A stretch of DNA of 64,000 nt from Acholeplasma sp. Its GTDB lineage: Bacteria; Bacillota_I; Bacilli_A; ML615J-28; CAG-698. Location of the stretch: positions 22,764 through 86,763 of the forward strand of contig DUOW01000018.1 of assembly GCA_012838635.1 (NCBI GenBank), in the 5' to 3' direction. Positions within the stretch are counted from its first letter, which is position 1; every line of letters begins with the position of its first letter. A program made the position numbers and the translations under genes. Positions 1 to 64,000 of the stretch are shown here, one piece after another. A model generated the notes under the pieces. The model saw only the letters and a list, made by a program, of their open reading frames with translations. It was not told where the DNA came from and made no database searches.

Positions 1-30
1 AGAAGATTTAAAAATTTCAATAACAATGTA

Positions 31-504
31 ATGTGCTTTGGTAATCCTCAGTATAATAAAGATGAAATAGTTGCTTATTATAATGAAAATAAAGAACAAA
101 TTAAAAATTATATGTATTTTGTTGAGGAAGAAACAAATAACTATATGCATAATATGAGAAGACAAATTGTAGAATACTTACAAAAGGAAAATTATGAAGT
201 TGTTGACTTAGGAGAAATAGTTTATCTTCCAGAAGATGTAACTGAAGTTCTTCCCCCAATTGAAGAATATATTGATATTGATTTCAATAAAGCTTTTATT
301 GATCAATTGATTGCAAATATAAGCAGGAGAATGAGAGTTGTTGAAAATAGAGGACACATTTTTAATCATGAGTTGTTCTTTATTGAAGAACAATATAATA
401 TTTTAAATAACTATTTACAAGAACATGAAACTTACTTAACAGACGAAAATGTTAGTTTGTTCTTAGCAGAATACGAATTGTTTATAAATAAATATAGGAG
501 GTAA
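31..504 (+). CDS. hypothetical protein; ORF is open to the window edge and may be 5'-truncated
   Basis: ORF with no stop upstream back to position 1. No SD before the ATG at 31. No recognisable motif. Confidence 0.35.
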   Translation: MCFGNPQYNKDEIVAYYNENKEQIKNYMYFVEEETNNYMHNMRRQIVEYLQKENYEVVDLGEIVYLPEDVTEVLPPIEEYIDIDFNKAFIDQLIANISRRMRVVENRGHIFNHELFFIEEQYNILNNYLQEHETYLTDENVSLFLAEYELFINKYRR

Positions 505-507
505 TTT

Positions 508-1938
508 ATGAAACATTTAAAGAAAATCATTATTCCAGTATTAGTACTTGTTTTAATATTAGTACTTATTGGATGTACTAATTCAGAAAAAAATGCTAGT
601 TATGTAACTGTAGACATTAATCCTTCAGTTGAAGTAATTAGCAATAAAAATGGAATCGTTATAGATGTAAATGCATTAAACGATGATGCTCAAGTACTAC
701 TTGAAGGTGAAAAATTAGAAGGCAAAACTACTGCAGATGTTGTAGTTGAGATTGCAGATTTAGCAATCAAATTAGGATATTTAAGAGAAGGCGGAAATGT
801 ATGTATTACAGCTTCAGCTGATTCAGCAGAAATCGAAGAAAAAGTAAATGACGCAATTAACAAAGCGATGAATAAATTTAAAGAACAAAAAGAATTTGCT
901 TTTAATGTAGTTGATGGTGCAAAACAAATTGGTAGGGATATTGTAGAAAAAGCTGAAGAGTTAGGGGTTACAGCTGGTAAATATCGTTTGATTGTTAAGG
1001 CTATGGCTTTTGATAGTACTCTTACTTTCGAAGCTGGTGCCGAAATGTCAGCAGCTGAATTAAATGCGATTATAAAAGCTGGAAGAGAAGAACTTAAAGA
1101 TTTCTATTCAGAAGAATTTAAAAAATCTTATCAATTTATGAAAGCATATGTTGAACAAACTAAAAATACATTAGCTTTCGGTGTTCTTCAATTCTTAGTT
1201 AATACACCTTTCTTTGATGAAAAATTAACAGCTGCTTTAGCAGAATACGATGTTACAATTGATCAAGTTAAAGAAATTCTTAATACTTACAATGAAGAAC
1301 TTGCAACAGTTAGTGGTGAATTCCAAACTATAATGGATGAATATCTAGAAATTACTGTTGCCCTTGAAGGTAGTGAAGAACTTGCTGCATTAGTTGAAGA
1401 AAAAGCTGCGTTAAAATTGGAACTTAAAGCTGCAGTTAAAGCATACAAACAAGATCCAACTGATGAAAATGAAGCAGCAGTAATAGCAGCAAAAGATGCC
1501 GTTTGTGCAAAACAAGAAGAAATTCTTGCTAAAAAAGTTGAAATTATTAATAACTTAAATCTAACTATTACTGTAACTATTGAAGATGGAAAAGTTATAT
1601 TTACTGGATTAGAAGAATTATTCTTAGAAGTTCAAGAAATAACACAAAAGTATGTAGCTATGTTTGAAGAACTAGGTATTAACCTAGATGAATTAATGGT
1701 TAACTTTAGAGACCAATTCAAAGCATTTGATGTTTTTGGTAAATTTGATAACGCTCTTAACGAATGCGATGGCCGATATAAAGAATTTAAAAATCAACAT
1801 CAAGCACAAATGAATGAATTTAAAGAAAGAGTTCGTGAAGAAAAACAATTAAGAATCGAATTCCATCTTGCAGTTGAAGCTAGAAAAGGTGCTGGAAGTG
1901 GATCAGGAAACAAAGCAGGAAATAAATCCGGAAAATAA
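508..1938 (+). CDS. hypothetical lipoprotein (signal peptide with LIGC lipobox), coiled-coil rich, Gly/Ser/Lys C-terminal tail
   Basis: N-terminus MKHLKKIIIPVLVLVLILVLIGC. SD AGGAGG 8 nt upstream. Confidence 0.6.
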   Translation: MKHLKKIIIPVLVLVLILVLIGCTNSEKNASYVTVDINPSVEVISNKNGIVIDVNALNDDAQVLLEGEKLEGKTTADVVVEIADLAIKLGYLREGGNVCITASADSAEIEEKVNDAINKAMNKFKEQKEFAFNVVDGAKQIGRDIVEKAEELGVTAGKYRLIVKAMAFDSTLTFEAGAEMSAAELNAIIKAGREELKDFYSEEFKKSYQFMKAYVEQTKNTLAFGVLQFLVNTPFFDEKLTAALAEYDVTIDQVKEILNTYNEELATVSGEFQTIMDEYLEITVALEGSEELAALVEEKAALKLELKAAVKAYKQDPTDENEAAVIAAKDAVCAKQEEILAKKVEIINNLNLTITVTIEDGKVIFTGLEELFLEVQEITQKYVAMFEELGINLDELMVNFRDQFKAFDVFGKFDNALNECDGRYKEFKNQHQAQMNEFKERVREEKQLRIEFHLAVEARKGAGSGSGNKAGNKSGK

Positions 1939-1957
1939 ATAATAAACTTGTTAAAAG

Positions 1958-1985
1958 AAAAAGGCTAGTGATAGCCTTTTTTGCT
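1958..1985 (+). terminator. rho-independent terminator
   Basis: Stem AAGGCTA/TAGCCTT followed by a T-run. Confidence 0.6.
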
Positions 1986-1996
1986 TTATCATAAGG

Positions 1997-2025
1997 ATTG
2001 AAAAAAATAGTAAATTTTGGTATAA
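1997..2025 (+). promoter_or_regulatory. sigma-70 type promoter for rpiA (TTGAAA, 17 bp spacer, TGgTATAAT)
   Basis: -35 TTGAAA and an extended -10 TGGTATAAT. Confidence 0.5.
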
Positions 2026-2068
2026 TATTGACAATTAAGAGATAATAATATTTAGAAAGGAAAACTTT

Positions 2069-2737
2069 ATGAATAAGAAAAAAAGAGCAGGAATTAAAGC
2101 TTGTGATTTCGTGAAAGATAAAATGATTGTTGGTCTTGGTACAGGATCTACTGCATTTTACCTGATTGAAGAATTAGGCAAAAGAAAACTAGATATTAAA
2201 GTTGTAGCTACTTCTAATCAAACTAAAAAATTAGCTTTGGATTTTGGATTGAATCTTTTAGAGTTAGAAGAAGTTGACCATATCGATCTAACAATCGATG
2301 GTGTTGATGAAATTGATCCTTCATTTAATGCAATTAAAGGTGGGGGTGGAGCCTTACTTTATGAAAAGATTGTTGCAACTAATAGTTCTAAAGTTATTTG
2401 GATTATGGATGATAGCAAACTAAAAGATGCTTTAGGTGAATTTTATTTACCAGTTGAAGTAATTGAGTATGGGCATAATTTTGCTTTTAATAAATTTAAA
2501 AAGTTAGGTTTAAATCCAAAAATTAGAACGAAAGATGATAAAGTTTTTAAAACAGATTCTAATAATGTTATTATTGATTTATATTTAGAAAAACCAATTG
2601 ATATTAAAAAAGTTAAAGCGATTCTAAATAATACAGCTGGGGTTGTAGAAGATGGATTGTTTTTAAATGTATGTGATTTAATCGTAGTTGGTTATGATGA
2701 TAAAGTAGAAGTTATCGAAAATAAAGGAAAGAAATAA
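2069..2737 (+). CDS. rpiA: ribose-5-phosphate isomerase A
   Basis: GLGTGST, DGVDEID and KGGGGA motifs. Confidence 0.9.
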   Translation: MNKKKRAGIKACDFVKDKMIVGLGTGSTAFYLIEELGKRKLDIKVVATSNQTKKLALDFGLNLLELEEVDHIDLTIDGVDEIDPSFNAIKGGGGALLYEKIVATNSSKVIWIMDDSKLKDALGEFYLPVEVIEYGHNFAFNKFKKLGLNPKIRTKDDKVFKTDSNNVIIDLYLEKPIDIKKVKAILNNTAGVVEDGLFLNVCDLIVVGYDDKVEVIENKGKK

Positions 2738-2748
2738 AGGAGTAAGAT

Positions 2749-3279
2749 ATGAATATTTGGCATAATATTAATGAAGAAAGAATAAAAGAAGATGATTTTA
2801 TTGCAGTTATCGAAATTACAAAAGGAAGTAAAACTAAATATGAATTAGATAAAGAAACAGGAATGTTAATTCTTGATCGTGTTTTATATACTTCAACACA
2901 CTATCCTGCGAACTATGGATTTATTCCCAGAACATATTGTGATGATGATGATCCATTAGATGTCTTAGTATTAGCATCAGAACCACTAGCGTCAATGTCA
3001 ATGGTTAGATGTTATCCAATTGGTGTTGTTAGAATGTTAGATAATAATGAAATTGATGATAAAATTATTGCGATTCCATTTGAAGATCCTACTTGGAATA
3101 ACTTTAATGAAATTTCCGAATTGTCTCCACATATTGAAAGTGAAATTATGCACTTCTTTAGTGTTTATAAAAGTTTAGAAAAGAAACCTACAGCTGCTAT
3201 TACTTCACATGGTAGGGAAAAAGCTATTCAAACTATTAAAGAAGCAATAGCAGCATATAAGGAGAAGTTTGGAGTATAA
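2749..3279 (+). CDS. ppa: inorganic pyrophosphatase (family I)
   Basis: DDDDPLDVLVL acidic cluster; typical length of 176 aa. Confidence 0.9.
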   Translation: MNIWHNINEERIKEDDFIAVIEITKGSKTKYELDKETGMLILDRVLYTSTHYPANYGFIPRTYCDDDDPLDVLVLASEPLASMSMVRCYPIGVVRMLDNNEIDDKIIAIPFEDPTWNNFNEISELSPHIESEIMHFFSVYKSLEKKPTAAITSHGREKAIQTIKEAIAAYKEKFGV

Positions 3280-4079
3280 TGTTTGGTTTAGACGCTAAAG
3301 TCAGTGCTTTTTTAGGAATTGCTTTAATTTTTTTAGCAACTACTGGAGGATCTGCACTTGTTTATTTAGTTAAAAATAAACTTCCTAAAAAAGTATTTAA
3401 AGGAATTATGGGTTTTGCTTCTGGTGTTATGATGAGTGCTGCTATCTTTTCATTATTGATACCATCGCTTGATCTTTCATTGGAGAAATATGGAGATTTT
3501 AAATTTCCTTATTTTCCTGCTATTATTGGTTTGGTTTTAGGAATAATCTTTTTGATGGTAATTGATAGATTGGTGCCTCACTTACATCAAGATTATAAAC
3601 AAGAAGGTTTACCATCTAATTTGAAACAATCAACGATGCTTTTCTTAGGAGTATCACTACATAATATTCCAGAAGGGTTATCAGTAGGTTTTGCTTTTGG
3701 TGTTGGGATTGCTAGTGGTAATTATGAGTTAGTTACATCTGCTGCAATGCTATCTATAGGAATAGCTATTCAAAATTTCCCTGAAGGTGCTGCTGTTAGT
3801 TTATGTTATAGACAGTCAGGGTATTCAAAAACAAAGTCATTTTTATTAGGGATGTTTTCTGGTTTAGTTGAACCTATTTTTGCCGTTTTGGGAATCTTGT
3901 TTGCGACATTATTTACAAGCTTAATGCCTTGGCTTTTAGCTTTTGCGGCAGGAGCAATGATTTATATTATTATTGAAGAGTTATTGCCTGCAAGTGTTGA
4001 TAAAGAATCTCATTCACATATTGGTGTAATTAGTTTCTTTGTTGGCTTTGTAATTATGTTGGTTATTGAATTGCTTTAA
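3279..4079 (+). CDS. ZIP-family zinc/metal transporter (ZupT-like)
   Basis: HNIPEG and QNFPEG motifs in a multi-TM protein. Confidence 0.85.
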   Translation: MFGLDAKVSAFLGIALIFLATTGGSALVYLVKNKLPKKVFKGIMGFASGVMMSAAIFSLLIPSLDLSLEKYGDFKFPYFPAIIGLVLGIIFLMVIDRLVPHLHQDYKQEGLPSNLKQSTMLFLGVSLHNIPEGLSVGFAFGVGIASGNYELVTSAAMLSIGIAIQNFPEGAAVSLCYRQSGYSKTKSFLLGMFSGLVEPIFAVLGILFATLFTSLMPWLLAFAAGAMIYIIIEELLPASVDKESHSHIGVISFFVGFVIMLVIELL

Positions 4080-4100
4080 AAGTAAAAAAAGAGATAAAAA

Positions 4101-4127
4101 AAGAAGAGCATTATGCTCTTTTTTTAA
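4101..4127 (+). terminator. rho-independent terminator
   Basis: AGAGCA-ttat-TGCTCT followed by T7. Confidence 0.65.
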
Positions 4128-4160
4128 AAAATGTGTTATAATATATCAAAGAGGTGGATT

Positions 4161-4451
4161 ATGAAGTATTGTCCAAAATGTCAAGTAGAAGTAGATTCTA
4201 AAACAGCTAATTGCCCTTACTGTAAAGAACCTTTAATTATTAGGCCAACTCCAGGTAAGCCAAATGAGGCTGCTGAAAATATAAAAGGAATTAATGAGTT
4301 TATTGTCTTTGCATCATTAGTCGTTCCTTTTTTAGGTTTTATTTTATATTTTACTTGGAAAGAAAAGAAAACATATCAAGCTAAGTTTTATTTAGGGATT
4401 GGTATTGTTTCTATAATTTGTTATGTTGTAATGTTTATTATACTTTATTAA
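4161..4451 (+). CDS. zinc-ribbon domain membrane protein (hypothetical)
   Basis: CPKC...CPYC zinc ribbon followed by TM helices. SD GAGGTGG before the ATG at 4161. The ORF track starts at 4131 but that start has no SD. Confidence 0.55.
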   Translation: MKYCPKCQVEVDSKTANCPYCKEPLIIRPTPGKPNEAAENIKGINEFIVFASLVVPFLGFILYFTWKEKKTYQAKFYLGIGIVSIICYVVMFIILY

Positions 4452-4486
4452 TAAAAAAGATATTTCAGTAAAAAGCAAACGTTTTC

Positions 4487-4514
4487 TTGACAATTTTAAA
4501 AAAAGAGTGTATAA
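4487..4514 (+). promoter_or_regulatory. near-consensus sigma-70 promoter (TTGACA, 16 bp spacer, TATAAT)
   Basis: TTGACA at 4487-4492 and TATAAT at 4509-4514. Confidence 0.6.
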
Positions 4515-4520
4515 TGTTTA

Positions 4521-4752
4521 TAGATGAAAGTCTTAATAGTGTTTTATTCTCACCTCCTTTTAATAAGGTTAGATTTGACTTTTTAAACGTTCAAGTTATT
4601 TTCCCTTTTCGATAACTTGGACAAATGCTTTTGGTCAGTAAACGTTTCTTTTAAATCATTGACTAAAAGCTACATTGCTTTAACCAATGGAAGATCTATT
4701 TCAAAAAACAAAACAAAAAAAATGAGCAGTTAAAGAAGGCTCATTTTTTCTT
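4521..4752 (+). ncRNA. candidate small RNA / leaderless micro-ORF transcript (~230 nt) bounded by a consensus promoter and an intrinsic terminator
   Basis: No long ORF on either strand. Internal hairpins CAAGTTAT/ATAACTTG and CATTG/CAATG. Possible leaderless ATG at 4523 encoding the 20-aa peptide MKVLIVFYSHLLLIRLDLTF. CACCTCCTT anti-SD-like motif. Confidence 0.35.
4716..4752. terminator. bidirectional intrinsic terminator (ATGAGC/GCTCAT stem flanked by an A-run and a T-run)
   Basis: Stem 4722-4727/4739-4744. T6 downstream on + and A12 upstream, which is a U-run on the - strand. Serves the + transcript and the convergent mgtE. Confidence 0.6.
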
Positions 4753-4769
4753 TTTATATATGCAATTAT

Positions 4770-6145
4770 TCATATGAAACTTAACAATAAAGTGGCTAAG
4801 CCGTAATAGATTAAAACGGTTATTAAGTCATTAAGTGTAGTAATTAGTGGTCCACTTGCCACTGCAGGGTCTACTTTAATTTTCTCAAAAAATAATGGTA
4901 CGATAATTCCAATTAAATTTGCAATAATTATAGAAATAAACATACTTAAACTAATAATACCAGAAACTTTAGAGCTGCTAGATAAGTAAAAGGTTCATCT
5001 TGAACAATTTCTGTTTTTGTAATCGCGATAAAAGCAAAAACAGAAATAAAACTAATAATACTTACTAGTAAACCTAAGAGCACACCAGTTAAAAGTTCTT
5101 TCCCCAAAATCCTTTTCCATTTTAGTTGTTGGGGGTCATTAAGACCAGTAATTGTCACAGCTAAGGATTGTGTTCCTACGTTACCAGACATACTTAATAA
5201 CATTGATTGGAAAAAGACCATTACAGGAATTGTAATAATTATGTTTTCAAAGCCTGAAATCATAAATGAAACTATAAAAGACAAAAACAATAAAACAATA
5301 AGCCATGGAATTCTTTTCTTGATTGTAGTCCAAATGTTATCTTCAACATCTGCTTCCTCGGTTAAACCGGCAAACTTAGCGTAGTCTTCGTGTACCTCTT
5401 CTTGATAAGCATCTAAAATATTATCACTTTCTAGTACTCCAACAAGGACTTCATTTTCATCTAGTACTGGAATTATATCCAAATCATATTCTACAATCTT
5501 ATAAATTTTATCTTCAATTAAATCATTTACATGTAAGATAGGATAGTTAGTTTTAATAATATCTTCAAAATTACTATCAGCTCTAGCAATGATTAAATCT
5601 TTTAAATTTACAGCACCATATAATGTTCCGTCATCATTTCAAACATAAAGAATGAAGATATTATCATTTTCAGCTGCTTCTAAAACCATTTTTTTCATTG
5701 CACCTTTAATTGTATCGTTTCTGTTAATGGTTATATAGTTTGTAGAGATAATACTACCGATTGTTTCTTCTTCGTATTGAGAAAGAGTGTCGATTTCTTC
5801 GGCGCTTTCATCATCAATTAACTCTAAGATGTTTTCTCTTTCGTCTTCATTTAGTTTTTTCAAAACATCTACAGCATCAACTGTATCCATTAAACTAATA
5901 ATCTCGGCAGTTTTTTCTTCATCTAGTTCATCAAAGTATTCTTTTGGATCTTCTAGGTAAGCAAAAATATCTGACAACTTTTGACTAGGAAGTGATTTGT
6001 ATAATTTTTGTCTTTCCTGGTCAGATAGAATTTGGAATGTAGAAGCGATATCGTAGTCGTGATATTTACTTAACAAACTTTTGATTTTTGTAGAACTATT
6101 TTTTTGAATAATGTGTTTAATTTTTAAAGTAGTAGTTGTGTTCAT
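4770..6145 (-). pseudogene. mgtE: Mg2+ transporter MgtE, disrupted by an in-frame TGA at 5639-5641 and a 1-nt frameshift near 4948-4950
   Basis: Three collinear frames reconstruct a ~456-aa MgtE: N-domain, CBS pair, TM region, and a C-terminus ending ...DPAVASGPLITTLNDLITVLIYYGLATLLL. Confidence 0.7.
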
Positions 6146-6279
6146 ATTTATCTTCTTTCTTTAACATTTTACTACATTTACCTTGATTTTATAAGGAAAA
6201 ACAAAAGAGTGAAATTCTTTACATTTTAATACAAAAACAAAAAGAAATTTGTTATAATATAGATAAGGAGTTGATAAGT

Positions 6280-7296
6280 ATGAAATATAGTTTTTTAAAT
6301 GATTATAACACCTTAGCTCATCCAAAAGTATTCGAATATCTTCAAAAATATATCAATGAAGCTAATGTTGGATATGGTTTAGATGAACATTCAAAAAATG
6401 CTAAAAAGATGATTTTAGATAAAATTGGAAAAGATTACGATGTTCACTTTTTAGTTGGGGGAACTAGCGCTAATAAAATAGTTTTATCGCATTTTCTAAA
6501 ACCTTATGAAGCTGTAATTTGTCCTGAAAGTGCCCATATTAATAGAAGAGAAACAGGGGCTTTAGAAGCAACCGGTCACAAGATTTTAACTGCTAAAAGT
6601 GAAGATGGGAAAATTACTCTAGAAGGTATCAAAGAAGTATTAGCTGAACATACAGATGAACATATGGTTTTACCAAGAATTGTTTCTATTTCGTATACAA
6701 CAGAATATGGTACAGTATATTCGAAAGAAGAATTAAAGGATATTGCTGATTTATGTAAAGCAAATAATCTTTTACTTTATGTAGATGGAGCAAGATTAAC
6801 TTATGGTCTTGCAGCAACTGCCCTTTCTTTAAAAGAATTTGCTAAGATTCCTGACTTTTTCACAATCGGTGGGACGAAGGCTGGAGCAATGTTGGGAGAA
6901 GCTGTCGTACTTAAAAAAAGCAAAGCAGCAGAAAACTTCAGATTTTCACTAAAACAAAATGGTGGAATGCTAGCAAAGGGATTTTTAATTGGTATTCAAT
7001 TTGAAGCTTTACTTACCGATAATTTACTTCTAAAAATTTGTGAAGATGCTAATAAGAAAGCAGTATATTTAAAAGAGAAATTAAAGGAACTAAATATAGA
7101 GTTTTTATTTGACTCTAATACTAATTTACAGTTTCCTATTTTAAGTAACAAAGCAGTAAAAGCTTTAAAAGAAAAATATTTATTCTCAGTTTGGGAGCCA
7201 AGAAAGAATGATGCAGTTATTAGACTAGTAACTACATATGATACTGATATTAAGATGATAGATCAATTTGTAGGAGATCTAAGAAAAGAGTTATAG
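6280..7296 (+). CDS. low-specificity threonine aldolase / beta-eliminating lyase family, PLP-dependent
   Basis: GGTSAN and TIGGTKAGA motifs. SD AAGGAG 9 nt before the ATG at 6280. Confidence 0.75.
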   Translation: MKYSFLNDYNTLAHPKVFEYLQKYINEANVGYGLDEHSKNAKKMILDKIGKDYDVHFLVGGTSANKIVLSHFLKPYEAVICPESAHINRRETGALEATGHKILTAKSEDGKITLEGIKEVLAEHTDEHMVLPRIVSISYTTEYGTVYSKEELKDIADLCKANNLLLYVDGARLTYGLAATALSLKEFAKIPDFFTIGGTKAGAMLGEAVVLKKSKAAENFRFSLKQNGGMLAKGFLIGIQFEALLTDNLLLKICEDANKKAVYLKEKLKELNIEFLFDSNTNLQFPILSNKAVKALKEKYLFSVWEPRKNDAVIRLVTTYDTDIKMIDQFVGDLRKEL

Positions 7297-8340
7297 ATGA
7301 AAAGAAAAGTTAAAGTAGGAAATTTAAAAGCAGGGAAGAATAATGCTATTACTGACGTTAAGGGAGTAAAAGTTGGTCATGTAACTTATCATGATGAACA
7401 ACATCATACAGGAGTAACGGCTATTGTTCCTAAAGACAATATTTTTCAAGAAAAAGTACTTGCTTCTTGTTATACATTTAATGGCTTTGGTAAAAGTATT
7501 GGCTTTATGCAAGTTGAAGAATTAGGAACTTTGGAAACGCCAATTATTCTTACAAACACTTTAGCTGTTGGGAGAGCTGCTGATGGTTTAATCCATTATA
7601 TGCTAGATAAAAATCCAGATATTTGTATTAAAACTGGTTCTGTCAATCCTTTAGTTATGGAATGTAATGATGCCATCGTAAACAATATTAGAGATATTAT
7701 TATCACTAAAGAAGATGTTTATAAAGCTATTGATAATGCAAGTAGTAATTTCAAACAAGGATCATATGGTGCTGGAAGTGGAATGGTTTGTCATAGCTTA
7801 AAAGGTGGTATTGGTTCATCTAGCAGGGTTATAGCAATTGATAATAAAGAATATACAGTTGGTGTTTTAGTAAATTCAAATTTCGGTAATTCTAAAGATT
7901 TAGTTTTTAATAAAGTTTTTATTGGAGATAAAATCAATCTTGAAGATAAATCTAAAGATCAAGGATCAATTACGATTGTTGTTGCAACTGATATACCTTT
8001 AAACAACTTACAATTAAAAAGAGTTGCTAAAAGAGCAATCATTGGTGTAACAAATACTGGTAGTATTGCAAGTAATGGTAGTGGAGAAATGATTCTTGCT
8101 TTTACAACGGCTAATTTAGTTCCTCATTATGGGAAAGATAAAGTGTTAAATATCAAATCAGTTCATAATGACAATATTGATTTAGTCTTTAGAGCTGTCG
8201 TAGAAGCAACGGAAGAAGCTATTTTAAACTCTTTATTAGAAAATAAGACAATTAAAGGTTATCAGAAGAAAGTTTATGCTTTAGAAGAGTTTAAGGAAGT
8301 TTATGAAGATTTACTAATAAAGGAAAGTAAAGATGTATAA
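7297..8340 (+). CDS. DmpA/S58-family L-aminopeptidase / D-Ala-esterase-amidase (autoproteolytic G|S site QGSITIVVATD)
   Basis: Conserved self-cleavage Gly-Ser nucleophile context. Confidence 0.7.
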   Translation: MKRKVKVGNLKAGKNNAITDVKGVKVGHVTYHDEQHHTGVTAIVPKDNIFQEKVLASCYTFNGFGKSIGFMQVEELGTLETPIILTNTLAVGRAADGLIHYMLDKNPDICIKTGSVNPLVMECNDAIVNNIRDIIITKEDVYKAIDNASSNFKQGSYGAGSGMVCHSLKGGIGSSSRVIAIDNKEYTVGVLVNSNFGNSKDLVFNKVFIGDKINLEDKSKDQGSITIVVATDIPLNNLQLKRVAKRAIIGVTNTGSIASNGSGEMILAFTTANLVPHYGKDKVLNIKSVHNDNIDLVFRAVVEATEEAILNSLLENKTIKGYQKKVYALEEFKEVYEDLLIKESKDV

Positions 8341-9001
8341 ACTGGGAATTATTGGTGGTATGGGACCACTTGCAACAGCAGAACTTTTTCGCAGAATTGT
8401 TTTAAAAACAGATGCTGCTACTGACCAAGAACATATTAAAACAGTAGTCTTAAATAATATTGATATTCCCGACCGTACAGAAGCGATAGTTGCTGAAGGT
8501 AAAAACCCTGTACCATATTTAAATCAAGCCATTACCGATTTAAAAAAGTTAGGTGTTGAATATGCAATTATGCCTTGCAACACTGCTCATTACTTTGTAA
8601 GCAAGTTAGATTTTCAAGGGTTAAAGTTTATCAATATGGTAGATGAAACTCTTAAGTACTTGAAGGAAAAATATTATTATAAAAAAATTATCGTTTTATC
8701 TACATCAGGGACTAAAGATGCAAATGTTTATCAAAGCAAAGATTTAGATATTAGTTATGCTGATAGTTTTACCCAAAAAGCTTTAGATCGCTTAATCTAT
8801 CAAATTAAAGAAGGCTATGATTTAGAAGCAATGGCAATTAGACTTAAAAAGATGTTAACTGATAAAGATATTGTTTATGTCTTAGCCTGTACAGAACTTT
8901 CTTTGTTAGAAGAATATTTAACTGGTTATTTAGTTGTTGATGCGATGGATGTTTTAGTCTTAAAAACAATTGAAAAATTAGGATATAAATATAAAAAATA
9001 A
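8333..9001 (+). CDS. aspartate/glutamate racemase family protein (aspartate racemase-like)
   Basis: GGMGP, CNTAH and ACTE(L)S motifs. Confidence 0.8.
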   Translation: MYKLGIIGGMGPLATAELFRRIVLKTDAATDQEHIKTVVLNNIDIPDRTEAIVAEGKNPVPYLNQAITDLKKLGVEYAIMPCNTAHYFVSKLDFQGLKFINMVDETLKYLKEKYYYKKIIVLSTSGTKDANVYQSKDLDISYADSFTQKALDRLIYQIKEGYDLEAMAIRLKKMLTDKDIVYVLACTELSLLEEYLTGYLVVDAMDVLVLKTIEKLGYKYKK

Positions 9002-9005
9002 TAAG

Positions 9006-9038
9006 CAAAGCACATTAGATTTACTGATGTGCTTTTAT
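9006..9038 (+). terminator. rho-independent terminator
   Basis: AAAGCACAT/ATGTGCTTT stem followed by T's. Confidence 0.6.
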
Positions 9039-9051
9039 ATATGAAAGTTTA

Positions 9052-9091
9052 TTCATATGTATTGACATTCATATGAAAAAGGAATATAATA
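9052..9091 (+). promoter_or_regulatory. promoter (TTGACA, 17 bp spacer, TATAAT) with palindromic TTCATATGAA operator-like sites
   Basis: Perfect 10-bp palindrome at 9068-9077 between the -35 and -10. A half-copy TTCATATG lies at 9052-9059. Confidence 0.5.
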
Positions 9092-9108
9092 ATTTAAGGG
9101 AGATTTGT

Positions 9109-9435
9109 ATGGACAAAGATAAAATAAAAAAACAAATTATAACTCAAGAAGAACAAGATGAAATAACTTTGTTGTTTAAGACGATGGGAGATTCGACACG
9201 TTTTACAATTATTGTAGCTTTATTTGAAGCAGAACTGTCAGTAACAGAACTTACTAAAGTCACAGGAATGAATCAATCGGCTGTTAGTCATCAATTGCGT
9301 GTTTTAAAAGAGCAAGATATAGTTCGTTTTAAAAAACAAGGGAAGAAAAGGATTTATTATTTAGCTGATCATCATATTAAAACATTGTATGAATTAGCTT
9401 TAGCACATATAAGAGAGGAAAAACATGAGAGTTAA
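9109..9435 (+). CDS. ArsR/SmtB-family metalloregulator, Cys-less CzrA-like (alpha5 His/Asp site)
   Basis: wHTH ...SVTELTKVTGMNQSAVSHQLRVLKE... with a C-terminal DHH...H...H cluster. SD before the ATG at 9109. The ORF track starts at 9073. Confidence 0.75.
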   Translation: MDKDKIKKQIITQEEQDEITLLFKTMGDSTRFTIIVALFEAELSVTELTKVTGMNQSAVSHQLRVLKEQDIVRFKKQGKKRIYYLADHHIKTLYELALAHIREEKHES

Positions 9436-11716
9436 AGAAATTGAAATTAAAGATTATAATTGTCTTGTATGTAATGACGAAATTAATGTAATTTTAAAAA
9501 ACAATAAGATTAGTTCAAAGAAAATATCAGGAAACAAAATTTTGTTTTCTTCAGATGATGATGGAAGACTTAATAGAACTGAAATAGAAATTTTAAAAGT
9601 TTTAAAAAATCATGGACATAGTTATAAAACAGATGAATATGTATCATACAATTTTAGTTTGCGTAATGTAAGTTGTCCTAGTTGTTCAAGAAAAATCAAA
9701 AGAGATTTATTAAAAGATGATAATATTCTTGAATGTGAAATGTTATTAGAAACACAGACCTTGAAACTAAAGTTAAAAGAAAAAGAAAATGAAAAACAGC
9801 TTGTAAAGAAAGTAAATAATATTATTAAGAATTACATAACTAATGGGTCGATTGTTGTAGAGAAAAAGAGAAATTTTGTAAAAGATAATTGGTTACTTAT
9901 AACAAGAATCATTTTATCTACAATTTTACTTCTTATTGGTGCATTTGTTTTTGAAGACAAAACATATAAGCTAGTTACTTTTATCATAAGTTATTTAATT
10001 ATTAGTTATGATATTATATATCGTGCTTTTAAAGTTTTATTTACAAAGTTTTCTTTCAATGAACATTTTTTAATGATGGTTGCTTCAATTGGAGCATTTA
10101 TTATTAATGAATCAACAGATGCTGTTTTGGTAATGTTACTATATCAAGTTGGGGAGTTATTAAAAAATTTATCTGTTAGTCGTTCTACAAAATCAATTCA
10201 AGGATTACTTGCTTTTACAGAAAAAGAAGTTAATGTTATTGTAAATGATGAAGTTGTTAGAATGGATACTAGCGATGTTAAGATTGACAGTATCGTTTTA
10301 ATCAAAACAGGAGAGAAAATTCTTTTAGATGGTGTTGTTGTAGATGGTGAAGGTTACTTAAATACAAAAATGATTACTGGAGAATCAAAACCACTACAAG
10401 CAGCAAAAGGGAATGAAGTTATTAGTGGCTATATTTTAGAAAGTGGAACTTTAAAAATTAAAACTACAAGTACGGCTTCTGATTCAAAAATTAATAAAAT
10501 TATTGCTTTTCTAGAAGAAGCTAAAGAGAATAAAAGTGAAACAGAAATAAGAGTAAGTAAAATGGCTAAATATTATACGCCAATTATTTTGCTTTTAGCA
10601 ATCCTAATCTTTATTATTCCAGTAAGCATTTTAGGATTTACAACTACTAGTTTAGAAACTTGGGGTTATCGTGCTTTAATTTTCTTAGTTATTTCTTGTC
10701 CTTGTTCGATTGTGATTTCTATTCCACTTGCTTATTTTTTAAGTGTTGGTTCTGCTAGTCAAAAAGGTATTTTAATCAAAAGTGGAAATAGTTTAGATAT
10801 TTTAGATCATATCAAGACAGTTTATTTAGACAAAACAGGAACGATGACACAAGGAGTACTTCGTATTTCTAAAGTTAAAACAGTTAATTATGACGAAGAT
10901 CAGTTTTTAGAGTTAGTTGCTTTAAGTGAAATTAAATCACATCATCCAATTGCTAAGTCAATTGTTAGTGAATATCGAGATAAGTTAGATACTTTCCGAG
11001 TTAAAGAATTTAAGGAAATAAAAGGTCAAGGGATTAAAGCAATTGTAGATGATAAGAAGATTGCTATAGGTAGTTATAATTTTCTTAAAGCAGAGGGCAT
11101 AAAACTAGAAGAAGTAGAAACTACTGGTTCGATTATTTATGTTAGTATTAATGGTAGGTATTCAGGATATATTGTTATTCAAGATCAGTTAAGAAAAGAT
11201 GCAAAAGATTTAATTGGTTTTTTCAAAAAGCAAAAGATTAAGACACATTTACTAACTGGTGATAATGAAATAGAAGCTAAAAAAATTACTGATGTTTTAG
11301 AAATTGATGATTATGATCATTCATTACTACCACTAGACAAGGCAGAAATTATCAAACAAGATCCAAATAAAACTTTATTTTTAGGTGAAGGTATTAACGA
11401 TGCTCCTAGTTTAGAGGTCAGTGATCTTGGAGTTAGTTTAGGTAGTTCTGCAAGTGATCTTGCCATTGAATCAGCTGATGTTGTTATTGTAGATGATAAC
11501 TTAAGTGGGATTAGATCTTTATTTAAATTAGCTAAGAAAAATAAAAGCATCGTTAACCAAAACCTAATTTTGTCATTTGGCAGCAAAATTGTGTTACTAG
11601 TTGCTAGTGCTTTAGGTTTTACACCAATGTGGCTTGCGATTGTAGCACACTTAGGTATTACTTTACTTTGTATTTTGAATTCTACAAGAATGCTAAGCAA
11701 AAGAACTTTTTCTTAA
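9425..11716 (+). CDS. P1B-type heavy-metal (Zn/Cd/Co) translocating ATPase
   Basis: CPC in TM6, DKTGT, GEGINDAP, and a degenerate N-terminal HMA (SCPSC). Confidence 0.85.
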   Translation: MRVKEIEIKDYNCLVCNDEINVILKNNKISSKKISGNKILFSSDDDGRLNRTEIEILKVLKNHGHSYKTDEYVSYNFSLRNVSCPSCSRKIKRDLLKDDNILECEMLLETQTLKLKLKEKENEKQLVKKVNNIIKNYITNGSIVVEKKRNFVKDNWLLITRIILSTILLLIGAFVFEDKTYKLVTFIISYLIISYDIIYRAFKVLFTKFSFNEHFLMMVASIGAFIINESTDAVLVMLLYQVGELLKNLSVSRSTKSIQGLLAFTEKEVNVIVNDEVVRMDTSDVKIDSIVLIKTGEKILLDGVVVDGEGYLNTKMITGESKPLQAAKGNEVISGYILESGTLKIKTTSTASDSKINKIIAFLEEAKENKSETEIRVSKMAKYYTPIILLLAILIFIIPVSILGFTTTSLETWGYRALIFLVISCPCSIVISIPLAYFLSVGSASQKGILIKSGNSLDILDHIKTVYLDKTGTMTQGVLRISKVKTVNYDEDQFLELVALSEIKSHHPIAKSIVSEYRDKLDTFRVKEFKEIKGQGIKAIVDDKKIAIGSYNFLKAEGIKLEEVETTGSIIYVSINGRYSGYIVIQDQLRKDAKDLIGFFKKQKIKTHLLTGDNEIEAKKITDVLEIDDYDHSLLPLDKAEIIKQDPNKTLFLGEGINDAPSLEVSDLGVSLGSSASDLAIESADVVIVDDNLSGIRSLFKLAKKNKSIVNQNLILSFGSKIVLLVASALGFTPMWLAIVAHLGITLLCILNSTRMLSKRTFS

Positions 11717-11785
11717 AAATTTAAATATTTTTACTATTCTAAAACTTAGAAAAATATGATATAATATAAAAAAGGAGGGTAAAAA

Positions 11786-12295
11786 ATGACAAAGAAAATT
11801 TTTGTAGTTTATGATGAGGAAGATCAAGTACATGTAGATAAAATGAAAAACTACGATTCAGGTACAGGAAAGAAATATGAATTTATTGATTGCCAAGATT
11901 TAAAAGATAAACTTGGTAAAGTTGATGATGAAGAACTTAAAAAAGAATTCTATCAAAGAATGGATGAAGCTGAAATAAGTGTAATTATTATGAGTCAAGC
12001 TATTAGATCAATGCGTAAATTCATTAGTTGGCAAGTCACATACCTTGCTAATGAAAAAAAGCCAATAGTATGTGCAAACACTAATGGCATTAGATCAGTT
12101 GATTCTACATTCCTACCTGCTAAGTTAAAGCGTGGTTCATTATCATTACACATCCCTCTAAACAAAGAAGCTTTTAACATGGCTATTGATAACTGGCCAA
12201 GATTTCATGACAAGTTTGTAGCCGATGGTAAGAACGGAATGTTTAAATTCCCAGAGAAACTATATCAACAAATGAAGGGAGAAAAAAAGGACTAA
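11786..12295 (+). CDS. TIR-like domain protein (MTH538/DUF1863, ThsB-like), stand-alone
   Basis: N-terminal KIFVVYDEED. ...VIIMSQAIRSMRKFISWQVTYLANEKKPIVCA resembles the TIR-like ...S.WV.WEI..A...GKPIIGV pattern. Confidence 0.45.
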   Translation: MTKKIFVVYDEEDQVHVDKMKNYDSGTGKKYEFIDCQDLKDKLGKVDDEELKKEFYQRMDEAEISVIIMSQAIRSMRKFISWQVTYLANEKKPIVCANTNGIRSVDSTFLPAKLKRGSLSLHIPLNKEAFNMAIDNWPRFHDKFVADGKNGMFKFPEKLYQQMKGEKKD

Positions 12296-12312
12296 TTAAA
12301 GTCCTTTTTTCT
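12283..12312. terminator. bidirectional terminator between convergent genes (stops overlap in the palindrome TAATTA)
   Basis: AAAGGAC-taattaaa-GTCCTTT with an A-run on one side and a T-run on the other. Confidence 0.55.
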
Positions 12313-12547
12313 TTGCTTGATATTGTCTTGATAAACTAAATAAATTATTATAGAAATCACAATAATAAGGGACAAACTCTTCATTTACCAAAAGTAAATT
12401 TTTATGGATAAGTTCTTCTTCCCTTTTTTCGTCTACAACTTTCTCTTTATTAAGTTGCGAAACCAACTCCATTCTCTTATTGAAAAGTTTCACTAACTCT
12501 TCATCAACTATTTCAATTTCTTTCCTAATTTCTTTTAATTCACTCAT
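12296..12547 (-). CDS. chorismate mutase (AroQ class)
   Basis: ~83 aa helical protein, LKEIRKEIEIVDEELVKLFNKRMELV..., with an SD. Confidence 0.7.
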   Translation of the reverse strand: MSELKEIRKEIEIVDEELVKLFNKRMELVSQLNKEKVVDEKREEELIHKNLLLVNEEFVPYYCDFYNNLFSLSRQYQAKKKGL

Positions 12548-12694
12548 CCTGTATCTCCTTCTTTTATATTATAACAAAAATTCTCTTAAACTTTAAGTAA
12601 AATCTTTGTAAAGAAAGTAATAAACAATATTTAATTGGTATTGAAAGCAATTTGTGATATAATTTAGTTAATAGATAATATGGTAGAGGTTAAT

Positions 12695-13690
12695 ATGAAA
12701 CTAACAGTAAAAGCTAAGAAATCTTATGATGTATATATTGAAGATAAAATCCTTTCTTTAAAGGATTATTTAGACGTAAGTAAAAGATATTTTATTGTTA
12801 TTGATAATAATTTACCAAAAGCAAAACTTGAACTTTTTAAAGAAGAATTAGAAAATAGTAGTTTTTATTTTTTAGAAGCAATTGAAGAAAATAAAAACTT
12901 AATAACAGTAGAAGTAATTTTAGAAGAGTTGTTAAACCAAAACTTTACTAAAAGTGATTATTTAATTGGTTTAGGTGGCGGAATTATTGGTGATATTGCT
13001 GCCTTTGTAGCTTCGATTTATAAAAGAGGAATGAACTACATTTACTTCCCAACTTCTACAACCGCAATGGTTGATGTAGCTATTGGGGGGAAAAATGGCG
13101 TTAATCTTTTGAAAAACAAAAACATTATAGGTACAATTACTCCACCTGCTAAAGTTATTGTAGATTTAAGTTTTTTAGAAAGTTTGCCAGAAAAGCATTA
13201 TCATAATGGTTTAGTTGAAGCAATTAAAATGGGAATGCTTTTTGATAAAGAATTATTTGCCATCTTTGAGAAAAAAGATTTTAAAAATATTAAGGAAATA
13301 GTTGTTAAGTCTTTAAAAATTAAAAAGCAAGTTGTAGAACAAGATGAAGAAGATCAAGATTATCGTAATCTATTAAACTTTGGTCATACTTTAGCTCATG
13401 CAATCGAGGCAAGTAGTGATTATCGTATTAGTCATGGCGAGGCAGTTGCAGGGGGACTTTTAGTAGATACTATTAATCAAGATTTAAAATTAAAATTAGA
13501 AACAATTTTTAAAGCCTTGAAAATTAAATATAATTACAAACTTAATTTAGATAAGATTAAACCTTATTTATATTCTGATAAGAAAATGAAAGATGAGAAA
13601 ATTAAAATAATTTTACTTGAAGATTTAGAAAAATATACTATCAAATATTATTCTGTTGATCAGTATCTAGAATTATTAAAAGGAGCATAA
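12695..13690 (+). CDS. aroB: 3-dehydroquinate synthase
   Basis: GGGIIGD and HTLAHAIE motifs. There is an alternative ATG at 12680. Confidence 0.85.
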   Translation: MKLTVKAKKSYDVYIEDKILSLKDYLDVSKRYFIVIDNNLPKAKLELFKEELENSSFYFLEAIEENKNLITVEVILEELLNQNFTKSDYLIGLGGGIIGDIAAFVASIYKRGMNYIYFPTSTTAMVDVAIGGKNGVNLLKNKNIIGTITPPAKVIVDLSFLESLPEKHYHNGLVEAIKMGMLFDKELFAIFEKKDFKNIKEIVVKSLKIKKQVVEQDEEDQDYRNLLNFGHTLAHAIEASSDYRISHGEAVAGGLLVDTINQDLKLKLETIFKALKIKYNYKLNLDKIKPYLYSDKKMKDEKIKIILLEDLEKYTIKYYSVDQYLELLKGA

Positions 13691-13691
13691 T

Positions 13692-14684
13692 ATGGCTTTT
13701 AGTTTAGGAAAGAATTTAAGAATTACTATATTTGGGGAAGCTCATAGTGAAAAAATGGGTGTTGTAATTGAAGGACTACCTGTAGGCAAAACTATTAATA
13801 TAGAAACAATCAAAGCAAATTTAGCTTTAAGAAGAAGTAAAACTTGTTTTGAAACGAAAAGAGTTGAAGATGATGAGTTTGAGATTGTTTCAGGCTACTT
13901 CAATAATAGGACAACTGGTGGGCCAGTTGCAATACTTGTTTCAAATAAAAGGCAAAAATCTTCTGATTATGATCCCAACACGATTAGACCATCTCATGCT
14001 GATTATGTTTCAAAAGTAAAATATGATGGTTTCAATGATTATCGTGGTGGTGGAATCTTTTCAGGAAGACTAACTGTGTTATTAGTTATTGCTGGTTCTA
14101 TTTGTTTAGATTTACTTCAAGAAAAAGAGATTACAATTGAAACTAATGTTACATCTATTGGTGGTGAAAGTAAGGAATACGAAACTTTGCTGGAAGAGAC
14201 AGTTAAAGAAAAAGATAGTTTAGGCGGAATTATTCAAGTTACAGTTAATAATTTACCAGTTGGTTTAGGGGAACCTTATTTTGATAAAGTGGATGCTTTA
14301 CTTGCAAGAGCACTTTTTAGTGTTCCTAGTGTTAAAGGAGTTTCTTTTGGTTTGGGATTTGCAATTACTAAACTTAAAGGATCTGAAGCTAATGATGAAT
14401 TTTATTATAATGAAGGTAGAGTGAAAACAAAAACAAATCATTCTGGTGGTATTAATGGTGGGATTACTAATGGAATGCCTTTAGTTATTAATGTTGCTTT
14501 AAGGCCAACGCCATCAATTGGTAAAGTCCAAGATAGTATTTCTTTAGATAAAAAAGAAAATGTAAAGTTAGAATTACAAGGGCGATATGATACAACTCAT
14601 ATTTTTAGGACACAAATAGTATTAAAAGCAGTTGTTGCTTTAGTCCTTTATGATTTATTTAGAGAAAATAAAAAAACTTGGTAA
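13692..14684 (+). CDS. aroC: chorismate synthase
   Basis: FGEAHSEKMGVVIEGLP N-terminus; conserved GGRSSARET-like core. Confidence 0.8.
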   Translation: MAFSLGKNLRITIFGEAHSEKMGVVIEGLPVGKTINIETIKANLALRRSKTCFETKRVEDDEFEIVSGYFNNRTTGGPVAILVSNKRQKSSDYDPNTIRPSHADYVSKVKYDGFNDYRGGGIFSGRLTVLLVIAGSICLDLLQEKEITIETNVTSIGGESKEYETLLEETVKEKDSLGGIIQVTVNNLPVGLGEPYFDKVDALLARALFSVPSVKGVSFGLGFAITKLKGSEANDEFYYNEGRVKTKTNHSGGINGGITNGMPLVINVALRPTPSIGKVQDSISLDKKENVKLELQGRYDTTHIFRTQIVLKAVVALVLYDLFRENKKTW

Positions 14685-14740
14685 TTTTTTGTTTTTAAAA
14701 ATACAAAATATGGTAATATATATGTAAGAGGAGAAAAAAC

Positions 14741-15802
14741 ATGAAAAAATTTTTAAGTTTTATTACTTTAATTCTTGTGTCTATTTTTCTAGTAGCTTGC
14801 GAACCAAAGAAAAAAGAAGTGGAATTAACTAAACAAGAAGTTGCTACAATGGCTAGTGCTGTTGAAGTGAGTGTTGATGGATCAGACGTTGTTAGTTTAG
14901 AATCTGACATCGATTTAAAAGTTGTATTGAAAGGTGCTGAAGGCTCAACAGTAGGTGATATTGAACTTACTGCTAAAGGTGAGATTGGTTTATATGCTGA
15001 TCTTGAAGAGTTTAGTAGTTCTTATATCTATGGTAAGATAGATGCGAATTATGAAATTAAGGGAAATCTTGAAGACTTCATTCTTGCACTAATGGGTATG
15101 GGAGAAGGAATGGCTGAAGAGAGAGCAGAAGAAATGACTGAAGATGAAAAAGCTGCTGTTCTTGCAATGCTAGGTATTAATTTAGATTTTCCTAAAAAAG
15201 GATCAGTTGCTGGAAATGTTTATGTTATCGCAGGTGTTGCTTATGTTGATTTAACAATCATTACTGATGGCACTGAAGTGAAAATGAAACGTTATGAAGA
15301 AGTATTTACTGAAGCAGAGTTCAATAACTTCAAAGCAGAACTAACTAGTGAAAAATTAGAAGTATCAGAATTAGATGTAGAAGAGTTATTAGAAGTAGCA
15401 AATCTAAAAACTTATAAAGTTGGCGATGCAAATCTATTTGAAATCTCATTGCGCAAAGAAGATTTAGATAAAGCTATTGAAAATGCCTTAGCAGAATTTG
15501 GCGATAAAGAAATGGCTGATGATGTTACACTTACTCATGAAGGTGATTTTGCAGCTAATTTCAGTATTAAATTCCAAGAAGCTTTAGAACAAGTTAAAGC
15601 TGATGCCAAGGCAGATTTAGAAATTGCCTTAACAATCGCTATGTCAGAAGATATGAACATTGCTCGAGAAATTTCAATTGATGCTAAGTTCAATTTCGAT
15701 TTGAACTTTAAAGGTAAAATGCCAAAAGGATTACCTAAAGCTGCAGATTTAAAAGATTATGAGCATGGCTTAGACTTTGATTTATTTGGTGCTGCTCAAT
15801 AA
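14741..15802 (+). CDS. hypothetical lipoprotein (LVAC lipobox), acidic
   Basis: Signal peptide plus lipobox. Confidence 0.55.
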   Translation: MKKFLSFITLILVSIFLVACEPKKKEVELTKQEVATMASAVEVSVDGSDVVSLESDIDLKVVLKGAEGSTVGDIELTAKGEIGLYADLEEFSSSYIYGKIDANYEIKGNLEDFILALMGMGEGMAEERAEEMTEDEKAAVLAMLGINLDFPKKGSVAGNVYVIAGVAYVDLTIITDGTEVKMKRYEEVFTEAEFNNFKAELTSEKLEVSELDVEELLEVANLKTYKVGDANLFEISLRKEDLDKAIENALAEFGDKEMADDVTLTHEGDFAANFSIKFQEALEQVKADAKADLEIALTIAMSEDMNIAREISIDAKFNFDLNFKGKMPKGLPKAADLKDYEHGLDFDLFGAAQ

Positions 15803-15821
15803 AAGAAAAGAATAAGATAAA

Positions 15822-15860
15822 GAAAACCGAGATGTGAAAGCACCTCGGTTTTTATTTTTT
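15822..15860 (+). terminator. rho-independent terminator
   Basis: ACCGAG...CTCGGT stem followed by T's. Confidence 0.6.
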
Positions 15861-15909
15861 AATGGTAAAATAGAGCAAGATAGGGTATAATATATAATAA
15901 GAGGTATTT

Positions 15910-17154
15910 ATGTATTATTTAATTGGGAAGAAAATTGGATATTCTTATTCACCTTATATTCATAAGAAGTTAGGGTCTTATAACTATGAAATAAAAGAAA
16001 TGAATAATATTTCTTCGTTTTTAAATACAAAAGAATTTAAAGGTATTAATATTACGATGCCCTTTAAAGAAGAGGTTATCAAGTATCTTGATTACCAAGA
16101 TCCAGTTGTAGAGGAAATTGGTGTTTGCAATACAATCGTTAATAATAATGGTAAGTTATATGGTTATAATACAGATTATGCTGGTTTTAAATATTTATTA
16201 GCAAATAACAATATTTCTGTAAAGGGTAAAACTTGTTATATTTTAGGAAGTGGGGCAACATCAAAAACAGTAGCCTTAGTACTAAAAGAATTACATGCTA
16301 AAAAAATAGTTACTGTATCTCGTGCTAAAAAAGGAATTGACTTTTTAAACTATCAAGACTTAAAAAACGATTATTACTGTGAGATTTTAGTAAACACAAC
16401 ACCAGTAGGAGTTTATCCTGATTTTGATAAATCGCCTGTAAGTTTGAAAGGTTTTAAAAAGCTTGAATTAGTAATTGATGTCAATTATAATCCTTTTAGA
16501 AGCAAATTAATGTTAGATGCTGCAAGTTTAAAGATAAACAATTATAATGGTTTAGAAATGTTAATCTATCAAGCTAAAGTAGCTAGTGAGTTATTTCAAA
16601 AGAGAAAAATAGACGATAGTGTTATCCAGGATATCAAAAGAAATTTACTTTTTTTAAGAAGAAATATCGTTTTTATAGGCATGCCAGGAACTGGTAAAAC
16701 AACAATCGCGAAGTTTATTGGGCAAGATTTTAAAAAGAAAGTTTATGATGTTGATAAAGAAATTTCTAAAGCTGAAGATATGAGTATTCCTGAACTTTTT
16801 CAAGAAAAAGGTGAAGAATACTTTAGAAAAAAAGAAAGTGAAACGATTAAAGAACTAGCTTTAAAAAGAGGAATCGTTATTGCAACTGGAGGCGGAGTTG
16901 TTTTAGATTCTAAAAACATGAATCAATTACAAGCTAACGGATTAATTGTGTTTTTAAATCGTGATTTAAAAAACATCTATTTACGCCAAGGCAAAAGACC
17001 TTTAATTAAATCGAAAGATGATTTAGAAAAGATCAAAGAAGAAAGAATAACACTATATAACAAATATAAAGATTTAGAAGTTAAAAATAACTATAGCATT
17101 AAAGAATCGATAAAAAAAGTTATCAAGGCTTTAAATGAATATAAGGAGGATTAA
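15910..17154 (+). CDS. bifunctional shikimate dehydrogenase / shikimate kinase (AroE-AroK fusion)
   Basis: N-terminal SDH fold. C-terminal P-loop IVFIGMPGTGKTT. Confidence 0.8.
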   Translation: MYYLIGKKIGYSYSPYIHKKLGSYNYEIKEMNNISSFLNTKEFKGINITMPFKEEVIKYLDYQDPVVEEIGVCNTIVNNNGKLYGYNTDYAGFKYLLANNNISVKGKTCYILGSGATSKTVALVLKELHAKKIVTVSRAKKGIDFLNYQDLKNDYYCEILVNTTPVGVYPDFDKSPVSLKGFKKLELVIDVNYNPFRSKLMLDAASLKINNYNGLEMLIYQAKVASELFQKRKIDDSVIQDIKRNLLFLRRNIVFIGMPGTGKTTIAKFIGQDFKKKVYDVDKEISKAEDMSIPELFQEKGEEYFRKKESETIKELALKRGIVIATGGGVVLDSKNMNQLQANGLIVFLNRDLKNIYLRQGKRPLIKSKDDLEKIKEERITLYNKYKDLEVKNNYSIKESIKKVIKALNEYKED

Positions 17155-17155
17155 G

Positions 17156-18157
17156 ATGATTATTGTATTAAAGAAAGTTGCCATTAATAATATCAAAGAA
17201 TTACTTAACTTTTTAGAATCAAAAAAGTTTGAAGTTAATTTCTTAGAAGAAAATAAAGTTTTATATTTAAAAGGAGAACTTGATGAACTTGATTTAAATC
17301 AATTAAAGGCTTTTGATGCTGTTGAAGAAGTTGTAGTTCTTGATACTCCTTATTATCAAGTGTTAAGAAAATGCCAAAAAGAAAATACTATTATTAAAGT
17401 AAAAGATGCTGTTTTTGGTTCTGGCTTAGAAATCATTGCTGGTCCTTGCTCGGTTGAAAGTAAAGAGCAAATTGATAGGATTGCGAAAAGTTTAAAGTTT
17501 ATGGGTATTAAAGCTTTAAGAGGTGGAGCCTATAAACCAAGAACATCTCCTTATACTTTCCAAGGTTTAGGAGAAGAAGCTTTAAAATATTTAAAAGCAG
17601 TAGGTGATAAATATAACCTAGCCATTGTTTCGGAAATAGTGTCAGAAGATGATCTAGACTTATTTATTAAATATGTTGATATTATTCAAGTTGGGACGCG
17701 AAATATGCAAAATTATGCGTTACTTAAAAAACTTGGTAAAATAAAAAAACCTATTTTATTAAAACGAGGTTTTGCTTCTACTGTAGAAGAGTGGTTACTT
17801 GCTGCTGAATACTTATTAAGTTTAGGAAATAGAGAAGTTATCTTGTGTGAAAGAGGAATTAGGTCAGTTGCCAATGGCTCAAAAGCAACTTTGGATTTAA
17901 ATGTTATTCCTCATTTAAAAAAGATTAGCCATTTACCAGTTATTGTAGATCCTTCTCATGGCACAGGTTTTTCTGAGTATGTAGAACCAATGAGTTTAGC
18001 TGCTGTTGCAGCGGGAGCTGATGGTTTGCTTATTGAGGTTCACCATGATCCTAAAACTGCTTTAAGTGATGGCGTTCAAACTTTATGCATAGAAAGATTT
18101 GCTCAACTTCTTAAAAAAGTTAAATCGTTGAAAGAGCATTTAGAAGAAAATGATTGA
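17156..18157 (+). CDS. aroF: DAHP synthase (class I-beta) with an N-terminal ferredoxin-like regulatory domain
   Basis: GPCSVES and KPRTSPY motifs. SD AAGGAGG before the ATG at 17156. The ORF track starts at 17135. Confidence 0.85.
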   Translation: MIIVLKKVAINNIKELLNFLESKKFEVNFLEENKVLYLKGELDELDLNQLKAFDAVEEVVVLDTPYYQVLRKCQKENTIIKVKDAVFGSGLEIIAGPCSVESKEQIDRIAKSLKFMGIKALRGGAYKPRTSPYTFQGLGEEALKYLKAVGDKYNLAIVSEIVSEDDLDLFIKYVDIIQVGTRNMQNYALLKKLGKIKKPILLKRGFASTVEEWLLAAEYLLSLGNREVILCERGIRSVANGSKATLDLNVIPHLKKISHLPVIVDPSHGTGFSEYVEPMSLAAVAAGADGLLIEVHHDPKTALSDGVQTLCIERFAQLLKKVKSLKEHLEEND

Positions 18158-19388
18158 AATCAAGCAAAGCAAAGCTAAAGGATTAGTAGTAGCACCCGCA
18201 TCAAAAAGTTATTTACAACGTTATATCTTAACTTCCTTTTATACAAAAGACAAAGTTACAATTAACAATGTTACTTATTCTAATGATATTTATGATGCTT
18301 TGAATGTTATTGAAGCTTTAGGCAAAAAAACTACAATTTTCCCTAAGCAAATAATTATTGAAGAAAACAAAAGTCCTAAGGATGAGTATTATATAAAGGA
18401 ATCTGCTACAACCCTAAGACTTTTAATTCCTATTTTATTTACTTTAAATAAAACTTGTACAATTTATTGCAAGGAAACTTTGCTTCAAAGACCTTTAGAT
18501 TATTACAAAGATTTAGCCTTAAAAAACGATTTTAATTTTAAAATTGAAAAAGATAAAATTGTTTTAAAAGGTAATTTAAAAGCGCAAAATTATTTAATTA
18601 CAAATCCAAAGTCAAGTCAATTTGTTTCAGGAATGTTAATTACTTTGCCTAGTTTAGCTAATGATTCAACAATAGAAGTTATAAATGAAGTTTCCAAGCC
18701 ATATTTAGAAATGACGTTAGCTACATTAAAAGAATTTGGAATTAAGATTACTTATCAAGATAACAAATATCTAATTAAAGGTAAACAAAAATATCAAGGT
18801 GTAAGTATAAATGTAGAAGGAGATTGGTCACAAGCGGCATACTTTTTTGCTTTAGCCTTATTCAACAAAGATTTAAAAATAACTAATCTTAATTTAAACT
18901 CACTACAAGGTGATAAAGCAATAGTAAATATATTGAAAGATTTTGGTTGCGAGATTGCTTATAAAAATGATTGTTTTATGTGCCTTAAACGAGAGTTTAA
19001 AAAGATGACTATTGATTTAAATGACATTCCTGATTTAGGACCAATTTTAATGGTTATTGCTTTGCTTGCCCAAGTAGAAGTAACTTTTATTAATACTAAT
19101 AGGCTTATTTATAAAGAATCTAATCGCTTAGATTTTATGTTATTTGAACTTGAAAAACTTGGCTTAAAATATAAAAAAGAAGATAATAAAGTTACCTTCT
19201 TTAAGTCGAATTTAAATTATAAGAAAATAGTTTTTGAAACATATAACGATCATCGCATTTTTATGAGTCTTGCTATTTTAAGTGCTATTATTCCTAATGA
19301 GACATTTATCAAAGGGGAAGAAGCAATAAATAAATCATATCCAGATTTTCTTAATGATTTGAAGAAACTAAATATTTGTATGAAATAA
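18150..19388 (+). CDS. aroA: EPSP synthase (3-phosphoshikimate 1-carboxyvinyltransferase)
   Basis: Typical length and fold. ATGA start/stop overlap with the upstream gene. Confidence 0.8.
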   Translation: MIEIKQSKAKGLVVAPASKSYLQRYILTSFYTKDKVTINNVTYSNDIYDALNVIEALGKKTTIFPKQIIIEENKSPKDEYYIKESATTLRLLIPILFTLNKTCTIYCKETLLQRPLDYYKDLALKNDFNFKIEKDKIVLKGNLKAQNYLITNPKSSQFVSGMLITLPSLANDSTIEVINEVSKPYLEMTLATLKEFGIKITYQDNKYLIKGKQKYQGVSINVEGDWSQAAYFFALALFNKDLKITNLNLNSLQGDKAIVNILKDFGCEIAYKNDCFMCLKREFKKMTIDLNDIPDLGPILMVIALLAQVEVTFINTNRLIYKESNRLDFMLFELEKLGLKYKKEDNKVTFFKSNLNYKKIVFETYNDHRIFMSLAILSAIIPNETFIKGEEAINKSYPDFLNDLKKLNICMK

Positions 19389-19416
19389 AAAAAGCCCAAA
19401 AAATAGGCTTTTTATT
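19389..19416. terminator. terminator hairpin (AAGCC/GGCTT + T-run)
   Basis: Follows aroA and also lies downstream of the minus-strand small ORF. Confidence 0.45.
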
Positions 19417-19472
19417 ATATCTACTCAAACTTGTAATTAAGTTTGTTGCTGTCAGTAAGTCCTGTAATGGAA

Positions 19473-19610
19473 TTACATTCCTTGATTAGCTTCTTTTCTA
19501 GAATACTCCCAATTATCTTTTGTTTTACGAGAAACTTGAGAAATGGAAGCAACTGCTAATGAACCTAAACTTACTGTACCAATAGATAGTAAAATTAATC
19601 CTAATAACAT
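19473..19610 (-). CDS. small hydrophobic membrane protein (45 aa), MLLGLILLSIGTVSLGSLAVASISQVSRKTKDNWEYSRKEANQGM
   Basis: Strong SD AAGAAAGAGGTGAAG before the ATG. Not in the 60-aa ORF track. Confidence 0.4.
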   Translation of the reverse strand: MLLGLILLSIGTVSLGSLAVASISQVSRKTKDNWEYSRKEANQGM

Positions 19611-19639
19611 ATTCTTCACCTCTTTCTTACACTAGCATT

Positions 19640-19790
19640 ATAACATACCTTGTCAATGAAAAAAAGATGAAAACGCAAAGCATTTTCAATGAAAATACTT
19701 TCATTACTTTCATAAAGTTTATGAAAAGTAAAAATAGTTTTTCAAGAAAGTAAAATGAAAATGAAAACGATTAAGCAAATGTGCAAAAGC
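19640..19790. promoter_or_regulatory. repeat-dense regulatory region
   Basis: Repeated TCAATGAAAA and TGAAAACG units. ATGAAA-n4-TTTCAT inverted repeat and CATAAAgTTTATG palindrome. Lies between divergent genes. Confidence 0.35.
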
Positions 19791-19823
19791 AAAATAATAT
19801 GATATAATATATTGGGTGGAAAG

Positions 19824-20621
19824 ATGATTAAATTAATCGGGATTGATATGGACGGTACGTTACTAGATCCAAAGTCGAAATTGTCAGAAGAAAATATTGA
19901 AGCTATTAAATATGCTACTAGTAAAGGTGTTGATGTTGTTATTGCTAGTGGTAGACCTGTCTGTGAATCAATGAGAGATTATTACAATCTTTTAGGTTTA
20001 AAGAACTACTATGTCGGTTTTAACGGGGCTGTTGTTTATGATTTTGCATCGGACAGTATTCTTTACCAAAAAGGAATAACTGGTAAAGATGTTAAAGAAC
20101 TAGAAGCCTTTAAAGCTAATTTTCCTAGTGTCAATAGCCATGTCTTTATTTTAGATACTGTTTTATATCAAGTTGAAGATTATTATGTTGATTTAGAAGT
20201 TAAAGTTAATTATGTTAAGAAAAAGAAAATTAACTATAATGATTTAGCTGATGATTATCCAGTTATTAAATACATGTTTACAGGTTCTAAAGTAGACATT
20301 GATTATATTGCTGAAAATCTTCCGGAAAAATTTAGAGAAAAATATAATGTTGTTAGAAGTGCTACTTATTATTTAGAGTTTGTAAATAAAGAAGTAGATA
20401 AGGCTAAAGGATTAGCAATGGTAGCTAAGAAAAAGGGCTTAGCTAAAGAAGAAGTTATGGCTATCGGTGATGAAGGAAATGATTATTTAATGGTCAAAGA
20501 AGCCGGTATTGGCGTTGCTATGGAAAATGCTCGTCAAAAAGTAAAAGATGTAGCTAAATATATTACAAAATCAAATGCAAATAATGGTGTAGCTTTCGCT
20601 ATATATAAATATATTAAATAG
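19824..20621 (+). CDS. Cof-type HAD-IIB phosphatase
   Basis: GIDMDGTLL motif I. SD GGTGGA. The ORF track begins at TTG 19812. Confidence 0.8.
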   Translation: MIKLIGIDMDGTLLDPKSKLSEENIEAIKYATSKGVDVVIASGRPVCESMRDYYNLLGLKNYYVGFNGAVVYDFASDSILYQKGITGKDVKELEAFKANFPSVNSHVFILDTVLYQVEDYYVDLEVKVNYVKKKKINYNDLADDYPVIKYMFTGSKVDIDYIAENLPEKFREKYNVVRSATYYLEFVNKEVDKAKGLAMVAKKKGLAKEEVMAIGDEGNDYLMVKEAGIGVAMENARQKVKDVAKYITKSNANNGVAFAIYKYIK

Positions 20622-20630
20622 GAGGAAAAA

Positions 20631-22046
20631 ATGAGAAAAACTAAAATTATTTGTACAATAGGTCCAGCATCAGAAAAACCTGAAGTTTTAAGAGAATTAA
20701 TGAAAGCTGGAATGAACTGTGCTCGTTTGAATTTCTCTCATGGAGATCATGAAGAACACAAAAAGAGAATTGAAACGATCAAAAAGATTAGAGAGGAATT
20801 AAAAATTCCTCTACCGATTCTATTAGATACGAAAGGGCCTGAAATTAGAGTTCGTGACTTTAAAGAAGGATTTATCTTTTTAGAAGAAGGTCAAAAGTTT
20901 GTTTTTAAGCCAGATGATGGTAGTTTAGGTGATCAAAATGAAGTTTGTGTTACTTATCCAAATCTAGCTAAAGATGTTAAAGTAGGAAACAGTATTTTAA
21001 TTGACGATGGTAAAATTGTTTTAGAAGTAGAAAAGATTAGTGGAGAAAATGTACATTGCCGTGTTCAAAACAGTGGCAAAGTAAGCAACCACAAGAGTAT
21101 TAATGTTCCTTATGTAAACATTAATATTCCATTCTTAAGCAAACAAGATCGTTTAGATATTGCTTTTGGTGTTAATCAAAGTATTGATTATATTGCTGCT
21201 TCATTTGTAAGAACAAAAGAAGATATTGTTGGTTTAAGAGAATATCTAAGATCAATTCATGCAGAAGATGTAAAAATTATTTCTAAAATTGAAAATATGC
21301 AAGGCATTCAAAACATTGATGATATTATTGATGTATCAGATGGTATTATGATTGCAAGAGGAGATATGGGAGTTGAAGTTCACTTTTCTAAACTACCTCC
21401 AATTCAAAAAGATATTATTAATAAATGTTACCTAAAAGGAAAACTAGTAGTTACTGCTACACAAATGCTAGACTCTATGGAATCAAATCCTAGACCTACA
21501 AGAGCAGAAGTTAGTGACGTTGCTAATGCTATTTATGATGGAACTACTTGTATTATGTTATCAGGTGAAACAGCAGCTGGTAAATATCCAGTAGAATCAG
21601 TTAAAGCTATGGCAGCTATTGCCTTAGAAGCTGAAGAGGCAATTGACTATGCACAAAAATATCTAGAAAATGACTTAAGCTTAGGCTCAGAAGTAGGACA
21701 AGCTATTGGTAACTCAGCAGTTATTTCTGCTACACAATTAAATGCAAGTGCAATTATTGCCATTACTAAAAAAGGAACAACTGCAAGAATCGTTTCTTCA
21801 TATAGACCAACAACTCCAATCATTGCTTGTGCTCTAGATGAACAAACTTGCCGTCAATTATACTTATATTGGAACGTATTACCCATTATGGCTGAAAGAA
21901 AAGCAACGACAGATGATTTATTTAGTCATGGTTTAGAGCGAGCAATGACAACTGGTTTGCTTAAGAAAGGTGATAAAGTTGCAATTGTAGGTGCATCTGT
22001 TGCAGGCGATGCAGCAATCGATGTATTAAAATTACAAATTGTATAA
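20631..22046 (+). CDS. pyk: pyruvate kinase
   Basis: Full-length PK motifs. Confidence 0.9.
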   Translation: MRKTKIICTIGPASEKPEVLRELMKAGMNCARLNFSHGDHEEHKKRIETIKKIREELKIPLPILLDTKGPEIRVRDFKEGFIFLEEGQKFVFKPDDGSLGDQNEVCVTYPNLAKDVKVGNSILIDDGKIVLEVEKISGENVHCRVQNSGKVSNHKSINVPYVNINIPFLSKQDRLDIAFGVNQSIDYIAASFVRTKEDIVGLREYLRSIHAEDVKIISKIENMQGIQNIDDIIDVSDGIMIARGDMGVEVHFSKLPPIQKDIINKCYLKGKLVVTATQMLDSMESNPRPTRAEVSDVANAIYDGTTCIMLSGETAAGKYPVESVKAMAAIALEAEEAIDYAQKYLENDLSLGSEVGQAIGNSAVISATQLNASAIIAITKKGTTARIVSSYRPTTPIIACALDEQTCRQLYLYWNVLPIMAERKATTDDLFSHGLERAMTTGLLKKGDKVAIVGASVAGDAAIDVLKLQIV

Positions 22047-22072
22047 AAAAGAAGCACAAGCTTCTTTTTTTA
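22047..22072 (+). terminator. rho-independent terminator
   Basis: GAAGC-acaa-GCTTC followed by T7. Confidence 0.6.
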
Positions 22073-22106
22073 TGGTATAATGTAATATAGGTAAAAGGAG
22101 GAGAAG

Positions 22107-23114
22107 ATGATAATTACAGAAAAAATGACATTAGGAATGAAGATACTTATTTGTGTATTTTTGTTTATGGTATTAATAAATGTCGTACCACCTAAAAAAC
22201 AACTAGAGAATAATCCTTTTATTATTAAAGAAGGGGAAAGGCCATTAATTGCTGCTCATCGTGGTGGGAAAAACTTAAATCCAGAAAATACTTTTAAAGC
22301 TTTTGATTATGCAGTTAATGAGTTAGATATTGACATTTTAGAACTTGATTTAGTTATGACGAAAGATAAACATTTAGTTTCTATTCATGACTTGACAATC
22401 AATTCTTGTTCTGATGCGGAAGCAATTTCTGGTAGTACTGATGATTACTATGTAGGTGAACATACACTTTTAGAATTGCAACAACTTAATTTTGGTTATA
22501 ACTTTAAAGATCAAAATGGAAATTATCCATATCGCTATGAACTAGATGATCCCGAAAGAATGGCCAAGATTGATAGTGAACAATTACACATAGCTACAAT
22601 TGACGATATTTTTGCCCGTTATGCCAATACAAAATTGAAGTTTATTGTGGAAATTAAAGATAAAAATGAAATTGGTTATGAAGCAGCTGACCAGTTAAAT
22701 GAATTATTAACTGTTACTTATAAAGAAAATAATTTAAGAGAAAGAGTTATTATTGGAACATTTAATGGTGAAGTTGAAAATTATATTGTTGAGAATTATC
22801 CAACGTTATTCCGTGGTGGAAGTGTAGCTTCTGTTACATCTTTTGTTGTTACCCAAATGCTAGGAATGAATATCTTTGATAAGTCTAATTTTATGGCTTT
22901 ACAAATTCCTGTTTCAAGAAAAGTTAAAGGAATTACTATTAAACTAGACCAAAGGACTTACATTAAGAGAGCTCATTTAAGAGGAATATCGGTTCAATAT
23001 TGGACAATTAATGATAAAGAAGAAATGCGTAGGTTATTAGAATTGGGAGCTGATGTTATTATGACAGATAATCCTGATATTGCCCTAGAATTACTAACAG
23101 AAATGGGTTATTGA
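22107..23114 (+). CDS. membrane-anchored glycerophosphodiester phosphodiesterase (GDPD family)
   Basis: AHRGG and ELDL..TKD motifs; N-terminal TM. Confidence 0.8.
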   Translation: MIITEKMTLGMKILICVFLFMVLINVVPPKKQLENNPFIIKEGERPLIAAHRGGKNLNPENTFKAFDYAVNELDIDILELDLVMTKDKHLVSIHDLTINSCSDAEAISGSTDDYYVGEHTLLELQQLNFGYNFKDQNGNYPYRYELDDPERMAKIDSEQLHIATIDDIFARYANTKLKFIVEIKDKNEIGYEAADQLNELLTVTYKENNLRERVIIGTFNGEVENYIVENYPTLFRGGSVASVTSFVVTQMLGMNIFDKSNFMALQIPVSRKVKGITIKLDQRTYIKRAHLRGISVQYWTINDKEEMRRLLELGADVIMTDNPDIALELLTEMGY

Positions 23115-23178
23115 TATACTAAAAATATTGCAAGTTAATACAAAAAGTATTATAATTTATAAATAAGGAGATTTAATT

Positions 23179-23910
23179 ATGGGAAGAGCACATGAAGTTA
23201 GAGCAGCAAGTATGGCTAAAACAGCTGCCAAAAAATCTAAAACAAATGCAAAATATAGTAAAATTATTTATATGGCAGCTAAGGAGGGATTACCTGATCC
23301 AGATCATAATCCTGCTTTAAAAAGTGCAATTGATAGAGCAAAAAAAGAAGATGTACCTAGTGATGTTATAAATAGAGCACTTGAAAAAGCCAAAGGTGGA
23401 GATGTTGATTCTTATACTGCAGCACGCTATGAAGGTTTTGGCCCGAATAATTCATTATTTATTGTAGAGTGCTTAACAGATAACCCTAATCGTACATATT
23501 CTGAAATAAGAGCATCTTTTGGTAAAAGTGGAGCTAAATTAGGAGAAACAGGTTCTGTAACTTATATGTTTAATAACTATGCCATTTTTGAAGTTAATAA
23601 TATGGATGAAGAAGAAGTAATGATGCTTTTACTTGAGGCTGATTGCAATGTTATTGATATTGAAACAGTTGGTGATGTTGTAAGAATTACTGCTGATGCT
23701 ACAGAATATGGAAAAGTTCGCGACACTTTCTACAGTGTAAACGAAAATATGGAATTTGTTCGTGATGAAGTAGCATGGGTTCCAATGAGCAAAACAACAC
23801 TACAAGCAGAAGAAGATTTAGCTATTTATAATAAACTACTAGACAACTTAGATGAAAATGAAGATGTCCAAAATGTTTATCATAATATTACTAATGAAAG
23901 AGAAGAATAA
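23179..23910 (+). CDS. yebC: YebC/PmpR-family transcriptional regulatory protein
   Basis: MGRAHEVRAASMAKTAAKKSK... family signature. Confidence 0.85.
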   Translation: MGRAHEVRAASMAKTAAKKSKTNAKYSKIIYMAAKEGLPDPDHNPALKSAIDRAKKEDVPSDVINRALEKAKGGDVDSYTAARYEGFGPNNSLFIVECLTDNPNRTYSEIRASFGKSGAKLGETGSVTYMFNNYAIFEVNNMDEEEVMMLLLEADCNVIDIETVGDVVRITADATEYGKVRDTFYSVNENMEFVRDEVAWVPMSKTTLQAEEDLAIYNKLLDNLDENEDVQNVYHNITNEREE

Positions 23911-24542
23911 TGGAAACTTTAACAAAAAGAAATAAGAAATATGAAGAATATATTCAAGGTTTAAAAGATATTCATGCAATTTATAGCCATCCTTTAAACA
24001 ATTACCAAAAAAGGTTTAAGAATCTTTATTGGTTTTTAAGAGTAGGTATTGTTTCTTTTGTAGCTTATTTGTTTGCGGTTATTGTTGCTGATCTTGAAGT
24101 TAGTAAAATTATTGCTGGTGCAGCTGTTTGTGTAGCAATAATTGGGGTAATTGTTGGTTTTATTATTTATAATAAAAAAAGTCAAAAAAAGCTTCAAGAA
24201 GAATATACAGAAAGAGTTGATGAAAATAACTTAATTTTAGAAGAAGTTCAAGTATTAGATGAAGCACTAAAAGAAGAGATTATTTTAAAAATCATTACTG
24301 AAGAAGCAGGACCAGATTTACCATCAAAAGATAATAAAGAAGTATATGATGCGTTTATAGAAAAGAAAACTAATGAACTAAACTTAAGAATGAAAAAGCA
24401 ATTTGGACGTGATTTGGTAAGTTCTGATTATGTTACTTATTTATTAATTTGGAATGGTGAATTGACAGTTGATGATTACACTTATCGTAAGTCACATTAT
24501 GAATATTTAAAAATATTAGAAGAAAGAAATAAAAATCTGTAA
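23910..24542 (+). CDS. hypothetical membrane protein
   Basis: Two TM helices followed by a charged coiled-coil tail. Confidence 0.5.
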   Translation: METLTKRNKKYEEYIQGLKDIHAIYSHPLNNYQKRFKNLYWFLRVGIVSFVAYLFAVIVADLEVSKIIAGAAVCVAIIGVIVGFIIYNKKSQKKLQEEYTERVDENNLILEEVQVLDEALKEEIILKIITEEAGPDLPSKDNKEVYDAFIEKKTNELNLRMKKQFGRDLVSSDYVTYLLIWNGELTVDDYTYRKSHYEYLKILEERNKNL

Positions 24543-24649
24543 TTTAAGATTTAATTAAGTTATAAATGATAAACTCTAATCATGAGAAGAAGCAAACTGT
24601 TTTTTCAAGATTAGTTTCCTCTTATAACATAAAATCAATTCTTCTCAAA

Positions 24650-24686
24650 TAAAAGACTAATTTATGTTAGTCTTTTTTTTATTTTT
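24650..24686 (+). terminator. rho-independent terminator
   Basis: AAGACTAA-tttatg-TTAGTCTT followed by T8. Confidence 0.7.
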
Positions 24687-24723
24687 TAGCAATTTTGTGG
24701 TATAATATAGTATAGGTGAAACT

Positions 24724-26211
24724 ATGGAAGCGAAATTTAGAAAACAATTTACAGAAATTTCAGAAGAATCAAAACTTGTTGGAGCTAATTATGTTATTGT
24801 TCAAGGTGATGCAATTAGTGAAAAAGGATTTTATGGGTACCAAGATTTAGAAAAGCAAATCAAAACTACTGATAAGACGATTTATCGTATTGCTTCAATT
24901 TCTAAAGTTGTTGTTGGTATGGGAATTATGAAACTTGTTGAGGAAGGATTGCTTGATATCAATGCAGATATTCAAGATATTTTAGGTTTCCCGATTCGAA
25001 ATCCTAAATTTCCTGATACCCCTATTACCGTGAAAATGTTACTTATTCATACTTCAAGTATTACCGATGGTTATGATGATGAAGATCCCGCAAATGACGA
25101 TAAGATTAAAGGCTATAATGGTGTAAATGGTACAAGTAAACCAGTTACTTTAGCTGACATTCTAGTCCCAAATAAATCAAAATATTGGACTGATTTAACT
25201 TACTCTGATTATGAACCAGGAAAGTTTTTCATCTATTCAAATTTTGGAACTGGTATTTTAGCATGCATTATTGAGAAAATAACTAATGAATACTTTACTG
25301 AGTGGATTAAAAAAACAATTTTAGATAAATTAGAGATGGATGCTAGTTTTAATCCAAGAGATATTAAAGCTATAGAGTATGGTTCTAGTATTTATAAAAG
25401 GGATTTAGTTAATGATGATTATAAATTAAGTCGTACTTTTGCTTCGTTTGTAGAAAGATTCTATCCTAAGTTTCCATTAGGTGAAAATTACCGTGGACCT
25501 GCTGGTGGCTTGTTTACGAGTATGGAAGATTTAGCAAAGATTTTAATTGTTTTACTAAATGATGGTAAGTATAAAAATATAAGAATTTTAAAAAAAGAAT
25601 CAGTTGAGTATATGACGCAATTCCAATGGTTTGGTTATACCGATGATCCTAGTTATAGAGGTAAAGGAATATCATTGAAACTTACTAATGAATTTGGTCC
25701 TTCAATTTTAAGGGGTCATACGGGATCAGCTTATGGTGTTGTTAGTTGTATGTTTTTCAATTTAGAACAAAAAGTAGGAATTTGCTTTATTACTAACGGG
25801 GGACATATTAGTTATAACATTGATAATAAGTCTGATTGTTTAACTGATGTTCTAATGGCATTTTTCAATACTTATCTTAAGCAAGAAAAGGAACATTGTT
25901 TCACTATTTCTTTAGATAGCAAAGTAAGTAAATTAGATGGTAGGTCTATTTATATGCCTACAGAAGTAGTTTGTAAATGCGGGGAATATTATGTACCTGC
26001 CCTAACTTTAGCTGAAGGATTATTAACTTTTCCTAAACTGACTGAAAATTATATTGAAATTGAAAAAGGTAAAATTAGTCATATTTTAAGTTTATGGGGA
26101 GGGTCTGTTAAAGAAGTTAATGGTTATCAGTTATTACCAGTTAAAAAAATACTAGATAGTTTAAGAATAAAATATCGAGTAGAAGAAAAAGAAATAATTA
26201 TTACTTATTAG
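24724..26211 (+). CDS. serine hydrolase, beta-lactamase/PBP4*-family (S-x-x-K: SISK), with a C-terminal extra domain
   Basis: RIASISKVVVG active-site motif. Confidence 0.75.
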   Translation: MEAKFRKQFTEISEESKLVGANYVIVQGDAISEKGFYGYQDLEKQIKTTDKTIYRIASISKVVVGMGIMKLVEEGLLDINADIQDILGFPIRNPKFPDTPITVKMLLIHTSSITDGYDDEDPANDDKIKGYNGVNGTSKPVTLADILVPNKSKYWTDLTYSDYEPGKFFIYSNFGTGILACIIEKITNEYFTEWIKKTILDKLEMDASFNPRDIKAIEYGSSIYKRDLVNDDYKLSRTFASFVERFYPKFPLGENYRGPAGGLFTSMEDLAKILIVLLNDGKYKNIRILKKESVEYMTQFQWFGYTDDPSYRGKGISLKLTNEFGPSILRGHTGSAYGVVSCMFFNLEQKVGICFITNGGHISYNIDNKSDCLTDVLMAFFNTYLKQEKEHCFTISLDSKVSKLDGRSIYMPTEVVCKCGEYYVPALTLAEGLLTFPKLTENYIEIEKGKISHILSLWGGSVKEVNGYQLLPVKKILDSLRIKYRVEEKEIIITY

Positions 26212-26219
26212 GAGGATAT

Positions 26220-26519
26220 ATGAAAGAAAAACAGACAGTTGAAAAGAAGCAAAAATATTCTAAAAATAGTATTTTCTTTATTGCGATGACAACTCTAATG
26301 GGACTTAGTGAAATGTTTTTGATTGCACTTATTATTAATAATAGTATTATTCTCAAGAATTATGATAATTATTCAGTTCATGAAGATTTTGATAAAGTAC
26401 CAAAAGAATTTTTCATTTTTTCGATTGTGATAGCTGTAATCTTAATGGCTTTATTTGGATTTACAATTTATCTTACAATTAAAATGTTATTAAAAAGAAA
26501 ACAAGAAGGGACATTATAA
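26220..26519 (+). CDS. small hypothetical membrane protein
   Basis: Two TM helices. Confidence 0.45.
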   Translation: MKEKQTVEKKQKYSKNSIFFIAMTTLMGLSEMFLIALIINNSIILKNYDNYSVHEDFDKVPKEFFIFSIVIAVILMALFGFTIYLTIKMLLKRKQEGTL

Positions 26520-27691
26520 TGAGTCATTTTGATAAAGTTGTTGATAGAAGAGGAACAAATTGTTTTAAATGGGATACAGTAGAAGATGGTGTTTATTCTT
26601 TCACAATCGCTGATTCAGATTATGAAGTACCAAAAGAAGTTAAAGCAGCTTTATTAAAAAGAGTTGAACATGGTATTTTTGGTTATACGATTGTTCCTGA
26701 TAGTTATTATGAAGCTGTTATTAATTGGTGTAAAAGAAGATATGGCTTTAGTATTAAGCAAGATGATATTATTATCATGAATAAAGTATTAGAGTCAATT
26801 GCTTTACTAATAAATTTATATACTAAAGAAGGAGATAAAATTGTGATTAATCCTCCAGTATATCCACCTTTCTTTAGTTTAACTGAAGGTAACAACAGAG
26901 AATTAGCCTTAAACCATTTAATTAATGATAACGAGTATTATAGTTTAGATTTTGAAGATTTGGAAAATAAATTTAAAGAGGGAGCTAAAATGTATATTTT
27001 ATGCAATCCTCATAATCCTGTTGGGAAAATCTATTCTAAAGCAGAAATTGAGAAGATTGTAAAACTCTGTAATAAGTACGATGTCTTTTTAGTATCAGAT
27101 GAAATCCATTCTGATTTAATTATTTATGGTCATAAGTTTACATCTGTAGGTAAATATTTTGATTTACATGATAAAATGGCAATTTGTATTTCTCCAAGCA
27201 AAACATTTAATATTGCTGGGTTAAAGATTGCTAATTTAGTTATAAAAAATGAAGAAATTAAAGCTAATGTTCGCAAGCATTTAGATTGTTATAAAATTGG
27301 TGGAGCAAGCTTACTTAGTTTACTTGCTTGTGAAGTAGCCTATAATGAATGTGAATATTGGGTTGTTGAACAACAAAAACATTTATATAAAAATTATGAA
27401 CTTGCTAGAAATTATTTAAATAAAGAAGTTCCGCACTTAAAGTTTGCCAGTCCCGAAAGTACTTACTTGCTTTGGATTAACTTGCAATATTTAAATAAAA
27501 CTAGCGCCCAAATTATTGAAGATTTAAAAAAATACAAACTAGCGGTAAATTCTGGTTGTGATTATTGCGATAACTATGATGGTTATATTCGTTTTAATCT
27601 TGCTTGCCCAGAAAGTGTTTTAAAAGAAGGATTGAAAAGACTAGTTAAATATTTAAAAGACCAAGAAAAAAATAAGACCAATAGACTTTAA
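26519..27691 (+). CDS. PLP-dependent C-S lyase (MalY/PatB-type cystathionine beta-lyase / aminotransferase class I-II)
   Basis: N-terminus MSHFDKVVDRRGTNCFKWD; SPSKTFNIAGL Lys region. Confidence 0.8.
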   Translation: MSHFDKVVDRRGTNCFKWDTVEDGVYSFTIADSDYEVPKEVKAALLKRVEHGIFGYTIVPDSYYEAVINWCKRRYGFSIKQDDIIIMNKVLESIALLINLYTKEGDKIVINPPVYPPFFSLTEGNNRELALNHLINDNEYYSLDFEDLENKFKEGAKMYILCNPHNPVGKIYSKAEIEKIVKLCNKYDVFLVSDEIHSDLIIYGHKFTSVGKYFDLHDKMAICISPSKTFNIAGLKIANLVIKNEEIKANVRKHLDCYKIGGASLLSLLACEVAYNECEYWVVEQQKHLYKNYELARNYLNKEVPHLKFASPESTYLLWINLQYLNKTSAQIIEDLKKYKLAVNSGCDYCDNYDGYIRFNLACPESVLKEGLKRLVKYLKDQEKNKTNRL

Positions 27692-27699
27692 ATAATTTA

Positions 27700-27728
27700 A
27701 GAAGCACTAATATTTAGTGCTTTTATTT
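27700..27728 (+). terminator. rho-independent terminator
   Basis: AAGCACTAA/TTAGTGCTT stem followed by T's. Confidence 0.6.
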
Positions 27729-27746
27729 AATAAGAAAGGAGAAAAT

Positions 27747-28502
27747 ATGAAAGCAGCACTTTTGTTACATGGCTTTTTATCAAACAAAAATGATTTTAAT
27801 AATTTATTGCCAGTTTTAGAAAAGTATTATGATCATATTGAAGCTATTACTTTTCCTGGTCATAGCGCTGATGATAGTTATGATGACTTTACATTAGAAA
27901 ATACGTTTGAACATCTTCATTCAGTATACGAACAACTTCATCTAAAATATGAAAGAATAGATGTGATTGGTTATTCAATGGGAGGAGCTATTGCTAGCTA
28001 TTTAGCAAGTAAAAACCATGTAGGTAAATTAATCTTACTAGCTCCTGCTAATAAATATATTAATGTAAGAATGCCATTTACTAAAATCAAAGCTTATGTT
28101 TCTGCCTTTCAAGATTTAAGAATTGCGGATAAGACTTATGATCAAGATCTTAAAAAAGAATCAAGAGAATTTTTAGATAATTTAAAAACTGATGATTCAA
28201 CATCAATCTCAATTTTATTTAGTAGATTCTTTCATAAATATATTTATAAAGCTTACCGCACTTTTAGAAAAGTTATTAAACATTGTAATGCTAATTTAGG
28301 TGAAATTACTGCCCCTACTTATCTTGCTTGGGGACAGTTTGATCAACTTGTTCCGGAAAAATCAATTCATTTTGTCAGGGAAAGGTGCGTTAATGAAAAT
28401 ACGATTGTGAAGATTTATCCATTTTCAACTCATCTTTTACTAAACTCAAAGGATAATGAAGAGTTAATAGCTGATCTAGAGCAATTCATTAAGGAGAAAT
28501 AA
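27747..28502 (+). CDS. alpha/beta-hydrolase (carboxylesterase-like)
   Basis: GYSMGG nucleophile elbow. SD AAGGAG before the ATG at 27747. Confidence 0.75.
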   Translation: MKAALLLHGFLSNKNDFNNLLPVLEKYYDHIEAITFPGHSADDSYDDFTLENTFEHLHSVYEQLHLKYERIDVIGYSMGGAIASYLASKNHVGKLILLAPANKYINVRMPFTKIKAYVSAFQDLRIADKTYDQDLKKESREFLDNLKTDDSTSISILFSRFFHKYIYKAYRTFRKVIKHCNANLGEITAPTYLAWGQFDQLVPEKSIHFVRERCVNENTIVKIYPFSTHLLLNSKDNEELIADLEQFIKEK

Positions 28503-28504
28503 TT

Positions 28505-30370
28505 ATGGTTAAGTTTTATCAAAATGGAAAAGAGTTCTTTTTAGATAATAAAAGTTATATTTTAGAAGATGAATTTAAAAATCAATTACTATATAAAACT
28601 GCAATTAAAACTTCGGAAATTGAATTATCTAGTGATAACTATAATTTAAAACTAACACAAGATGATAAAGTTTTACTTGCAAGTAATATTATCAATCGTC
28701 CTTTAGTAGTTGTTGGGGATGTAGAGCTAGTTAAGGAACTTGTTTTAGTAATTAAAAAACATAAACTAAACTATCAAGGTATTAGTGCTAATTATGAGAT
28801 TGTAGCTGAATTTATTAAACATACAGAAGATAGGTTAGTATTTCATTCTTCGCTAGGGTTAATGGAATATTTAGAAAAGGTTAATTATAGTGATCATAAT
28901 GTTAAAGAAGTTACTAAAGATAAAGCTCAACTTGTCCCGATGTTTCGCTCATTTTTCTTAGAGTTAAATGAAGATCTTAAAAATAAAAATATTGAAGAGT
29001 TAGTTGAAGAAAAAACTTCATATGGTTACTATATTGATAAAGAGATAGTAAGTTTTATTACAATCGGCAATGTTTATCAAAGTTATATTGAAATTGGCTA
29101 TGCTTATACAAAACCAGAATGTCGTAATATGGGTTATATGCAAAGTTTATTAAAACATGTTATTACTTTAATTCAAAAGCAAGGTAAAACAGCTGTTTTA
29201 TTAGTTGATAATGATAACAAGGTTAGTAATCATACATATGCAAAATTAGGATTTAAAACTATATATACTATTGAAAGTTATCGAAAAATTGATTTAAAGA
29301 TTAATTATGATGATTCTTTAATTAATGTAAATCGGTCTTTAGCTAAATACTATAAAGGAAAACATCATTATCCTACAAATAAACTATTAGATGCTTATTT
29401 AGAAAAGGGATATGATAAAGTAGTGTTAATGCTACTTGATGGAATGGGTGTTAGTTTTATTAATGATACTTTAGATGCTAATGATTTCTTAAGAAAGAAT
29501 ATTAAAGATGTAATTTCATCTGTTTTTCCGCCAACTACTGTTAGTGCAACATCATCTTTACTTCAAGGTAAAACACCACTAGAACATGGCTGGCTTGGTT
29601 GGCATTTATATTTAAAAGCTAACGAGCCTTCAATTGTTTTGTTTATGTCTGATGATTTCTATGGTGATAAGAAACATGAAAATTATAAGACAGAAGATTA
29701 TTTAAGTTATCAATCAAATCTAACGAATTTAAATGTAAAGGAATATGAAATTTATCCTTCGTTTAGAGAAAATGGTTATCCAACATTTAAAGAAGGTTTA
29801 AAGCAATTACAAGATATTTTAGATAAAGATGAAAAATCGTATACATATTTTTATTGTGATGAGCCTGATGGCACAATGCATGAGTATGGTCCTAGTTCAA
29901 AAGAAGCCAAAGCTAAATTAAGAACAATGAATCAAGAACTAGAAGCTTTTGTGAAGAACTTAAAAGATGATACCCTTTTAATAATTGTAGCTGATCATGG
30001 CCAAGTTGATGTAGAGCCTATATATTTAAAAGAGTACCCTGAGCTACTAAAAACATTAGAGAAAATGCCTAGTGGTGAGCCAAGGGCACAAATCTTTCAT
30101 GTGAAAGATAAAGAAGAGTTTGAAAAGACTTTTAAGAAACATTTTTCTAAATACTATTCTTTACTTTCTAGAGAAGAAGCAATGAAATTATATGGCAAAG
30201 GAATCCCACATAAAACACTAAAGAATAGTTTAGGTGATTATCTAGCCGTTGCTACTCACAAATATATGTTTGTTTGTAAAGAGGGATTTTTGATGAAAGG
30301 TCATCATGCTGGCTTTACTGATAAAGAATTAAGTGTGCCTCTGATTATAGGAGTTAAAGATGAATTATAA
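28505..30370 (+). CDS. fusion protein: N-terminal GNAT-like acetyltransferase region plus C-terminal nucleotide pyrophosphatase/phosphodiesterase (alkaline-phosphatase superfamily) domain
   Basis: VVLMLLDGMG, FPPTTVSATSSLLQGKTPLEHGW, YCDEPDGTMHEYGP and IVADHGQ (NPP motifs). Upstream GNAT-like GYMQSLLKHVI...KLGFK. Confidence 0.65.
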   Translation: MVKFYQNGKEFFLDNKSYILEDEFKNQLLYKTAIKTSEIELSSDNYNLKLTQDDKVLLASNIINRPLVVVGDVELVKELVLVIKKHKLNYQGISANYEIVAEFIKHTEDRLVFHSSLGLMEYLEKVNYSDHNVKEVTKDKAQLVPMFRSFFLELNEDLKNKNIEELVEEKTSYGYYIDKEIVSFITIGNVYQSYIEIGYAYTKPECRNMGYMQSLLKHVITLIQKQGKTAVLLVDNDNKVSNHTYAKLGFKTIYTIESYRKIDLKINYDDSLINVNRSLAKYYKGKHHYPTNKLLDAYLEKGYDKVVLMLLDGMGVSFINDTLDANDFLRKNIKDVISSVFPPTTVSATSSLLQGKTPLEHGWLGWHLYLKANEPSIVLFMSDDFYGDKKHENYKTEDYLSYQSNLTNLNVKEYEIYPSFRENGYPTFKEGLKQLQDILDKDEKSYTYFYCDEPDGTMHEYGPSSKEAKAKLRTMNQELEAFVKNLKDDTLLIIVADHGQVDVEPIYLKEYPELLKTLEKMPSGEPRAQIFHVKDKEEFEKTFKKHFSKYYSLLSREEAMKLYGKGIPHKTLKNSLGDYLAVATHKYMFVCKEGFLMKGHHAGFTDKELSVPLIIGVKDEL

Positions 30371-30827
30371 AACTATGGGTTATAAAAGTTATAGTTATAT
30401 TGTTTTTTACGGAATTATTGAAGCTTTTTTAGTTTTCTTAATTGTAATGTTTTCGAAGATGCTTAATGAAAGTAAAGAGTATGTAGCTTTCTTAATTATT
30501 TCAGCTGTGTTATTTTTAGTAGCCCTAGCAATGTTTATTGCAACACTACTAGAACCAAAAGAGAAAATCCAAATTAACGAAAACTCGCTTAAATTGAATT
30601 ATCGAAATAAAGAAATAATCATTTCTTTTGAAGATTTTTTAGATGCTAATATTTATGGTAAATCAATTATCAATAAAGCAGGCAAATTGCGATTTCTTAC
30701 GAAAAAAGGAATCCATCATATGGAGAATGTGGCAGATGTTGATGTAGTAAAAAGTATGTTACTGCAAGCTGCTTATACATATAAGATAAAACTTATGGAA
30801 AAAAAGGAGGAAAATAATGGGAACTGA
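30360..30827 (+). CDS. membrane protein with bacterial PH-like domain
   Basis: Two TM helices followed by a soluble domain. Confidence 0.4.
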   Translation: MNYKTMGYKSYSYIVFYGIIEAFLVFLIVMFSKMLNESKEYVAFLIISAVLFLVALAMFIATLLEPKEKIQINENSLKLNYRNKEIIISFEDFLDANIYGKSIINKAGKLRFLTKKGIHHMENVADVDVVKSMLLQAAYTYKIKLMEKKEENNGN

Positions 30828-31932
30828 AACTATTTTATTAATTGTAGCTATTGTTTTATTAGTAGTTTTAATTGCTTTAGTATTAGTTGTTGCTTTAAAG
30901 AAAAAAGATCAAACAAGTGAAATTAATGAAGATGCTATTAAGTATTTACTAGCAACAGAAAATGCCAAGATTAAAGAAGATATTATTAAAATGATTATGG
31001 AATCTAGTAAAGAAAATCAAGGCGATTTAAATACTTTTAGAGAAAAAGTTATTGAGAAGTTAAATGAGAATTTAACTTCAATGAACGAAAAAGTAAATGC
31101 TAGTTTAGTTGAAGGTTTTAAAGACAATCAAAAAACATTTACTAATGTTACTGAGAGACTTGCAATAATTGATGAAGCTCAGAAGAAAATGGATAAATTA
31201 TCAAAAGATGTTTTGGATTTAAATAGTGTTCTTACAAATAAAAACACTAGGGGAAGATTAGGTGAATTACAACTAAACCAAATTTTAGAGACAGTATTTG
31301 GTGATAATAAAGTATTGTATGATACGCAAAAGAAACTAAGTACTGGTGATAAACCAGATGCAGTTGTGTTTGCACCTAAACCACTTAACACAATTGCAAT
31401 TGATTCTAAGTTTCCTTTAAATGCTTATGAGAATTTGATTGTAGATATTAAAGATAAGAAATTGCAATCAGCTTTTGTTAGTGCTGTAAAGAAACATATT
31501 GATGATATTAGTAGAAAGTATATTATCCATGGTGAAACTAGTGAATTTGCTTTAATGTTTATTCCTTCAGAAGCTATTTTCTCAGATATGATTAATCATT
31601 TTTATAGTGAGATTGTAGATTATGCTTATGAGAAAAATGTGTGGATTACATCTGGAACAACACTTGTTGCAATACTAACTTTAATTAATGTTACAGTTAC
31701 AAATATGAGACGAGATGAACAAGCTGAAGTAATTTTAGATGAATTAAAAGCATTAGCAATTGAGTTTGAAAGATATAGAAAACGTTGGGAAGAATTTAGA
31801 AAAACAATTGATAAAGTTGTAGATAACGCGAAAGATATTTCGGTTACTAGTGACAAAATCAGTAAGAGATTTGATGATATTCAAGCAGGTAAAATTGATC
31901 TTAAAGATAAGGAGATAGAAGATGAAAACTGA
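30817..31932 (+). CDS. rmuC: DNA recombination protein RmuC
   Basis: N-terminal TM, coiled coil, then GELQLNQILE...DAVVF...IDSKFPLNAYE nuclease-like core. Confidence 0.8.
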   Translation: MGTETILLIVAIVLLVVLIALVLVVALKKKDQTSEINEDAIKYLLATENAKIKEDIIKMIMESSKENQGDLNTFREKVIEKLNENLTSMNEKVNASLVEGFKDNQKTFTNVTERLAIIDEAQKKMDKLSKDVLDLNSVLTNKNTRGRLGELQLNQILETVFGDNKVLYDTQKKLSTGDKPDAVVFAPKPLNTIAIDSKFPLNAYENLIVDIKDKKLQSAFVSAVKKHIDDISRKYIIHGETSEFALMFIPSEAIFSDMINHFYSEIVDYAYEKNVWITSGTTLVAILTLINVTVTNMRRDEQAEVILDELKALAIEFERYRKRWEEFRKTIDKVVDNAKDISVTSDKISKRFDDIQAGKIDLKDKEIEDEN

Positions 31933-32326
31933 TCAAATTAAATTAGAATTCCAAAATGAAGCTAAAGGTAAAGTAATAGCACCAAGAGGTGAAATTAAAA
32001 TTGGTGATGGTGAAGGTGAATATGCCCCATACCATTTACTATATGGAGCTTTAGGAAGTTGTTATTATTACACATTTTTAGCTTTATGTAGAAAGCAAAA
32101 ACTAGAATTTGATAAAGTTAAGGTTACAATTGATGGTGAAAAACATGAATCAAGTGTTGCCTTATTAAAAGACGTAATTGTAGATGTAGAGATTTGGTCA
32201 AAAGATAATAAAGATAGAATTACGAAAGCTGCCGGTCAAGGAGCTAAATATTGTTCTATTTATAATACTGTTCAGTCTATTCCAGCTGAAGTTATTTTGA
32301 AAGTTAAGGTTCATGATGAGTATTAA
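31922..32326 (+). CDS. OsmC/Ohr-family peroxiredoxin-like protein
   Basis: GALGSC and AKYCS cysteine motifs. Confidence 0.75.
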   Translation: MKTDQIKLEFQNEAKGKVIAPRGEIKIGDGEGEYAPYHLLYGALGSCYYYTFLALCRKQKLEFDKVKVTIDGEKHESSVALLKDVIVDVEIWSKDNKDRITKAAGQGAKYCSIYNTVQSIPAEVILKVKVHDEY

Positions 32327-33554
32327 TTATCAGTTACAAGGAGGTTATTTTTCTTCCAAACAAAGTTTAAAATATTCCTTTTTTAAGGAACTATATGATT
32401 TCGTTTTAAGAAAATATCCTAAAACGAAATTAAAAGAAATTGATTTTGAAGAGTTTTTAAATTATCCACCGTATTTAATAGGAAGATATGCAGGACAGTA
32501 TTTCTTACAAGAAACTAAGTCAGGACATCCTGAAGAACAAAGTCCTAAATATTTTATTGGATATTGTGTAGAAAATCAGTTATTTATTGATTTGATTGAA
32601 GAGTTAATTGTTTTCTTTGCCTTGTGGCGTACAACTGAAGGATGTAAGGAAGAAAAGGCCGAACTGTTCTTTGCAAACTCTTGGGCTGCCTTAGTTGATA
32701 GTGCTAAATACTTTTATTTTCAAACAAAAGAAGAATTAGAAGCAAGTAGTGAAGCACCAGCAATTAAGAAGTCAGCAGAGATTTGGGATTATTTAAGTAA
32801 TATTCCTAAAGTTTATGAAGATCAATATAGGAAAAATAAAACTAAGGGAAAAGTAAGACCTTTTAAAAACAATGCTATTTTTTCTGGTTGGTTTTTAGAT
32901 GAGGCTTGTCAAGTTCCTTTTGATGGGAAAGTTAAAGAAGGTTTAGAGTTATATCCAAAGTGGACTTATTCCGTAACGCTTTGTTCTAATGATGGTTATA
33001 AATCATTTGAGGAAATCTATGATGATTTATTAAATGATTTCAATAAAGTTATGCAATTAAACCTAACAAAAGAAATTCATGAAACTGTAGAGCAAGGAAA
33101 GATTGTTGATTTAGTTTATCAAAGTGATGGCTGTTTTAATGAGTTTTTCCGTAATAAATTAATGTTTGATAAATGGCAATGGTTAATCAAATATTTGAAG
33201 TCAAATATTTTAAAAGATGAGATTGCTAGTTTATTAGATTATCAAGATGGCAAATTTGGTTCTGAATTGCAATTTAGATTTGAACTAAACTCTTTAATTT
33301 TAGGTCGCTTTAGTAAAGGAATGCCTAAAACAGTAGATTATTGTGGGAAAGGGATAAAAGAAAACTTAGTTTTAAAAACTAATAGTTTAGTTAGTAAATT
33401 ATATTATCAAAATGAAGTCTTATTACCTTTAGAGTTCAACAATAAGAAAATAAAATATTGGAGTAAAAATTCGGTAAATCTTGAAAAAATAGTGAAAATA
33501 GGTTATAATAATTCTAATGCAATTTTATATGCATTTTATGAGGAGGGGTTATGA
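32313..33554 (+). CDS. hypothetical cytoplasmic protein (413 aa)
   Basis: Long ORF translationally coupled to its neighbours. No recognisable motif. Confidence 0.5.
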   Translation: MMSINYQLQGGYFSSKQSLKYSFFKELYDFVLRKYPKTKLKEIDFEEFLNYPPYLIGRYAGQYFLQETKSGHPEEQSPKYFIGYCVENQLFIDLIEELIVFFALWRTTEGCKEEKAELFFANSWAALVDSAKYFYFQTKEELEASSEAPAIKKSAEIWDYLSNIPKVYEDQYRKNKTKGKVRPFKNNAIFSGWFLDEACQVPFDGKVKEGLELYPKWTYSVTLCSNDGYKSFEEIYDDLLNDFNKVMQLNLTKEIHETVEQGKIVDLVYQSDGCFNEFFRNKLMFDKWQWLIKYLKSNILKDEIASLLDYQDGKFGSELQFRFELNSLILGRFSKGMPKTVDYCGKGIKENLVLKTNSLVSKLYYQNEVLLPLEFNNKKIKYWSKNSVNLEKIVKIGYNNSNAILYAFYEEGL

Positions 33555-34783
33555 AAGATACATTATTAAAAGAGTATGCGAAATTGATTGTGAGAGTTGG
33601 AGCTAATGTCCAAAAAGATCAAATCGTTGTTTTAAATGCACCAGTAGAAGCCCATGCTTTTACAAAATTAGTTATTGAAGAAGCATATCAAGCTGGGGCG
33701 AAAAAAGTTATTGTAAGTTGGAATTATGGTGAAGATAATAAAATGTATTATCAATATGCAAGTGAAGAAACTTTAAAAGAATTTCCAGAATATAATGTAA
33801 AGAGATTAGAATATTTTATGGAAAACAAAGTTGCACAAATTTCAGTTGGTTCACCAAATCCAGATTTAATGAAAGGAATTGATCCGAAGAAATTTGTTAT
33901 TGCTAGTAAAGCTGCCAATGAAAAAGTTGGTTTTTACCGTCAATATATGATGAGTAATGGTTCACAATGGACAATTGGCATTGTTCCTAATTTAGAATGG
34001 GGTAAAAAAGTATTCCCTAATGTTCCATATTATGAAGTAATTGATAAATTATGGGATGTTATATTAGAGGCTTGCCGTGTTCGAGAAGGCGAAGATGTTG
34101 TAGAAAACTGGGCAAAACATCATAAACAATTAAAAGACCATCGTGAAAAACTAAATAAATATAATTTTAAATCATTACATTTTAAGAATAAACTTGGAAC
34201 TGATTTAGTTGTAGATTTAGTTGAAGGACATATTTGGGGTGGTGGATCAGAAGTTGCCCAAAATGGAGTTTCATTTTCACCTAATATTCCGACTGAAGAA
34301 ATCTTCACAATGCCACATAGTCATGGGGTAAATGGTAAAGTTGTAGCTACAATGCCTTTAAATTATCAAGGAGTATTAATTAAAGATTTTTACTTTGAAT
34401 TTAAAGATGGTAAAGTTGTAGACTATGGTGCTAAAGAAGGAAAAGAAGTATTAAAGACTTTAGTAGAACTTGATGAAGGTTCATCAAGATTAGGAGAAGT
34501 TGCTTTAATTTCTCACAATTCACCAATTTCTAATATGGGTATTTTATTCTATAACACTTTATTTGATGAGAACGCATCATGCCACTTAGCTTTAGGTAAT
34601 GCTTATACAATGAATATTAAAGACGGCTATACTTTAAGTGAAGAAGAATTAGTGAAAAAAGGTTATAATAAATCAATGACACATGTAGATTTTATGTTTG
34701 GTTCTAGCGATATGGAAATTGTTGGAACAACACAAGATGGCAAAAAAGTTAAAGTATTTACAAAAGGAAATTTTGCTTTTTAA
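33551..34783 (+). CDS. M29-family aminopeptidase (AmpS/PepS-like)
   Basis: N-terminus MKDTLLKEYAKLIVRVGANVQKDQ typical of M29. Confidence 0.8.
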   Translation: MKDTLLKEYAKLIVRVGANVQKDQIVVLNAPVEAHAFTKLVIEEAYQAGAKKVIVSWNYGEDNKMYYQYASEETLKEFPEYNVKRLEYFMENKVAQISVGSPNPDLMKGIDPKKFVIASKAANEKVGFYRQYMMSNGSQWTIGIVPNLEWGKKVFPNVPYYEVIDKLWDVILEACRVREGEDVVENWAKHHKQLKDHREKLNKYNFKSLHFKNKLGTDLVVDLVEGHIWGGGSEVAQNGVSFSPNIPTEEIFTMPHSHGVNGKVVATMPLNYQGVLIKDFYFEFKDGKVVDYGAKEGKEVLKTLVELDEGSSRLGEVALISHNSPISNMGILFYNTLFDENASCHLALGNAYTMNIKDGYTLSEEELVKKGYNKSMTHVDFMFGSSDMEIVGTTQDGKKVKVFTKGNFAF

Positions 34784-34786
34784 AGG

Positions 34787-35920
34787 ATGAAACTATTTAA
34801 CTTTGAAGACGGCTATGTTGGGGAAAATAAAGGTCTTTTAGATTTCTTTATTAAAACTTTAAATGGCATGGCTTATGGCCTTTTTGCTACACTACTTGTA
34901 GGGACAATTTTAACTACTTTTGCTACATACGTTCCTTTACCAGAAGAAGTAAAGACAATTATTTTAACTGTAGCTTCGGTTATTAAAGGGTTAATGGGAC
35001 TTGGTATCGGTATTGGCGTCAGTATGAGTTTAAAACTTAGTGGTCTAAAGCTAATTGTTGCTTCAATTGCTGGTGGGATTGCTGTTTTATTTCCTCAAGC
35101 TTATACTCCAAGTACAGCTAGTTGGTGGACAGATTTTTCAGGAACTTCTAGTGATCCTTTAGTAATTTATGTTGTAGTTATTGGAACAATTTTTGTTATG
35201 AATACAGTTCTTACAAAAAAGACACCAGTAGATATTATTATCGTTCCTATTCTTGGAGTATTAACTGCTGCGTGTTTTAGTTTAATTGTAACTAAACCAA
35301 TTATTACTTTGATCTCTTATATTGGCAAATTCATTATTCTTGCAACTGATGCAACACCCTTTATTATGGGATTAGTTATTTCGGTTGTTATGGGGATGGC
35401 TCTAACAGCACCAATTTCTTCAGCTGCCATTGCTATTTCTATTCATTTAGGAACTAATGCTATTAATGCTGGATTTAGTGAAGCTGATGCTTATATTTTA
35501 GGAATTGCAGGTGGTGCAGCTTTAGTTGGATGCTGTAGCAATATGCTTGGGTTTGCAGTTATGAGTAGAAAAGATAATAATATTGGAACAATTATCTCAG
35601 TTGCTATTGGTACAAGTATGCTTCAATTTAAAAACATTTTAAAAAAGCCAATCATTTGGCTTCCACCGATTATTGTTAGTGCGATTTTAGGACCGCTATC
35701 GACTATGGTATTTAAAATGACAACAACATCAATTGGTGCGGGAATGGGAACTTCTGGTTTAGTTGGTCAGATTGAAACGATAACTTCAATGGGAGTTAAT
35801 GCTAGAAGCATTTTATCAATTTTAATCTTACAAATTATCTTGCCAATTGTTTTAGTGTGGATTATTGATATAATCTTTAGAAAATATAACCTTATTAAAA
35901 AAGGTGATTTAAAAATTTAA
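34787..35920 (+). CDS. polytopic membrane permease (family uncertain, PTS-EIIC/KdgT-like)
   Basis: About 10 TM segments. Confidence 0.45.
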   Translation: MKLFNFEDGYVGENKGLLDFFIKTLNGMAYGLFATLLVGTILTTFATYVPLPEEVKTIILTVASVIKGLMGLGIGIGVSMSLKLSGLKLIVASIAGGIAVLFPQAYTPSTASWWTDFSGTSSDPLVIYVVVIGTIFVMNTVLTKKTPVDIIIVPILGVLTAACFSLIVTKPIITLISYIGKFIILATDATPFIMGLVISVVMGMALTAPISSAAIAISIHLGTNAINAGFSEADAYILGIAGGAALVGCCSNMLGFAVMSRKDNNIGTIISVAIGTSMLQFKNILKKPIIWLPPIIVSAILGPLSTMVFKMTTTSIGAGMGTSGLVGQIETITSMGVNARSILSILILQIILPIVLVWIIDIIFRKYNLIKKGDLKI

Positions 35921-35949
35921 TATTAAATAATTTTGGTTTTTGATGCAAA

Positions 35950-36095
35950 ATTAAAAGGGAATCTAGTTAGAATCTAGAACAGCCCCCGCTACTGTAGAAG
36001 TGGAGTACTTTATTACTTATGATCACTTAAAGGAAACTTTTGGGAAGATCTATAAAGTATGATGATGCTTTAAGTCAGGAGACCTGCCGAGATTA
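35950..36095 (+). ncRNA. cobalamin (B12) riboswitch aptamer
   Basis: GGGAA at 35957. CAGCCCCCGCTACTGT at 35980-35995. B12 box AAGTCAGGAGACCTGCC at 36072-36088. Confidence 0.85.
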
Positions 36096-36140
36096 TAAAT
36101 AAGAATTTCGGAGGGAAATTTGTTATTAGTTATAAAAACA

Positions 36141-36166
36141 AAACTACCCTTTTCGGGTAGTTTTTT
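36141..36166 (+). terminator. riboswitch expression-platform intrinsic terminator
   Basis: aaaCTACCC-ttttc-GGGTAGttt followed by T6, 20 nt before the RBS of the 36187 gene. Confidence 0.75.
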
Positions 36167-36186
36167 AATAAAGAAAGGAGATTAGT

Positions 36187-37785
36187 ATGAAAAGAGCACT
36201 TATTTTTATCTTGCTTTTATTTGGCTTTGCTTTTAGTATTAACTTAAAAGCTGAAAGTGAAGAGATAAACTATAGTTCTGTAAATGATTGGTTAGTTTTA
36301 AAATATTATAAACAAGACCAAGATTTTAATAAAATTTATTATCGCGCCCAAATAAAAGAATATTTAAAAACGTTAGAGACTGATAAAATGACTGAATATC
36401 ATCGCTTGATTTTTGCATCACTTGCTTGTAATTTAGATCCTAGAAATATAAGTATTGATAATCAAGAATACGATTTATTAAAAATAGGTGTTTTTGATAC
36501 TAAACAGGAAAATCTTTTAGAAAAACAAGGGCTAAATAGTTTAATCTTTAGTTTGTTAGCACTTGATAGTATGAGATTTCCAAATGATGAAATTGAAGAC
36601 TATTATACTAGAGAAGATATTATTCATGAGATCTTAAAGAAAGAATTAAAGGCAGGGGGATTTGCTTATATTGGGACAGTCCCAGATCCTGATATTACCT
36701 CAATGACTTTACTTGCTTTAAGTAAATATCAAAATGATTTAACTGAATATAGAGTCTATTCAAAAAGAGAAAATAGAATTATTAATGTAAGAGTAAAAGA
36801 TGTAATCAATACAGCTTTAGATACTTTAGGTAGTCTTCAAGGTGAAGATGGAGATTTTTCTTCCTTTGGTTCTTATAACTGCGAGAGTACTTCGCAAGTT
36901 CTTTTAGCACTATCAAGTTTAGGTGTTGATCCATTGCTTGATACAAGATTTATTAAAAATGGTAATACTGTTTTAGATGGATTAAATAAATATAAACTAG
37001 AAGAAGGTAAATATAAAAGAGGAGATAATTATTCAGAAATAGCTACAAGACAAGCTGAAGAAGCATTATTAAGTTATAATAAATATCTAAATTCTCAAAG
37101 AACTTATTATGATTTGCTTCCTGAATTTAGTGAAACTGAAAGAGCAAAAATTATTAATTTAAAAAGCAAGATTGATGCAATTAATAGCACTACTAATTTA
37201 GAAGCATTATATCAAGAATATCTATCAATTCCTTACCGCGACCGTTTCTATATTTATAACTATAATAAGTTAGAAGAAAAATTAGTGGAAAATGGCATTG
37301 TTTTAAATGAAGAAAAAGAATATCCAGAAGTAGTAATTAAGGCATTAGTAATAGATAATTATAATAGTGCTGCTATTGAGCAAGATTTAAATGAAATAAT
37401 GATTTCTAAATATAATAAGTATTTATATTATAAAGAACTTTACGATATTTTAAAGAAAGATGATAGTTTAATTATTGATGCTATTTCTTTAATTAAAGAT
37501 GAAGAAATTAAAGTTGCAAGATTAAATAAACAAATTAAGGATTTTCTTGATAAAACTGAAGAAGACGAAGAAGAAGCACTTTTAATTAAAGAAAGTTATG
37601 AGTCCTTAAAATATGGTGGTAAAGACTATATTACAGAAGATTATAACGAAGTTTTGAAAGTAATAGGAGAAGAAAAGAAAGATTTATCTTTCTATATTTA
37701 CTTAAGTTTGATTATTGCTTTTATTGGCCTAACAACTACATTAGTTTTTGTAATTATTAAACGTAGGAGGGCTAAAAGGCTATGA
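36187..37785 (+). CDS. surface-anchored prenyltransferase/terpene-cyclase-like alpha6/alpha6 toroid protein (transcobalamin alpha-domain-like), signal peptide plus C-terminal TM anchor
   Basis: PFTB-type repeats (QGEDGDFSSFGSYNCESTSQVLLALSSLG; GGFAYIGTVPDPDITSMTLLAL). C-terminus LSLIIAFIGLTTTLVFVIIKRRRAKRL. Confidence 0.65.
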   Translation: MKRALIFILLLFGFAFSINLKAESEEINYSSVNDWLVLKYYKQDQDFNKIYYRAQIKEYLKTLETDKMTEYHRLIFASLACNLDPRNISIDNQEYDLLKIGVFDTKQENLLEKQGLNSLIFSLLALDSMRFPNDEIEDYYTREDIIHEILKKELKAGGFAYIGTVPDPDITSMTLLALSKYQNDLTEYRVYSKRENRIINVRVKDVINTALDTLGSLQGEDGDFSSFGSYNCESTSQVLLALSSLGVDPLLDTRFIKNGNTVLDGLNKYKLEEGKYKRGDNYSEIATRQAEEALLSYNKYLNSQRTYYDLLPEFSETERAKIINLKSKIDAINSTTNLEALYQEYLSIPYRDRFYIYNYNKLEEKLVENGIVLNEEKEYPEVVIKALVIDNYNSAAIEQDLNEIMISKYNKYLYYKELYDILKKDDSLIIDAISLIKDEEIKVARLNKQIKDFLDKTEEDEEEALLIKESYESLKYGGKDYITEDYNEVLKVIGEEKKDLSFYIYLSLIIAFIGLTTTLVFVIIKRRRAKRL

Positions 37786-38315
37786 AACGAAGAGATTTAT
37801 TGTTATTTGCCTTTTTAGTTTTAGTTGTAGTTGGTTTAATTTTTGGAGTAAAGATTGAAAGTGTTGATGAATACTATTTAAGAAATACTGAGAATATTAC
37901 TGAAGATAGTGAAGTAGTTTATTTACAGATTGAATGTAAAGTATTAATAAATAAAACTGAAAATATTAAACAATCTTTACTTGATGAAGGTATTATTCCT
38001 GATGATGGGATTTTCTTAAAAGAGAAGACTTTAGTTTTAAGAAATAAAGACACGGTTATGTCAATTCTAAAAAGAGCTAGTAGATATTATCGGTTTAATT
38101 TAGAAGGTGAAGGACTTAATGGCAGTTATTATATTGAAGGAATATATGATTTGTATGAATTTGATTGTGGACCTTTAAGTGGATGGTTATTTTATGTAAA
38201 TGGGGAAAGATCGGGGCAATCATCAGATAAAGTTTATTTAGAAAATGGCGATAAAGTCGTTTTAAAGTATTCTTGCGATATGGGTAATGATCTTTTAGGA
38301 GATGTTCATGAATAA
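37782..38315 (+). CDS. DUF4430 (transcobalamin-like C-terminal beta-domain) protein, N-terminal membrane anchor
   Basis: Hallmark GPLSGWLFYVNGERSGQSSDKVYLENGDKVVLKY. ATGA overlap with the upstream gene. Confidence 0.75.
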   Translation: MKRRDLLLFAFLVLVVVGLIFGVKIESVDEYYLRNTENITEDSEVVYLQIECKVLINKTENIKQSLLDEGIIPDDGIFLKEKTLVLRNKDTVMSILKRASRYYRFNLEGEGLNGSYYIEGIYDLYEFDCGPLSGWLFYVNGERSGQSSDKVYLENGDKVVLKYSCDMGNDLLGDVHE

Positions 38316-39189
38316 GATTAAGAGTTTCCATCCACTTACGATTTTTCTCTTCTTTATTTTGAATATGACCTTTACTTTATTTACTTATAATCCTATGATT
38401 TTAGGAATTTCGTTGGTAGTTAGTTTATTTTATTCTTTGTATTATCACGATTTTAAAATCTTTTTAGGAAATATCGGCTTTTATTTATTCACAATTTTGT
38501 TTATTGTTTTAATAAATCCATTGTTTAATCATCGTGGTTCAACAATTCTCTTTTTCTTAAATGAACAAGCTATTACTAAGGAATCAATTATTTTTGGTTT
38601 AGCTATTTCTATAGCCCTAGTTAGCATTATTGTATGGAGTTCAATTTTCTCTTATACAATGGATACTGATAAGAATATGTATTTGTTTTCTAGGGTATCA
38701 GTTAATCTAGCTATAATTATTGCTTTAGTTTTACGTTTTATTCCAGAAATGAAAAGAAAGAAACAAGAGTTTATTGATACTCAGACTACTTTAGGAATGA
38801 AGAAAACTAAAAGTTTAAGTGTAAGATTAAGTATAAGTTATCAGATTTTACTTGCATTAATAACTTGGTCTTTAGAGCATTATTTAACTTTAAGTTTAAG
38901 TATGAAGGCTCGAGGTTATAAACAAGGTAAAAGAAGTTATTATCATAATTATGCTTTTAAGTTAAAAGATTTTGTACTTCTATTATTTGGTTTTTTATTG
39001 TTAGCTTTTTATATTTATTGTAATTATCAAGGACATTTATACTTTTACTATTACCCAGTTATAGGACAGTTAAAAATAAATATTTATAGTATTATTTTGT
39101 TTAGTGCTAGCTTTTTGTTTATGATGCTACCATTAATTTATGAGATAGGAGTGAGCTTAAAATGGCATTTCTTAAGGCGAAAAATTTAA
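38302..39189 (+). CDS. ecfT: ECF transporter transmembrane (T) component
   Basis: CbiQ-family topology; conserved ARG motif (SMKARGY). Confidence 0.75.
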   Translation: MFMNKIKSFHPLTIFLFFILNMTFTLFTYNPMILGISLVVSLFYSLYYHDFKIFLGNIGFYLFTILFIVLINPLFNHRGSTILFFLNEQAITKESIIFGLAISIALVSIIVWSSIFSYTMDTDKNMYLFSRVSVNLAIIIALVLRFIPEMKRKKQEFIDTQTTLGMKKTKSLSVRLSISYQILLALITWSLEHYLTLSLSMKARGYKQGKRSYYHNYAFKLKDFVLLLFGFLLLAFYIYCNYQGHLYFYYYPVIGQLKINIYSIILFSASFLFMMLPLIYEIGVSLKWHFLRRKI

Positions 39190-40802
39190 GTTTTAGATAT
39201 TTAGATGATACCTTTACTTTAAGTAACGTTAACTTTTCTTTAGAGAAAGGTGATTTTTGCTTGGTTGTAGGTAAGACTGGGTGTGGTAAGACAACGCTAC
39301 TTAGGCTTTTGAAGAAAGAAATTACTCCTAGTGGTTCATTAAAAGGGGAAGTAAAGATTAATGGACTTGATTTAAAAGATTATGATTCAAATAAGATTGT
39401 TTATATGTTTCAAAATCCTTCAAGACAAATTGTTAGTGATAAAGTTTATCATGAGATTGTTTTTGGCTTAGAAGCAAGAGGTATTGAAAAGGAAGTTATG
39501 GAAGCTAAACTAGCGGAGATAGTAAATTATTTAGATATTAATGATTTACTTAATAAACATACAATGGAACTTTCTGGAGGAGAAGCCCAACTTGTAAGTT
39601 TGGCATCACTTTTAGTATTAGATCCAGAAGTCATTTTGCTAGATGAAGCATCATCACAATTAGATCCACTAACTAGAAAAAAGTTTTTAGAGATTTTAAA
39701 AAGAATTAATCAAGATTTTGGAATTACAATTATTTTAGTTGAACATAATTTAGAAGATGTTTTAGAGTTTACTGATAAAGTGATAGTTTTAGATCAAGGA
39801 AAGATGCTTTATTTTGGAGTTAAAGATGAGGCAATTGATTTTCTTGGCAATAATGAAGAATATTTTAATTTCTTATCAAAAACATTACAAATTTCCAAAC
39901 ATTTAAATTTAGGGAATTTGCTTCATTTGAAAGATGTTAAGGAAGCATTAAAAAGTAAGTACAAAAATGAGATTAATTTTGAGTATGAGATAAAAGATTT
40001 TGAAAAAGAAATCATTAAAGCAGAAGATTTATATTATCGCTATAGCAAGAAAGAAAGAGATGTTTTAGAAAAGCTTTCTTTAACTGTTTATGATAATGAG
40101 ATCTTAGGATTTGTTGGGGGAAATGGTGTTGGTAAAACAACATTACTTAAAAATTTAGCTGGAATTAGAACTTTCTATTCAGGTAAAATAGAGATTGAAA
40201 ATAAGAATATTAAGAAATATAAAGGTAATTCACTATATAAGAATTTAATAGCTTATTTACCACAAGATCCTCTAACATTATTCTTAAAACGAACTGTAGG
40301 TGAAGACTTAGGGTATTATGTAAAGAGTTTAGATTTAGATAAAGATTTATTAAATAGATTAATTAAGAAATTTAGGATTGAAAATTTATTAGAAATGAGT
40401 CCTTATGACTTATCTGGGGGAGAATTACAAAAATGTGCTTTTACAAAAATTTTGCTTTCGAAGCCTAAGATTTTACTTTTAGATGAACCAACTAAAGGTA
40501 TGGATTTTAGTTTAAGAGAAGAACTAAAAAAAATATTATTAGCATTACAAAAAGAAGGGGCAACGATTATTATTGCAACGCATGATTTAGAGTTTATTGC
40601 AAGTATTGCCGATAGAGTTGGAATTATGTTTAATGGTAAAGTTTTAAGCCTAACTGATAGTCATAGTTTCTTTAGCAACAGCAATTTTTATACAACTGTT
40701 GCTTCACTTGCATCAAGAAAGCTTTATGATAAAGTTATTACTGTTCCTGAGCTTGTAGAGATAGCTATGAAGAATGGAATTAAAGATGAAAAAGATAATT
40801 AG
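39162..40802 (+). CDS. ecfA: ECF transporter fused duplicated ATPase (EcfA1-EcfA2 / CbiO-type)
   Basis: Two Walker A motifs (GKTGCGKTT; GGNGVGKTT), two LSGGE signatures, two Walker B motifs. Confidence 0.85.
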   Translation: MAFLKAKNLSFRYLDDTFTLSNVNFSLEKGDFCLVVGKTGCGKTTLLRLLKKEITPSGSLKGEVKINGLDLKDYDSNKIVYMFQNPSRQIVSDKVYHEIVFGLEARGIEKEVMEAKLAEIVNYLDINDLLNKHTMELSGGEAQLVSLASLLVLDPEVILLDEASSQLDPLTRKKFLEILKRINQDFGITIILVEHNLEDVLEFTDKVIVLDQGKMLYFGVKDEAIDFLGNNEEYFNFLSKTLQISKHLNLGNLLHLKDVKEALKSKYKNEINFEYEIKDFEKEIIKAEDLYYRYSKKERDVLEKLSLTVYDNEILGFVGGNGVGKTTLLKNLAGIRTFYSGKIEIENKNIKKYKGNSLYKNLIAYLPQDPLTLFLKRTVGEDLGYYVKSLDLDKDLLNRLIKKFRIENLLEMSPYDLSGGELQKCAFTKILLSKPKILLLDEPTKGMDFSLREELKKILLALQKEGATIIIATHDLEFIASIADRVGIMFNGKVLSLTDSHSFFSNSNFYTTVASLASRKLYDKVITVPELVEIAMKNGIKDEKDN

Positions 40803-41484
40803 ATATGCGGTCATATTTGGCTTAATTCCTTTAATTTTGGTTTTGTTTTATTTTTTACTTGATTCAAAACAATATGGAATTATTTCTGTCTTAATTGCGA
40901 TATTGGCATTAATACCATTCTATTTATCTTTTGAAGGCTCAAAACCTAAAATTGAAGAGTTAATTCTAGTGGCAATTGTTATTGCTATTAATATCGTTTC
41001 AAGAATTCTTTTTGCACCTTTACCAGGTATTAAACCAATTGGGGCAATCATTATTATTGCTGCTTTAATTTTTGGAAAAGAAGCAGGGTTTATGATTGGC
41101 TCTTTAACAATGGCTATTTCCAACTTTTATTTTGGACAAGGACCATGGACACCATTTCAGATGTTTGGTTTTGGGATTATAGGTTATTTAGCTGGTTTAT
41201 TTAAGAATAATTTTTTAAAGAAAAATATCTATTTTGTTTTATTTTTAGGAGGGTTATCAGGAATCTTTTATGTTCTCTTGATTGATGTTTGGACAACACT
41301 TCAAGTAACATCAGGATTTAATTTTAAAGATTATTTTAACTTTATCATTATTTCAACCCCAACAACAATTGGTTATATGGCTTCAAATATGTTGTTTTTG
41401 ATCTTGCTTTATAAACCTTTGATGAATTTATTTGAAAGAATTCAAAAAAAGTTTAATCTTTTTAATGATAAAACTAGTAAATAA
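40774..41484 (+). CDS. putative ECF substrate-specific (S) component, CbrT-like (cobalamin)
   Basis: 236-aa 6-TM protein, last gene of the B12-riboswitch operon. Confidence 0.5.
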   Translation: MELKMKKIIRYAVIFGLIPLILVLFYFLLDSKQYGIISVLIAILALIPFYLSFEGSKPKIEELILVAIVIAINIVSRILFAPLPGIKPIGAIIIIAALIFGKEAGFMIGSLTMAISNFYFGQGPWTPFQMFGFGIIGYLAGLFKNNFLKKNIYFVLFLGGLSGIFYVLLIDVWTTLQVTSGFNFKDYFNFIIISTPTTIGYMASNMLFLILLYKPLMNLFERIQKKFNLFNDKTSK

Positions 41485-41511
41485 TAGTAATTAGTGATAT
41501 AATTACTTTTG

Positions 41512-41557
41512 TTAGATGTTCGCCTTGCATAACCATCTAAAATAAAAAACAAGGAGG
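41512..41557 (+). ncRNA. preQ1-I riboswitch
   Basis: P1 TAGATG/CATCTA with a UUC-containing loop. A-rich tail AAAUAAAAAAC. Pseudoknot CCUUG (loop) / CAAGG overlapping the SD AAGGAGG. Confidence 0.75.
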
Positions 41558-41562
41558 TAAAA

Positions 41563-42057
41563 ATGAAAGTTATTGTGAGGAATGCTTTAATAGCAGCGCT
41601 TTATGTAGTCTTTACAATTATCAATCCTTTTTCTTTTGAAAACATTCAATTTAGAATTTCTGAAGTATTGATTTTGCTTGTTTTCTTTAGAAAAGACTAT
41701 TTCTTAGGATTAGTTGTTGGCTGTATTATTGCTAATATGTTTAGTCCAATGGGTATTTATGATGTCATCTTTGGAACGTTAGCTACTGTTTTAAGTTTAA
41801 TCTGTATTATGTACTCTAAACACTTATTTATTACTTGGATCTTTCCAACTGTGTTTAATGCTTTTATTGTTGGGTTAGAATTATACTTAATTTTAGAGTT
41901 GCCATTTTGGTTAAGTGTTCTAGGAGTTGCAATTGGAGAAGCAGTTGTAATGATTATAGGGGTAGTTTTATTTTATTTCTTAAAAAGAAATGATGCTTTT
42001 ATGAATTTAATAAAAGCTAATCAAAACTATACTTTTAAAGATGATTTAAGTAGTTAG
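41563..42057 (+). CDS. queT: queuosine-precursor transporter QueT (ECF-type S component)
   Basis: 164-aa 5-TM QueT-like protein directly after the preQ1 riboswitch. Confidence 0.7.
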   Translation: MKVIVRNALIAALYVVFTIINPFSFENIQFRISEVLILLVFFRKDYFLGLVVGCIIANMFSPMGIYDVIFGTLATVLSLICIMYSKHLFITWIFPTVFNAFIVGLELYLILELPFWLSVLGVAIGEAVVMIIGVVLFYFLKRNDAFMNLIKANQNYTFKDDLSS

Positions 42058-42088
42058 TGGATGTAAACGTTTTATGTGATGAAAATGC

Positions 42089-42117
42089 TGGACATTCATT
42101 TAAATATGGGGTATAAT
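42089..42117 (+). promoter_or_regulatory. promoter (TGGACA, 17 bp spacer, TATAAT)
   Basis: Positions the TSS ~25 nt upstream of the leader-peptide ATG. Confidence 0.5.
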
Positions 42118-42147
42118 GAAAATAATAAAATTAGGAGGAAAAGAACT

Positions 42148-42207
42148 ATGTTAGTTAATTTTCAAAACAAATTTTATTACTATTATTACTTTCCAAGGAT
42201 ATCATAA
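42148..42207 (+). CDS. 19-aa leader peptide MLVNFQNKFYYYYYFPRIS with five consecutive Tyr codons
   Basis: SD AGGAGG 9 nt upstream. Tyr run flanked by Phe codons. Confidence 0.55.
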   Translation: MLVNFQNKFYYYYYFPRIS

Positions 42208-42249
42208 AGGTTTCTTGGCCTTTTTCCTGTTGTGAAAGTGCCAATATAA

Positions 42250-42351
42250 CTGTTATTATGATATCAAACGTAAAAGTTTAATTGATAAGTAATAACAGTA
42301 TTCTAAAATATTATTAGATTAAAATGTGTTATTACTTATAACACATTTTTT
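42250..42351 (+). promoter_or_regulatory. transcription attenuator with mutually exclusive 1:2 / 2:3 / 3:4 helices plus a T-run
   Basis: Region 1 CTGTTATTA 42250-58. Region 2 ATAAGTAATAACAG 42285-98. Region 3 TGTTATTACTTAT 42327-39. Terminator GTGTTAT-tactt-ATAACAC + T6 at 42326-42351. Confidence 0.55.
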
Positions 42352-42371
42352 AATTTAAGGAGGTTTATAAA

Positions 42372-43349
42372 ATGAAATTAAGAAGAATGCTAGGAATGAT
42401 TTTAGTATTTATATTTGGTGTTTTATTAGTAGGTTGTAAGAAAGATGATAAAACACAAATCGGGATTTTGCAACTTGTTGCAGCACCTGCTTTAGATGAA
42501 GCGAGAATTGGCTTTTTAGAAGTATTAGAAGAAAATGGATTTAAGGATGGAGAGAATATTAAAGTTACTCTTGAAATCCCTAATGCAGACCAAACTGTTA
42601 TGATGCAACAAGCAAAAAGTTTAGTAAGAAAATCAGATCTTATTTTATCTATTGCCACAAACGCAACAGCAGCAGCCCAAAATGCTTTAATTGAAGCAAA
42701 TAAAACGACACCGCTTTTATTTACAGCAGTTACTGATCCAGTAGCTCATGGATTTGTAGAGTCAATGGCTAAACCAGGAGGTCATATTACTGGTACTAGT
42801 GATATGAACCCAGTAGTAGAACAAGTAGGGCTTGCAAAAGATCTTTTACCTGAGGCAACTAAGATTGGCTTCTTATATAACTCAAATGAGGAAAATTCAA
42901 GAGTTCAAGTAGAAATGGGTGTTGCAGCAGCTGAAAGTTTAGGAATGACTACTGTTGTAAAAACAATTAGTGAAGTTAACCAAATTGATCAAGTTGCAAG
43001 AAGTTTATTTAATGATGTAGATATTGTTTATGTACCAACGGATAATATGTTAGCTCAAAATATGGTACTACTTACAAATCTTTCATTAAGTACAAAGAAA
43101 CCAATTATTGCTGGTGAAGAAAATCAAGTTCGTGATGGAGCTTCAATTACATTTGGTATTAACTACCGTGATTTAGGAAGACAAACAGGACAAATGGCAG
43201 TTGAGATTTTGAAAAATGGTAAGAAACCTCAAGATATTCCTGCTGCTGTGTCAGAAACATATACTTTAATTGTAAACAAAACAAATTTAGAAGCAATGGG
43301 TATTACTGTTAGCCAAGCATTATTAGATAAAGCTGACGAAGTTATTTAG
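42372..43349 (+). CDS. ABC transporter substrate-binding lipoprotein (COG2984 / ABC_sub_bind family; predicted amino-acid importer)
   Basis: LVGC lipobox; family-typical periplasmic domain. Confidence 0.75.
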   Translation: MKLRRMLGMILVFIFGVLLVGCKKDDKTQIGILQLVAAPALDEARIGFLEVLEENGFKDGENIKVTLEIPNADQTVMMQQAKSLVRKSDLILSIATNATAAAQNALIEANKTTPLLFTAVTDPVAHGFVESMAKPGGHITGTSDMNPVVEQVGLAKDLLPEATKIGFLYNSNEENSRVQVEMGVAAAESLGMTTVVKTISEVNQIDQVARSLFNDVDIVYVPTDNMLAQNMVLLTNLSLSTKKPIIAGEENQVRDGASITFGINYRDLGRQTGQMAVEILKNGKKPQDIPAAVSETYTLIVNKTNLEAMGITVSQALLDKADEVI

Positions 43350-43363
43350 AAAGGAGCATAGTT

Positions 43364-44299
43364 ATGGAATTAGTAAGTGTCTTATTTGATTCCTTACAAG
43401 AAGGATTAGCATATGCTATTTTAGTTATAGGTGTTTTTATTTCTTTTAGAATGTTAGATTTTGCGGATATGACATGTGAAGGATCGCTAACAATGGGTGC
43501 TGCAATTACAATGGTAATGATTACTAGTGGAATTAATCCTATTTTAAGTGTCTTAGTTGCCTTTGTTTTAGGAACTATTGCAGGTATTATTACGGCCTTA
43601 CTTCACACAAAATTAAAAATACCACCTCTTTTAGCTGGTATCATTATGATGACTGCTTTATATTCCATTAACTTGCAAGTTATTCAAGGTGGAAGATCAA
43701 CAGTTATTATGACTTATGGGGAAACAAAAACTATTTTCTCATTTTTAGAAAATATGATTCCATCTACATCATTTATTACAAACTTTCAAAGTTCAAAATT
43801 AATTGTTTTAACACTAGTATTGATACTTGTTTTCTTTGCAATTTACTATTTCTTTGGAACAGAAATTGGTATGAGTATTAGAAGTACAGGCATGAATAAA
43901 GATATGAGTAAAGCAATGGGAATTAATACTGATTTAATGATTATTATCGGCTTAGCCCTATCAAATGGTTTAATTGCTTTAAGTGGATCTTTAATCGCCC
44001 AAAAAAATGGTAGTAGTAATATGGATATTGGAAGAGGTACTTTAGTTATCGGACTTGCAGCAATCATTTTAGGTGAAGCTATTTTTGGTAAGAGGACATT
44101 TAAAAACTGGTTGATTTCTGTCATTTTAGGTTCATTTATTTACCAAATAATTGTAGCTATCGCAATTAATGTTTTTGGTTTAAATCCAAACTTCTTGAAG
44201 TTAATCCAAGCTGTTTTAATTGTAGCTATTTTGGCTATTCCTTTAATCAAGTCACAAATTAAAAAATTTAAAACAAGAAAGGAATTAAAAGCATGTTAG
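43364..44299 (+). CDS. ABC transporter permease (COG4120 family)
   Basis: Multi-TM protein, operon partner. Confidence 0.75.
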   Translation: MELVSVLFDSLQEGLAYAILVIGVFISFRMLDFADMTCEGSLTMGAAITMVMITSGINPILSVLVAFVLGTIAGIITALLHTKLKIPPLLAGIIMMTALYSINLQVIQGGRSTVIMTYGETKTIFSFLENMIPSTSFITNFQSSKLIVLTLVLILVFFAIYYFFGTEIGMSIRSTGMNKDMSKAMGINTDLMIIIGLALSNGLIALSGSLIAQKNGSSNMDIGRGTLVIGLAAIILGEAIFGKRTFKNWLISVILGSFIYQIIVAIAINVFGLNPNFLKLIQAVLIVAILAIPLIKSQIKKFKTRKELKAC

Positions 44300-45081
44300 A
44301 ACTTAAGAACATAACAAAGATTTTCAATCCTGATATACTAGAAGATAGAAGAGTAGCTTTAGATAATCTTTCTTTAGAAATTGAAGATGGTGAATTTGTG
44401 ACTGTTATTGGTAGTAATGGTTCTGGTAAATCGACACTATTAAATATTATTAATGGTAAATATATGCCTGATTTTGGAAAGGTTATTTTGGATGGTGAAG
44501 ATATTACGAGTTTAAAACAACACCAAAAAGCAAAATATATTGGAACTGTTTTTCAAGACCCTCATCAAGGAACGGCAAGTCAAATGTCTGTTTTAGAAAA
44601 CTTTGAGATTGCTAAGCGCCGAGGGAAAAGAAAGACATTAAAATGGGGTTTTAGTGCGCAAAATAGAGAAGATTTTATTGTACAATTGAGTAAATTTGAT
44701 TTAGGCTTAGAGAAAAGATTAACCCAAAAAATTGGGACTTTATCTGGAGGTCAAAGACAAGCAATTACTTTAATTATGGCTACTTTAAATAATCCAAAAT
44801 TATTATTACTAGATGAGCATACAGCAGCATTAGATCCTAATACTGCTACAAAAGTATTAGAGATTACCAATGAAATAATTAAAGCAGAAAAACTAACAAC
44901 AATTATGGTTACTCATAATATGAAAGATGCCATTAATTATGGGGATAGACTAATTATGTTAGATCAAGGGAAGATTATTTTCGATTGTAAGGGTGAAGAG
45001 AAGAAAAACTTAACTATTCCAGTCTTACTTCAAAAATTCTCTTCTAAAGCTGTAATTAATGATGAATTGATATTAAGTTAA
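44293..45081 (+). CDS. ABC transporter ATP-binding protein (COG1101 family)
   Basis: GSNGSGKST Walker A, LSGGQRQ signature, LLLDEHTAALD Walker B. Confidence 0.85.
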   Translation: MLELKNITKIFNPDILEDRRVALDNLSLEIEDGEFVTVIGSNGSGKSTLLNIINGKYMPDFGKVILDGEDITSLKQHQKAKYIGTVFQDPHQGTASQMSVLENFEIAKRRGKRKTLKWGFSAQNREDFIVQLSKFDLGLEKRLTQKIGTLSGGQRQAITLIMATLNNPKLLLLDEHTAALDPNTATKVLEITNEIIKAEKLTTIMVTHNMKDAINYGDRLIMLDQGKIIFDCKGEEKKNLTIPVLLQKFSSKAVINDELILS

Positions 45082-45106
45082 AAGGTCACTAATGTGACCT
45101 TTTTTA
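45081..45106 (+). terminator. rho-independent terminator
   Basis: AAGGTCAC-taat-GTGACCTT followed by T6. Confidence 0.7.
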
Positions 45107-45165
45107 AAAGAAAATAAAAGAAATTATCTTTCCTCTTTATAATATACAAATAAAGAGGAGGTATT

Positions 45166-46731
45166 ATGAAAAAAATATTGAATGCATTTTTATTCCTTTT
45201 ATGCATTATCGGATTAAAAGGATTACAAATTAAGGCTATTGACTGGGAGTTTATTCCAAAAGGAATAAATTATATTTCTAAAGATCAGTTTATTATGACA
45301 GAAACTGATGAAGATGTTATCTTGACATCATACCGTTATATTAAAATAGATAGCAGTATCACATATTGGTTAAAAGCTGGAAGTGAGAATAACTTAAACA
45401 ATATTACATTTAAAGATAGTAGTTACAGAAGTAATAAAGTGTTAGCAGAAGAAGGAAGCTGGCAACAACTAACAAAAACAGGAACGCCACTTGATTATAG
45501 TAGTAGCATTGAGTATTTACGTTTAAGTTTTAAATATCCTAAAGCTAGTAATGATTTCTTAACACCAGAACAAGTATTTGAAAATTTAGAAATTTATTTC
45601 AACTTATATGATTCAAGTTTATTTAACCCTGATAGTGATTTTACCTATCAAGGAGTAGATTATAGTTCTTATAGTCAAATAAATAGTAAAGATTTAAGAA
45701 TATCATATCAAACGAGTTTTAATTTGACGGAATTTGAAAACAGCTTAATGGCTTATGATAACTATGATGGTAATATAACTGCAAAGATTATAAAAAAAGT
45801 TGACACTTATAGTGCTCAAGAAAATAGAGTTGGGAACTATTTAGTTCAATATTCAGTTCAAGATGAAGCATTAAATGAATCAACTTTTACTTTAAATTTG
45901 GAGGTTTATGATGAAATCCCCCCAACAATTTCTGGTTTAAACAGTTATGAAAAAAGTGTTAATGAAGAATTAAGTGTTGAAGAGTTAAAGACAGTTTTAG
46001 GCATAACAGCTCATGATGATTATGATGGTAATCTTACAGATAATATTGTTATCGAAAATGATCTTTATACAGGAAAGGAAAATACTGTTGGGGAACATAC
46101 AGTGACTTATAAAGTAGCTGATAGTTCTAATAACACTACTTTCTTTACTGCTACAGTAATCGTAACTGATAGTGAAGGCCCAGTTTTTACTGGTGAAAAT
46201 AGTTATACAGTAAATACCGATGAAACATTAGATTTAGAAGAAATAAGATTAAGTTTAAGAGCAGTAGATGCTGTTTCTGGTAATTGCTTTGTAGAGTTAC
46301 ATTTAGATAATTATAGCTTTAATAAAACAAAAGTAGGAGTTTATGATGTAATTTATAAAGCTAGTGATAACGAAGGTAATACAACATACTTTACAGTAAC
46401 AGTTACTGTAAAAGATAATATTCCACCAATTTTCATGATTAAGTTAAATCCAATCAATATGGCTACAAGTTCACCATTATCAATTTCTAATGTTTTAGAT
46501 ATGACAAGACCATATTATGGTTTTGATACTAATCTAGTCTATGAAGATAGAGCATTAGTTGAAGGTGAAAATATTATTCATTTAAGTAGCGATAATCAAA
46601 ACTACGAGTTAACGATTAATTATATTAAAACAGAAAAAAAAGAACCATCAGTAAGAGATAGTTCTAAAAAATTAAACTTCTTTGAGAGAATTAGACTCTT
46701 CTTTAGAAGAATTTTCGGCCGCCTTTTTTAA
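45166..46731 (+). CDS. secreted protein with three tandem bacterial Ig-like (DUF5011-type) repeats
   Basis: Signal peptide. Repeats starting YDNYDGNIT..., HDDYDGNLT..., AVDAVSGN..., each ending ...GN.T.FT.TV.V.D..PP. Confidence 0.6.
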
Positions 46732-46956
46732 CGCTTGTTTTTCCTTTCGCGATAAAGGTACGGGATCATATTTTGGTTTAAATAAAGGATTACATTTTAA
46801 AATTCTTTTGATTGTTAGAAAAGTTGCGTAAAAGAAATTAAACTTTTCGTAAGCTTCTAAAGCATAATTTGAGCAAGTTGGATAATGGCGACAATGCTTA
46901 CGGTCTGGTTTATATTTTTGATAGAATTTAATTAATTTAATCATTAACTTATTCAT
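46672..46956 (-). CDS. yidD: membrane protein insertion efficiency factor YidD
   Basis: [11 protein letters not shown]...LKCNPL...YDPVP motifs. The 3' end overlaps the convergent gene by 60 nt. Confidence 0.8.
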
Positions 46957-46963
46957 GAAAAGT

Positions 46964-47003
46964 ACCTCATTTATTATATTATATAATAATGAGGTCTTTT
47001 TTT
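46964..47003. terminator. palindromic hairpin ACCTCATT/AATGAGGT + T7 (likely + strand terminator; overlaps the yidD promoter/SD region)
   Basis: 8-bp stem 46964-71/46988-95. The loop contains a TATAAT. Confidence 0.4.
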
Positions 47004-47090
47004 CAAGATTTCCACCTCTTTATTAATTGAATTATTAATACATTTATGATAAAATAATAAGGTATGAGATAAAAGAAAGAGGTGTTTAAT

Positions 47091-48284
47091 TTGGCAAAAG
47101 TAATGGCAGTAAATGCAGGTAGTTCATCACTTAAATTTAAATTATATGAGCTTCCTGAAGAAAAAGTAATTACTAATGGTGTTGTAGAGAGGATTGGCTT
47201 AGATGATGCTATCTATAGTATTACTGTAAATGGAAACAAAGAAAAACAAGTATTGGCAATTAAGAATCACGCTGTAGCAGTAAAGTTAGTCTTAGATGAT
47301 TTAGTAAAAAGAGGGATTGTTAAGAGCCTAGATGAAATACAAGGTGTAGGACATAGAGTAGTTCAAGGTGGTTGGTATTTTAAAGATTCAGCTTTAGTTA
47401 CTGAAGATGCTCTTAAAAAGATTGAAGAGTTATCAGTTTTAGCTCCTTTACATAATCCAGCGCATGTTGTTGGGATTAAGGCTTTTAAAAAGGCTTTACC
47501 AGATGTACCTCAAGTAGTTGTATTTGATACATCTTTCCACCAAACAATGAAACCAGAAGCGTATATGTATGCAACTCCGTATGAATGGTATGAAAAACAT
47601 CATATTAGAAAATATGGTGCTCATGGTACAAGTCATAAATATGTATCTAGTGTTTGCATGGATTTATTAAAGAAAAAAGATGCAAAGATTGTAACACTAC
47701 ATATTGGTAATGGGGCATCACTTGCAGCTGTAAAAGGTGGCAAAGTTGTAGATACTTCGATGGGGCTTACTCCACTTGAAGGTATTCCAATGGGAACAAG
47801 AAGTGGTAATATTGATCCAACTGTATTACAAGTTATTAATGAAAAAGAAGGTTTATCAGTTCAAGAATTAATTCATATTTTGAATTATAAATCAGGATAT
47901 TTAGGTGTAAGTGGTGTTAGTCATGACTCTCGTGATTTAGAAGAGGCTATGGATGCTGGTAATAAGAGAGCTAAACTTGCTTTTGATATTCAGTTTAAGA
48001 GAATTGCTGATTATATCGGTTCATATTATGTATTAATGGGTGGTTTAGATGCAATTGTTTTTACAGCAGGTATTGGTGAAAACTCATGGTACTGCCGAGA
48101 GCAAATTTCAAGAAGATTAAAAGTATTAGGTGTTGAAATTGATGAAGAGTTAAATAAGAAAACTCGTGGTGTAACAAAAGAATTATCAACGGCTAAATCA
48201 AAAGTAAAAGTATATATTATCCCTACAGATGAGGAATTAATGATTGCTCGTGATGTAGTAAGAATTATTAAAGAGGCTAAATAA
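47091..48284 (+). CDS. ackA: acetate kinase (probable TTG start)
   Basis: MAKVMAVNAGSSSLKFKL N-terminus. SD GAGGTG 6 nt before the TTG at 47091. The ORF-track GTG at 47082 lies inside that SD. Confidence 0.85.
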   Translation: MAKVMAVNAGSSSLKFKLYELPEEKVITNGVVERIGLDDAIYSITVNGNKEKQVLAIKNHAVAVKLVLDDLVKRGIVKSLDEIQGVGHRVVQGGWYFKDSALVTEDALKKIEELSVLAPLHNPAHVVGIKAFKKALPDVPQVVVFDTSFHQTMKPEAYMYATPYEWYEKHHIRKYGAHGTSHKYVSSVCMDLLKKKDAKIVTLHIGNGASLAAVKGGKVVDTSMGLTPLEGIPMGTRSGNIDPTVLQVINEKEGLSVQELIHILNYKSGYLGVSGVSHDSRDLEEAMDAGNKRAKLAFDIQFKRIADYIGSYYVLMGGLDAIVFTAGIGENSWYCREQISRRLKVLGVEIDEELNKKTRGVTKELSTAKSKVKVYIIPTDEELMIARDVVRIIKEAK

Positions 48285-48296
48285 GAGCCTTTTTTT
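48270..48296 (+). terminator. weak rho-independent terminator
   Basis: AGGCT-aaataag-AGCCT followed by T7. Confidence 0.45.
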
Positions 48297-48346
48297 AAGA
48301 GTAATTTTTCTTCTTCTTTAATAATATATAATTAAAGGAGGTAAAA

Positions 48347-50263
48347 ATGAAAAAAATAGCACTCGGTTTGTTTTTATTTTGTCTTACTACTTTAAGTATC
48401 AATGCGAAAGATATTATTAGTGATATTGGTCAAAATTTAGAAACAGTTGCATCGGAAAAAGGAGATTTAATTGTATCAGATAATGTAGTTTGGACTCAAG
48501 ATGGAAAACAAACAATAGATTATTTTACAAAAGCTAATAGCACAATAAGCTCAATTGATTTATATCAAGAAAAAGAAACGATCTTAAAAGAAGGGATTAC
48601 TTATACTAGGAAGATTAATAATTTCTTTAATCTTACTAAATATCGTTTAAGTAAAAACTTTTATCCTTTAGAAAATGGTAATTATATTGTTTTAGCATCT
48701 AAAGAGTTAGCAGGATATAATAAAACTCCAGTTGTTTTATGCTTTAAAGATGATGCTTTAATTTGGGAATATGAATATAGTCAAGTTGGAGAAGGTGGGT
48801 TTAGCTGTGCTGTTATTGAAAATGGAAAGATTTATGTTTTAGGTTTTCATAAACAAGTTTCAAATTATAATATTGTTTTAGTTGCCTTATCTAGTGATGG
48901 TTTATTAGAAAATGAAATAGTTATAACTGGTAATTATGATGCTTATCCAATAAATATTTATTCAACTGGCTATGATTTACTTTTTGCTTGGACGAGTAAA
49001 TCACATTCTGTAGGGTATTATCAAGACTATTCTAATGAAAATAAGGGAATAGTTTTAGGTAAGATTAATTATGATTTTACTGGTTTTGATTTACAAAAAT
49101 TCGCTTTAGATAACAAAGATTTAGAATATAAAGATAATGCTTATATCAATGGTGAGCTTTATATCTTAGCTAAAACTAAAGAGATAAGTTTAAATACTCA
49201 TACTGATACTTATGTAATAAATTGTGATTATCGTTTCTCAAAAATAGGAACAAGAAAACTAGAAGAAAATGAGAGTTTAGATAAATTCATTAATTTTAAT
49301 AATAAGATTATTGGAGTAAAAGAAGCTAATACAAATTTAAAACTAAGAGTTTATAATGATAGCTTTCAAATAGTAAAAGATCTTTTTATAAGTAAAACAA
49401 TTTATGGGAAAGAATATCAAGACTTTTATTTATTAGGAAACAATGATAATTTGTACTTAGTTTTAGAAGTAAAAGATATTGTTAGCGGTAAACTTGAATA
49501 TCATTTTAGTTCATATAATGATAATTTTGAGAAAATTAATAGTTTTAGTTTTAATTTTAATCCGGATTCATTTATAAATTTAAGATTTAAAAATAATTAT
49601 TTTTATTTTTCAGGCGAAAAAAATAATGCTCTTTTATTTGAAGCAAAAGCCCATATTATCTTGAAAGAAGAAATATTAGAAGATGAAGATTATACTTACT
49701 ATGATTGTTACTATATCGTCAATGATCAAAAGTTAGCAAAAAATGAATATTTTAAAACAGAATTTGATGCCCTAACAACTAAAACTTATATTAATGAACA
49801 AGAAGATTACTACTTAAGACTCTATGCATTAGGAAAAACAGAAAAGAAAATTAAGAATAATATTATAGATCAAGCTATTTATGATACAGGTAAAATACTT
49901 AAGTTTAATGGGAAAGGCTATTTAAATGGAGCAACGATTGCAAATAATTATCAAGTAATGACAGAAGGATATTATATCTTTAAACAAGTAGCTTTTGATG
50001 GTAGAGAGCAAGTTAAGTATTTCACAATTAGTGATTTATCTTTAAAAGATATTGCAAGCAAAAAGCCAATTGATAATGATATAGAATATAGGATTGTAGA
50101 AGAAAGGCAAAAGGAAGTGCAGTTTAAAGATACAAATGTGGAATTTAAAACATATCAAAAAGCAAAATATGGCATTTTTATCGTTTTGTTTTCCCTACCT
50201 TTAGGAATAATTTGTGGTATATTTTTACCAAAATTAATTAAAAGGAGGAAAAAAGATGTTTAA
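48347..50263 (+). CDS. large surface protein, signal peptide plus C-terminal TM anchor (paralog A)
   Basis: Signal peptide. C-terminus IVLFSLPLGIICGIFLPKLIKRRKK. Confidence 0.55.
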   Translation: MKKIALGLFLFCLTTLSINAKDIISDIGQNLETVASEKGDLIVSDNVVWTQDGKQTIDYFTKANSTISSIDLYQEKETILKEGITYTRKINNFFNLTKYRLSKNFYPLENGNYIVLASKELAGYNKTPVVLCFKDDALIWEYEYSQVGEGGFSCAVIENGKIYVLGFHKQVSNYNIVLVALSSDGLLENEIVITGNYDAYPINIYSTGYDLLFAWTSKSHSVGYYQDYSNENKGIVLGKINYDFTGFDLQKFALDNKDLEYKDNAYINGELYILAKTKEISLNTHTDTYVINCDYRFSKIGTRKLEENESLDKFINFNNKIIGVKEANTNLKLRVYNDSFQIVKDLFISKTIYGKEYQDFYLLGNNDNLYLVLEVKDIVSGKLEYHFSSYNDNFEKINSFSFNFNPDSFINLRFKNNYFYFSGEKNNALLFEAKAHIILKEEILEDEDYTYYDCYYIVNDQKLAKNEYFKTEFDALTTKTYINEQEDYYLRLYALGKTEKKIKNNIIDQAIYDTGKILKFNGKGYLNGATIANNYQVMTEGYYIFKQVAFDGREQVKYFTISDLSLKDIASKKPIDNDIEYRIVEERQKEVQFKDTNVEFKTYQKAKYGIFIVLFSLPLGIICGIFLPKLIKRRKKDV

Positions 50264-52475
50264 AATATTGTTTAGTTTATTTACTTTAGTCTTTAATTAT
50301 AACCCTAATCAAAAAATGCTAGTTTTACCTCAAGCAGAAACAAGACAAATAATTGATGCTAAGGGTGAATATTTGCTTTATTATAAGGATAATAAGTATC
50401 AATTAAGTGATGGAGTTTATGAAATTATTTTAGAAAGTAATAGGCCAGAAGCTATAATTGATGATGAGGACTTGGCAATTCTCTACTATAATTATCAAAC
50501 TAAATCTTATTTTGTTAGAAGATACAATCAAAATTTAGAAGTAATTAGCGATAAAAATATTTTTCATGATCAATTTCAATTTATAAAATATTATAAAATA
50601 GATGATTTTCATTACATTTTTGGGAATAAAAACTATGATTCTTCAAAACTAGAAGGTAAAGAAATTATGGAAACTGAAGAAAAATATGGAGAAAATATTT
50701 TTTTGCTTAAGCTTGATGCTGAGTTTAATCTTGTAAAAAGCAAATATTTAGGTGGACTTTTAGATGAACAATTAAAAGATATAATTTATTTTCAAGGCAA
50801 GTTTTATTTTTCGGGATATAAAGAAAGAGAAACTGGTGGTGATTTTGGCTACTTTGGAAAGGTGGATGGTAGGAATTATTTATCTGGAATTATCAATTTA
50901 GATTTAGAATTAGAAAGCTATGAGGTTTCTAAAACAATTGATTATTATTGTAAATTTATTGGTGATGAGTATTTAGGTTTTTATAATCATGATTATCTTT
51001 TCTTTTTAAATCAAGATTTAAGTTTAAAGGAAAAAATAGATTTTTCAGACACAATTCTACATATTGAAAAAGTTGATTCTAATTTAGTAGTTTTCACTTT
51101 TGATAAAGTATATTTGTATAGTGTTGAAAATAGTACAATAATTACAAAAATAGATTATCCTAGTTTTATGAATAGTGAAGATTTTATGTTCAGAAAGAAA
51201 GGTAAATTATTAACTTTAAATGAAGATGATAAAAATTATTTAATTGATGTTTTATTTTTAGAAGAACTAAAATTAAGTAAATATTATAACCCTGATTTTG
51301 AAGATTGCTATGTAATTACTTCTCTAGCAGGTGATGTTGAACTTGTTGATATTGAAGAAGAATATTATTTTGATAATTTAGTTTATGGTATATATCCTTT
51401 CCACTATAACTTTAAAACACAAATGGGAATAGGATTTCAAATCTTACATAAAAAGGAAGTCCTTTTGAAAACAAATGTGGTAAATAATGGTCTATATCCT
51501 TTAGGTTACAATTTAGAATTTACTGGTAAAGCTTATTTAAATGATAAAATTATTTTAAATAATTATCAGTTAAATCAAGAAGGGGAATATAAGTTAGAAT
51601 TAGTTGGTAATAGTGGCCAAAGAAAATCTTTTTATTTCACTATTTCTGGAAAGCAGAACCGTATAGAAGATAGTTATTATGAGAAGTATGATTTAGAGTA
51701 TAGTTTAGATGAAAGAATAGTTTTGGATCTTTTTGTAGATGATTTAGAAAACAAGACTATTGAAAGAGTAATAGTAGATGGTAAAGAAGTTGATTTTAGG
51801 CTTGATTTAAAGCAAAACAAAATCTTTTTGGATTTACCTCAATATAATAATCCAGGATTTTATAAAATTAAATTAGAGAAAATTGATTATCTAGAAGGTG
51901 GAATAAATAAAGAACTAGTTTTAAACGAAGAACTAATTTTAAAGATTATTGTTCCAGCAATCAATTATGAAATAAACAATAACGATAATCCTTTAGCTTT
52001 AAATTTAACAATTTATGATCCTTATGGAATTAGTCGTTATCTTGAACTTGTTATTTATAATGATGTAGAAGAGTATCGCCAAAAGCTTGCTTTAAATAAT
52101 TTAGCTATTTATGAAAACAGGTTAAAGGAGCAAACAAATTATGATTTTAAGATTTCTTTAGTTAGTACTTTACCAGGAAAACTTGTTTATAGTAAAGATT
52201 TAATTTCAGGAACAATTTATTCAAAAGCCAATGAAGTAATTTTAGGCGAGATAGCAATAGAGGCAAGTGATTTAGAAAGCAAACAATTGAAAATCACTTT
52301 AGCAAAAGATTTCGTTAATAAAGATGTAAAAGAACTCTTTTATACAAACCAAGAAATTTATAGAAACGATAATACTAATTATTTTGGAATCGTTTTGTTT
52401 AGTGTTTTGATCATCGGAGCAACAACAGGAATAACCTATATTGTATTAAAATGGACAAGAAAAGCTAAGAGTTAA
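50256..52475 (+). CDS. large surface protein with C-terminal TM anchor (paralog B)
   Basis: Shares the NNYQ...EG.Y...FYFTIS region with the 48347 gene. C-terminus IVLFSVLIIGATTGITYIVLKWTRKAKS. Confidence 0.55.
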   Translation: MFKILFSLFTLVFNYNPNQKMLVLPQAETRQIIDAKGEYLLYYKDNKYQLSDGVYEIILESNRPEAIIDDEDLAILYYNYQTKSYFVRRYNQNLEVISDKNIFHDQFQFIKYYKIDDFHYIFGNKNYDSSKLEGKEIMETEEKYGENIFLLKLDAEFNLVKSKYLGGLLDEQLKDIIYFQGKFYFSGYKERETGGDFGYFGKVDGRNYLSGIINLDLELESYEVSKTIDYYCKFIGDEYLGFYNHDYLFFLNQDLSLKEKIDFSDTILHIEKVDSNLVVFTFDKVYLYSVENSTIITKIDYPSFMNSEDFMFRKKGKLLTLNEDDKNYLIDVLFLEELKLSKYYNPDFEDCYVITSLAGDVELVDIEEEYYFDNLVYGIYPFHYNFKTQMGIGFQILHKKEVLLKTNVVNNGLYPLGYNLEFTGKAYLNDKIILNNYQLNQEGEYKLELVGNSGQRKSFYFTISGKQNRIEDSYYEKYDLEYSLDERIVLDLFVDDLENKTIERVIVDGKEVDFRLDLKQNKIFLDLPQYNNPGFYKIKLEKIDYLEGGINKELVLNEELILKIIVPAINYEINNNDNPLALNLTIYDPYGISRYLELVIYNDVEEYRQKLALNNLAIYENRLKEQTNYDFKISLVSTLPGKLVYSKDLISGTIYSKANEVILGEIAIEASDLESKQLKITLAKDFVNKDVKELFYTNQEIYRNDNTNYFGIVLFSVLIIGATTGITYIVLKWTRKAKS

Positions 52476-52489
52476 TCTTAGCTTTTTTA
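52463..52489 (+). terminator. rho-independent terminator
   Basis: AGCTAAGA-gttaa-TCTTAGCT followed by T6. Confidence 0.7.
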
Positions 52490-52549
52490 ATTGGAATAAT
52501 TTTATCCAAACTGATGAATTTATGATATAATATAAATTGAGGGAATGTT

Positions 52550-55500
52550 ATGAGAATAGTTTCGTTATATAATTTAACTGAATATTCTATACTTGAAAGT
52601 ACTAATCGTATCTTTGAACTAGTTAACATAGCTAAAGCTAGTGGATACTCTGCTTTGGGAATTACTGATACTAGTATGGGTGGGGCTTTTAAATTTTACC
52701 AAGCTGCATCAAAAGCTGGGATTAAGCCAATTTTGGGTTTGAAAGTTCCAATTGAGAAAGATAATAGCTACTTGCTTTTTTATGCCAAAAATAAAAAAGG
52801 GTATCAAGAGTTATTAAAACTTGATACGATGCAAAAAGAAAAGTTAGTTAGTTTAAGTGATTTAGAAGTAACTGATAACTTAATTGTAGTTATTCCTCAT
52901 TTAGAAAATGAGTTAAGCAAAATGGTTGTAACAACGGATATTGTTGGGGCTAATATTTTAGTTAAGAAATACCAAACTCTTTTTAAAGATTTGTATTTTG
53001 GCTTATCACAAGTAAATCAAATTGATAAAGATACGAGTGAAGTTTTACTTTCTTATTTTAAAAGTATGAAAATTGAGCCAGTTGCAATTGCTCAATCTAG
53101 ATATTTAAAAGAAGAAGATCTTGATGCTTACCGTATAATTAATGCTTTAAGAACTAACAATTTTAATTATGAGTTAAGTAGTGAAGAAACAAGGATGAGT
53201 TTTTTAGGAAAAGATGCTTTTCGTGACTTGTTTAGAAAGTATGATCAGGCGTTAGTAAATACGCAAGTTATCGTAGACAAAGTTAATTTAGAATTAAAGT
53301 TTGAAGGATACTTACTTCCTAAATTTGAAACAGTTAATAATGATAGTGATGAATACTTAGATAGTTTGTGTAAGTTTGGTTTAAATAAACGCTTAAGAGG
53401 AAGAATTGTTAACCAAGAACTTTATGTAAATAGACTTTTAGATGAACTAGAAACAATTAAAGGTATGGGATTTAGTGATTACTTTTTAGTAGTTTATGAT
53501 TTTATTCGTTTTGCTAAGCAGAATGATATTTTAGTAGGACCTGGTAGAGGTTCAGCGCCAGGATCTTTAGTTGCTTATAGCTTAGGGATTACTGAAATAG
53601 ATCCGATTAGTAATGGCTTGTTATTTGAAAGATTTTTAAACAAAGAAAGAATTACAATGCCCGATATTGATACAGATTTTCCGGACAATAAAAGAGAGTT
53701 AGTTATTAAATATTTAGGGGAAAAGTATGGCTTAAATAAAGTTGCCCATATTTCCGCCTTTTCTACATTCAAAGCTAAACAAGCTGTAAGAGATGTAGCT
53801 AGAGTTTTAAACTTAGATAATTACAGTTTAAGTGAAGTGATGAAGTATATTTCTAGTAGTAGGCCTTTAAAAGATTCAATTACAGAAAATGCTAGTTTAC
53901 AAAGACTAATTAAAGAACATAGAGAAATTTATAATGTTATTGAACTAGCTTTGAAAATCGAAGGCTTACCAAGACATTATACAACTCATGCAGCTGGTGT
54001 TGTAATGACTAGTGATAATTTAGTAAATCATACTTCTTTGATTAAAAGTAGTGATGGTATTATGCAAACTGTCTATGAAGCAGAAGATTTAGAAAAGTTA
54101 GGTTTAGTAAAGATTGATATTTTAGGGTTAAGAAACTTAACAATTATTGAAGAAGTTATTGAATATATTAAAGAAAACGAAAAGGATGAATTTAATTTAT
54201 ATCAAATACCATTAAATGATAAGGAAGTTTTGAAATTGTTTCAAAATGCAGATACAGATGGAATTTTCCAATTTGAATCAAGTGGAATGAGAAGTCTGCT
54301 TCGCGATATGCATCCTGATAGTTTTAGTGACATTGTCGTTGCTGTTGCCTTGTATAGGCCAGGACCAATGGCAATGATTCCTGAGTTTGTAAGACGTAAG
54401 AAAGATAAAAGTTCAATTACATATTTACATCCTGATTTAAAAGATATTTTAGAAGAAACTTATGGAGTTATTGTTTTTCAAGAACAAGTAATGCTTATCT
54501 TACAAAAGATTGGTGGCTATAGTTTAGGTGAAGCCGATGTTGTAAGGAGAGCTATTTCAAAAAAAGATAAAACTTTAATGGAAAAAGAAAGAGAAAAGTT
54601 CATTGTTAGGAGTAGTAAATTAGGATATTCGCAAGATATTGGTAAGAGAATCTTTGATTTGATTTTTGAATTTGCTTCTTACGGTTTTAATAAAAGCCAT
54701 GCTACTGCTTATTCCTTAGTAGCATACCAAATGGCTTATCTTAAGACATACTATTATAAATACTTTATGACTGTTTTAATGAGTTATAATTTAGGAAGTT
54801 CGAGTTTAAATCAAGACTATATTTATGAAGCTAAAAGCAAAGGTTTAGTGATTAAGTCTCCTAATATAAATATAAGTAGTGATAAGTTTGTTTTTAAAGA
54901 TAATTACATTTATTATCCTTTGCTTGGAGTTAAAGGAATTGGTGATGTTACTTGTAAGGAGTTATTAGCAGAAAGAAAAGCTAATGGTAAATATGAAGAC
55001 TACTATAGTTTTATTGAAAGAACAAAAGATATTTTAAGTGAAGCTAATGTAATGACTTTAATTGATAGTTGTAGTTTAGATTCATTTGGCCTAACACACA
55101 AGTTTATGGTTGAAGAATACACTAATGCATATAACATTGCTAAGTTTTCTTCTGCCTTTAAATCCAAGATGGTAAGAAAAGAACCAAGTAAAGATGAATT
55201 TAGTTTAGAAGAAAACAATTTAAGAGAAAAAGAAGCTTTAGGTTTTAATTTAAAATATTCGCTATTTAGTGGTTATGATCATATTATGAAGAAGTATAAT
55301 CTTCCTAACTTAAATCAATTAAAGGTTAGGAGAAATCAACAGTTGCTTTTTGCGATTAAAAGGATTAAAATAATAAAGACTAAAAATAATGAAGAGATGG
55401 CATTTTTAGAGATTTATGATGATACAGCAATTATTGATGCTGTTATCTTCCCTAAAACATACCAAAAATATCAAGGGATTTTAGAAGAAAAAAAGATCTA

Positions 55501-55579
55501 TTTAGGTATTGGCAATCTAGAAATGAGAAAAGGGAAAATGCAATATATCGTAAATGAATTAACAAGGAGGATACAATGA
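52550..55579 (+). CDS. dnaE: DNA polymerase III alpha subunit (DnaE-type, N-terminal PHP domain)
   Basis: PHP motifs at the N-terminus. 1009 aa with conserved polymerase core (GVVMT...VKIDILGL). Confidence 0.9.
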   Translation: MRIVSLYNLTEYSILESTNRIFELVNIAKASGYSALGITDTSMGGAFKFYQAASKAGIKPILGLKVPIEKDNSYLLFYAKNKKGYQELLKLDTMQKEKLVSLSDLEVTDNLIVVIPHLENELSKMVVTTDIVGANILVKKYQTLFKDLYFGLSQVNQIDKDTSEVLLSYFKSMKIEPVAIAQSRYLKEEDLDAYRIINALRTNNFNYELSSEETRMSFLGKDAFRDLFRKYDQALVNTQVIVDKVNLELKFEGYLLPKFETVNNDSDEYLDSLCKFGLNKRLRGRIVNQELYVNRLLDELETIKGMGFSDYFLVVYDFIRFAKQNDILVGPGRGSAPGSLVAYSLGITEIDPISNGLLFERFLNKERITMPDIDTDFPDNKRELVIKYLGEKYGLNKVAHISAFSTFKAKQAVRDVARVLNLDNYSLSEVMKYISSSRPLKDSITENASLQRLIKEHREIYNVIELALKIEGLPRHYTTHAAGVVMTSDNLVNHTSLIKSSDGIMQTVYEAEDLEKLGLVKIDILGLRNLTIIEEVIEYIKENEKDEFNLYQIPLNDKEVLKLFQNADTDGIFQFESSGMRSLLRDMHPDSFSDIVVAVALYRPGPMAMIPEFVRRKKDKSSITYLHPDLKDILEETYGVIVFQEQVMLILQKIGGYSLGEADVVRRAISKKDKTLMEKEREKFIVRSSKLGYSQDIGKRIFDLIFEFASYGFNKSHATAYSLVAYQMAYLKTYYYKYFMTVLMSYNLGSSSLNQDYIYEAKSKGLVIKSPNINISSDKFVFKDNYIYYPLLGVKGIGDVTCKELLAERKANGKYEDYYSFIERTKDILSEANVMTLIDSCSLDSFGLTHKFMVEEYTNAYNIAKFSSAFKSKMVRKEPSKDEFSLEENNLREKEALGFNLKYSLFSGYDHIMKKYNLPNLNQLKVRRNQQLLFAIKRIKIIKTKNNEEMAFLEIYDDTAIIDAVIFPKTYQKYQGILEEKKIYLGIGNLEMRKGKMQYIVNELTRRIQ

Positions 55580-56529
55580 AAAGAATTGCTATTTTAACAT
55601 CTGGTGGTGATGCACCAGGAATGAATGCTGCTATTAGAGCGGTAGTTAGAGCGTGTAAAATTAAGAATATAAGAGTATATGGAGTACGTAATGGCTTTCA
55701 GGGTTTACTTGATGAAGATATTGAAGAATTAAACCGTAAATCAGTTTCTGAAAAACTAAGCAAAGGGGGAACTTTTTTAGGAACTGCAAGAGTAGCAGAT
55801 TTCTATAAAGAAGAAGTTCAAGCAAAAGCAGCTGATAATTTAAAAAGGCGTGGAATTGATGGTTTAGTTACAATTGGTGGTGATGGTACTTTTAAAGGTG
55901 CTCTAGGTTTATCAAAAAAAGGAATTAGTGTTATTGCTATTCCTGGTACGATTGATAATGATATTGAAGGTACTGACTTTACGATCGGCTTTGATACTGC
56001 TTTACAAACAGCAGTTGAAGCAGTTGATAAACTTAAAGATACATCAAGTTCACATAGACGCTGTTCGATTGTAGAGGTTATGGGAAGAGAATGCGGAGAT
56101 CTAGCAATTTGGACAGGAATTGCATCTGGTGCTGAGTTTGTTGTAGCAAAAGAAGTTGGCTATCATATTGATGAGATTATTGAAAATGTTAGAGAAGCAG
56201 CTGAAGTTAAAAATCATGCAATTATTATTGTAGCTGAAAATATGGTTGATATTAATAAACTTGCGAAAATAATTTCTGAGAAAACTCCTTTTGCAGCTCG
56301 TACAACTATTTTAGGACATATCCAAAGAGGTGGATCACCAACGGCAAGAGATCGTGTTTTAGCATCACAAATGGGAGCTAAGGCTGTAGATGCTTTACTT
56401 GAAGGTGAATCTGGTAATGCTGTTTGCATTAGACATAATCAAATAATTACAGTGCCAATTGAAGAAGCATTAAGAAAGGATGACTCTCAAGCATTAGAAT
56501 TATATGAATTATTGAGAGAATTATGGTAA
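55576..56529 (+). CDS. pfkA: ATP-dependent 6-phosphofructokinase
   Basis: GGDGS-like GGDGT, MGR, and IPGTIDND motifs. Confidence 0.9.
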   Translation: MKRIAILTSGGDAPGMNAAIRAVVRACKIKNIRVYGVRNGFQGLLDEDIEELNRKSVSEKLSKGGTFLGTARVADFYKEEVQAKAADNLKRRGIDGLVTIGGDGTFKGALGLSKKGISVIAIPGTIDNDIEGTDFTIGFDTALQTAVEAVDKLKDTSSSHRRCSIVEVMGRECGDLAIWTGIASGAEFVVAKEVGYHIDEIIENVREAAEVKNHAIIIVAENMVDINKLAKIISEKTPFAARTTILGHIQRGGSPTARDRVLASQMGAKAVDALLEGESGNAVCIRHNQIITVPIEEALRKDDSQALELYELLRELW

Positions 56530-58112
56530 GAATGAAAAAAACAGCTTATATTACAACGCCGATTTATTATGCAAGTGGTAAGGTTCATATTGGTAATGCC
56601 TATACAACAATCGCAGCTGATGCTTTTGCAAGATACAATAGGTTAGTAGGTAGGGATACTTTTTACTTAACTGGTATGGATGAGCACGGCTTAAAGATTG
56701 AAGAAGCAGCTAAAAAGAACAAGATGGAACCTCAAGAATTTGTAGATAAAATAGCAGAAGAAACTAGAGCAACTTGGAAAGAGTTAAAAATAAGTTATGA
56801 TTACTTTATTAGGACTACTGATGATTGTCATGTAAAGGCAGTTCAAGAGATTTTTGAAAAGTTATTAAAACAAGGAGATATTTATTTAGGTAAATACCAA
56901 GGTAATTATTGTATGTCTTGTGAGGCTTTCTTTCCTGATAGTCAATTAGTAGATAAAGTTAATTGCCCAGACTGTGGTAGACCAACAACACTTTTAGATG
57001 AAGAATCATACTTTTTAAAATTGACTAAATATGCCGATAAATTATTGAAGCATATTGAAGAACACCCTGATTTTATTGAGCCTGAATCAAGAAGAAATGA
57101 AGTTATTTCCTTTATTGAAAGTGGCTTAGAAGACTTATGTGTAAGTAGGCAAAGTTTTAAATGGGGAGTTCCTGTTTTAAGCAATCCTAATCATGTTGTT
57201 TATGTTTGGATTGATGCACTATCAAACTATATTACAGCTTTAGGTTATGGTAGCAAGAATACTAGTAACTATCAAAAATACTGGGTTAATGGTACAGAAA
57301 CTGTTCATATTATTGGAAAAGATATTTTAAGATTTCACGCTGTTTACTGGCCAATTATGTTATTTGCTTTAGGCGAACCAGTTAATTTCAAGGTTTATAC
57401 TCATGGGTTTATCTTAATGAAAGATGATAAGATGAGTAAGTCTAAAGATAACTTTGTTTATCCTCATGAGATTGTAGATTCATATGGTTTAGATTCATTA
57501 AGATATTATCTTTTAAGAGAAATGCCTTTTGGTAATGATAGTAGCTTTACATATGAAAGATTTATTGATCGTTACAATAGTGACTTAGCTAATGATTTAG
57601 GTAACTTAGTTAGTAGAACTGTTTCAATGGTTAATAAATACTTTGGTGGTAGTGTTAGTTACAAAGAAGCTAAAGATGAACATTCTAAGGAATTAAAAGA
57701 TTTAGCAGAAAAAGTTATTAATAACTATCAAAAACATTTTTCTAAGTTTCATATTCAAGAAGCTATTATCGAAGCATTTTCTTTAGTAAGTAGAGCTAAT
57801 AAATATGTAGATGAAATGGCTCCTTGGGTACTAGCAAAACAAGAAGATCAAAAAGAAACTTTAGAAGAGACTATGTATCATTTACTTGAAACAATAAGAA
57901 TAGTAAATATTCTACTTTCACCTGTTTTAGTAGATGCGGTAGAAGATATTAAAGAAATTCTAAATTTAAAAGCTGAAGATTTAGAATTTGAAAATGTTAA
58001 GTTTGGTTATTTAAAAGAGTATAAGATTAAGGAAAAAGCAAAGATTTTATTTAAACGTTTAGATAAAGAAAAAGAATTACAGTTTCAAGAAGAAAGATTA
58101 AAGAATCGCTAA
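56523..58112 (+). CDS. metG: methionyl-tRNA synthetase (short form)
   Basis: HIGNAYT (HIGH) and KMSKS motifs; Zn knuckle CPDCG. Confidence 0.9.
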   Translation: MVRMKKTAYITTPIYYASGKVHIGNAYTTIAADAFARYNRLVGRDTFYLTGMDEHGLKIEEAAKKNKMEPQEFVDKIAEETRATWKELKISYDYFIRTTDDCHVKAVQEIFEKLLKQGDIYLGKYQGNYCMSCEAFFPDSQLVDKVNCPDCGRPTTLLDEESYFLKLTKYADKLLKHIEEHPDFIEPESRRNEVISFIESGLEDLCVSRQSFKWGVPVLSNPNHVVYVWIDALSNYITALGYGSKNTSNYQKYWVNGTETVHIIGKDILRFHAVYWPIMLFALGEPVNFKVYTHGFILMKDDKMSKSKDNFVYPHEIVDSYGLDSLRYYLLREMPFGNDSSFTYERFIDRYNSDLANDLGNLVSRTVSMVNKYFGGSVSYKEAKDEHSKELKDLAEKVINNYQKHFSKFHIQEAIIEAFSLVSRANKYVDEMAPWVLAKQEDQKETLEETMYHLLETIRIVNILLSPVLVDAVEDIKEILNLKAEDLEFENVKFGYLKEYKIKEKAKILFKRLDKEKELQFQEERLKNR

Positions 58113-58162
58113 CGAAAGATATTTGTAATAAAGTTTTTTTAAGTTTAATTAAAAGATTTTTA

Positions 58163-58255
58163 TTGACTTTTATGGGGAAATATAGTAATATGTATAAGGT
58201 ACATTTTAAACCCCAAGTTTAGCCCTGTTTAAAATTTTAAATACAGGAGGGAAAT
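58163..58255 (+). promoter_or_regulatory. promoter (TTGACT, 17 bp spacer, TAATAT) plus rplM 5' leader with a hairpin occluding the SD
   Basis: CCCTGT(58223-28)...ACAGG(58243-47) pairs into the ACAGGAGGG SD. Confidence 0.4.
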
Positions 58256-58711
58256 ATGAGTAAATCATTTATGGCTAATAATCAAAACATTGAAAGAAAA
58301 TGGTATGTTGTTGATGCAACAGATTTAGTTTTAGGTAGATTATCTACTGTTGTTGCTAGTCTTTTAAGGGGAAAAGGTAAACCTACATATACACCACATG
58401 TTGATTGTGGAGATTATGTAATTATTGTTAATGCTGAAAAGATTAGACTTACAGGAAAGAAATTAGAAGATAAAATTTATTATCGCCATTCTAATTATCC
58501 AGGCGGTTTAAAACAAGAAACTGCAGGACAATTATTAGAAAGACATCCAGAAAAAGTATTAGAGCAATCTATCCGTGGTATGCTACCAAAAACTAAATTA
58601 GGTAATGCTATGTATCGTAAACTTTTTGTTTATAAAGGAGCTGAACATCCACATCAAGCTCAAAAACCAGAAGTTTATAAGATCGAGCAAAAGGAGGTAG
58701 GAAATGAGTAG
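58256..58711 (+). CDS. rplM: 50S ribosomal protein L13
   Basis: ERKWYVVDA signature. Confidence 0.9.
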
Positions 58712-59096
58712 AGTTCAATATTACGGAACTGGAAGAAGAAAGTCATCAATTGCAAGAGTTAGATTGATCCCAGGAACAGGCGAAATCACTATTAACGGAC
58801 GCAAATTTGTTGATTACATACCTTCACCTGCAACACGCCTAGACGTGTTACAACCATTAGAGTTAACAAATACTACTAATAGTTACAATGTTTTAGTAAA
58901 TGTTAGAGGTGGTGGAATCACTGGTCAAGCTGGTGCGATTAGACACGGAATTACGAGAGCACTACTTGAACTTAATCCTAATTTTAGACCAGTTCTAAAA
59001 CAAGCAGGATTAATTACAAGAGATCCAAGAGCTAAAGAGAGAAAGAAATACGGACTAAAGAAAGCTCGTCGTTCACCACAATTCTCAAAACGTTAG
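58704..59096 (+). CDS. rpsI: 30S ribosomal protein S9
   Basis: C-terminal ...[16 protein letters not shown]. Confidence 0.9.
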
Positions 59097-59105
59097 TTAT
59101 TTTAG

Positions 59106-59133
59106 AAAACAAGCATTTACTGCTTGTTTTTTA
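59106..59133 (+). terminator. rho-independent terminator
   Basis: AACAAGCA-tttac-TGCTTGTT followed by T6. Confidence 0.7.
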
Positions 59134-59181
59134 ATAGGAAAATATGCTAATTTATGGTATAATATGTAAGAGGTATAAATT

Positions 59182-59853
59182 ATGAAAATATTGATTGTAG
59201 AAGATGATAAAAATTTAAATAATACGATGGCTGAAGCTTTAAAAGGATTTGCTGATGTTGTGCAAGTTTTTGATGGTGAAGAAGCTCTATTTCAAGCTGA
59301 GCAAAATATTTTTGATTTAATTATCCTTGATGTAATGCTACCTTATGCAGATGGATTTACAATTTTAGAGACAATTAGGAAAAATAGTAATGTTCCTGTT
59401 TTAATGGTGACAGCTAAAACGATGGTTGAAGATAGAGTTAAGGGATTAAATTTAGGTGCTGATGATTACCTAACTAAGCCTTTCTATCGTGATGAATTAG
59501 TAGCTAGAGTTGAAGCATTACTTCGTCGTTATAATAATAATTTTGAAGGATTAAAGTTAACTTTCAAAGATTTAGAATTTGACATTGTTCATAAAATTGT
59601 TAGAATTAATGGTGAGAATATTAATCTAAATGGCAAGATCTATGATATTTTAGAATACTTAATTAGAAACAAAGATATTATTATTCCCAAGGAACAATTA
59701 TTTAATCGTATTTGGGGCTTTGAGTCAGACACTGTTTGGAGTGTTGTCGAGGTGTATGTAAGTAACTTAAGAAAAGTTTTAAAAGAATACGATTATGCGA
59801 AGTATTTAAAAACTGTAAGAAATGTAGGTTACATGTGGAGTGAAAAAGATTAG
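59182..59853 (+). CDS. OmpR-family response regulator
   Basis: Receiver domain (DD...D...K) plus winged-helix domain. Confidence 0.85.
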   Translation: MKILIVEDDKNLNNTMAEALKGFADVVQVFDGEEALFQAEQNIFDLIILDVMLPYADGFTILETIRKNSNVPVLMVTAKTMVEDRVKGLNLGADDYLTKPFYRDELVARVEALLRRYNNNFEGLKLTFKDLEFDIVHKIVRINGENINLNGKIYDILEYLIRNKDIIIPKEQLFNRIWGFESDTVWSVVEVYVSNLRKVLKEYDYAKYLKTVRNVGYMWSEKD

Positions 59854-61273
59854 ATCATTAGAACAAAAATCAATTAATAGGGAACTTTTTAAAAACATTT
59901 TAATAAACATTTTACTTTTCTTAACATTTATTGTTGTTATCGGTTTAGTAGTATCGATTTTGATCAACTATTTATTTACAAAAAATACCAAAGATACTTT
60001 AAGACGTACGGCTGATAAAGTATCTACTAGTTTAGTTTTGGAGACAATTGGTGGAAATACTTATTACTACTTATCAGGACTAGAAAATCCAATTAGTTAT
60101 GATAGTTATTTTTTCTTTTATCAAGATGGAGATTCGGAAGCTATAGCTGTTACCGATCATGTTATGAATATTTTTATTGATAACTATAGTCGTGCAGGAA
60201 GTGGATTAATCGTTAGTACGAATACTGATGAGTATCGTGCTACTGCTCCAAGTTATGAAGAGCGTTTCTACGAGGCAAGAGAAAATGTCTTACAAGAACC
60301 TTTATTTGATCTTGATGACACTAAGTTAGATCGTTTTTTAGAAGAAACCTATACTATTGGAAGTTCGAAATACACATTTCTAACATACTCTACAACTGTT
60401 AAAAATCAAAAGGAAGATGAAGAACCAGTAATTCAGTATGTTAAGACATGTATCATTCTTGATATTGATAATAGATCACAAAACTCTGTTTGGCAGTTAT
60501 ATATTTACACAGCATTAGTCATGGTTATTCTAGCTACAATTATTTCCTTTGTTTTAGGACAACGTTCAATGAAAGTACTTATAATATCTTTAGAAAGACA
60601 AAAGCAATTTGTAAATGATGCATCTCATGAGCTTAAGACACCACTAGCTGTTATTCAGTCACACTTAGAAAACATTCTTACAAAATCAGATCAAACTGTT
60701 TTAGATGTTTCAGAAGAAATGGCAACATCTTTAAGAGAAGTTTCTAGACTAAATCATTTAGTTGATGACTTGTTAAGTTTAGCTAGAGCCGATAGTGATC
60801 GAACACAATTTGTTTTTGAAAAGACTAACTTAAAAGAACTAATTGAAGATATTACTTCATCGTTTTATGATCTAGCAATGATTCAAAACAAGAAGTTTAA
60901 GATTAAATGTGAGAATATTACAGCCAAAGTAGACCAAGCTAAAATCAAACAGTTATTAATTATCATTATTGACAATGCTTTTAAATATACAGAAGAAAAA
61001 GATAGTATTTATTTATCAGTTCATGATGCTGGTTCTACAATCAACATTAACTTATACGATACAGGAATTGGCATTAGCCAAGAGACGAAGAAACATATTT
61101 TTGATCGTTTTTATCGTGAGGAAAAAGCAAGATCAAGAGCTAAAGGTGGTACTGGTTTAGGTATGTCGATTGCGCAAACAATTGTTTTAGGACATAAAGG
61201 AACAATTTCCGTTGACAATAATAAACCAAAAGGGACTATTATTTATATTAGTATTGCGAAAGACAATGGTTAA
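59840..61273 (+). CDS. sensor histidine kinase
   Basis: H-box ASHELKTPL. N, G1 and G2 boxes (GGTGLGMSI). Confidence 0.85.
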   Translation: MKKIRSLEQKSINRELFKNILINILLFLTFIVVIGLVVSILINYLFTKNTKDTLRRTADKVSTSLVLETIGGNTYYYLSGLENPISYDSYFFFYQDGDSEAIAVTDHVMNIFIDNYSRAGSGLIVSTNTDEYRATAPSYEERFYEARENVLQEPLFDLDDTKLDRFLEETYTIGSSKYTFLTYSTTVKNQKEDEEPVIQYVKTCIILDIDNRSQNSVWQLYIYTALVMVILATIISFVLGQRSMKVLIISLERQKQFVNDASHELKTPLAVIQSHLENILTKSDQTVLDVSEEMATSLREVSRLNHLVDDLLSLARADSDRTQFVFEKTNLKELIEDITSSFYDLAMIQNKKFKIKCENITAKVDQAKIKQLLIIIIDNAFKYTEEKDSIYLSVHDAGSTININLYDTGIGISQETKKHIFDRFYREEKARSRAKGGTGLGMSIAQTIVLGHKGTISVDNNKPKGTIIYISIAKDNG

Positions 61274-61300
61274 AAAGTAAAACAAAAGGAGGAGCTAAAA

Positions 61301-62647
61301 ATGATAAAAATCTTTAATTCATTTTCAAACAAACTTGAAGAATTTAAACCAATAAAAAAAGGTGAAGTTTCAATGTATGTTTGTGGACCAACAGTTTATG
61401 ATAAACTTCATATTGGTAATACTCGTCCAGTAGTCTTTTTTGATGTTGTGGCAAGAGCATTTGAATATTTTGGGTTTAAGGTAACTTACGCCTCTAACTT
61501 TACTGACATTGATGATAAGATTATCAATAAAGCTAAAGAATTAAAAATTACAGAAAAAGAGTTAAGTGATTATAATGTTAAGTTAGCATATAATACTTAT
61601 AAAAAGTTAAACATTAGACCACATGATTATAATCCAAGAGTTACAGAAAATATGGAGAACATCGTGAACTTTATCAAACTTTTAAAAGATAAAGGTTATG
61701 CTTACGAAGCAGGAGATGATATTTATTTTTCTGTAGATAAAATTGCCAATTATGGAATTTTAAGTGGTCAGGCTCAAGATAAACTTCAAATTGGAGCAAG
61801 GATTGATATAGAAGATAAAAAGGAAAATCCGGCTGATTTTACTTTATGGAAAAAAACAAATGAAGGTATTACTTGGTGTGCACCTTGGGGAGATGGTAGA
61901 CCGGGATGGCATACAGAGTGTGTTGTGATGATTAATAGTATCTTTAAAGGACCAATTGATATTCATGGTGGAGGAATGGATTTAAAGTTTCCTCATCATG
62001 ATAATGAAATTGCCCAAGCTGAAGCTGCTTATAATCACCGTATTGCTAATTACTGGATGCATAATGGCCGTTTAAATATGCAAGGGACAAAGATGAGTAA
62101 GTCATTAGGAAACTTAATTTGGGCTGATGACCTACTTGATGAAGTAGGTTATGGACCATTTAGAATTTTAATTCTCACAACTCATTATCGTCAACCTTTA
62201 GAATATAGTGAAGAAATCTTAAAACAAGCTGTGACTGATTATGAAAGAATTTATCGAACTTATTTTCAACTTTTTAGAAGAGTAGAACTTGCAAATGGTT
62301 CTAAAAAGGAAGTAAAAGATCAAGAATTATTAGAAATTAGAAGTAAGTTTCAAGAAGCTTTAAAAAATGATTTTAATACAGCAAATGCAATTACAGAAAT
62401 TTATTCTTTAGTAAAAGTAGTTAATAATGCTTTAAGAAATAAAGCTACTAGTTTAGAGTTTTTAGAAATGGCTTTAAGTTTATTTGATGAAGTATTAGAT
62501 GTTTTAGGTTTAAATATTGAAATGAAAAAGTTAACTATTGAAGAAAAAGAATTAGTTAACAAATGGCAAGATGCTCGTAAAAAGAAAGATTTTGAAAAAG
62601 CAGACAAACTACGAGCAGAAATAAATGAACGAGGAATCATAGTTTAA
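61301..62647 (+). CDS. cysS: cysteinyl-tRNA synthetase
   Basis: HIGN and KMSKS motifs. Confidence 0.9.
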   Translation: MIKIFNSFSNKLEEFKPIKKGEVSMYVCGPTVYDKLHIGNTRPVVFFDVVARAFEYFGFKVTYASNFTDIDDKIINKAKELKITEKELSDYNVKLAYNTYKKLNIRPHDYNPRVTENMENIVNFIKLLKDKGYAYEAGDDIYFSVDKIANYGILSGQAQDKLQIGARIDIEDKKENPADFTLWKKTNEGITWCAPWGDGRPGWHTECVVMINSIFKGPIDIHGGGMDLKFPHHDNEIAQAEAAYNHRIANYWMHNGRLNMQGTKMSKSLGNLIWADDLLDEVGYGPFRILILTTHYRQPLEYSEEILKQAVTDYERIYRTYFQLFRRVELANGSKKEVKDQELLEIRSKFQEALKNDFNTANAITEIYSLVKVVNNALRNKATSLEFLEMALSLFDEVLDVLGLNIEMKKLTIEEKELVNKWQDARKKKDFEKADKLRAEINERGIIV

Positions 62648-63030
62648 TGGATTATGATTTATTAAATGGTGGCAATTTAGCTTATCTTGGAGATGCTTAT
62701 TATGAACTAGCTATTAGGAAATACTTGCTTAGAAAAGGTATTACCGAAATGAACAAGTTACAGAAAATAAGTGTTGAATATGTAAGTGCTAAAGCCCAAG
62801 CCAAGGTTGTTTTAGAGTTACTACCTTTATTAACTGAAGAAGAAACTTTAGTTTATAAAAGAGGTCGCAACTTTAAAACAAAAGCTGCAAGAAAGATTGA
62901 TATTAAAGATCATAATATTAGTACTGGATTTGAGGCGTTGATTGGTTATTTGTATTTAAAAGGTGAAAACGAAAGACTAGAAGAGATAATACAAATGGCT
63001 ATTAGAATTGTTGAGGCAAAAAATGAGTGA
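62647..63030 (+). CDS. mrnC: Mini-ribonuclease III
   Basis: N-terminus NGGNLAYLGDAYYELAIR. Confidence 0.8.
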   Translation: MDYDLLNGGNLAYLGDAYYELAIRKYLLRKGITEMNKLQKISVEYVSAKAQAKVVLELLPLLTEEETLVYKRGRNFKTKAARKIDIKDHNISTGFEALIGYLYLKGENERLEEIIQMAIRIVEAKNE

Positions 63031-63727
63031 GTTAGTTTATGGAAAGAATTCGGTTCGTGAGATTTTAAAATCTGAACGTAAAGTTTTAAAACTTTATTTA
63101 GTAAAAGAAGATCAAGAAATAGAAAACTTAGCTAAGGCTAAGAAGATTCCAATTGAGTATAGTTTAAAAGAAGAGATTTCCCAGAAAGTTAAAGGTAACC
63201 ATCAAGGTTATCTAGCGGTTGTAGAAGAGTATCGATACTATGATTTAAGTATTGTAGATAGTTTTGACTCTATTCTTCCTTTTGTTGTTATTTTAGATAG
63301 TATTACTGATCCTCATAACTTAGGAGCAATTATTAGAACAGCAGAGGCTGCTAAAGTAGATGCTATTATTATTCCTAAAAATAGATCAGCAGAAGTCAAT
63401 AGCACAGTTACCAAAACATCAACTGGAGCTACTGAACATGTTAGAATTATTAGAGTTAGTAATTTAAACCAAACAATTAAAGTATTAAAGGAAAAAGGAT
63501 ACTGGGTTGTTGGGGCAGAAAACACTAAAGATAGTATTTTATATACTGATCTAAAATATGATTTTCCTGTTTGCTTAGTTATTGGTAGCGAAGGAAAAGG
63601 TATTTCGCAATTAGTTTTGAAAAACTGTGACTATTTAGTAAAGATACCAATGAAAGGAAAGATTAATTCTTTAAATGCATCCGTTAGTGCGGGAATACTT
63701 ATTTATGAAATAATTAGAAATCGTTAA
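63008..63727 (+). CDS. rlmB: TrmH/SpoU-family 23S rRNA 2'-O-methyltransferase (RlmB/YacO-like)
   Basis: SpoU methylase motifs. Gene order cysS-mrnC-rlmB matches B. subtilis. Confidence 0.75.
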   Translation: MLRQKMSELVYGKNSVREILKSERKVLKLYLVKEDQEIENLAKAKKIPIEYSLKEEISQKVKGNHQGYLAVVEEYRYYDLSIVDSFDSILPFVVILDSITDPHNLGAIIRTAEAAKVDAIIIPKNRSAEVNSTVTKTSTGATEHVRIIRVSNLNQTIKVLKEKGYWVVGAENTKDSILYTDLKYDFPVCLVIGSEGKGISQLVLKNCDYLVKIPMKGKINSLNASVSAGILIYEIIRNR

Positions 63728-63753
63728 TTTAATAGTTCAAAGGAGGTGTGGTT

Positions 63754-64000
63754 ATGATTTATAACTATAACGACTACGAATTATTATATTTGATTCGCGA
63801 AAAGTCTGATGAGGCTTTAGAAATTATGTATCGTAAGTATACGCCTTTAATTAAGAAAAGAATTTTAGATTTCAGAATTCAAGTAAATCATGAAGATTTC
63901 TTCCAAGAAGGTTTACTTGCCTTAGATGTTGCGATTAGACGTTATATTGATTTATATGATAAGACGTTTAATAAGTATTTTGATTTAATCTTACAAAGAA
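63754..64000 (+). CDS. sigma-70 family sigma factor, SigH-like (3'-truncated by the window end)
   Basis: SD AAGGAGGTG. Region-2-like N-terminus. Position after rlmB as in the B. subtilis sigH locus. Confidence 0.5.
   Translation, partial: MIYNYNDYELLYLIREKSDEALEIMYRKYTPLIKKRILDFRIQVNHEDFFQEGLLALDVAIRRYIDLYDKTFNKYFDLILQR

Follow-up and report, generated by a model that had tools for sequence, protein, structure and literature searches.

UCCC motifs carried in loops or single strands pair with ribosome-binding sites (RBSs) in LhrC of Listeria and in RNAIII and the Rsa RNAs of S. aureus. Other small RNAs (sRNAs), such as DapZ and MicL of enterobacteria, lie in or overlap a 3' UTR and have a promoter of their own. 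In the type I toxin mRNAs (Ibs, Fst and TisB classes) a short hydrophobic ORF at the 5' end is combined with a highly structured mRNA, in which a 5'-3' closing stem lies over the start. RoxS/RsaE of the Bacillales is an independent sRNA whose C-rich unpaired motifs, in or beside hairpin loops, are complementary to Shine-Dalgarno (SD) sequences (PMC5419742; PMC6158497): in RoxS there are four such regions, and by binding SD sequences it prevents translation from starting (PMC5419742).

Here we describe a candidate sRNA gene – new, restricted to one clade, and familiar in kind – in a 64,000-nt stretch of Acholeplasma sp. DNA (hereafter "the window"; G+C 28.8%) belonging to an Acholeplasmataceae MAG from anaerobic digesters. 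Like RoxS/RsaE, the predicted RNA has its own promoter and an intrinsic terminator, and it resembles them (in mechanism only) in carrying the SD-complementary motifs CACCUCCUUUU and, in a hairpin loop, UUCCCUUUUC. Unlike RoxS/RsaE, which measure ~100-115 nt and use CCCC, it is ~231 nt long with another hairpin layout, and its motifs are CCUCC and UCCC in a U-rich context. The display of UCCC motifs in hairpin loops or single-stranded stretches is shared with LhrC, RNAIII and the Rsa RNAs. As in DapZ and MicL, the terminator is common to an upstream mRNA that has none of its own, but here the promoter lies past the stop codon and not inside the coding sequence, and there is no homology. The hydrophobic 5' ORF, the structured RNA and the predicted closing stem over the AUG recall type I toxin mRNAs; the unconserved ORF end, the failure to find an antisense partner, the lack of synonymous variation and the lack of a family match set it apart from them.

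No known RNA family accounts for the locus, as the original prediction had judged: cmscan against Rfam 15 gave only noise within 4487-4752, with no match at gathering score and none credible at E <= 10 (isolated 261 nt, 4500-4760). The RsaE/RoxS covariance model (RF01820) did not match at E <= 10 over 4500-4760. The only family-specific hint was LhrC (RF00616), and membership was rejected: over 4563-4651 the score was 15.2 bits against a gathering threshold of 110 (E = 8.1), which is noise. The window's one Rfam match at gathering score lies elsewhere, a cobalamin riboswitch (35917-36105, plus strand, 110.9 bits) upstream of a 548-aa ORF and transporter-like genes. A literature search on Acholeplasma small RNAs returned nothing relevant.

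Promoter, terminator and conservation of the unit

Related contigs were found among Acholeplasmataceae MAGs and in biogas and anaerobic-digester metagenomes. Another 15 loci, drawn from other samples, match the window at 99% identity or more and are of little informative value. The informative comparison is with a sister species (contigs L016-L021), which has the same gene order and an intact 458-aa MgtE and supplies the 79% cluster of the 96-aa protein described below; more of its sublineages came from a genome scan (L022) and a metagenome pattern scan (L025, L027, L028, L029 and L031). Coordinates of all features are given in Table 1.

Table 1. Features of the locus in window coordinates; identities are from the alignment of the window species with the sister species
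Feature	Position	Strand	Remarks
Gene for 96-aa zinc-ribbon and transmembrane protein	4161..4451	+	weak DZR zinc-ribbon match
DNA past the stop codon of the 96-aa gene	4452-4466	+	47% identity
Conserved block TAAAAAGCAAACGTTTTC before the -35	4467..4486	+	conserved through the -35 (4467-4493)
Predicted sigma-70-type promoter	4487..4515	+	TTGACA 4487-4492, 17-nt spacer, TATAAT 4510-4515; 12/12 match
Promoter spacer	between hexamers	+	always 17 nt; 53% identity
-10 hexamer	4510-4515	+	identical
Discriminator	4516-4520	+	40% identity
T4521 to terminator T-run	4521-~4752	+	94.7% identity over 4522-4752, substitutions only
Predicted sRNA transcript, ~231 nt	4522..4752	+	putative +1 to terminator U-run; set by conservation limits
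Invariant 5' domain	4522..4579	+	0 substitutions between species in 58 nt
Hydrophobic 20-aa micro-ORF MKVLIVFYSHLLLIRLDLTF	4524..4586	+	ATG 2 nt past the putative +1
Hairpin 1 (weak)	4548-4555 / 4566-4573	+	z = -0.8; holds CACCUCCUUUU
Anti-SD-like CACCUCCUUUU	4551-4561	+	in invariant 5' domain; partly accessible in the fold
Hairpin 2, 12-bp stem	4589..4622	+	-10.5 kcal/mol, z = -4.3; stem invariant
C/U-rich loop of hairpin 2, UUCCCUUUUC	4601-4610	+	unpaired probability ~0.99
Hairpin 3, 13-bp stem, 18-nt loop AAACGUUUCUUUUAAAUC	4627..4670	+	-14.4 kcal/mol, z = -5.5
Hairpin 4, CAUUG/CAAUG, 7-nt loop CUUUAAC	4673..4689	+	in MFE and centroid folds of both species
Bidirectional intrinsic terminator (A-run, stem, T-run)	4717..4755	both	stem 4717-4727 / 4739-4749
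DNA beyond the terminator	4753-4769	+	67% identity
Convergent mgtE, pseudogene in the window species	4770..6145	-	by comparison with the sister gene; shares the terminator with the sRNA

The promoter is the only one inside 3000-7000 to match the consensus at all 12 hexamer positions, and one of two in the 64-kb window (at 4487 and 9062), where first-order Markov simulations lead to an expectation of 0.16. It was rightly placed among the window's strongest by the original prediction, whose hexamers stand; the 16-bp spacer given there is off by one. Both hexamers and the 17-nt spacing are kept in all lineages, and promoter activity is predicted. The other perfect match (9062-9090, plus strand) lies just before an ArsR/HTH_5-type regulator gene (~9109-9435) and a P-type ATPase gene.

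The block TAAAAAGCAAACGTTTTC in front of the -35 is identical in the window, L016, L022, L025, L027, L028 and L029. Within it, an imperfect palindrome (AGCAAACGTTTTCT, 4474-4487) abuts the -35 and differs from the cre consensus by one mismatch. The block may be an operator, of LacI/cre/PUR-box type, or else an UP-like element. Since cre-like matches of the same quality are no commoner in the A+T-rich window than in shuffles, the operator reading is taken as a lead only, and a cre/LacI-type operator as an established site was dropped. A similar sequence, TGTAAACGTTTTAT, occurs at 42062-42075 (plus strand). It lies 13 nt before an 11/12 promoter (42089) that in turn precedes an ABC-transporter substrate-binding gene; the same regulator could bind both sites, a suggestion that is statistically unsupported.

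At the other end, the terminator consists of an 11-bp stem with two inner pairs and an 11-nt loop, followed by T6-C-T5, and is fully conserved between the two species. On the plus strand it folds at -10.7 kcal/mol (z = -3.4); the minus-strand version, followed by U8, reaches -12.6 kcal/mol. Given this minus-strand fold and T-run, and the position of the mgtE stop codon (TGA, 4770-4772), the hairpin (4717-4749) should be able to terminate transcription from both directions, in agreement with the proposal that one T6 hairpin ends both the unit and the convergent mgtE. The automatic terminator scan, which limits loops to 8 nt, missed it because its loop is longer.

Between species, conservation restarts at T4521 (TAGATG...) and ends at ~4752, and A4522, 7 nt past the -10, is the putative +1. 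The transcript differs at 12 of 228 aligned sites (5.3%), while five flanking genes diverge by 37.5% at four-fold sites and by 15% over all coding sites (Fisher P = 4e-22 and P = 7e-6, respectively): it has evolved ~7 times more slowly than four-fold sites and is ~3 times more conserved than the average coding site. The invariance of the first 58 nt has a probability of ~1e-12 at the four-fold rate and of 7e-5 at the average coding rate. Among sister sublineages the flanks differ by 3-22% and the transcript by 0-2 changes in 231 nt. Since the hexamers and the transcript are kept and the spacer, the discriminator and the flanks have diverged, the footprint fits a promoter followed by a transcript with its +1 near A4522, and not uniformly young DNA. 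As judged from these alignments, strong purifying selection is shown to act on promoter, transcript and terminator in both of the species-level lineages known for the clade, of which there are only two. The conservation that the original prediction had suggested looking for is thus present, and exceeds that of the flanking genes; together with slow evolution and the lack of an RNA family match, the two-species footprint supports its central claim, a separate promoter-to-terminator unit for a structured non-coding RNA. A search for evidence of discrete expression by way of the ORFs inside the unit returned genomic contigs only.

Neighboring genes and distribution of the element

The 96-aa protein encoded upstream is named by NCBI as a hypothetical protein and falls into only two clusters (100% and 79% identity) among 5.8 billion proteins. 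Its gene occurs in the same clade as the sRNA only, and always adjoins it. A bidirectional-looking terminator behind the ZIP transporter gene (4104-4120) and the -10 element TGTTATAAT, with a TGn extension (4131-4141), precede it, from which we take the 96-aa gene to be a transcription unit of its own. No terminator for it was found in 4425-4521, where no structure is stable (z = +1.6). The sRNA sequence is therefore probably also the 3' UTR of the 96-aa gene, reached by read-through to the shared terminator. The description of the unit as "orphan" accordingly does not hold in full.

This raises an alternative: that the structured region is a cis-acting 3' UTR of the 96-aa gene (serving stability, localisation or decay), with the internal promoter secondary. 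The missing terminator favors it, as does the confinement of gene and RNA to one clade, in which they stay adjacent even in L029. A perfect and conserved promoter with its upstream block nevertheless stands between the stop codon and the structured region, conservation restarts exactly at the promoter's +1, and the 36 nt from the stop codon to the promoter block are poorly kept (47%). We regard the alternative as unlikely in this exclusive form; a cis role as 3' UTR and a role as sRNA are compatible, and not mutually exclusive.

The convergent mgtE, a magnesium-transporter gene, carries in the window species two lesions relative to the intact 458-aa sister gene, both present in all assemblies of the species: a nonsense change (TTA to TGA) at 5639-5641, and a 1-nt deletion near 4975 that leaves the last transmembrane helix in a separate 57-aa ORF (4770-4943). 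Reading the TGA as Trp under code 4 was rejected: the real genes of the window lack in-frame TGA and use TGG, so that code 11 applies, and the sister codon is TTA. Gene callers set to code 4 give a spurious 399-aa mgtE product.

As far as the data reach, the searches for relatives confine the element, along with the 96-aa gene, to one small Acholeplasmataceae clade. A search of genome contigs with the sister MgtE led to the same clade only. The identity of MgtE homologues falls from 84% directly to 50%, and the three loci at ~50% (L034-L037) either lack synteny or leave too little space for the RNA. A metagenome scan with a 20-mer yielded five sister-clade loci and four chance RBS matches read on the opposite strand; two viral scans gave no match, and nhmmer detected no paralogue in the window or the fetched loci.

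Within the clade, divergence along the locus is mosaic. Between L022 and L016, for instance, there is 1 difference in the 291 sites of the 96-aa gene, none in the 231 of the sRNA, and 163 in the 1377 of mgtE; the pattern in L022, L025 and L027 relative to L016 places recombination breakpoints at or near the shared terminator. In L029 (Ga0255346_1006773, 1464-2100) the body of the sRNA is unchanged, and mid-way through the terminator loop the sequence switches to an unrelated island with three unknown ORFs and a 415-aa gene resembling an N6-adenine methyltransferase; ~65 nt further on comes another hairpin, of 10 bp and with U7. Either a recombination or insertion event took place at the sRNA's 3' end, or the contig is an assembly chimera. 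The 96-aa gene is still beside the sRNA in L029, although the DNA downstream has been replaced.

Folding and coding potential

On the plus strand, 4522-4752 folds at -50.3 kcal/mol (z = -3.5), a value equalled by none of 200 shuffles, while the minus strand of the unit gives z = -0.8; the folding check proposed at the outset thus supports a structured RNA. Hairpins 2 and 3 and the terminator are each individually significant. Hairpin 3, the strongest internal hairpin, is absent from the original prediction. That prediction had the CAAGTTAT/ATAACTTG hairpin, which exists but at 4592-4599 / 4612-4619, ~9 nt from where it had been put; the CATTG/CAATG hairpin, found at 4673-4677 / 4685-4689; and the anti-SD-like motif CACCTCCTT, present at 4551-4559. 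The loop of hairpin 3, which holds UCUUUUAA, has an unpaired probability of ~0.99. The folds also predict a long-range closing stem that pairs nt 4-13 (the AUG included) with nt 170-182.

Changes between the species largely respect these stems. In hairpin 2 of the sister species the closing pair U-G has become U-A and the loop UCCCU has become UCCCC; hairpin 3 has a single compensatory replacement of C-G by U-A and a G-U pair turned A-U, and has lost one terminal pair; hairpin 4 is invariant, and so offers no covariation evidence; and one pair of the closing stem is broken. Over the 63 pairs of the consensus structure 98.9% of cells are paired, with one compensatory, four compatible one-sided and two disruptive changes. 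The covariation score was reached by 27 of 500 shuffles and is statistically weak, as only two divergent sequence types are available. Of the three variants that the near-identical loci show inside the unit, two fall in stems and preserve pairing; the within-species SNPs A4552G (hairpin 1, A-U to G-U) and A4743G (terminator, U-A to U-G) each keep their pair. The G-U pairs (a G-U to A-U change is sensible only on the plus strand), together with the asymmetry in folding energy, point to the plus strand.

Under code 11 there is no long ORF on either strand between 4452 and 4769, as originally claimed, and no ORF of the unit other than the micro-ORF is common to both species. The micro-ORF had been put forward as a possible leaderless product: its ATG at 4524 and its 20-aa peptide MKVLIVFYSHLLLIRLDLTF are indeed present. 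Its 20 shared codons are identical in all lineages, with no synonymous change, and in the sister species a 1-nt deletion shifts the stop so that 20 aa become 37. Both observations indicate that the constraint is on nucleotides and not on the peptide, which is unlikely to be the product; the micro-ORF has no SD sequence and no Pfam match.

The unit could still be a leaderless mRNA for a small hydrophobic peptide, for instance a type I toxin, its start locked in a 5'-3' stem and its nucleotide conservation due to mRNA structure. An ATG 2 nt past the putative +1, the identity of the first 20 codons across lineages, the hydrophobicity of MKVLIVFYSHLLLIRLDLTF and the predicted stem between nt 4-13 and nt 170-182, similar to those of several type I toxin mRNAs, all speak for such an mRNA; indeed, the pairing of the invariant 5' end with nt 170-182 fits a translationally locked mRNA better than a seed region. 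Against it stand the unconserved stop codon, the complete lack of synonymous substitutions where about a third of third positions have changed in the neighboring genes, the broken pair in the closing stem of the sister species, and the want of an SD sequence or Pfam family. Neither a conserved antisense promoter nor a partner RNA was seen: within 4521-4770 no minus-strand promoter-like site is conserved, and those present are weak and lie in unconserved sequence. On this evidence we consider a toxin-like mRNA quite improbable.

Proposed function

The reading we favor, and on balance believe, is that the locus is the gene for a ~231-nt structured sRNA on the plus strand, with its own sigma-70 promoter and a bidirectional terminator, which acts in trans through C/U-rich motifs that block SD regions; it is probably a lineage-specific regulatory RNA of an ordinary kind, directed at ribosome-binding sites. 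The RNA would be transcribed from the consensus promoter, starting near 4522, and would end at the Rho-independent terminator that it has in common with mgtE. As a riboregulator acting in trans it would offer single-stranded pyrimidine-rich motifs: the 5' domain would contribute CACCUCCUUUU, and the loops of hairpins 2 and 3 UUUCCCY and UCUUUUAA, respectively. All three are complementary to the AAAAGGAGG ribosome-binding sites of this organism; a target mRNA paired in this way would have its SD region covered and its translation blocked at initiation, which is how C-rich regions of RoxS/RsaE, LhrC and RNAIII work in Firmicutes. Transcription may be controlled by a DNA-binding regulator at the conserved palindrome beside the -35, and read-through from the upstream gene may yield the RNA as a 3' UTR too.

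The C runs, conspicuous at 29% G+C, lie where the RNA is most conserved and most accessible. When the 64 translation-initiation regions of the window were examined with RNAduplex, the 5' segment paired at a mean of -17.6 kcal/mol, compared to -14.3 kcal/mol for shuffles; the pairing argument is a generic one, since any CCUCC pairs with any SD sequence. No specific target stood out among the 64 regions, the results being at chance level, and the longest exact complementarity across the 64-kb window (14 nt) is also what chance gives (12-15 nt in shuffles). The RBS of the gene at 13692-14684 was rejected as a target because its 13-nt match is not significant. That the CCUCC motif is partly within a weak stem counts against the sRNA reading.

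The lack of an mRNA target in the window leaves room for a protein-binding RNA, in which four loops with a repeated YCUUUUAA-like motif titrate an RNA-binding protein as CsrB/RsmZ do. CUUUUAA does occur in the loops of both hairpin 1 and hairpin 3, with CUUUUC in hairpin 2 and CUUUAA in hairpin 4, and the loops are conserved as much as the stems. Words of the CTTTT type are nevertheless common at 29% GC, so the repeat may be due to chance; no candidate partner protein is known, and the loops are without GGA-type CsrA motifs. Titration of this kind seems to us distinctly doubtful. A related idea is equally speculative, and we give it little credence: the RNA might mimic the 3' tail of 16S rRNA or serve as a multi-loop decoy, such that CACCUCCUUUU and the YCUUUUAA loops compete globally for AAAAGGAGG sites or titrate a pyrimidine-tract-binding protein. 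Were this true, the RNA would be a global brake on translation in a wall-less bacterium with a small genome, placed under a sugar- or nucleotide-responsive repressor at the AGCAAACGTTTTCT box.

A still less probable alternative is a riboswitch-like or attenuator leader, from which conditional read-through would produce an RNA antisense to the convergent mgtE. The layout – promoter, ~200 nt of structured RNA, terminator, antisense strand of a transporter gene – would suit this, and Rfam scans found no M-box before mgtE; but there is no match to an Rfam aptamer, no convincing antiterminator alternative was seen, and the terminator is strong and bidirectional. In addition, conservation of the RNA is just as high where mgtE has become a pseudogene and in L029, where no mgtE lies downstream. 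The intactness of the RNA in both situations suggests that it is independent of mgtE, with the caveats that the pseudogene is evolutionarily recent and that L029 is a single metagenome contig. Scarcely credible, finally, is the absence of any function (a chance promoter and hairpins in a spacer kept by recent ancestry or recombination), which would suit an element found in one clade and the mosaic divergence that marks recent recombination around it, but not a region some sevenfold more conserved than four-fold sites, and threefold more than the average coding site, with unconserved stretches directly on both sides and inside its promoter spacer.

If the candidate is an SD-blocking sRNA, general principles would be unchanged, the interest lying mainly in its clean limits and its unexplored lineage. 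The locus also marks a region that gene callers, once switched to code 4, mis-annotate as 33-aa or 399-aa proteins. Next to nothing is known of riboregulation in the Acholeplasmataceae, and these organisms are known from metagenomes only; the candidate is sharply delimited, with a defined promoter, +1, terminator and set of candidate seed motifs. It would stand as a new sRNA family, fit for inclusion in Rfam, and would extend the blocking of SD sequences by C-rich loops from the Bacillales to the Acholeplasma branch.

Follow-up and report, generated by a model that had tools for sequence, protein, structure and literature searches.

The locus considered here raises two connected questions: whether the leader of a transport operon is a cobalamin riboswitch acting through termination of transcription, and which compound the products of this operon import. 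The window, i.e. the whole stretch of DNA analyzed, comprises 64,000 nucleotides; its GC content is 25-32% (in 2-kb windows), and nearly all of its genes lie on the plus strand. Since a metagenome-assembled Acholeplasma sp. in NCBI has a protein 100% identical to the product of gene 2 of the operon, the host is most likely Acholeplasma, a wall-less member of the Mollicutes. We consider it highly probable that the leader is a cobalamin riboswitch repressing a B12-uptake operon by premature termination. The arguments are as follows.

Among all 4227 Rfam families, RF00174 (Cobalamin) gave the only gathering-level match in the 64 kb. The match spans 35917-36105 on the plus strand and the complete model (positions 1-189 of 189), with 110.9 bits against a gathering score of 31.5 and an E value of 6.2e-27, and it bears out the RNA class proposed in the original prediction: this segment is a classical cobalamin riboswitch aptamer. 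All its elements lie on the plus strand. The RF00174 alignment places P1 at 35927-35937 / 36086-36096 and the P2 hairpin at 35938-35950, so that the aptamer begins about 30 nt upstream of position 35950, from which the element had previously been counted. The GGGAA junction (35957-35961, seen both in the sequence and in the RF00174 match) is followed by a T-loop hairpin (35962-35978), by the stretch CAGCCCCCGCTACTGT (DNA; 35980-35995, its ACU being 35991-35993), which contains P5/L5 (35981-35990; L5 loop CCCCCG at 35983-35988, with CCCCC at 35983-35987), by a peripheral P6 extension (35998-36071) and by the B12 box AAGTCAGGAGACCTGCC (RNA AAGUCAGGAGACCUGCC; 36072-36088, again by both sequence and RF00174). 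In the part of the box at 36073-36088, AGUCAGGAGACCUGCC, 15 of the 16 residues equal the model consensus AGCCAGGAGACCuGCC, the exception being U36075 in place of C. The GCCCCCGC-ACUGUA core motif, like the B12 box, aligns to its consensus position in RF00174; given also the strong match to the model, neither of the outcomes named beforehand as refuting the original prediction occurred. GGGAA, CAGCCCCCGCTACTGT, the B12 box and the CTACCC/GGGTAG hairpin with T6 discussed below were all found where the original prediction had located them.

Standard pairs occupy 43 of the 51 consensus pairs of the aptamer in the parsed RF00174 alignment. Three of the eight non-standard pairs (A-G, C-A and U-C, 35991-35993 / 36076-36079) belong to the non-canonical consensus of RF00174 itself and are not flagged by Infernal, which flags only five pairs. 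Of these, the outer end of P1 has two (both A.A), the top of P2 has one and the peripheral extension the other two. Riboswitches of class I, or AdoCbl type, with an intrinsic-terminator platform are widespread in Firmicutes upstream of B12 transport genes. The leader shares with RF00174 switches the B12 box, the GGGAA junction, the T-loop hairpin, the C-rich L5 and the peripheral P6 extension, as well as the order of a hairpin with a G-rich loop after P1, then a terminator, and a position 5' of B12 uptake genes; the aptamer is placed 81 nt 5' of an operon that encodes a CbrT-like ECF transporter and a protein resembling the transcobalamin beta domain. The ligand is probably of the AdoCbl type. 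Nothing essential distinguishes this aptamer from typical RF00174 members, although the leader is very AU-rich (32% GC) and its P2 is short. As an RNA it belongs, as a standard member, to one of the commonest riboswitch families, and both the riboswitch class and the gene cassette are already in the literature, so that the window provides an ordinary example of a very common class. Our literature search found no paper joining Acholeplasma with the phrase 'cobalamin riboswitch', and the locus provides an instance of cobalamin sensing and B12 scavenging in a bacterium that is Acholeplasma-like and has no cell wall.

As to the origin of the transcript, we infer that the only plausible promoter of the leader is a candidate extended -10 element, TGATATAAT (TGnTATAAT), read from the sequence at 35867-35875 on the plus strand, from which transcription would probably start near 35882. 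This site lies within the final 54 nt of the PTS EIIC gene upstream (34787-35920, plus strand), whose stop codon overlaps the first bases of the RF00174 match. It has no -35 hexamer and hence was not listed by the consensus promoter scan; in five relatives it is kept as TGATATAAT or TGATATCAT. A promoter at TAATAT (35918-35923) was also considered and rejected, as its start would fall inside P1. The scan found no terminators between the stop codon at 35920 and position 36140, and read-through from upstream may enter the leader; the logic of the switch is unaffected either way.

The expression platform that follows the aptamer was folded in sub-segments with ViennaRNA, both complete (36097-36170) and as nascent RNA ending at 36150 or 36154; its elements, too, are on the plus strand. 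The complete platform is predicted to fold into two hairpins with a minimum free energy (MFE) of -18.6 kcal/mol, and the same is true of the related leader of locus L078. The first hairpin, P13 (AAUAAGAAUUUC-GGAGG-GAAAUUU(G)UUAUU, 36098-36127, about -5 kcal/mol), carries the loop L13, GGAGG(G), at 36110-36114(5). The second is an intrinsic terminator, AAAACUACCC / UUUUC loop / GGGUAGUUUU, at 36140-36164 with a U run to 36166 (-12.9 kcal/mol). Its core, formed by CTACCC (36144-36149) and GGGTAG (36155-36160) and followed by T6 (36161-36166), is the hairpin that had been described at 36144-36166; hairpin and T6 are indeed present, but the stem comprises 10 bp, not 6. In the same way, the distance of 20 nt formerly assigned to the Shine-Dalgarno (SD) sequence holds to the ATG at 36187, while the T tract is only 9 nt from the SD itself (AGGAG, 36176-36180, 6 nt before the ATG).

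The nascent RNA, ending at 36150 or 36154, is predicted to adopt another structure, an antiterminator at 36110-36152 with an MFE of -8.1 to -10.1 kcal/mol (-10.1 for 36097-36154, compared with about -5 for P13 by itself), in which GGAGGG (36110-36115) pairs with CCCUUU (36147-36152) and UUUGUU (36119-36124) with AACAAA (36137-36142). It is likewise the MFE structure of the nascent RNA in L078 and is mutually exclusive both with P13 and with the terminator. Folding suggests, in all, a platform of three states: P13, antiterminator and terminator. Being AU-rich, interrupted and thermodynamically inferior to the state with P13 and the terminator, the antiterminator could act only kinetically; kinetically acting antiterminators are common among such switches. 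We lean slightly towards this specific pairing.

In published structures of the cobalamin riboswitch family, a kissing loop between L5 and L13 couples ligand binding to the expression platform. The L13 loop of P13 is complementary to the CCCCC of L5, and we propose a kissing contact here by analogy; the complementarity is short, consisting of GG/CC and GG/CC around an A.C mismatch, or, with the closing pair opened, of three contiguous G-C pairs. Both loops are invariant across the six leaders available (the window and five relatives) and so carry no covariation bearing on the contact. With a corrinoid bound, the aptamer (35917-36105) would offer L5 (CCCCC) to L13 (GGAGG) of P13 (36098-36127), and this contact would keep P13 closed and the G-run of L13 occupied. 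The C-run at 36147-36149 would then be free for GGG at 36155-36157, the 10-bp terminator (36140-36166) would form, and a leader of about 285 nt would be released. If no ligand is bound, the 3' half of P13 would, together with the G-run of L13, capture AACAAA and CCCUUU of the emerging 5' arm of the terminator, and the resulting antiterminator (36110-36152) would let the polymerase read into the operon. The outcome would be negative feedback on B12 import. The leader would thus represent a compact, AU-rich example in which L13 could toggle directly between L5 of the aptamer and the C-run of the terminator.

Comparison with related loci shows how the leader has been conserved. Relatives were taken from a protein database and one metagenome scan, which yielded five related leaders of three lineages, all at least 94% identical; the identity of gene 1 in these loci is 99% in L079, 78% in L078 and L080, 79% in L081 and 84% in L082. 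Between the window and L078, nucleotide identity amounts to 95.1% over the whole leader (95.2% in the aptamer and 94.0% in the expression platform), against 78.5% in gene 1, 86.3% in gene 2 and 85.2% in the tail of the upstream ORF. Because the leader is 95.1% identical and the flanking coding DNA only 78.5-86.3%, the non-coding leader, with its linker, P13 and terminator, is under stronger constraint than the coding DNA around it. The changes seen in the platform of the six leaders either fall in predicted loops and linkers, namely in the terminator loop (C36154->U), in the apical part of the antiterminator and in the linker between P1 and P13, or preserve pairing: through G36103->A in relatives, a G.U pair of P13 becomes A-U, and an antiterminator pair is retained as G.U where L078 and L080 have A36137->G. 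The stem of the terminator is invariant, the change C36154->U in its loop being the only one in this hairpin. In the aptamer, U35934->G in L081 and L082 would convert a U.G pair of P1 into G.G and weaken this pair. The six leaders are too similar to give covariation for P13, the antiterminator or the terminator, the only two changes at predicted paired positions being both one-sided; the substitution pattern is consistent with the switch model, short of proof by covariation.

The same anatomy bears on the level at which expression is controlled. The SD (36176-36180) is unpaired in every predicted fold, so that control should be transcriptional; translational control by sequestration of the SD was rejected, since pairing with an anti-SD is absent from every fold. 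One could suppose that the hairpin at 36140-36166 does nothing more than terminate the upstream PTS EIIC operon constitutively, and that the riboswitch acts otherwise, on translation or RNA stability, or is a relic that no longer switches. The scan that found no other terminator between the EIIC stop codon at 35920 and position 36140 fits such a role, as do the weak definition of the proposed promoter and the symmetry of the hairpin (36140-36164), which is preceded by an A run and followed by a U run and was listed by the consensus scan on the minus strand only. However, with a constitutive terminator in this place, five genes that begin 20 nt downstream and lack any other promoter would be silent; the freely accessible SD leaves no translational platform; and the platform between aptamer and hairpin is 94% conserved, compared with 78-86% in coding DNA, with a mutually exclusive antiterminator available. 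We therefore regard this explanation as very improbable. As for the minus strand, ORFs of 120 aa or more are absent from it for about 24 kb to both sides of the terminator, and a bidirectional role of the hairpin seems accordingly unnecessary. Both an intrinsic terminator between aptamer and start codon and an antiterminator incompatible with it are present in silico. The position of the terminator, after the aptamer and ahead of a free SD, together with the alternative folds and the conserved platform, thus supports the transcription-termination OFF switch of the original prediction, which is the reading best supported by the anatomy, the outcome of termination being deduced from folding and conservation.

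The strong conservation of the whole leader, linkers included, is also the sole point in favor of another possibility, that the terminated RNA of about 285 nt acts in trans, e.g., by sequestering a protein or an RNA. Small RNAs with AdoCbl riboswitches are known in Enterococcus and Listeria to act in this manner. In the present leader nothing beyond the standard aptamer, P13 and the terminator needs explanation, Rfam found no ANTAR-type or other known binding motifs, and the conservation is explained by control in cis; we find a trans-acting role hardly credible.

The original prediction had assigned six genes to the operon. The overlapping operon comprises five, all on the plus strand, whose overlaps of 4, 14, 28 and 29 nt make them one unit; the sixth, queT, looks separate and follows after a gap of 78 nt. 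Gene 1 (36187-37785) encodes a protein of 532 aa with a signal peptide, an alpha/alpha-toroid (approximately residues 30-310), a helical region and a C-terminal transmembrane (TM) anchor. By fold score its toroid is no closer to transcobalamin than to terpene cyclases, i.e. it is a generic toroid, and the protein is a candidate corrinoid binder similar to the transcobalamin alpha domain. Gene 2 (37782-38315, 177 aa) encodes an N-terminal TM anchor and a DUF4430 domain (Pfam PF14478, E 9e-12). In a Foldseek search of the PDB with its model (pLDDT 77, moderate), the top 19 matches, with E values from 5e-6 to 1e-4, were beta domains of transcobalamin, intrinsic factor or haptocorrin, or 3U7Z, a DUF4430 structure (PDB), and the next match had an E value of 0.04; the model thus gives gene 2 the beta-grasp fold of the transcobalamin / intrinsic-factor beta domain. 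A homology between gene 2 and BtuH was considered, and no link is drawn: the BtuH paper (PMC8941943) mentions neither DUF, transcobalamin nor intrinsic factor. Gene 3 (38302-39189, 295 aa) codes for EcfT of the CbiQ family (PF02361, E 5.5e-10), and gene 4 (39162-40802, 546 aa) for a fused EcfA-EcfA' ATPase with two ABC_tran domains and with matches to TIGR04520 and TIGR04521 just under the cut-offs. Gene 5 (40774-41484, 236 aa; PF07155/PF12822) encodes a CbrT-related ECF S component. Its best sequence match in the PDB is 6FNP chain A (E 3.9e-10 over 169 residues); 6FNP is the vitamin B12 transporter ECF-CbrT (PMC5997447), and we take chain A, labeled 'Membrane protein' in the PDB, for the CbrT subunit from its length and S-component family.

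From the sequences and models of its products, the operon would therefore encode a dedicated ECF-type cobamide importer together with two extracytoplasmic transcobalamin-like accessory proteins. Such a gene set is what a B12 OFF switch would be expected to control, and the earlier suggestion that the genes are induced by B12 scarcity fits an importer of the CbrT type and transcobalamin-like capture proteins. Among ten further ORFs scanned, there was no B12-dependent enzyme.

The importer has several counterparts. Like ECF-CbrT of Lactobacillus delbrueckii (6FNP; PMC5997447), it has a homologous S component along with EcfT and EcfA/A'. CbrT of L. delbrueckii uses the shared, common ECF module (PMC5997447), whereas the energizing module in the window is dedicated and lies in the operon (the group I arrangement), with A and A' fused, and two extracytoplasmic accessory proteins are added. 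Descriptions of ECF transporters usually note the absence of extracytoplasmic solute-binding proteins (bioRxiv 10.1101/864751). For bacteria, Burroughs et al. (2007; PMC1796856) described SLBB domains of the transcobalamin-like kind in CbiO/CbiQ operons, frequently in fusion with alpha/alpha toroids, and predicted B12 scavenging from gene context. In Lactobacillus sakei, the lsa1836-1840 genes encode an S component, a fused A-A', a T component, a TC-beta-like and a TC-alpha-like protein, and a role in heme uptake was reported for them in a 2019 preprint (bioRxiv 10.1101/864751). The window shares with these systems the toroid protein, the DUF4430/SLBB beta-grasp protein, T, A-A' and S, as well as the predicted extracytoplasmic location of the accessory proteins. 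It differs from them in that the two domains are on separate TM-anchored chains, neither fused nor attached by SLH or LPXTG; anchoring of separate chains by TM segments plausibly fits a wall-less host. What differs from the published examples is thus this arrangement in separate chains, the Acholeplasma host and the compact platform in which L13 apparently doubles as a strand of the antiterminator.

The L. sakei locus suggests a further alternative, in which the riboswitch is genuine but heme or another tetrapyrrole, not a cobamide, is what the transporter imports. The same five components with a reported role in heme uptake (bioRxiv 10.1101/864751) and the generic nature of the toroid of gene 1 would be compatible with it. 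The best PDB match of the S component, 6FNP chain A from ECF-CbrT, points the other way, as do the fold matches of gene 2 at E values below 1e-4, which are confined to corrinoid-binding beta domains and 3U7Z. Besides, in riboswitch-controlled importers the usual logic is feedback by the transported compound. Unlike the L. sakei system, the locus of the window is directly under a cobalamin riboswitch, and this argues for a corrinoid substrate over the heme role.

The association of riboswitch and cassette can be followed far beyond the closest relatives. Relatives of gene 1 are encoded in more than 577 stretches of species-representative genomes, mostly of Clostridia, and 34 distant loci encoding the toroid protein were scanned with Rfam, used instead of a strict regular expression for the B12 box, which undercounted the riboswitches across loci. 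RF00174 was found upstream of the toroid gene on the same strand in 16 of the 34, at distances from adjacent to about 6.5 kb, and on the opposite strand in none of the 34. In two of the loci, L001 and L008, additional large proteins with DUF4430 domains (2816-4534 in L001; 1361-3658 and 3672-5048 in L008, one of the L008 proteins having three SLH repeats) are encoded between the riboswitch and the same toroid - DUF4430 - EcfT order. In L001, whose sequence reaches further, there follow a 567-aa ORF at the place of the ATPase and an S component. This suggests multi-protein corrinoid-capture arrays at the cell surface in Clostridia. The platforms of the distant relatives are not homologous to that of the window, yet end in terminator-like hairpins with U runs; they support a terminator-type platform in general, not the specific pairing proposed for the window. 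Some of the distant loci have more than one riboswitch: L035 (Ligaoa zhengdingensis NSJ-31) has RF00174 matches at 3752-3935 (115.3 bits) and 4073-4222 (45.3 bits), about 140 nt apart and upstream of the toroid-protein gene, possibly a tandem cobalamin riboswitch, and L059 and L074 have two cobalamin riboswitches each within about 5-6 kb.

The riboswitch here and in 16 of the 34 distant loci speaks independently for corrinoids as the compounds handled by the toroid - DUF4430 - EcfT - EcfAA' - S cassette. Because of this direct control, here and in many relatives, corrinoids are favored as the substrate, at least for riboswitch-controlled loci, and import of heme by the transporter of the window appears improbable. 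The finding bears on the claim of heme import in L. sakei and on the existence of external capture proteins for some ECF transporters.

The most interesting point of the locus is biochemical and does not concern the RNA: the toroid and DUF4430 proteins may act as a corrinoid-clamping receptor feeding an ECF transporter. The predicted beta-domain fold of gene 2 and the alpha/alpha toroid of gene 1 resemble the two domains of the eukaryotic transcobalamin, intrinsic factor and haptocorrin. The toroid-then-DUF4430 order is likewise that of transcobalamin; it recurs both in the gene order of the window, where each domain has a chain of its own and the two genes overlap by 4 nt, and in four bacterial homologues in which they are fused (P0021, P0025, P0028 and P0029). 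In contrast to transcobalamin, the window has two separate membrane-anchored polypeptides, and sequence identity is 13-17%. We give about even credence to the idea that the products of genes 1 and 2 clamp a corrinoid outside the cell and pass it to the CbrT-like S component, as a two-chain receptor coregulated by the riboswitch. If true, this would mean an extracytoplasmic substrate-capture step for an ECF transporter, and the riboswitch linkage would argue that a widespread cassette carries cobamides, not heme. The idea of capture goes back to a prediction of 2007 (PMC1796856) and was taken up again for L. sakei; an experimental demonstration and the substrate argument from the riboswitch would be the new elements.

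Downstream of gene 5, queT (41563-42057, plus strand; PF06177, E 7e-43) is probably served by a promoter and a preQ1 switch of its own, judging from motifs in the 78-nt gap. The gap contains the promoter-like TGATATAAT (41495-41503) and a preQ1-I-like aptamer at 41509-41558, matched over the full RF00522 model with an E value of 0.29 in a search of 961 nt; the score of 19.6 bits falls short of the gathering score, 39. By eye, the aptamer loop CCUUG can pair with CAAGG overlapping the SD of queT, as in the preQ1-I pseudoknot. There are no terminators between gene 5 and queT, so read-through from the one into the other is possible. The same nonamer TGATATAAT thus precedes both riboswitch-like leaders (35867-35875 and 41495-41503), each time with no recognizable -35 element, and may represent a promoter style of this organism.

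A third leader precedes a TrpX-like ABC substrate-binding gene at 42372-43349 (NF041285, 253 bits, under the cut-off). In Firmicutes and Mollicutes T-boxes dominate, and a tyrosine-sensing attenuator would be unusual there; no T-box was found at 42089-42371. This leader starts with a strong promoter-like TGGACA-17-TATAAT (42089-42117, 11 of 12 matches) followed by an SD, AGGAGG, and by a 19-codon ORF (42148-42207), MLVNFQNKFYYYYYFPRIS*, with five consecutive Tyr codons flanked by Phe. It is highly structured (z -4.0) and ends in a terminator-like hairpin, AAAAUGUGUUAU/AUAACACAUUUU, with a U run (about 42323-42352). The region 42089-42371 is a possible ribosome-mediated, tyrosine-sensing leader-peptide attenuator.

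Follow-up and report, generated by a model that had tools for sequence, protein, structure and literature searches.

A cobalamin riboswitch precedes a CbrVUT-type ECF transporter operon with two candidate capture-protein genes in an uncultured Acholeplasma

What does an ECF transporter import when its genes lie behind a cobalamin riboswitch, follow two genes for exported proteins, and share their order with a lactobacillus cluster reported to import heme? Such a locus occurs in an uncultured Acholeplasma, within the 64-kb stretch of DNA analyzed here (the window), where GenBank gives generic names: "ECF transporter S component", "ATP-binding cassette domain-containing protein", and "hypothetical protein". 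The proteins of the locus are entered there as HHU21345–HHU21349. We conclude that the region 38302–41484 likely codes for the transport machinery of a group-I ECF importer of the CbrV-CbrU-CbrT type for cobalamin and related corrinoids, with B12 itself, judging from sequence, as the putative transported substrate. As genome annotation, moving from generic names to a B12-regulated CbrVUT-type corrinoid importer is routine; the locus also bears on how ECF transporters may acquire their cargo.

Five co-directional genes on the + strand, each overlapping the next (by 4, 14, 28, and 29 nt), make up the locus. A cobalamin riboswitch aptamer at 35917–36105 (+ strand) precedes them and matches the full Rfam model RF00174 (positions 1–189) at 110.9 bits against a gathering score of 31.5. 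Its expression platform contains an intrinsic terminator at 36140–36170 (+ strand), read from the sequence as AAAACTACCC-TTTTC-GGGTAGTTTT followed by a T-run. RNA folding gives a 10-bp hairpin with a U-run at −12.9 kcal/mol (z −3.34), and a palindromic hairpin at the same coordinates was also detected in a terminator scan; no terminator-like sites were found downstream of 36896 in the scanned interval 35700–42500. The full-length aptamer with its own terminator upholds the placement, made in the initial annotation, of the whole gene set behind one cobalamin riboswitch, and co-transcription of the S, T, and A genes from one unit is probable. A riboswitch ahead of the operon also provides the B12-linked regulation by which members of the CbrT family are recognized. 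The CbrT, CbrU, and CbrV families were reportedly defined by Rodionov et al. in 2009.

The three transporter genes proposed earlier (EcfT, fused EcfA1A2, and an S component) are supported by open reading frames at 38302–39189 (295 aa), 39162–40802 (546 aa), and 40774–41484 (236 aa), by Pfam matches, and by mutual overlaps of 14–29 nt. The first, on the + strand, encodes the T component (EcfT/CbiQ, "CbrV"), which scores 39.7 bits against the Pfam CbiQ cut-off of 25 (5.5e-10). It carries RFIP at residues 145–148 and the predicted ARG motif, as Ala-Arg-Gly, at residues 203–205; the latter is invariant or nearly so across 22 homologues. An EcfT/CbiQ-family T protein with Arg-containing coupling-helix motifs, as expected of a group-I system, is therefore present. 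A single-sequence PDB search with the T protein returned chance MotA matches only, so a family profile was needed, and this matched solved EcfT chains at 3.4e-23 (5D3M_D/6FNP) to 1.7e-16. No NCBIfam model matched the T, alpha-like, or DUF4430 proteins.

The second gene (39162–40802, + strand) encodes a fused double ATPase, EcfA-EcfA′ in one chain ("CbrU"), in which ABC_tran occurs twice (183.9 bits, Pfam). Two complete cassettes in a single polypeptide had been predicted, and both halves indeed hold every canonical motif: Walker A at 37 and 319, a Q-loop in each, LSGGE at 137 and 417, Walker B-Glu at 157–162 and 437–442, and the H-loop His at 195 and 474. Among NCBIfam models, the ECF ATPases TIGR04520 (311.2 against a cut-off of 315) and TIGR04521 (307.3 against 330), which as equivalogs represent the shared EcfA1 and EcfA2, rank first; both scores, summed over the two domains, remain below cut-off, and TIGR01166 (cbiO) is exceeded at 214 against 211.8. 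The best single-domain matches in the PDB include EcfA1 and EcfA2. The chain thus supplies the two ECF/CbiO-type ABC ATPase domains of a group-I module. The homologous Lsa1837 of L. sakei has likewise been interpreted as a possible fusion of A and A′ subunits (10.1101/864751). The initial annotation was right about the fusion, but not in presenting it as a departure from the usual separate genes: 65 of the 66 related loci with an uncut ATPase gene encode a fused ATPase, which is the rule of the family and no peculiarity of this locus.

The third gene, also on the + strand, encodes the S component of the CbrT family. The 40774 start gives 236 aa; the likely start at 40786, used by GenBank and most homologues, gives 232 aa. 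Pfam assigns the 236-aa protein to PF07155 and PF12822 (ECF-ribofla_trS, 47.3 bits, and ECF_trnsprt, 35.7 bits, both over their cut-offs), and no match to a non-ECF family appeared in the Pfam, PDB, or Foldseek searches. A CbrT-like identity, suggested earlier, is borne out by the profile search: among solved structures the strongest match is CbrT of PDB 6FNP (phmmer 3.9e-10, family profile 6.2e-20), with 173 of the 182 CbrT residues aligned, and the only other PDB match is HmpT 4HZU_S (0.11 by phmmer, 6e-5 by profile). Family members all keep the signature SNFYFGQGPWTPFQMF unchanged. Pairwise identity to the characterized CbrT is only ~24%, which, like the additional helices described next, tells against the assignment. 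The protein had been described as six-TM, which does not hold: the AlphaFold model (pLDDT 89.9) predicts eight helices, namely the six-helix S core expected of a group-I S component plus two extra N-terminal transmembrane helices. In Foldseek, every one of the top 21 PDB matches to this model is an S component, the highest target TM-score being 0.72. The 6FNP CbrT chain is not among the matches listed and the E-values are all weak (0.04 or worse), so the fold supports the designation "S component" and not "CbrT".

Comparison with the L. delbrueckii ECF-CbrT complex (PDB 6FNP; Santos et al. 2018, PMC5997447), for which binding and transport of cobalamin and cobinamide by CbrT have been demonstrated, places the module more precisely. 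The homology of the S proteins extends over the whole S core, both share the S-component fold and the motif SN..(F/L)G.G.WT..Q, the present T is homologous to the EcfT of the complex, and both systems have a link to B12 through gene context or regulation. L. delbrueckii ECF-CbrT is, however, a group-II system, in which a solitary 182-aa CbrT works with shared EcfA, EcfA′, and EcfT, whereas here the module is encoded with its S component, both ATPases form one chain, and two genes for exported binding proteins precede. The present proteins are also larger: in addition to the two N-terminal S helices, the T protein has ~55 extra C-terminal residues, including one more hydrophobic segment at 261–279.

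A homologous T-AA′-S set lies on the Lactobacillus plantarum plasmid pMF1298-5, beside cobS, where it was named CbrV/CbrU/CbrT (PMC6722938). Its gene order is that seen here, with a T gene, a double ATPase of 554 aa, and an S protein of 236 aa that equals the present one in length, is 33% identical to it, and also carries the N-terminal extension. The plasmid cluster includes a DUF4430 gene and lies in a B12-related neighborhood; it differs in that the DUF4430 gene and a gene for a 350-aa protein follow S, whereas the capture genes here precede T. No cobalamin riboswitch was found by Rfam in the fetched flank of the plasmid locus.

The layout is conserved well beyond these cases. Among 80 related loci from Bacilli, Clostridia, and one Coriobacteriaceae bin, the T-AA′-S order is near universal: an ATPase gene lies directly upstream of S in 75, and EcfT is present in 62. 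In at least 17 loci, nhmmer places a cobalamin riboswitch upstream of the transporter genes and on their strand. By Rfam, one was found in 5 of 15 genome loci and was absent from the fetched flanks of the other 10 and of both lactobacillus loci; with about a third of the Rfam-scanned loci carrying it, the expectation of a riboswitch in all relatives was rejected, and these absences count against the B12 reading. With S, T, and AA′ co-located behind one riboswitch, the locus matches the group-I definition, in agreement with the initial annotation. It is an ordinary member of a widespread Firmicute/Mollicute family of B12 uptake pumps whose five-gene layout has already been described.

The two leading genes are candidates for corrinoid capture. 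Gene 1 (36187–37785, + strand) encodes an exported 532-aa protein with a C-terminal membrane anchor (hydrophobic segments 4–22 and 506–524) and, by AlphaFold (pLDDT 84.9) and Foldseek, an (alpha/alpha)6-barrel domain. It has no Pfam match and no PDB match in a single-sequence search. Its Foldseek matches comprise prenyltransferase beta subunits, transcobalamin, and haptocorrin at probabilities of 0.9–1.0 and weak E-values; this fold search did not tell prenyltransferases and terpene cyclases apart from transcobalamin and haptocorrin. PF00432, the prenyltransferase repeat, is present in homologues, some of which are joined to DUF4430 in one chain and so restore the two-domain arrangement of transcobalamin. 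The modeled fold makes gene 1 a candidate equivalent of the transcobalamin alpha domain. Gene 2 (37782–38315, + strand), which encodes a 177-aa DUF4430 protein (PF14478, 45.7 bits; cut-off 23.8) whose N-terminus holds a signal or anchor (hydrophobic segment 7–25), is a candidate equivalent of the beta domain; a single-sequence PDB search with it gave no match. The C-terminal domain of vertebrate transcobalamins is itself DUF4430 (PMC4350170). For L. sakei, transcobalamin-like proteins outside the cell have already been proposed to supply an ECF S component, and the alpha-like protein there is LPXTG-anchored (10.1101/864751); gene 1 has its C-terminal membrane anchor instead.

These components suggest the following sequence of events. 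At low intracellular adenosylcobalamin, the riboswitch at 35917–36105 would permit read-through of the terminator at 36140–36170, and a single transcript would carry all five overlapping genes. The exported, membrane-tethered alpha-barrel and DUF4430 proteins may then capture corrinoid outside the cell, in the manner of the two halves of transcobalamin, and would hand it to the CbrT-like S component. This would bind the corrinoid in the membrane and topple against T, after which the 546-aa ATPase, with both cassettes intact, would hydrolyze ATP to reset the cycle. Tentatively, and with rather less confidence than we place in the importer assignment, the CbrVUT family could possess its own extracytoplasmic capture proteins, in effect the two parts of a divided transcobalamin, each tethered to the membrane. 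The family-specific extras, two N-terminal S helices and one C-terminal T helix, are both absent from the group-II CbrT/EcfT complex and might form a docking or hand-off site. To our knowledge, the textbook rule is that ECF transporters use no soluble binding proteins, and we know of no group-I CbrVUT system with two transcobalamin-like partners that has been characterized biochemically. Split-transcobalamin capture, if true, would contradict that rule and give the animal B12 carrier fold a counterpart in bacteria. The present system is a candidate for testing whether ECF transporters use external capture proteins, and its broader value is modest but real.

Other cargoes and other uses of the module have to be weighed against this reading. 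Import of heme, or of tetrapyrroles broadly, in place of B12 is the function reported from mutant phenotype for lsa1836-1840 of Lactobacillus sakei (Verplaetse et al., 10.1101/864751), where loss of the cluster impaired heme accumulation and complementation reversed the defect. That cluster has the identical five-gene order (alpha-like, beta-like DUF4430, T, fused A-A′, S), seen in its L. curvatus counterpart L082, which has a Dyp-type peroxidase nearby and an S protein that is 31% identical to that of the window (E 9e-16) and keeps the family signature. The present locus has the five genes of the Lsa1836-1840 type but not its heme context (Dyp peroxidase or catalase nearby, no B12 regulation): no heme-related genes occur in the window, and the operon lies directly behind a high-scoring cobalamin riboswitch with a terminator. 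No cobalamin riboswitch was found in the fetched flank of L082, whereas the nearest relatives, L001 and L005, also have one. Moreover, hemin did not compete with cobalamin uptake by the characterized CbrT (PMC5997447), and the lactobacillus subgroup that contains L082 also contains the pMF1298-5 copy beside B12 salvage genes. Heme is thus a quite unlikely cargo here. The only genetic study points to heme for a homologue, and a member under riboswitch control, like the present one, offers a clean way to settle what is transported. It is likewise unlikely that the main cargo consists of incomplete corrinoids (cobinamide or cobyrinic acid diamide) destined for salvage, and not of finished B12. 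Reviews do file cbrUVT under "cobyrinate diamide uptake" and tie CbrT paralogues to alternative B12 vitamers (PMC8123684, PMC6593275), CbrT transports cobinamide besides cobalamin (PMC5997447), and the pMF1298-5 copy adjoins cobS. No salvage gene (cobS, cobU, cobT, or cbiB) is found in the window or the 10 kb past its 3′ end, however, and we consider long salvage pathways improbable in small-genome Acholeplasma relatives. Transcobalamin-like binders, moreover, are known for complete cobalamin. B12-dependent enzymes are lacking from the same stretch as well, and this absence of any gene that would point to a B12 requirement tells against B12 import itself.

With cobalamin and related corrinoids retained as the probable cargo, the question of who else may use the module turns on the adjacent gene. 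The initial annotation called the module dedicated, which the window alone does not prove: immediately downstream, 78 nt after the S gene, starts queT (Pfam QueT 6.8e-43), an S-component gene of the orphan kind. The absence of an energizing module elsewhere in the window, also claimed there, is confirmed, since phmmer, and Pfam on most ORFs of at least 110 aa, detected no second CbiQ/EcfT, and the sole other ABC ATPase (44293–45081) is part of an ABC_sub_bind/BPD_transp_2 system. For the scanned ORFs we accordingly reject a second ECF module in the window, and the 10 kb past the 3′ end hold ribosomal and housekeeping genes only, with no ECF module. This isolation, together with queT adjacency in the three closest relatives with downstream sequence (L001, L002, and L005), could be read to mean that the T-AA′ module also energizes QueT, as a hybrid of groups I and II. 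We hold this to be highly improbable: queT is regulated separately, the adjacency is confined to close relatives, and a shared ecfA-ecfA′-ecfT set may exist elsewhere, the window and the adjoining 10 kb being a minor part of the genome. We infer instead a module exclusive to corrinoid import. Membership of queT in the operon was also considered and rejected, as the gene is served by an extended −10 promoter of its own and by a preQ1-I-like leader, which indicate separate regulation and which are conserved in L005 and L002.

Five co-directional plus-strand genes in the window (28.8% G+C), called as ORFs, overlap their neighbors by 4, 14, 28, and 29 nt in order: gene 1 (36187–37785, 532 aa), gene 2 (37782–38315, 177 aa), and the genes for an EcfT component (T; 38302–39189, 295 aa), an ATPase (39162–40802, 546 aa), and a substrate component (S; 40774–41484, 236 aa). 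This layout agrees with the initial annotation, which described three tightly packed ECF transporter genes after two binding-protein genes. Identical proteins are already present in GenBank under generic names only (HHU21345–HHU21349, Acholeplasma sp. metagenome-assembled genome), where the S gene, as in the majority of homologues, starts at the fifth codon (40786, 232 aa). As had been claimed, the set sits behind a single cobalamin riboswitch: a full-length aptamer (35917–36105; 110.9 bits versus a gathering threshold of 31.5) lies directly upstream and is the sole Rfam match at gathering threshold across the whole window. A 10 bp terminator hairpin (AAAACTACCC/GGGTAGTTTT) followed by a U-run (36140–36170; −12.9 kcal/mol, z −3.3) separates the aptamer from the ribosome-binding site and start of gene 1, as is usual for a B12 "off" switch that works by terminating transcription. 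The best-supported reading, which we consider quite probable, is that the operon encodes an ECF importer of cobalamin and related corrinoids that is repressed through the riboswitch. The three ECF genes are thus confirmed as first read and the importer interpretation is supported, with two corrections concerning the ATPase fusion and the helix count of S.

The S component matched both Pfam S-component families and, among all PDB sequences, two chains: HmpT of 4HZU and a 182-aa "membrane protein" of 6FNP, which is CbrT. The latter was the best match (3.9e-10 with the single sequence, 6.2e-20 with a 30-sequence family profile), and HmpT was far weaker (0.11 and 6e-5, respectively), so that the profile search proposed for this protein favored the suggested CbrT-like assignment. 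CbrT binds cobalamin with nanomolar affinity and transports it as well as cobinamide, whereas hemin is not transported (PMC5997447). The main cargo of the window system may be either complete B12 or a precursor. An AlphaFold model of S (pLDDT 89.9) displays the S-component fold, with FolT, HmpT, RibU, PanT, BioY, ThiT, and NikM/CbiM making up the top 21 Foldseek PDB matches. Two additional N-terminal TM helices (residues 2–28 and 31–52; window 40774–40950), conserved in the family but absent from Lactobacillus delbrueckii CbrT, bring the total to eight, and the earlier "six-TM" description is therefore better worded as a six-helix core plus two.

The T component, annotated as an EcfT with the ARG motif, does match Pfam CbiQ above threshold, and a 22-member family profile retrieved the solved EcfT chains of L. 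delbrueckii (3.4e-23; also in 6FNP) and L. brevis (about 1e-16). Its Ala-Arg-Gly motif (residues 203–205) is conserved family-wide, and a second coupling-helix motif, (A)LRFIP, occurs at 145–148. The protein is ∼55 residues longer than canonical EcfT, with an added hydrophobic segment at 261–279 (window 39020–39189). The solved group-II CbrT/EcfT complex has neither this C-terminal segment nor the extra S helices; these parts might link the two components or serve as a docking site for the capture proteins.

The ATPase comprises two ABC_tran domains, each with a full set of catalytic motifs. Its top NCBIfam models are ECF ATPases, and it scores above the cbiO subfamily cutoff but below the equivalog cutoffs for shared EcfA1 and EcfA2. 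Two complete cassettes in one 546-aa chain were thus correctly recognized, but the fusion is not unusual. The S-component family numbers 3128 proteins (E ≤ 1e-5); the 80 genome loci examined here come from Bacilli and a large number of Clostridia, plus one Coriobacteriaceae bin. An ATPase gene immediately precedes S in 75/80, and 65/66 loci with an uncut ATPase gene encode the full two-cassette fusion. Given this prevalence, the A–A′ fusion and gene order are family traits. A family T gene is present at 62 of the 80 loci, an alpha-like gene at 43, and a DUF4430 gene at 39, the latter two mostly upstream and sometimes downstream. Three loci (L003, L036, L040) contain a full-length S homologue without an upstream ABC ATPase gene and may represent solitary, group-II-like members of an otherwise operon-bound family.

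The window system belongs to an already known family, in which the fused ATPase is normal. On plasmid pMF1298-5 of L. plantarum, T is accompanied by a double ATPase of 554 aa and an S of 236 aa (33% identical to the window S); a DUF4430 gene lies downstream, and the neighbors include cobS as well as a further S component. The authors named the set CbrV, CbrU, and CbrT after Rodionov et al. 2009 (PMC6722938). The lsa1836–1840 cluster of L. sakei was described as encoding two transcobalamin-like proteins (alpha-like and beta-like) together with T, a fusion of the A and A′ ATPases, and S; because its deletion mutant lost heme accumulation, it was proposed to be a heme ECF system (10.1101/864751). 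All five genes recur in the L. curvatus counterpart, near a Dyp peroxidase, and the S encoded there is 31% identical to that of the window. The two lactobacillus S proteins retain the family signature and group together, and Rfam detected no cobalamin riboswitch at their loci. Heme import, reported for the one L. sakei homologue, is disfavored as the function of the window system, since a cobalamin riboswitch precedes the operon, the window is devoid of heme genes, and closer relatives also possess the riboswitch. Control by a B12 riboswitch is common across the family without being universal: Rfam located the element upstream at 5/15 scanned loci, and an nhmmer profile was positive at at least 17/80. 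Ten loci (L008, L010, L011, L031, L039, L044, L045, L053, L057, L066) keep the complete five-gene operon with no riboswitch within 8 kb upstream at the Rfam gathering threshold. Regulation therefore differs within the family, and substrate possibly does too. In this family, capture proteins resembling transcobalamin may deliver a tetrapyrrole, a corrinoid or possibly heme, to an ECF transporter.

For corrinoid import, the first step would be capture outside the cell by the products of genes 1 and 2, both of which carry an N-terminal signal or anchor. The gene 2 product is a DUF4430 protein by Pfam, a domain found at the C-terminus of vertebrate transcobalamins (PMC4350170). The gene 1 product has no Pfam match, but its homologues contain prenyltransferase-type alpha-barrel repeats, and its model (pLDDT 84.9), an (alpha/alpha)6 barrel, retrieved prenyltransferase beta subunits, transcobalamin (7QBE, 4ZRP, 2BB5), and haptocorrin (4KKI) in Foldseek with high probability and weak E-values. 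This evidence points to a predicted alpha-barrel. Four homologues (P0141, P0145, P0148, P0149) have DUF4430 in the same chain and recreate the transcobalamin alpha-barrel plus beta-domain architecture in one bacterial protein. Given the DUF4430 domain, the barrel-type fold matches, and these fused homologues, genes 1 and 2 plausibly encode a "split transcobalamin", although this is not proven. The gene 1 product ends in a TM anchor followed by KRRRAKRL (window 37700–37785), whereas its L. curvatus homologue (locus L082, 2069–3697) ends in an LPXTG cell-wall anchor; the difference looks like an adaptation to the wall-less Acholeplasma host.

The gene queT, encoding an ECF S component for queuosine precursors, begins 78 nt after the S gene (41563–42057). 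It is preceded by an extended −10 box (TGATATAAT, 41491–41499) and a preQ1-I-like leader (41509–41558; 19.6 bits, below the Rfam gathering threshold of 39) whose loop CCUUG is able to pair with CAAGG in the queT ribosome-binding site. Both elements are kept upstream of queT in two close relatives (L002, L005), and membership of queT in the B12 operon was accordingly rejected in favor of separate regulation. The T–AA′ module may also serve QueT. Pfam searches of most ORFs ≥110 aa and phmmer with the operon's proteins as queries revealed no second CbiQ/EcfT gene in the window, and the one other ABC ATPase (44293–45081) is part of a binding-protein-dependent system, consistent with the annotation that no other energizing module is present there. 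In Bacillus subtilis, ecfA-ecfA′-ecfT-truA lies upstream of rplM; here, metG precedes rplM and rpsI (58256–59096), and any shared ECF module must therefore be elsewhere in the genome. The flanking sequence covered runs 1.7 kb beyond the 5′ end of the window and 10 kb beyond its 3′ end, and the latter contains ribosomal and housekeeping genes only. A shikimate-pathway run (12680–19388) encodes dehydroquinate synthase, chorismate synthase, a shikimate dehydrogenase/kinase fusion, DAHP synthase, and EPSP synthase, a capacity unexpected in a Mollicute-like genome.

Follow-up and report, generated by a model that had tools for sequence, protein, structure and literature searches.

In Salmonella and E. 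coli, the his operon is attenuated by a relay of six RNA segments in which the pairings A:B, C:D and E:F are exchanged for B:C and D:E, an architecture reportedly set out by Johnston et al. in 1980. E. coli also has attenuators that read aromatic codons, the trp and pheA leaders (Rfam Trp_leader and Phe_leader); we know of no characterized attenuator that reads Tyr codons. The trpXYZ transporter of Streptococcus suis, with TrpX, belongs to the PF04392 family and is under T-box control (PMC9382623). PMC9413887 summarizes the his-type mechanism and places hisXYZ transporters of the same family under T-box control; His leaders have also been predicted in Firmicutes, namely in the B. cereus group, Peptostreptococcaceae and Erysipelotrichales (PMC9413887). 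Upstream of Acholeplasma aroF, uORFC-13-1 is a predicted ribosome-mediated attenuator tied to the supply of aromatic amino acids, with a Phe-run upstream open reading frame (uORF) and 24 representatives (PMC8632094).

We analyzed a 64,000-nucleotide stretch of DNA (the window), in which a leader precedes an ABC importer. The host, a Bacilli or Acholeplasma-like bacterium, is uncultured and known from metagenome assemblies only. We consider it likely that the leader is a ribosome-mediated transcription attenuator that senses tyrosyl-tRNA supply in front of a tyrosine-type importer, and phenylalanyl-tRNA supply is probably sensed too. The original prediction had placed a ribosome-mediated Tyr attenuator ahead of the importer, and this core claim is supported by conserved uORFs, covarying helices and pocket residues. 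The 5′ part of the leader contains the following elements:

42089–42117, + strand: sigma-70-type promoter, TGGACA at 42089–42094, 17-nt spacer, TATAAT at 42112–42117
42133–42138, + strand: Shine–Dalgarno sequence (SD) of the leader ORF, AGGAGG, 9 nt 5′ of the ATG
42148–42207, + strand: leader ORF of 19 codons, MLVNFQNKFYYYYYFPRIS, followed by the stop codon
42172–42192, + strand: sensor run Phe-Tyr5-Phe, TTT TAT TAC TAT TAT TAC TTT

The promoter, its spacer and the strong SD are present as originally predicted, as is the 19-codon ORF with five consecutive Tyr codons (TAT TAC TAT TAT TAC at 42175–42189) between Phe codons (TTT at 42172 and 42190). The promoter matches the consensus at 11 of 12 positions, is the top promoter-like site within 41500–43000 and is unchanged across eight relatives apart from one spacer base; transcription would start ~25 nt 5′ of the ORF. 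Comparable promoters lie 25–40 nt 5′ of the leader ATG in other members of the leader family. Between this promoter and the putatively regulated gene lies the short ORF, which has an SD and a start codon to itself. Taken by itself, the Tyr-codon run is not significant within the window (three TAYx4 matches against 0.9 expected); significance derives from conservation.

The leader is 96% identical to its counterparts in close relatives overall and ~98% identical from promoter to terminator (4–5 differences per ~263 nt from the −35 box to the terminator), against 80–89% for the flanking genes and 80–82% for other intergenic regions. The leader ORF carries no substitution in 60 nt when compared with relatives at ~90% protein identity, and every leader substitution sits in a predicted unpaired spacer. 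This pattern supports purifying selection on the leader. The 256-nt leader folds with z = −4.48 relative to dinucleotide shuffles, none of the 200 shuffles being as good, and a covariance model derived from ten other leaders, with the window excluded, matches 42187–42338 at 57.6 bits (E = 7e-8).

Of the 80 closest species-level homologous loci, 23 have a Tyr/Phe-run uORF led by an SD, and such uORFs precede homologous transporters in many Bacillota lineages, the remaining peptide being variable. A scan of metagenome contigs that used only the three RNA arms returned 34 loci, of which 29 directly adjoin, on the upstream side, a homolog of the binding protein. A Tyr-run uORF is present in 28 of these 29, and the exception, L094, offers just 52 nt on its upstream side. 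The five other matches (L091, L102, L111, L122 and L113) were rejected as unrelated high-GC chance matches. In 33 non-redundant leaders, the homologous uORFs span 18–36 codons and the mean run comprises 5.2 Tyr and 1.7 Phe codons, with both synonymous codons in use for each amino acid (TAT 118, TAC 53, TTT 52 and TTC 5); an SD-like motif precedes the chosen leader ATG in 29 of the 33, and the remaining four have an upstream in-frame ATG with an SD. Three loci (L011, L075 and L018) have unrelated arm sequences yet retain the Tyr run and the topology. The run of regulatory codons is thus conserved across leaders and the N-terminal peptide sequence is not. In line with the original prediction, the Tyr run and the alternative helices are conserved in orthologous leaders, and the helices covary. 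The RNA family comprises at least 45 loci and is absent from Rfam 15. Twenty loci without the leader, run against Rfam at gathering thresholds, gave no T-box or other cis-regulator; a crude T-box regular expression applied to the 80 homologous loci gave scattered matches.

From the sensor run onward, the RNA is made of segments with alternative partners:

42187–42198, + strand: 5′ strand of helix P0, UACUUUCCAAGG, comprising the last Tyr, Phe, Pro and Arg codons; pairs with CUUGG at 42214–42218 and GAAAGUG at 42234–42240
42198–42207, + strand: PX tail, GAUAUCAUAA, comprising the last ORF codons and the stop codon; perfect 10-bp complement of 42256–42265
42214–42225, + strand: P0 3′ arm CUUGG, then C, then a U-tract at 42221–42225; candidate pause or early-stop signal
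42234–42240, + strand: GAAAGUG box; its partner is UACUUUC (P0 extension) or the U-tract
42250–42265, + strand: R1 (region 1 of the original prediction, CUGUUAUUAU) with its 3′ flank GAUAUC; its partner is the PX tail or R2
42285–42298, + strand: R2, AUAAGUAAUAACAG; its partner is R1 (P1, anti-antiterminator) or R3 (antiterminator)
42250–42258 with 42290–42298, + strand: helix 1:2 (P1), CTGTTATTA with TAATAACAG
42285–42297 with 42327–42339, + strand: helix 2:3 (antiterminator, AT), ATAAGTAATAACA with TGTTATTACTTAT, 13 perfect pairs
42324–42351, + strand: intrinsic terminator, AUGUGUUAU-UACUU-AUAACACAU, with R3 as 5′ arm, R4 as 3′ arm and U6 at 42346–42351

Every element of the three mutually exclusive helices and of the terminator before the importer SD could be located, as could the small CCAAGG...CTTGG and AAAGG...CCTTT hairpins at the 3′ end of the leader ORF. 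The original prediction had cautioned that region 1 lies ~43 nt past the leader stop; this difficulty is answered by a helix that it had missed, PX, in which the 3′ half of region 1 finds its partner in the tail of the ORF, stop codon included. Across the family, PX starts 0–10 nt past the end of the Tyr/Phe run, and the stop codon falls within the PX tail in most individually read members and a few to ~20 nt 3′ of it elsewhere (for example in L016, L011, L009 and L018). The P0 3′ arm is followed within 0–3 nt by at least four U in 31 of 33 leaders, including those with unrelated arm sequences; the putative role of this element is that of a pause signal. The GAAAGUG box is kept across the family as GGAAGUAAG or GAAAGUAA. 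The terminator core, GTGTTAT-tactt-ATAACAC, stretches to 9 bp (42324–42332 with 42338–42346) and runs into T6 at 42346–42351; with an energy of −8.6 kcal/mol and two G–C pairs, it is weak. It lies between the uORF and the first structural gene, and a hairpin with a U-run is found 23–45 nt 5′ of the binding-protein start codon in all 17 leaders examined.

A plain MAFFT alignment was out of register for PX, and covariation was assessed by alignment-free tests and in an alignment fitted to the covariance model. Cognate tail:R1 (PX) duplexes have a mean energy of −16.3 kcal/mol against −10.1 kcal/mol for non-cognate ones (permutation p < 5e-5, n = 32), and 16 representatives of distinct sequence types give −16.3 versus −9.3 kcal/mol (p ≤ 5e-6). 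In the model-fitted alignment, double-sided changes occur at 19 of 27 pairs, compared with 7.8 in shuffles (0/500), and the main PX stem shows compensatory change in 8 of 11 pairs. The antiterminator helix is 96.9% paired over 33 distinct rows (34 matches), with compensatory change in 8 of 10 pairs. The 3′ flank of R1 covaries with the tail and also with the 5′ flank of R2 (p = 5e-5 for the R2 flank), and covariation of one flank with two partners is the signature of a switch. The mutually exclusive terminator and antiterminator pairings are thus accompanied by covariation, one test being model-fitted and the others alignment-free. A classical 1:2 helix formed by the Tyr run and the ORF tail gained no support (−2.3 versus −2.2 kcal/mol, p = 0.29).

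P0 covaries as well, its cognate pairs being more stable than non-cognate ones (p = 5e-5), and this observation bears on nascent-peptide arrest of the TnaC kind, in which the YYYYYFPR peptide inside the exit tunnel, and not the supply of tyrosyl-tRNA, would halt the ribosome when free tyrosine or some other small molecule is present. Many leaders do go on as F-P-R or F-P-S after the run, and a Pro directly after the run could slow peptide-bond formation. The Pro-Arg/Ser codons are, however, accounted for by the RNA: CCAAG is the P0 5′ arm and changes with its partner (CUAAG/CUUAG, UCAAGAU/AUCUUGA and CAAGGAAG/CUUCUUUG). Members without Pro also exist (FLRR, FQGR, YQHK and YRKQ), only the Tyr/Phe codons are universal, and induction by free tyrosine would be the wrong logic for an importer. 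We regard peptide arrest as improbable.

The conservation of the arms could instead indicate that a protein or tRNA binds the repeated GUUAUUAC/GUAAUAAC elements and picks terminator or antiterminator, in the style of TRAP, PyrR or a T-box, with the uORF incidental or auxiliary. These 8-mers are near-invariant across distant lineages, beyond the need of a single helix; they repeat the Tyr-codon sequence UAUUAC, and GUA is the tRNA-Tyr anticodon. Yet every arm has two or three partners, enough to freeze its sequence, and the relay and the Tyr-run uORF persist in L011, L075 and L018 despite unrelated arms. The leader SD and ATG are conserved, and neither a T-box nor another Rfam family matches. 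A search of 41900–42500 against Rfam 15 at E ≤ 10 gave a single match, a spurious caiA over the SD, and no leader family (Trp, His, Phe, Leu, Thr or leu/phe). The Stem I, specifier and T-box sequence of RF00230 had no match in the window leader, in five other leaders with the window topology or in five Lactobacillales-type leaders, which agrees with the original observation that the leader contains no T-box sequence. On balance, a protein- or tRNA-binding switch is quite unlikely.

A riboswitch that binds tyrosine or some related metabolite, with a uORF arising by chance, would also present as a structured 5′ leader with terminator and antiterminator, conserved before a transporter. We judge it very unlikely, as no conserved unpaired junction or pocket nucleotides were seen, the spacers are free in length and sequence, and the in-frame Tyr/Phe run with its SD and ATG is the sole universal feature that is not a helix. 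That the terminated transcript serves as a small RNA, or that the hydrophobic micropeptide is functional, is highly improbable: RF02863 (sRNA_2410, an Enterococcus sRNA) has no match in the window but matches Lactobacillales-type leaders of the class B fold at 36–64 bits, implying that such transcripts accumulate, yet an abundant short transcript is expected of a terminated attenuator, the peptide outside the run is not conserved, and the element always lies directly 5′ of the transporter on the same strand.

We therefore return to ribosome-mediated attenuation and to the genes that it would regulate:

42357–42363 (SD, AAGGAGG) and 42372–43349 (gene), + strand: lipoprotein substrate-binding protein (PF04392, 2.3e-69) with a Glu249/Tyr265 pocket
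43364–44299, + strand: permease (PF02653)
44293–45081, + strand: ATPase (PF00005), which with the permease and the binding protein makes up one COG2984-type ABC importer

The SD and ATG (42372) of the binding protein lie 25 nt beyond T6, and the importer gene order is the same in relatives. The nearest solved structure to the binding protein is that of the C. difficile tyrosine binder CD0873 (6HNI), whose specificity residues are Glu263 and Tyr279 (PMC6816091). In the alignment with 6HNI, Glu249 and Tyr265 fall on chain residues E242 and Y258 (Glu263 and Tyr279 as that paper numbers them), so that the window protein has the domain and both residues of CD0873-like, Tyr-type PF04392 binding proteins. 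The Glu/Tyr pair occurs in all 18 leader-bearing loci of class A, the fold of the window leader. L085 serves as an internal control, as leader codons follow pocket type there: the paralog behind a Phe-run leader has an Ala/Tyr (Phe-type) pocket, and the one behind a Tyr-run leader has a Ser/Tyr pocket. The original prediction had implied a tyrosine (aromatic) importer, and the pocket residues indicate that this is most likely a tyrosine-type ABC importer; the regulated genes would then concern the sensed amino acid. There are Phe codons within the run, and the signal may therefore combine Tyr with Phe instead of being limited to Tyr. The leader of L012 is Phe-rich (FFFFYF) although its binding protein has a Glu/Tyr pocket, as is also the case for other Phe-rich leaders. 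A queT gene adjoins the window locus and L108; a general link to queT was rejected, as it is a neighbor only in close relatives and in L108.

We propose that the RNA downstream of the ORF works as a relay whose complementary segments exchange partners in turn, much as in the six-segment leader of the his operon. P0 would pair the end of the Tyr run and CCAAG with CUUGG and GAAAGUG, enclosing the ORF tail, and the relay pairs would be PX (tail 42198–42207 with R1 42256–42265), P1 (R1 with R2), AT (R2 with R3) and T (R3 with R4, then U6). When Tyr is scarce, a ribosome stalled in the run would cover the P0 5′ strand and expose the tail, which would catch R1 as it emerges; R2 would then pair with R3, blocking the terminator and allowing transcription of the importer. 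When Tyr is plentiful, the ribosome would reach the stop codon inside the tail and mask it, so that R1:R2 and R3:R4 would form and transcription would end at 42346–42351. P0, P1 and T would be expected without translation. The analysis documents the elements with their conservation and covariation, the geometry, and the sign of the energy differences; the kinetics, a pause at P0 and its U-tract by which the ribosome would catch up, and the response to tyrosine are inferred.

For a window transcript that stops at 42340, PX+AT is favored over P1 when the ribosome is stalled (−40.7 versus −36.1 to −33.7 kcal/mol), and P1 is favored over AT when it is at the stop codon (−34.7 versus −33.2 kcal/mol). 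The geometry of a stalled or a terminating ribosome would thus select different structures, with a clean stall-versus-stop switch at equilibrium in only 7 of 37 family members. When R2 has emerged but R3 has not, P1 beats PX by 4–5.5 kcal/mol in the window, and antitermination would therefore require kinetic persistence of PX or a polymerase pause. Untranslated RNA at the decision point likewise favors PX+AT, so that the default-off state would require earlier formation of P0. Equilibrium folding of full-length leaders under ribosome masks gave terminator probabilities that were inconsistent across members and shifted with the point of transcript truncation, and we therefore relied on covariation and decision-point energies.

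Transcription and translation in Bacillus subtilis were reportedly found to be uncoupled by Johnson et al. in 2020. PMC11698733 also reports uncoupling in B. subtilis; if this applied here, the ribosome could not track the polymerase closely enough. We tentatively suggest, as a possibility rather than an expectation, that the leader represents natural obligatory transcription–translation coupling in Bacillota and Acholeplasma-like bacteria, in a phylum whose model organism reportedly runs transcription far in advance of translation, with the conserved P0 and U-tract as a built-in pause that holds the polymerase for the leader ribosome and so provides its own synchronizer. A speculative extension of this idea concerns the near-invariant UAUUAC (Tyr codon) and GUA (anticodon) arms: the Tyr run might act as a third decoy for R2, or the switch might be sensitive to the decoding speed of UAU and UAC, that is, to queuosine modification of tRNA-Tyr.

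As far as we can tell, neither the RNA family of the window nor its specificity for tyrosine has been reported before, whereas the mechanism itself is classic. Our literature search, which covered subscription journals poorly and whose silence is not proof, found no description of a Tyr-codon leader-peptide attenuator. The proposed attenuator would extend leader-peptide attenuation to tyrosine as a sensed amino acid and would provide a compact natural system for testing whether Gram-positive ribosomes follow RNA polymerase closely enough for attenuation. Leader codons and two pocket residues together could permit sequence-based assignment of substrates to poorly annotated ‘tryptophan/tyrosine’ COG2984 importers. 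The matches to RF02863 suggest that this ‘sRNA’ is really a Tyr/Phe attenuator.

Among described systems, the E. coli trp and pheA leaders resemble the window leader in having a short uORF that contains a run of aromatic codons and in ending at an intrinsic terminator. Their 1:2 hairpin, with the pause after it, keeps ribosome and polymerase in step, and P0 and the U-tract are the candidate counterpart; they have four segments rather than six, and their Rfam models do not match the window leader at E ≤ 10. From the same broad lineage, uORFC-13-1 has a promoter, an RBS, a uORF with one or more Phe codons and an adjacent terminator but serves a biosynthetic gene for DAHP synthase and senses through a U-run/Phe sensor; we set it apart by its description only. 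The Firmicutes His leaders are likewise leader-peptide attenuators in low-GC Gram-positives found by comparative genomics, with another amino acid, another cargo and an unrelated RNA. The original prediction had called an attenuator of this kind unusual in low-GC Gram-positives; its Tyr reading is supported, but such attenuators had already been predicted there (PMC9413887, PMC8632094). T-box-controlled trpXYZ and hisXYZ belong to the same transporter family, turn the importer on as charged tRNA runs short and use a terminator/antiterminator output. Uncharged tRNA binds the RNA directly in those leaders, whereas a translated uORF would play that role in the window, so that some Bacillota lineages would use a translated uORF where relatives use T-boxes for the same transporter family. 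The class B leaders matched by RF02863 (Streptococcus and Carnobacterium) precede the same transporter family and combine a Tyr/Phe-run uORF, a six-segment relay and a terminator, but their fold and repeat unit are unrelated (UAGAU/AUCUA versus UAUUAC/GUAAUA) and their sensor codons lie inside segment 1, as in the classical arrangement. The his attenuator shares the overall logic proposed for the window: a run of regulatory codons is followed by a chain of alternating segments, a stalled ribosome frees the second segment and shifts the downstream register so that the terminator is lost, and the position of the stop codon ensures that the terminator register returns once a ribosome terminates there. 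The two differ in codons (His versus Tyr/Phe), in target (a biosynthetic operon versus an importer) and in lineage (Proteobacteria versus Bacillota), and the window leader has neither sequence similarity to his nor a match to Rfam His_leader. The second segment of the window leader, the ORF tail, lies in the loop of P0, the protector hairpin, rather than forming the P0 3′ strand, and the stalled ribosome would mask, instead of the pairing segment, the P0 5′ strand.

Every leader element of the original prediction is present in the sequence (positions 41700-42700 read), with slightly corrected coordinates:

42089-42117, plus strand: promoter TGGACA-17-TATAAT, 11/12 consensus positions
42133-38, plus strand: Shine–Dalgarno (SD) sequence AGGAGG of the leader ORF
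42148-42207, plus strand: leader ORF (uORF), encoding MLVNFQNKFYYYYYFPRIS and a stop codon
42175-89, plus strand: five Tyr codons with Phe codons on both sides
42250-58 with 42290-98: helix 1:2 (P1), pairing RNA segments R1 and R2
42285-97 with 42327-39: helix 2:3 (antiterminator, R2:R3), 13 perfect pairs
42324-32 with 42338-46: terminator (R3:R4), then U6 at 42346-51
42372: ATG of the first structural gene, with its own SD

The leader folds well above shuffles (z = −4.48). Rfam returns no match in it, even at E ≤ 10, which agrees with the earlier statement that it contains no T-box sequence. The operon downstream encodes a PF04392 substrate-binding lipoprotein, a PF02653 permease and an ABC ATPase. 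In 'Bacilli bacterium' MAGs with unchanged gene order (binding protein 90–91% identical), the leader intergenic region is 96% identical to that of the window, compared with 80–89% for the flanking genes and 80–82% for two other intergenic regions. Only 4–5 differences fall between the −35 box and the terminator, all within predicted unpaired spacers, and the uORF has zero substitutions, synonymous ones included, a pattern that fits a double constraint on codons and RNA.

Among the 80 closest species-level homolog loci of the binding protein in GTDB genomes (38–48% protein identity), 23 are immediately preceded by a short ORF that has an SD and a Tyr/Phe run, with peptides such as MFIPLACSQFYYYYYYPRGYQE, MKIRSFAQSYYYYYYPRKIV, MKNLNSTFKQYYYYYYYYFPSESRN, MNSTNRHYYYYYYFPSVSR and MKQILLNQFFFFYFQGRYCD, in taxa labelled Acholeplasmataceae, several uncultured Bacilli, Staphylococcaceae, Eubacteriales, Anaerofustis, Streptococcus and Carnobacterium. 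Rfam found no T-box or known cis-regulatory RNA upstream of the 20 loci scanned among the 57 leaderless homologs (L013-L088). A scan of metagenome contigs by three RNA arms alone (GTTATTAY...GTAATAAC...GTGTTATTAC), blind to ORF and gene, gave 34 loci, of which 29 lie upstream of a binding-protein homolog; 28 of these 29 have a Tyr-run uORF, and the other, L094, has just 52 nt of upstream sequence. Across 33 non-redundant leaders, the ORF spans 18–36 codons and always has an SD, with a mean run of 5.2 Tyr and 1.7 Phe codons per leader (totals TAT 118, TAC 53, TTT 52 and TTC 5). A hairpin and U-run lie 23–45 nt upstream of the gene in every leader examined. The original prediction had proposed comparing orthologous leaders; the Tyr/Phe run is kept in the leaders found, and the helices show compensatory changes.

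The five remaining arm-scan loci are unrelated chance matches in high-GC contigs. At L113, in high-GC sequence, a tandem pair of near-perfect palindromes (CGTTATTACCATC...GGTAATAACG, ~530-610) just 5′ of a 368-aa ORF looks like a protein operator site, a chance match to the arm pattern unrelated to the leader family. At L011, a sub-threshold T-box match (1928-2116, minus strand; 69.9 bits, gathering score 93, E = 4e-13) is found immediately upstream of the Tyr-leader locus in the opposite orientation and presumably serves the divergent neighboring gene.

The original prediction cautioned that R1 lies ~43 nt past the leader stop, leaving the coupling of ribosome and RNA unclear. The distance stands, but a link exists in a helix that we term PX: the ORF tail GAUAUCAUAA (42198-42207, stop codon at its end) perfectly complements UUAUGAUAUC (42256-42265), which consists of the 3′ half of R1 and its flank. 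Every family member has an equivalent pairing in differing sequence, among them GAUGUCAUGUAAU with AUUACAUGAUAUC, AUCGUGUAA with UUACACGAU, CUCGUAA with UUACGAG, AAGAUAUUGUG with CACAAUAUCUU and CGUUUCC with GGAAACG. In alignment-free tests, the tail:R1 duplex averages −16.3 kcal/mol for cognate and −10.1 kcal/mol for non-cognate combinations (n = 32; 0/20,000 permutations as good), and −16.3 versus −9.3 kcal/mol in 16 distinct-type representatives (p ≤ 5e-6). With the conserved core removed, the R1 flank by itself gives −9.4 versus −5.2 kcal/mol in the 16 representatives. For the 'on' state (PX with the antiterminator), a covariance model trained on ten other leaders with the window excluded matches the window (57.6 bits, E = 7e-8) and has 34 matches in 99 sources, all ahead of binding-protein homologs. 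In the model alignment, which is fitted to the model and hence biased towards structure (a bias from which the alignment-free tests are free), paired cells reach 93.2% versus 84.7% in shuffles, double-sided changes occur in 19/27 pairs versus 7.8 in shuffles (0/500), the main PX stem is compensatory at 8/11 pairs, and slid controls score one third or less.

A second covarying partner of the R1 3′ flank is the 5′ flank of R2 (−4.0 versus −1.3 kcal/mol, p = 5e-5), so these nucleotides coevolve with two alternative partners. The PX tail is enclosed by a protector hairpin, P0, in which the end of the Tyr run and CCAAG (Pro-Arg codons) pair with CUUGG and the GGAAGUAAG/GAAAGUG box. P0 covaries (p = 5e-5), and at least four U residues begin 0–3 nt after its 3′ arm in 31/33 leaders. 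Many peptides carry F-P-R or F-P-S after the run because of this pairing at the RNA level, and members without Pro have both P0 arms altered together. Three loci (L011, L075 and L018) have wholly different arm sequences, with the order of complementary segments and the Tyr-run uORF unchanged. The arms GUUAUUAC/GUAAUAAC are nearly invariant in the window (42250-42340) and in members with GUUAUUAC-type arms; they replicate the Tyr codons UAU UAC and include the Tyr anticodon GUA. Several pairing partners per arm account for part of this near-invariance, but not for the identity with the sensor codons. The Tyr run can itself pair with R2 (−7.2 versus −6.5 kcal/mol, p = 3e-4) and might serve as a reserve decoy for R2; pairing of the Tyr run with the tail has no support (p = 0.29).

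We propose a chain of segments alternating in type: P0 5′ strand, tail, R1, R2, R3 and R4. A ribosome holding a Tyr codon in the A site would span from ~12 nt before to ~13 nt after the P site. When stalled there, it would hide the P0 5′ strand and leave the tail exposed, because PX begins 0–10 nt past the run; a ribosome at the stop codon would occupy the tail. The stop codon lies within the PX tail in most members and a few nt to ~20 nt downstream in the rest (e.g., L016, L011, L009 and L018). For a transcript ending at 42340 (R3 out, R4 not yet), a stalled ribosome favors PX plus antiterminator (−40.7 kcal/mol versus −36.1 to −33.7 for P1), and a ribosome at the stop codon favors P1 (−34.7 versus −33.2 kcal/mol for the antiterminator). 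At full length, P1 plus terminator is lowest in any ribosome state, and a minimum of this type is, to our knowledge, seen in every attenuator. Ribosome position thus shifts the energy landscape of the window by ~6–8.5 kcal/mol, in the direction that the mechanism requires. At the point where R2 has only just been transcribed, P1 is more stable than PX by 4–5.5 kcal/mol in the window; antitermination thus needs either kinetic persistence of PX or a polymerase pause. RNA that is not being translated likewise favors PX plus antiterminator at the decision point, and the default-off state thus hinges on P0 forming first. A clean equilibrium switch is present in only 7/37 family members. By analogy with the trp leader, whose 1:2 hairpin synchronizes ribosome and polymerase, we infer that P0 and its U-tract may be the corresponding pause signal.

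The closest solved structure to the binding protein is that of C. difficile CD0873 (6HNI, E = 3.9e-61), which was shown to bind tyrosine with specificity set by two residues: Glu263, which is Ala in Phe and Trp binders, forms a hydrogen bond with the Tyr hydroxyl, and Tyr279, which is Gln in the Trp binder, keeps Trp out (PMC6816091). In HMMER alignments, the binding protein of the window has Glu249 and Tyr265 at these positions, and its predicted cargo would suit a tyrosine-sensing leader. The Glu/Tyr pocket is found in all 18 leader-bearing loci of the window's RNA topology and in all 57 leaderless loci. The locus L085 has two tandem binding-protein paralogs (761-2011 and 2177-3415), each with its own leader: the Phe-run leader MNQKNIQQLNNFFFFSFFRYRL (NNFFFFSFF) precedes an Ala/Tyr, Phe-type pocket, and the Tyr leader (...NYYGYYR) precedes a Ser/Tyr pocket. 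By this internal control, leader codons track pocket chemistry, if imperfectly. Two loci (L012 and L109) have Phe-rich runs yet Glu/Tyr pockets, making joint Tyr and Phe sensing possible.

An ECF transporter module and queT lie 5′ of the leader, and the window also holds a riboswitch and a gene 3′ of the transporter:

35917-36105, plus strand: cobalamin riboswitch (RF00174, 110.9 bits, E = 6e-27), the window's sole Rfam family
38302-39189: CbiQ-like T component
39162-40802: fused double ATPase (ECF)
40774-41484: ECF S component
41563-42057, plus strand: queT (PF06177, 6.8e-43), directly upstream of the Tyr leader
45166-46731, plus strand: 521-aa protein with bacterial Ig-like and HYR domains

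Some 2 kb lie between the riboswitch and the ECF-type transporter genes downstream of it, and the Rfam search of the entire window gave no preQ1 riboswitch. The adjacency of queT to the Tyr leader is suggestive because tRNA-Tyr carries queuosine; among family members, however, queT neighbors the leader only in close relatives and L108. L108 contains two window-type attenuators in one operon (5846-5992 and 7195-7336), each before its own binding-protein paralog and the second between two operon genes, with queT upstream as in the window; the leader peptides read ...NQFYYYYYLPRRYQS and ...NQFFYYFYFPRRYLVN, and a Glu/Tyr pocket is present in either protein. The Ig-like/HYR gene is diverging faster than its neighbors (78.5% DNA identity to the relatives).

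The Streptococcus and Carnobacterium leaders (peptides ...NHYYYFSFFR-stop and ...NNYFFSYF...) are a different RNA, with UAGAU/AUCUA units and sensor codons inside segment 1. They lie upstream of the same transporter family and match Rfam RF02863, 'Enterococcus sRNA_2410':

L027 313-489: RF02863 match
L034 2257-2463: RF02863 match
L051 2191-2375: RF02863 match
L066 2205-2377: RF02863 match
L085 2232-2400: RF02863 match

The match of L085 reaches 64.4 bits (gathering score 61) and those of the others 36–46 bits; the window leader gives no match to this model. With its six-segment UAGAU/AUCUA relay and the terminator at its end, RF02863 resembles a leader-peptide attenuator and not an independent sRNA. 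Its fold is unrelated to that of the window leader, whereas the regulatory idea is shared.

For a Tyr-codon leader or the window-type RNA, we found no Rfam model and no description in the literature searched, which covered few subscription journals. The most interesting angle is that such an attenuator would need a ribosome close behind RNA polymerase, and the model organism of this phylum reportedly transcribes without such coupling to translation. Johnson et al. reportedly found in 2020 that transcription and translation are uncoupled in that organism. This uncoupling is also reported in PMC11698733. The T-box control that the original prediction ascribed to Trp and His members of the transporter family is documented for Trp in S. 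suis (PMC9382623) and for His (PMC9413887). Leader-peptide attenuators for His have been predicted in Firmicutes (PMC9413887), as has a Phe-run uORF upstream of Acholeplasma aroF (PMC8632094). The kind of mechanism is classical, ribosome-mediated transcription attenuation, with an architecture nearest to that of the his-operon leader, whose six-segment order the segment chain of the window leader matches.
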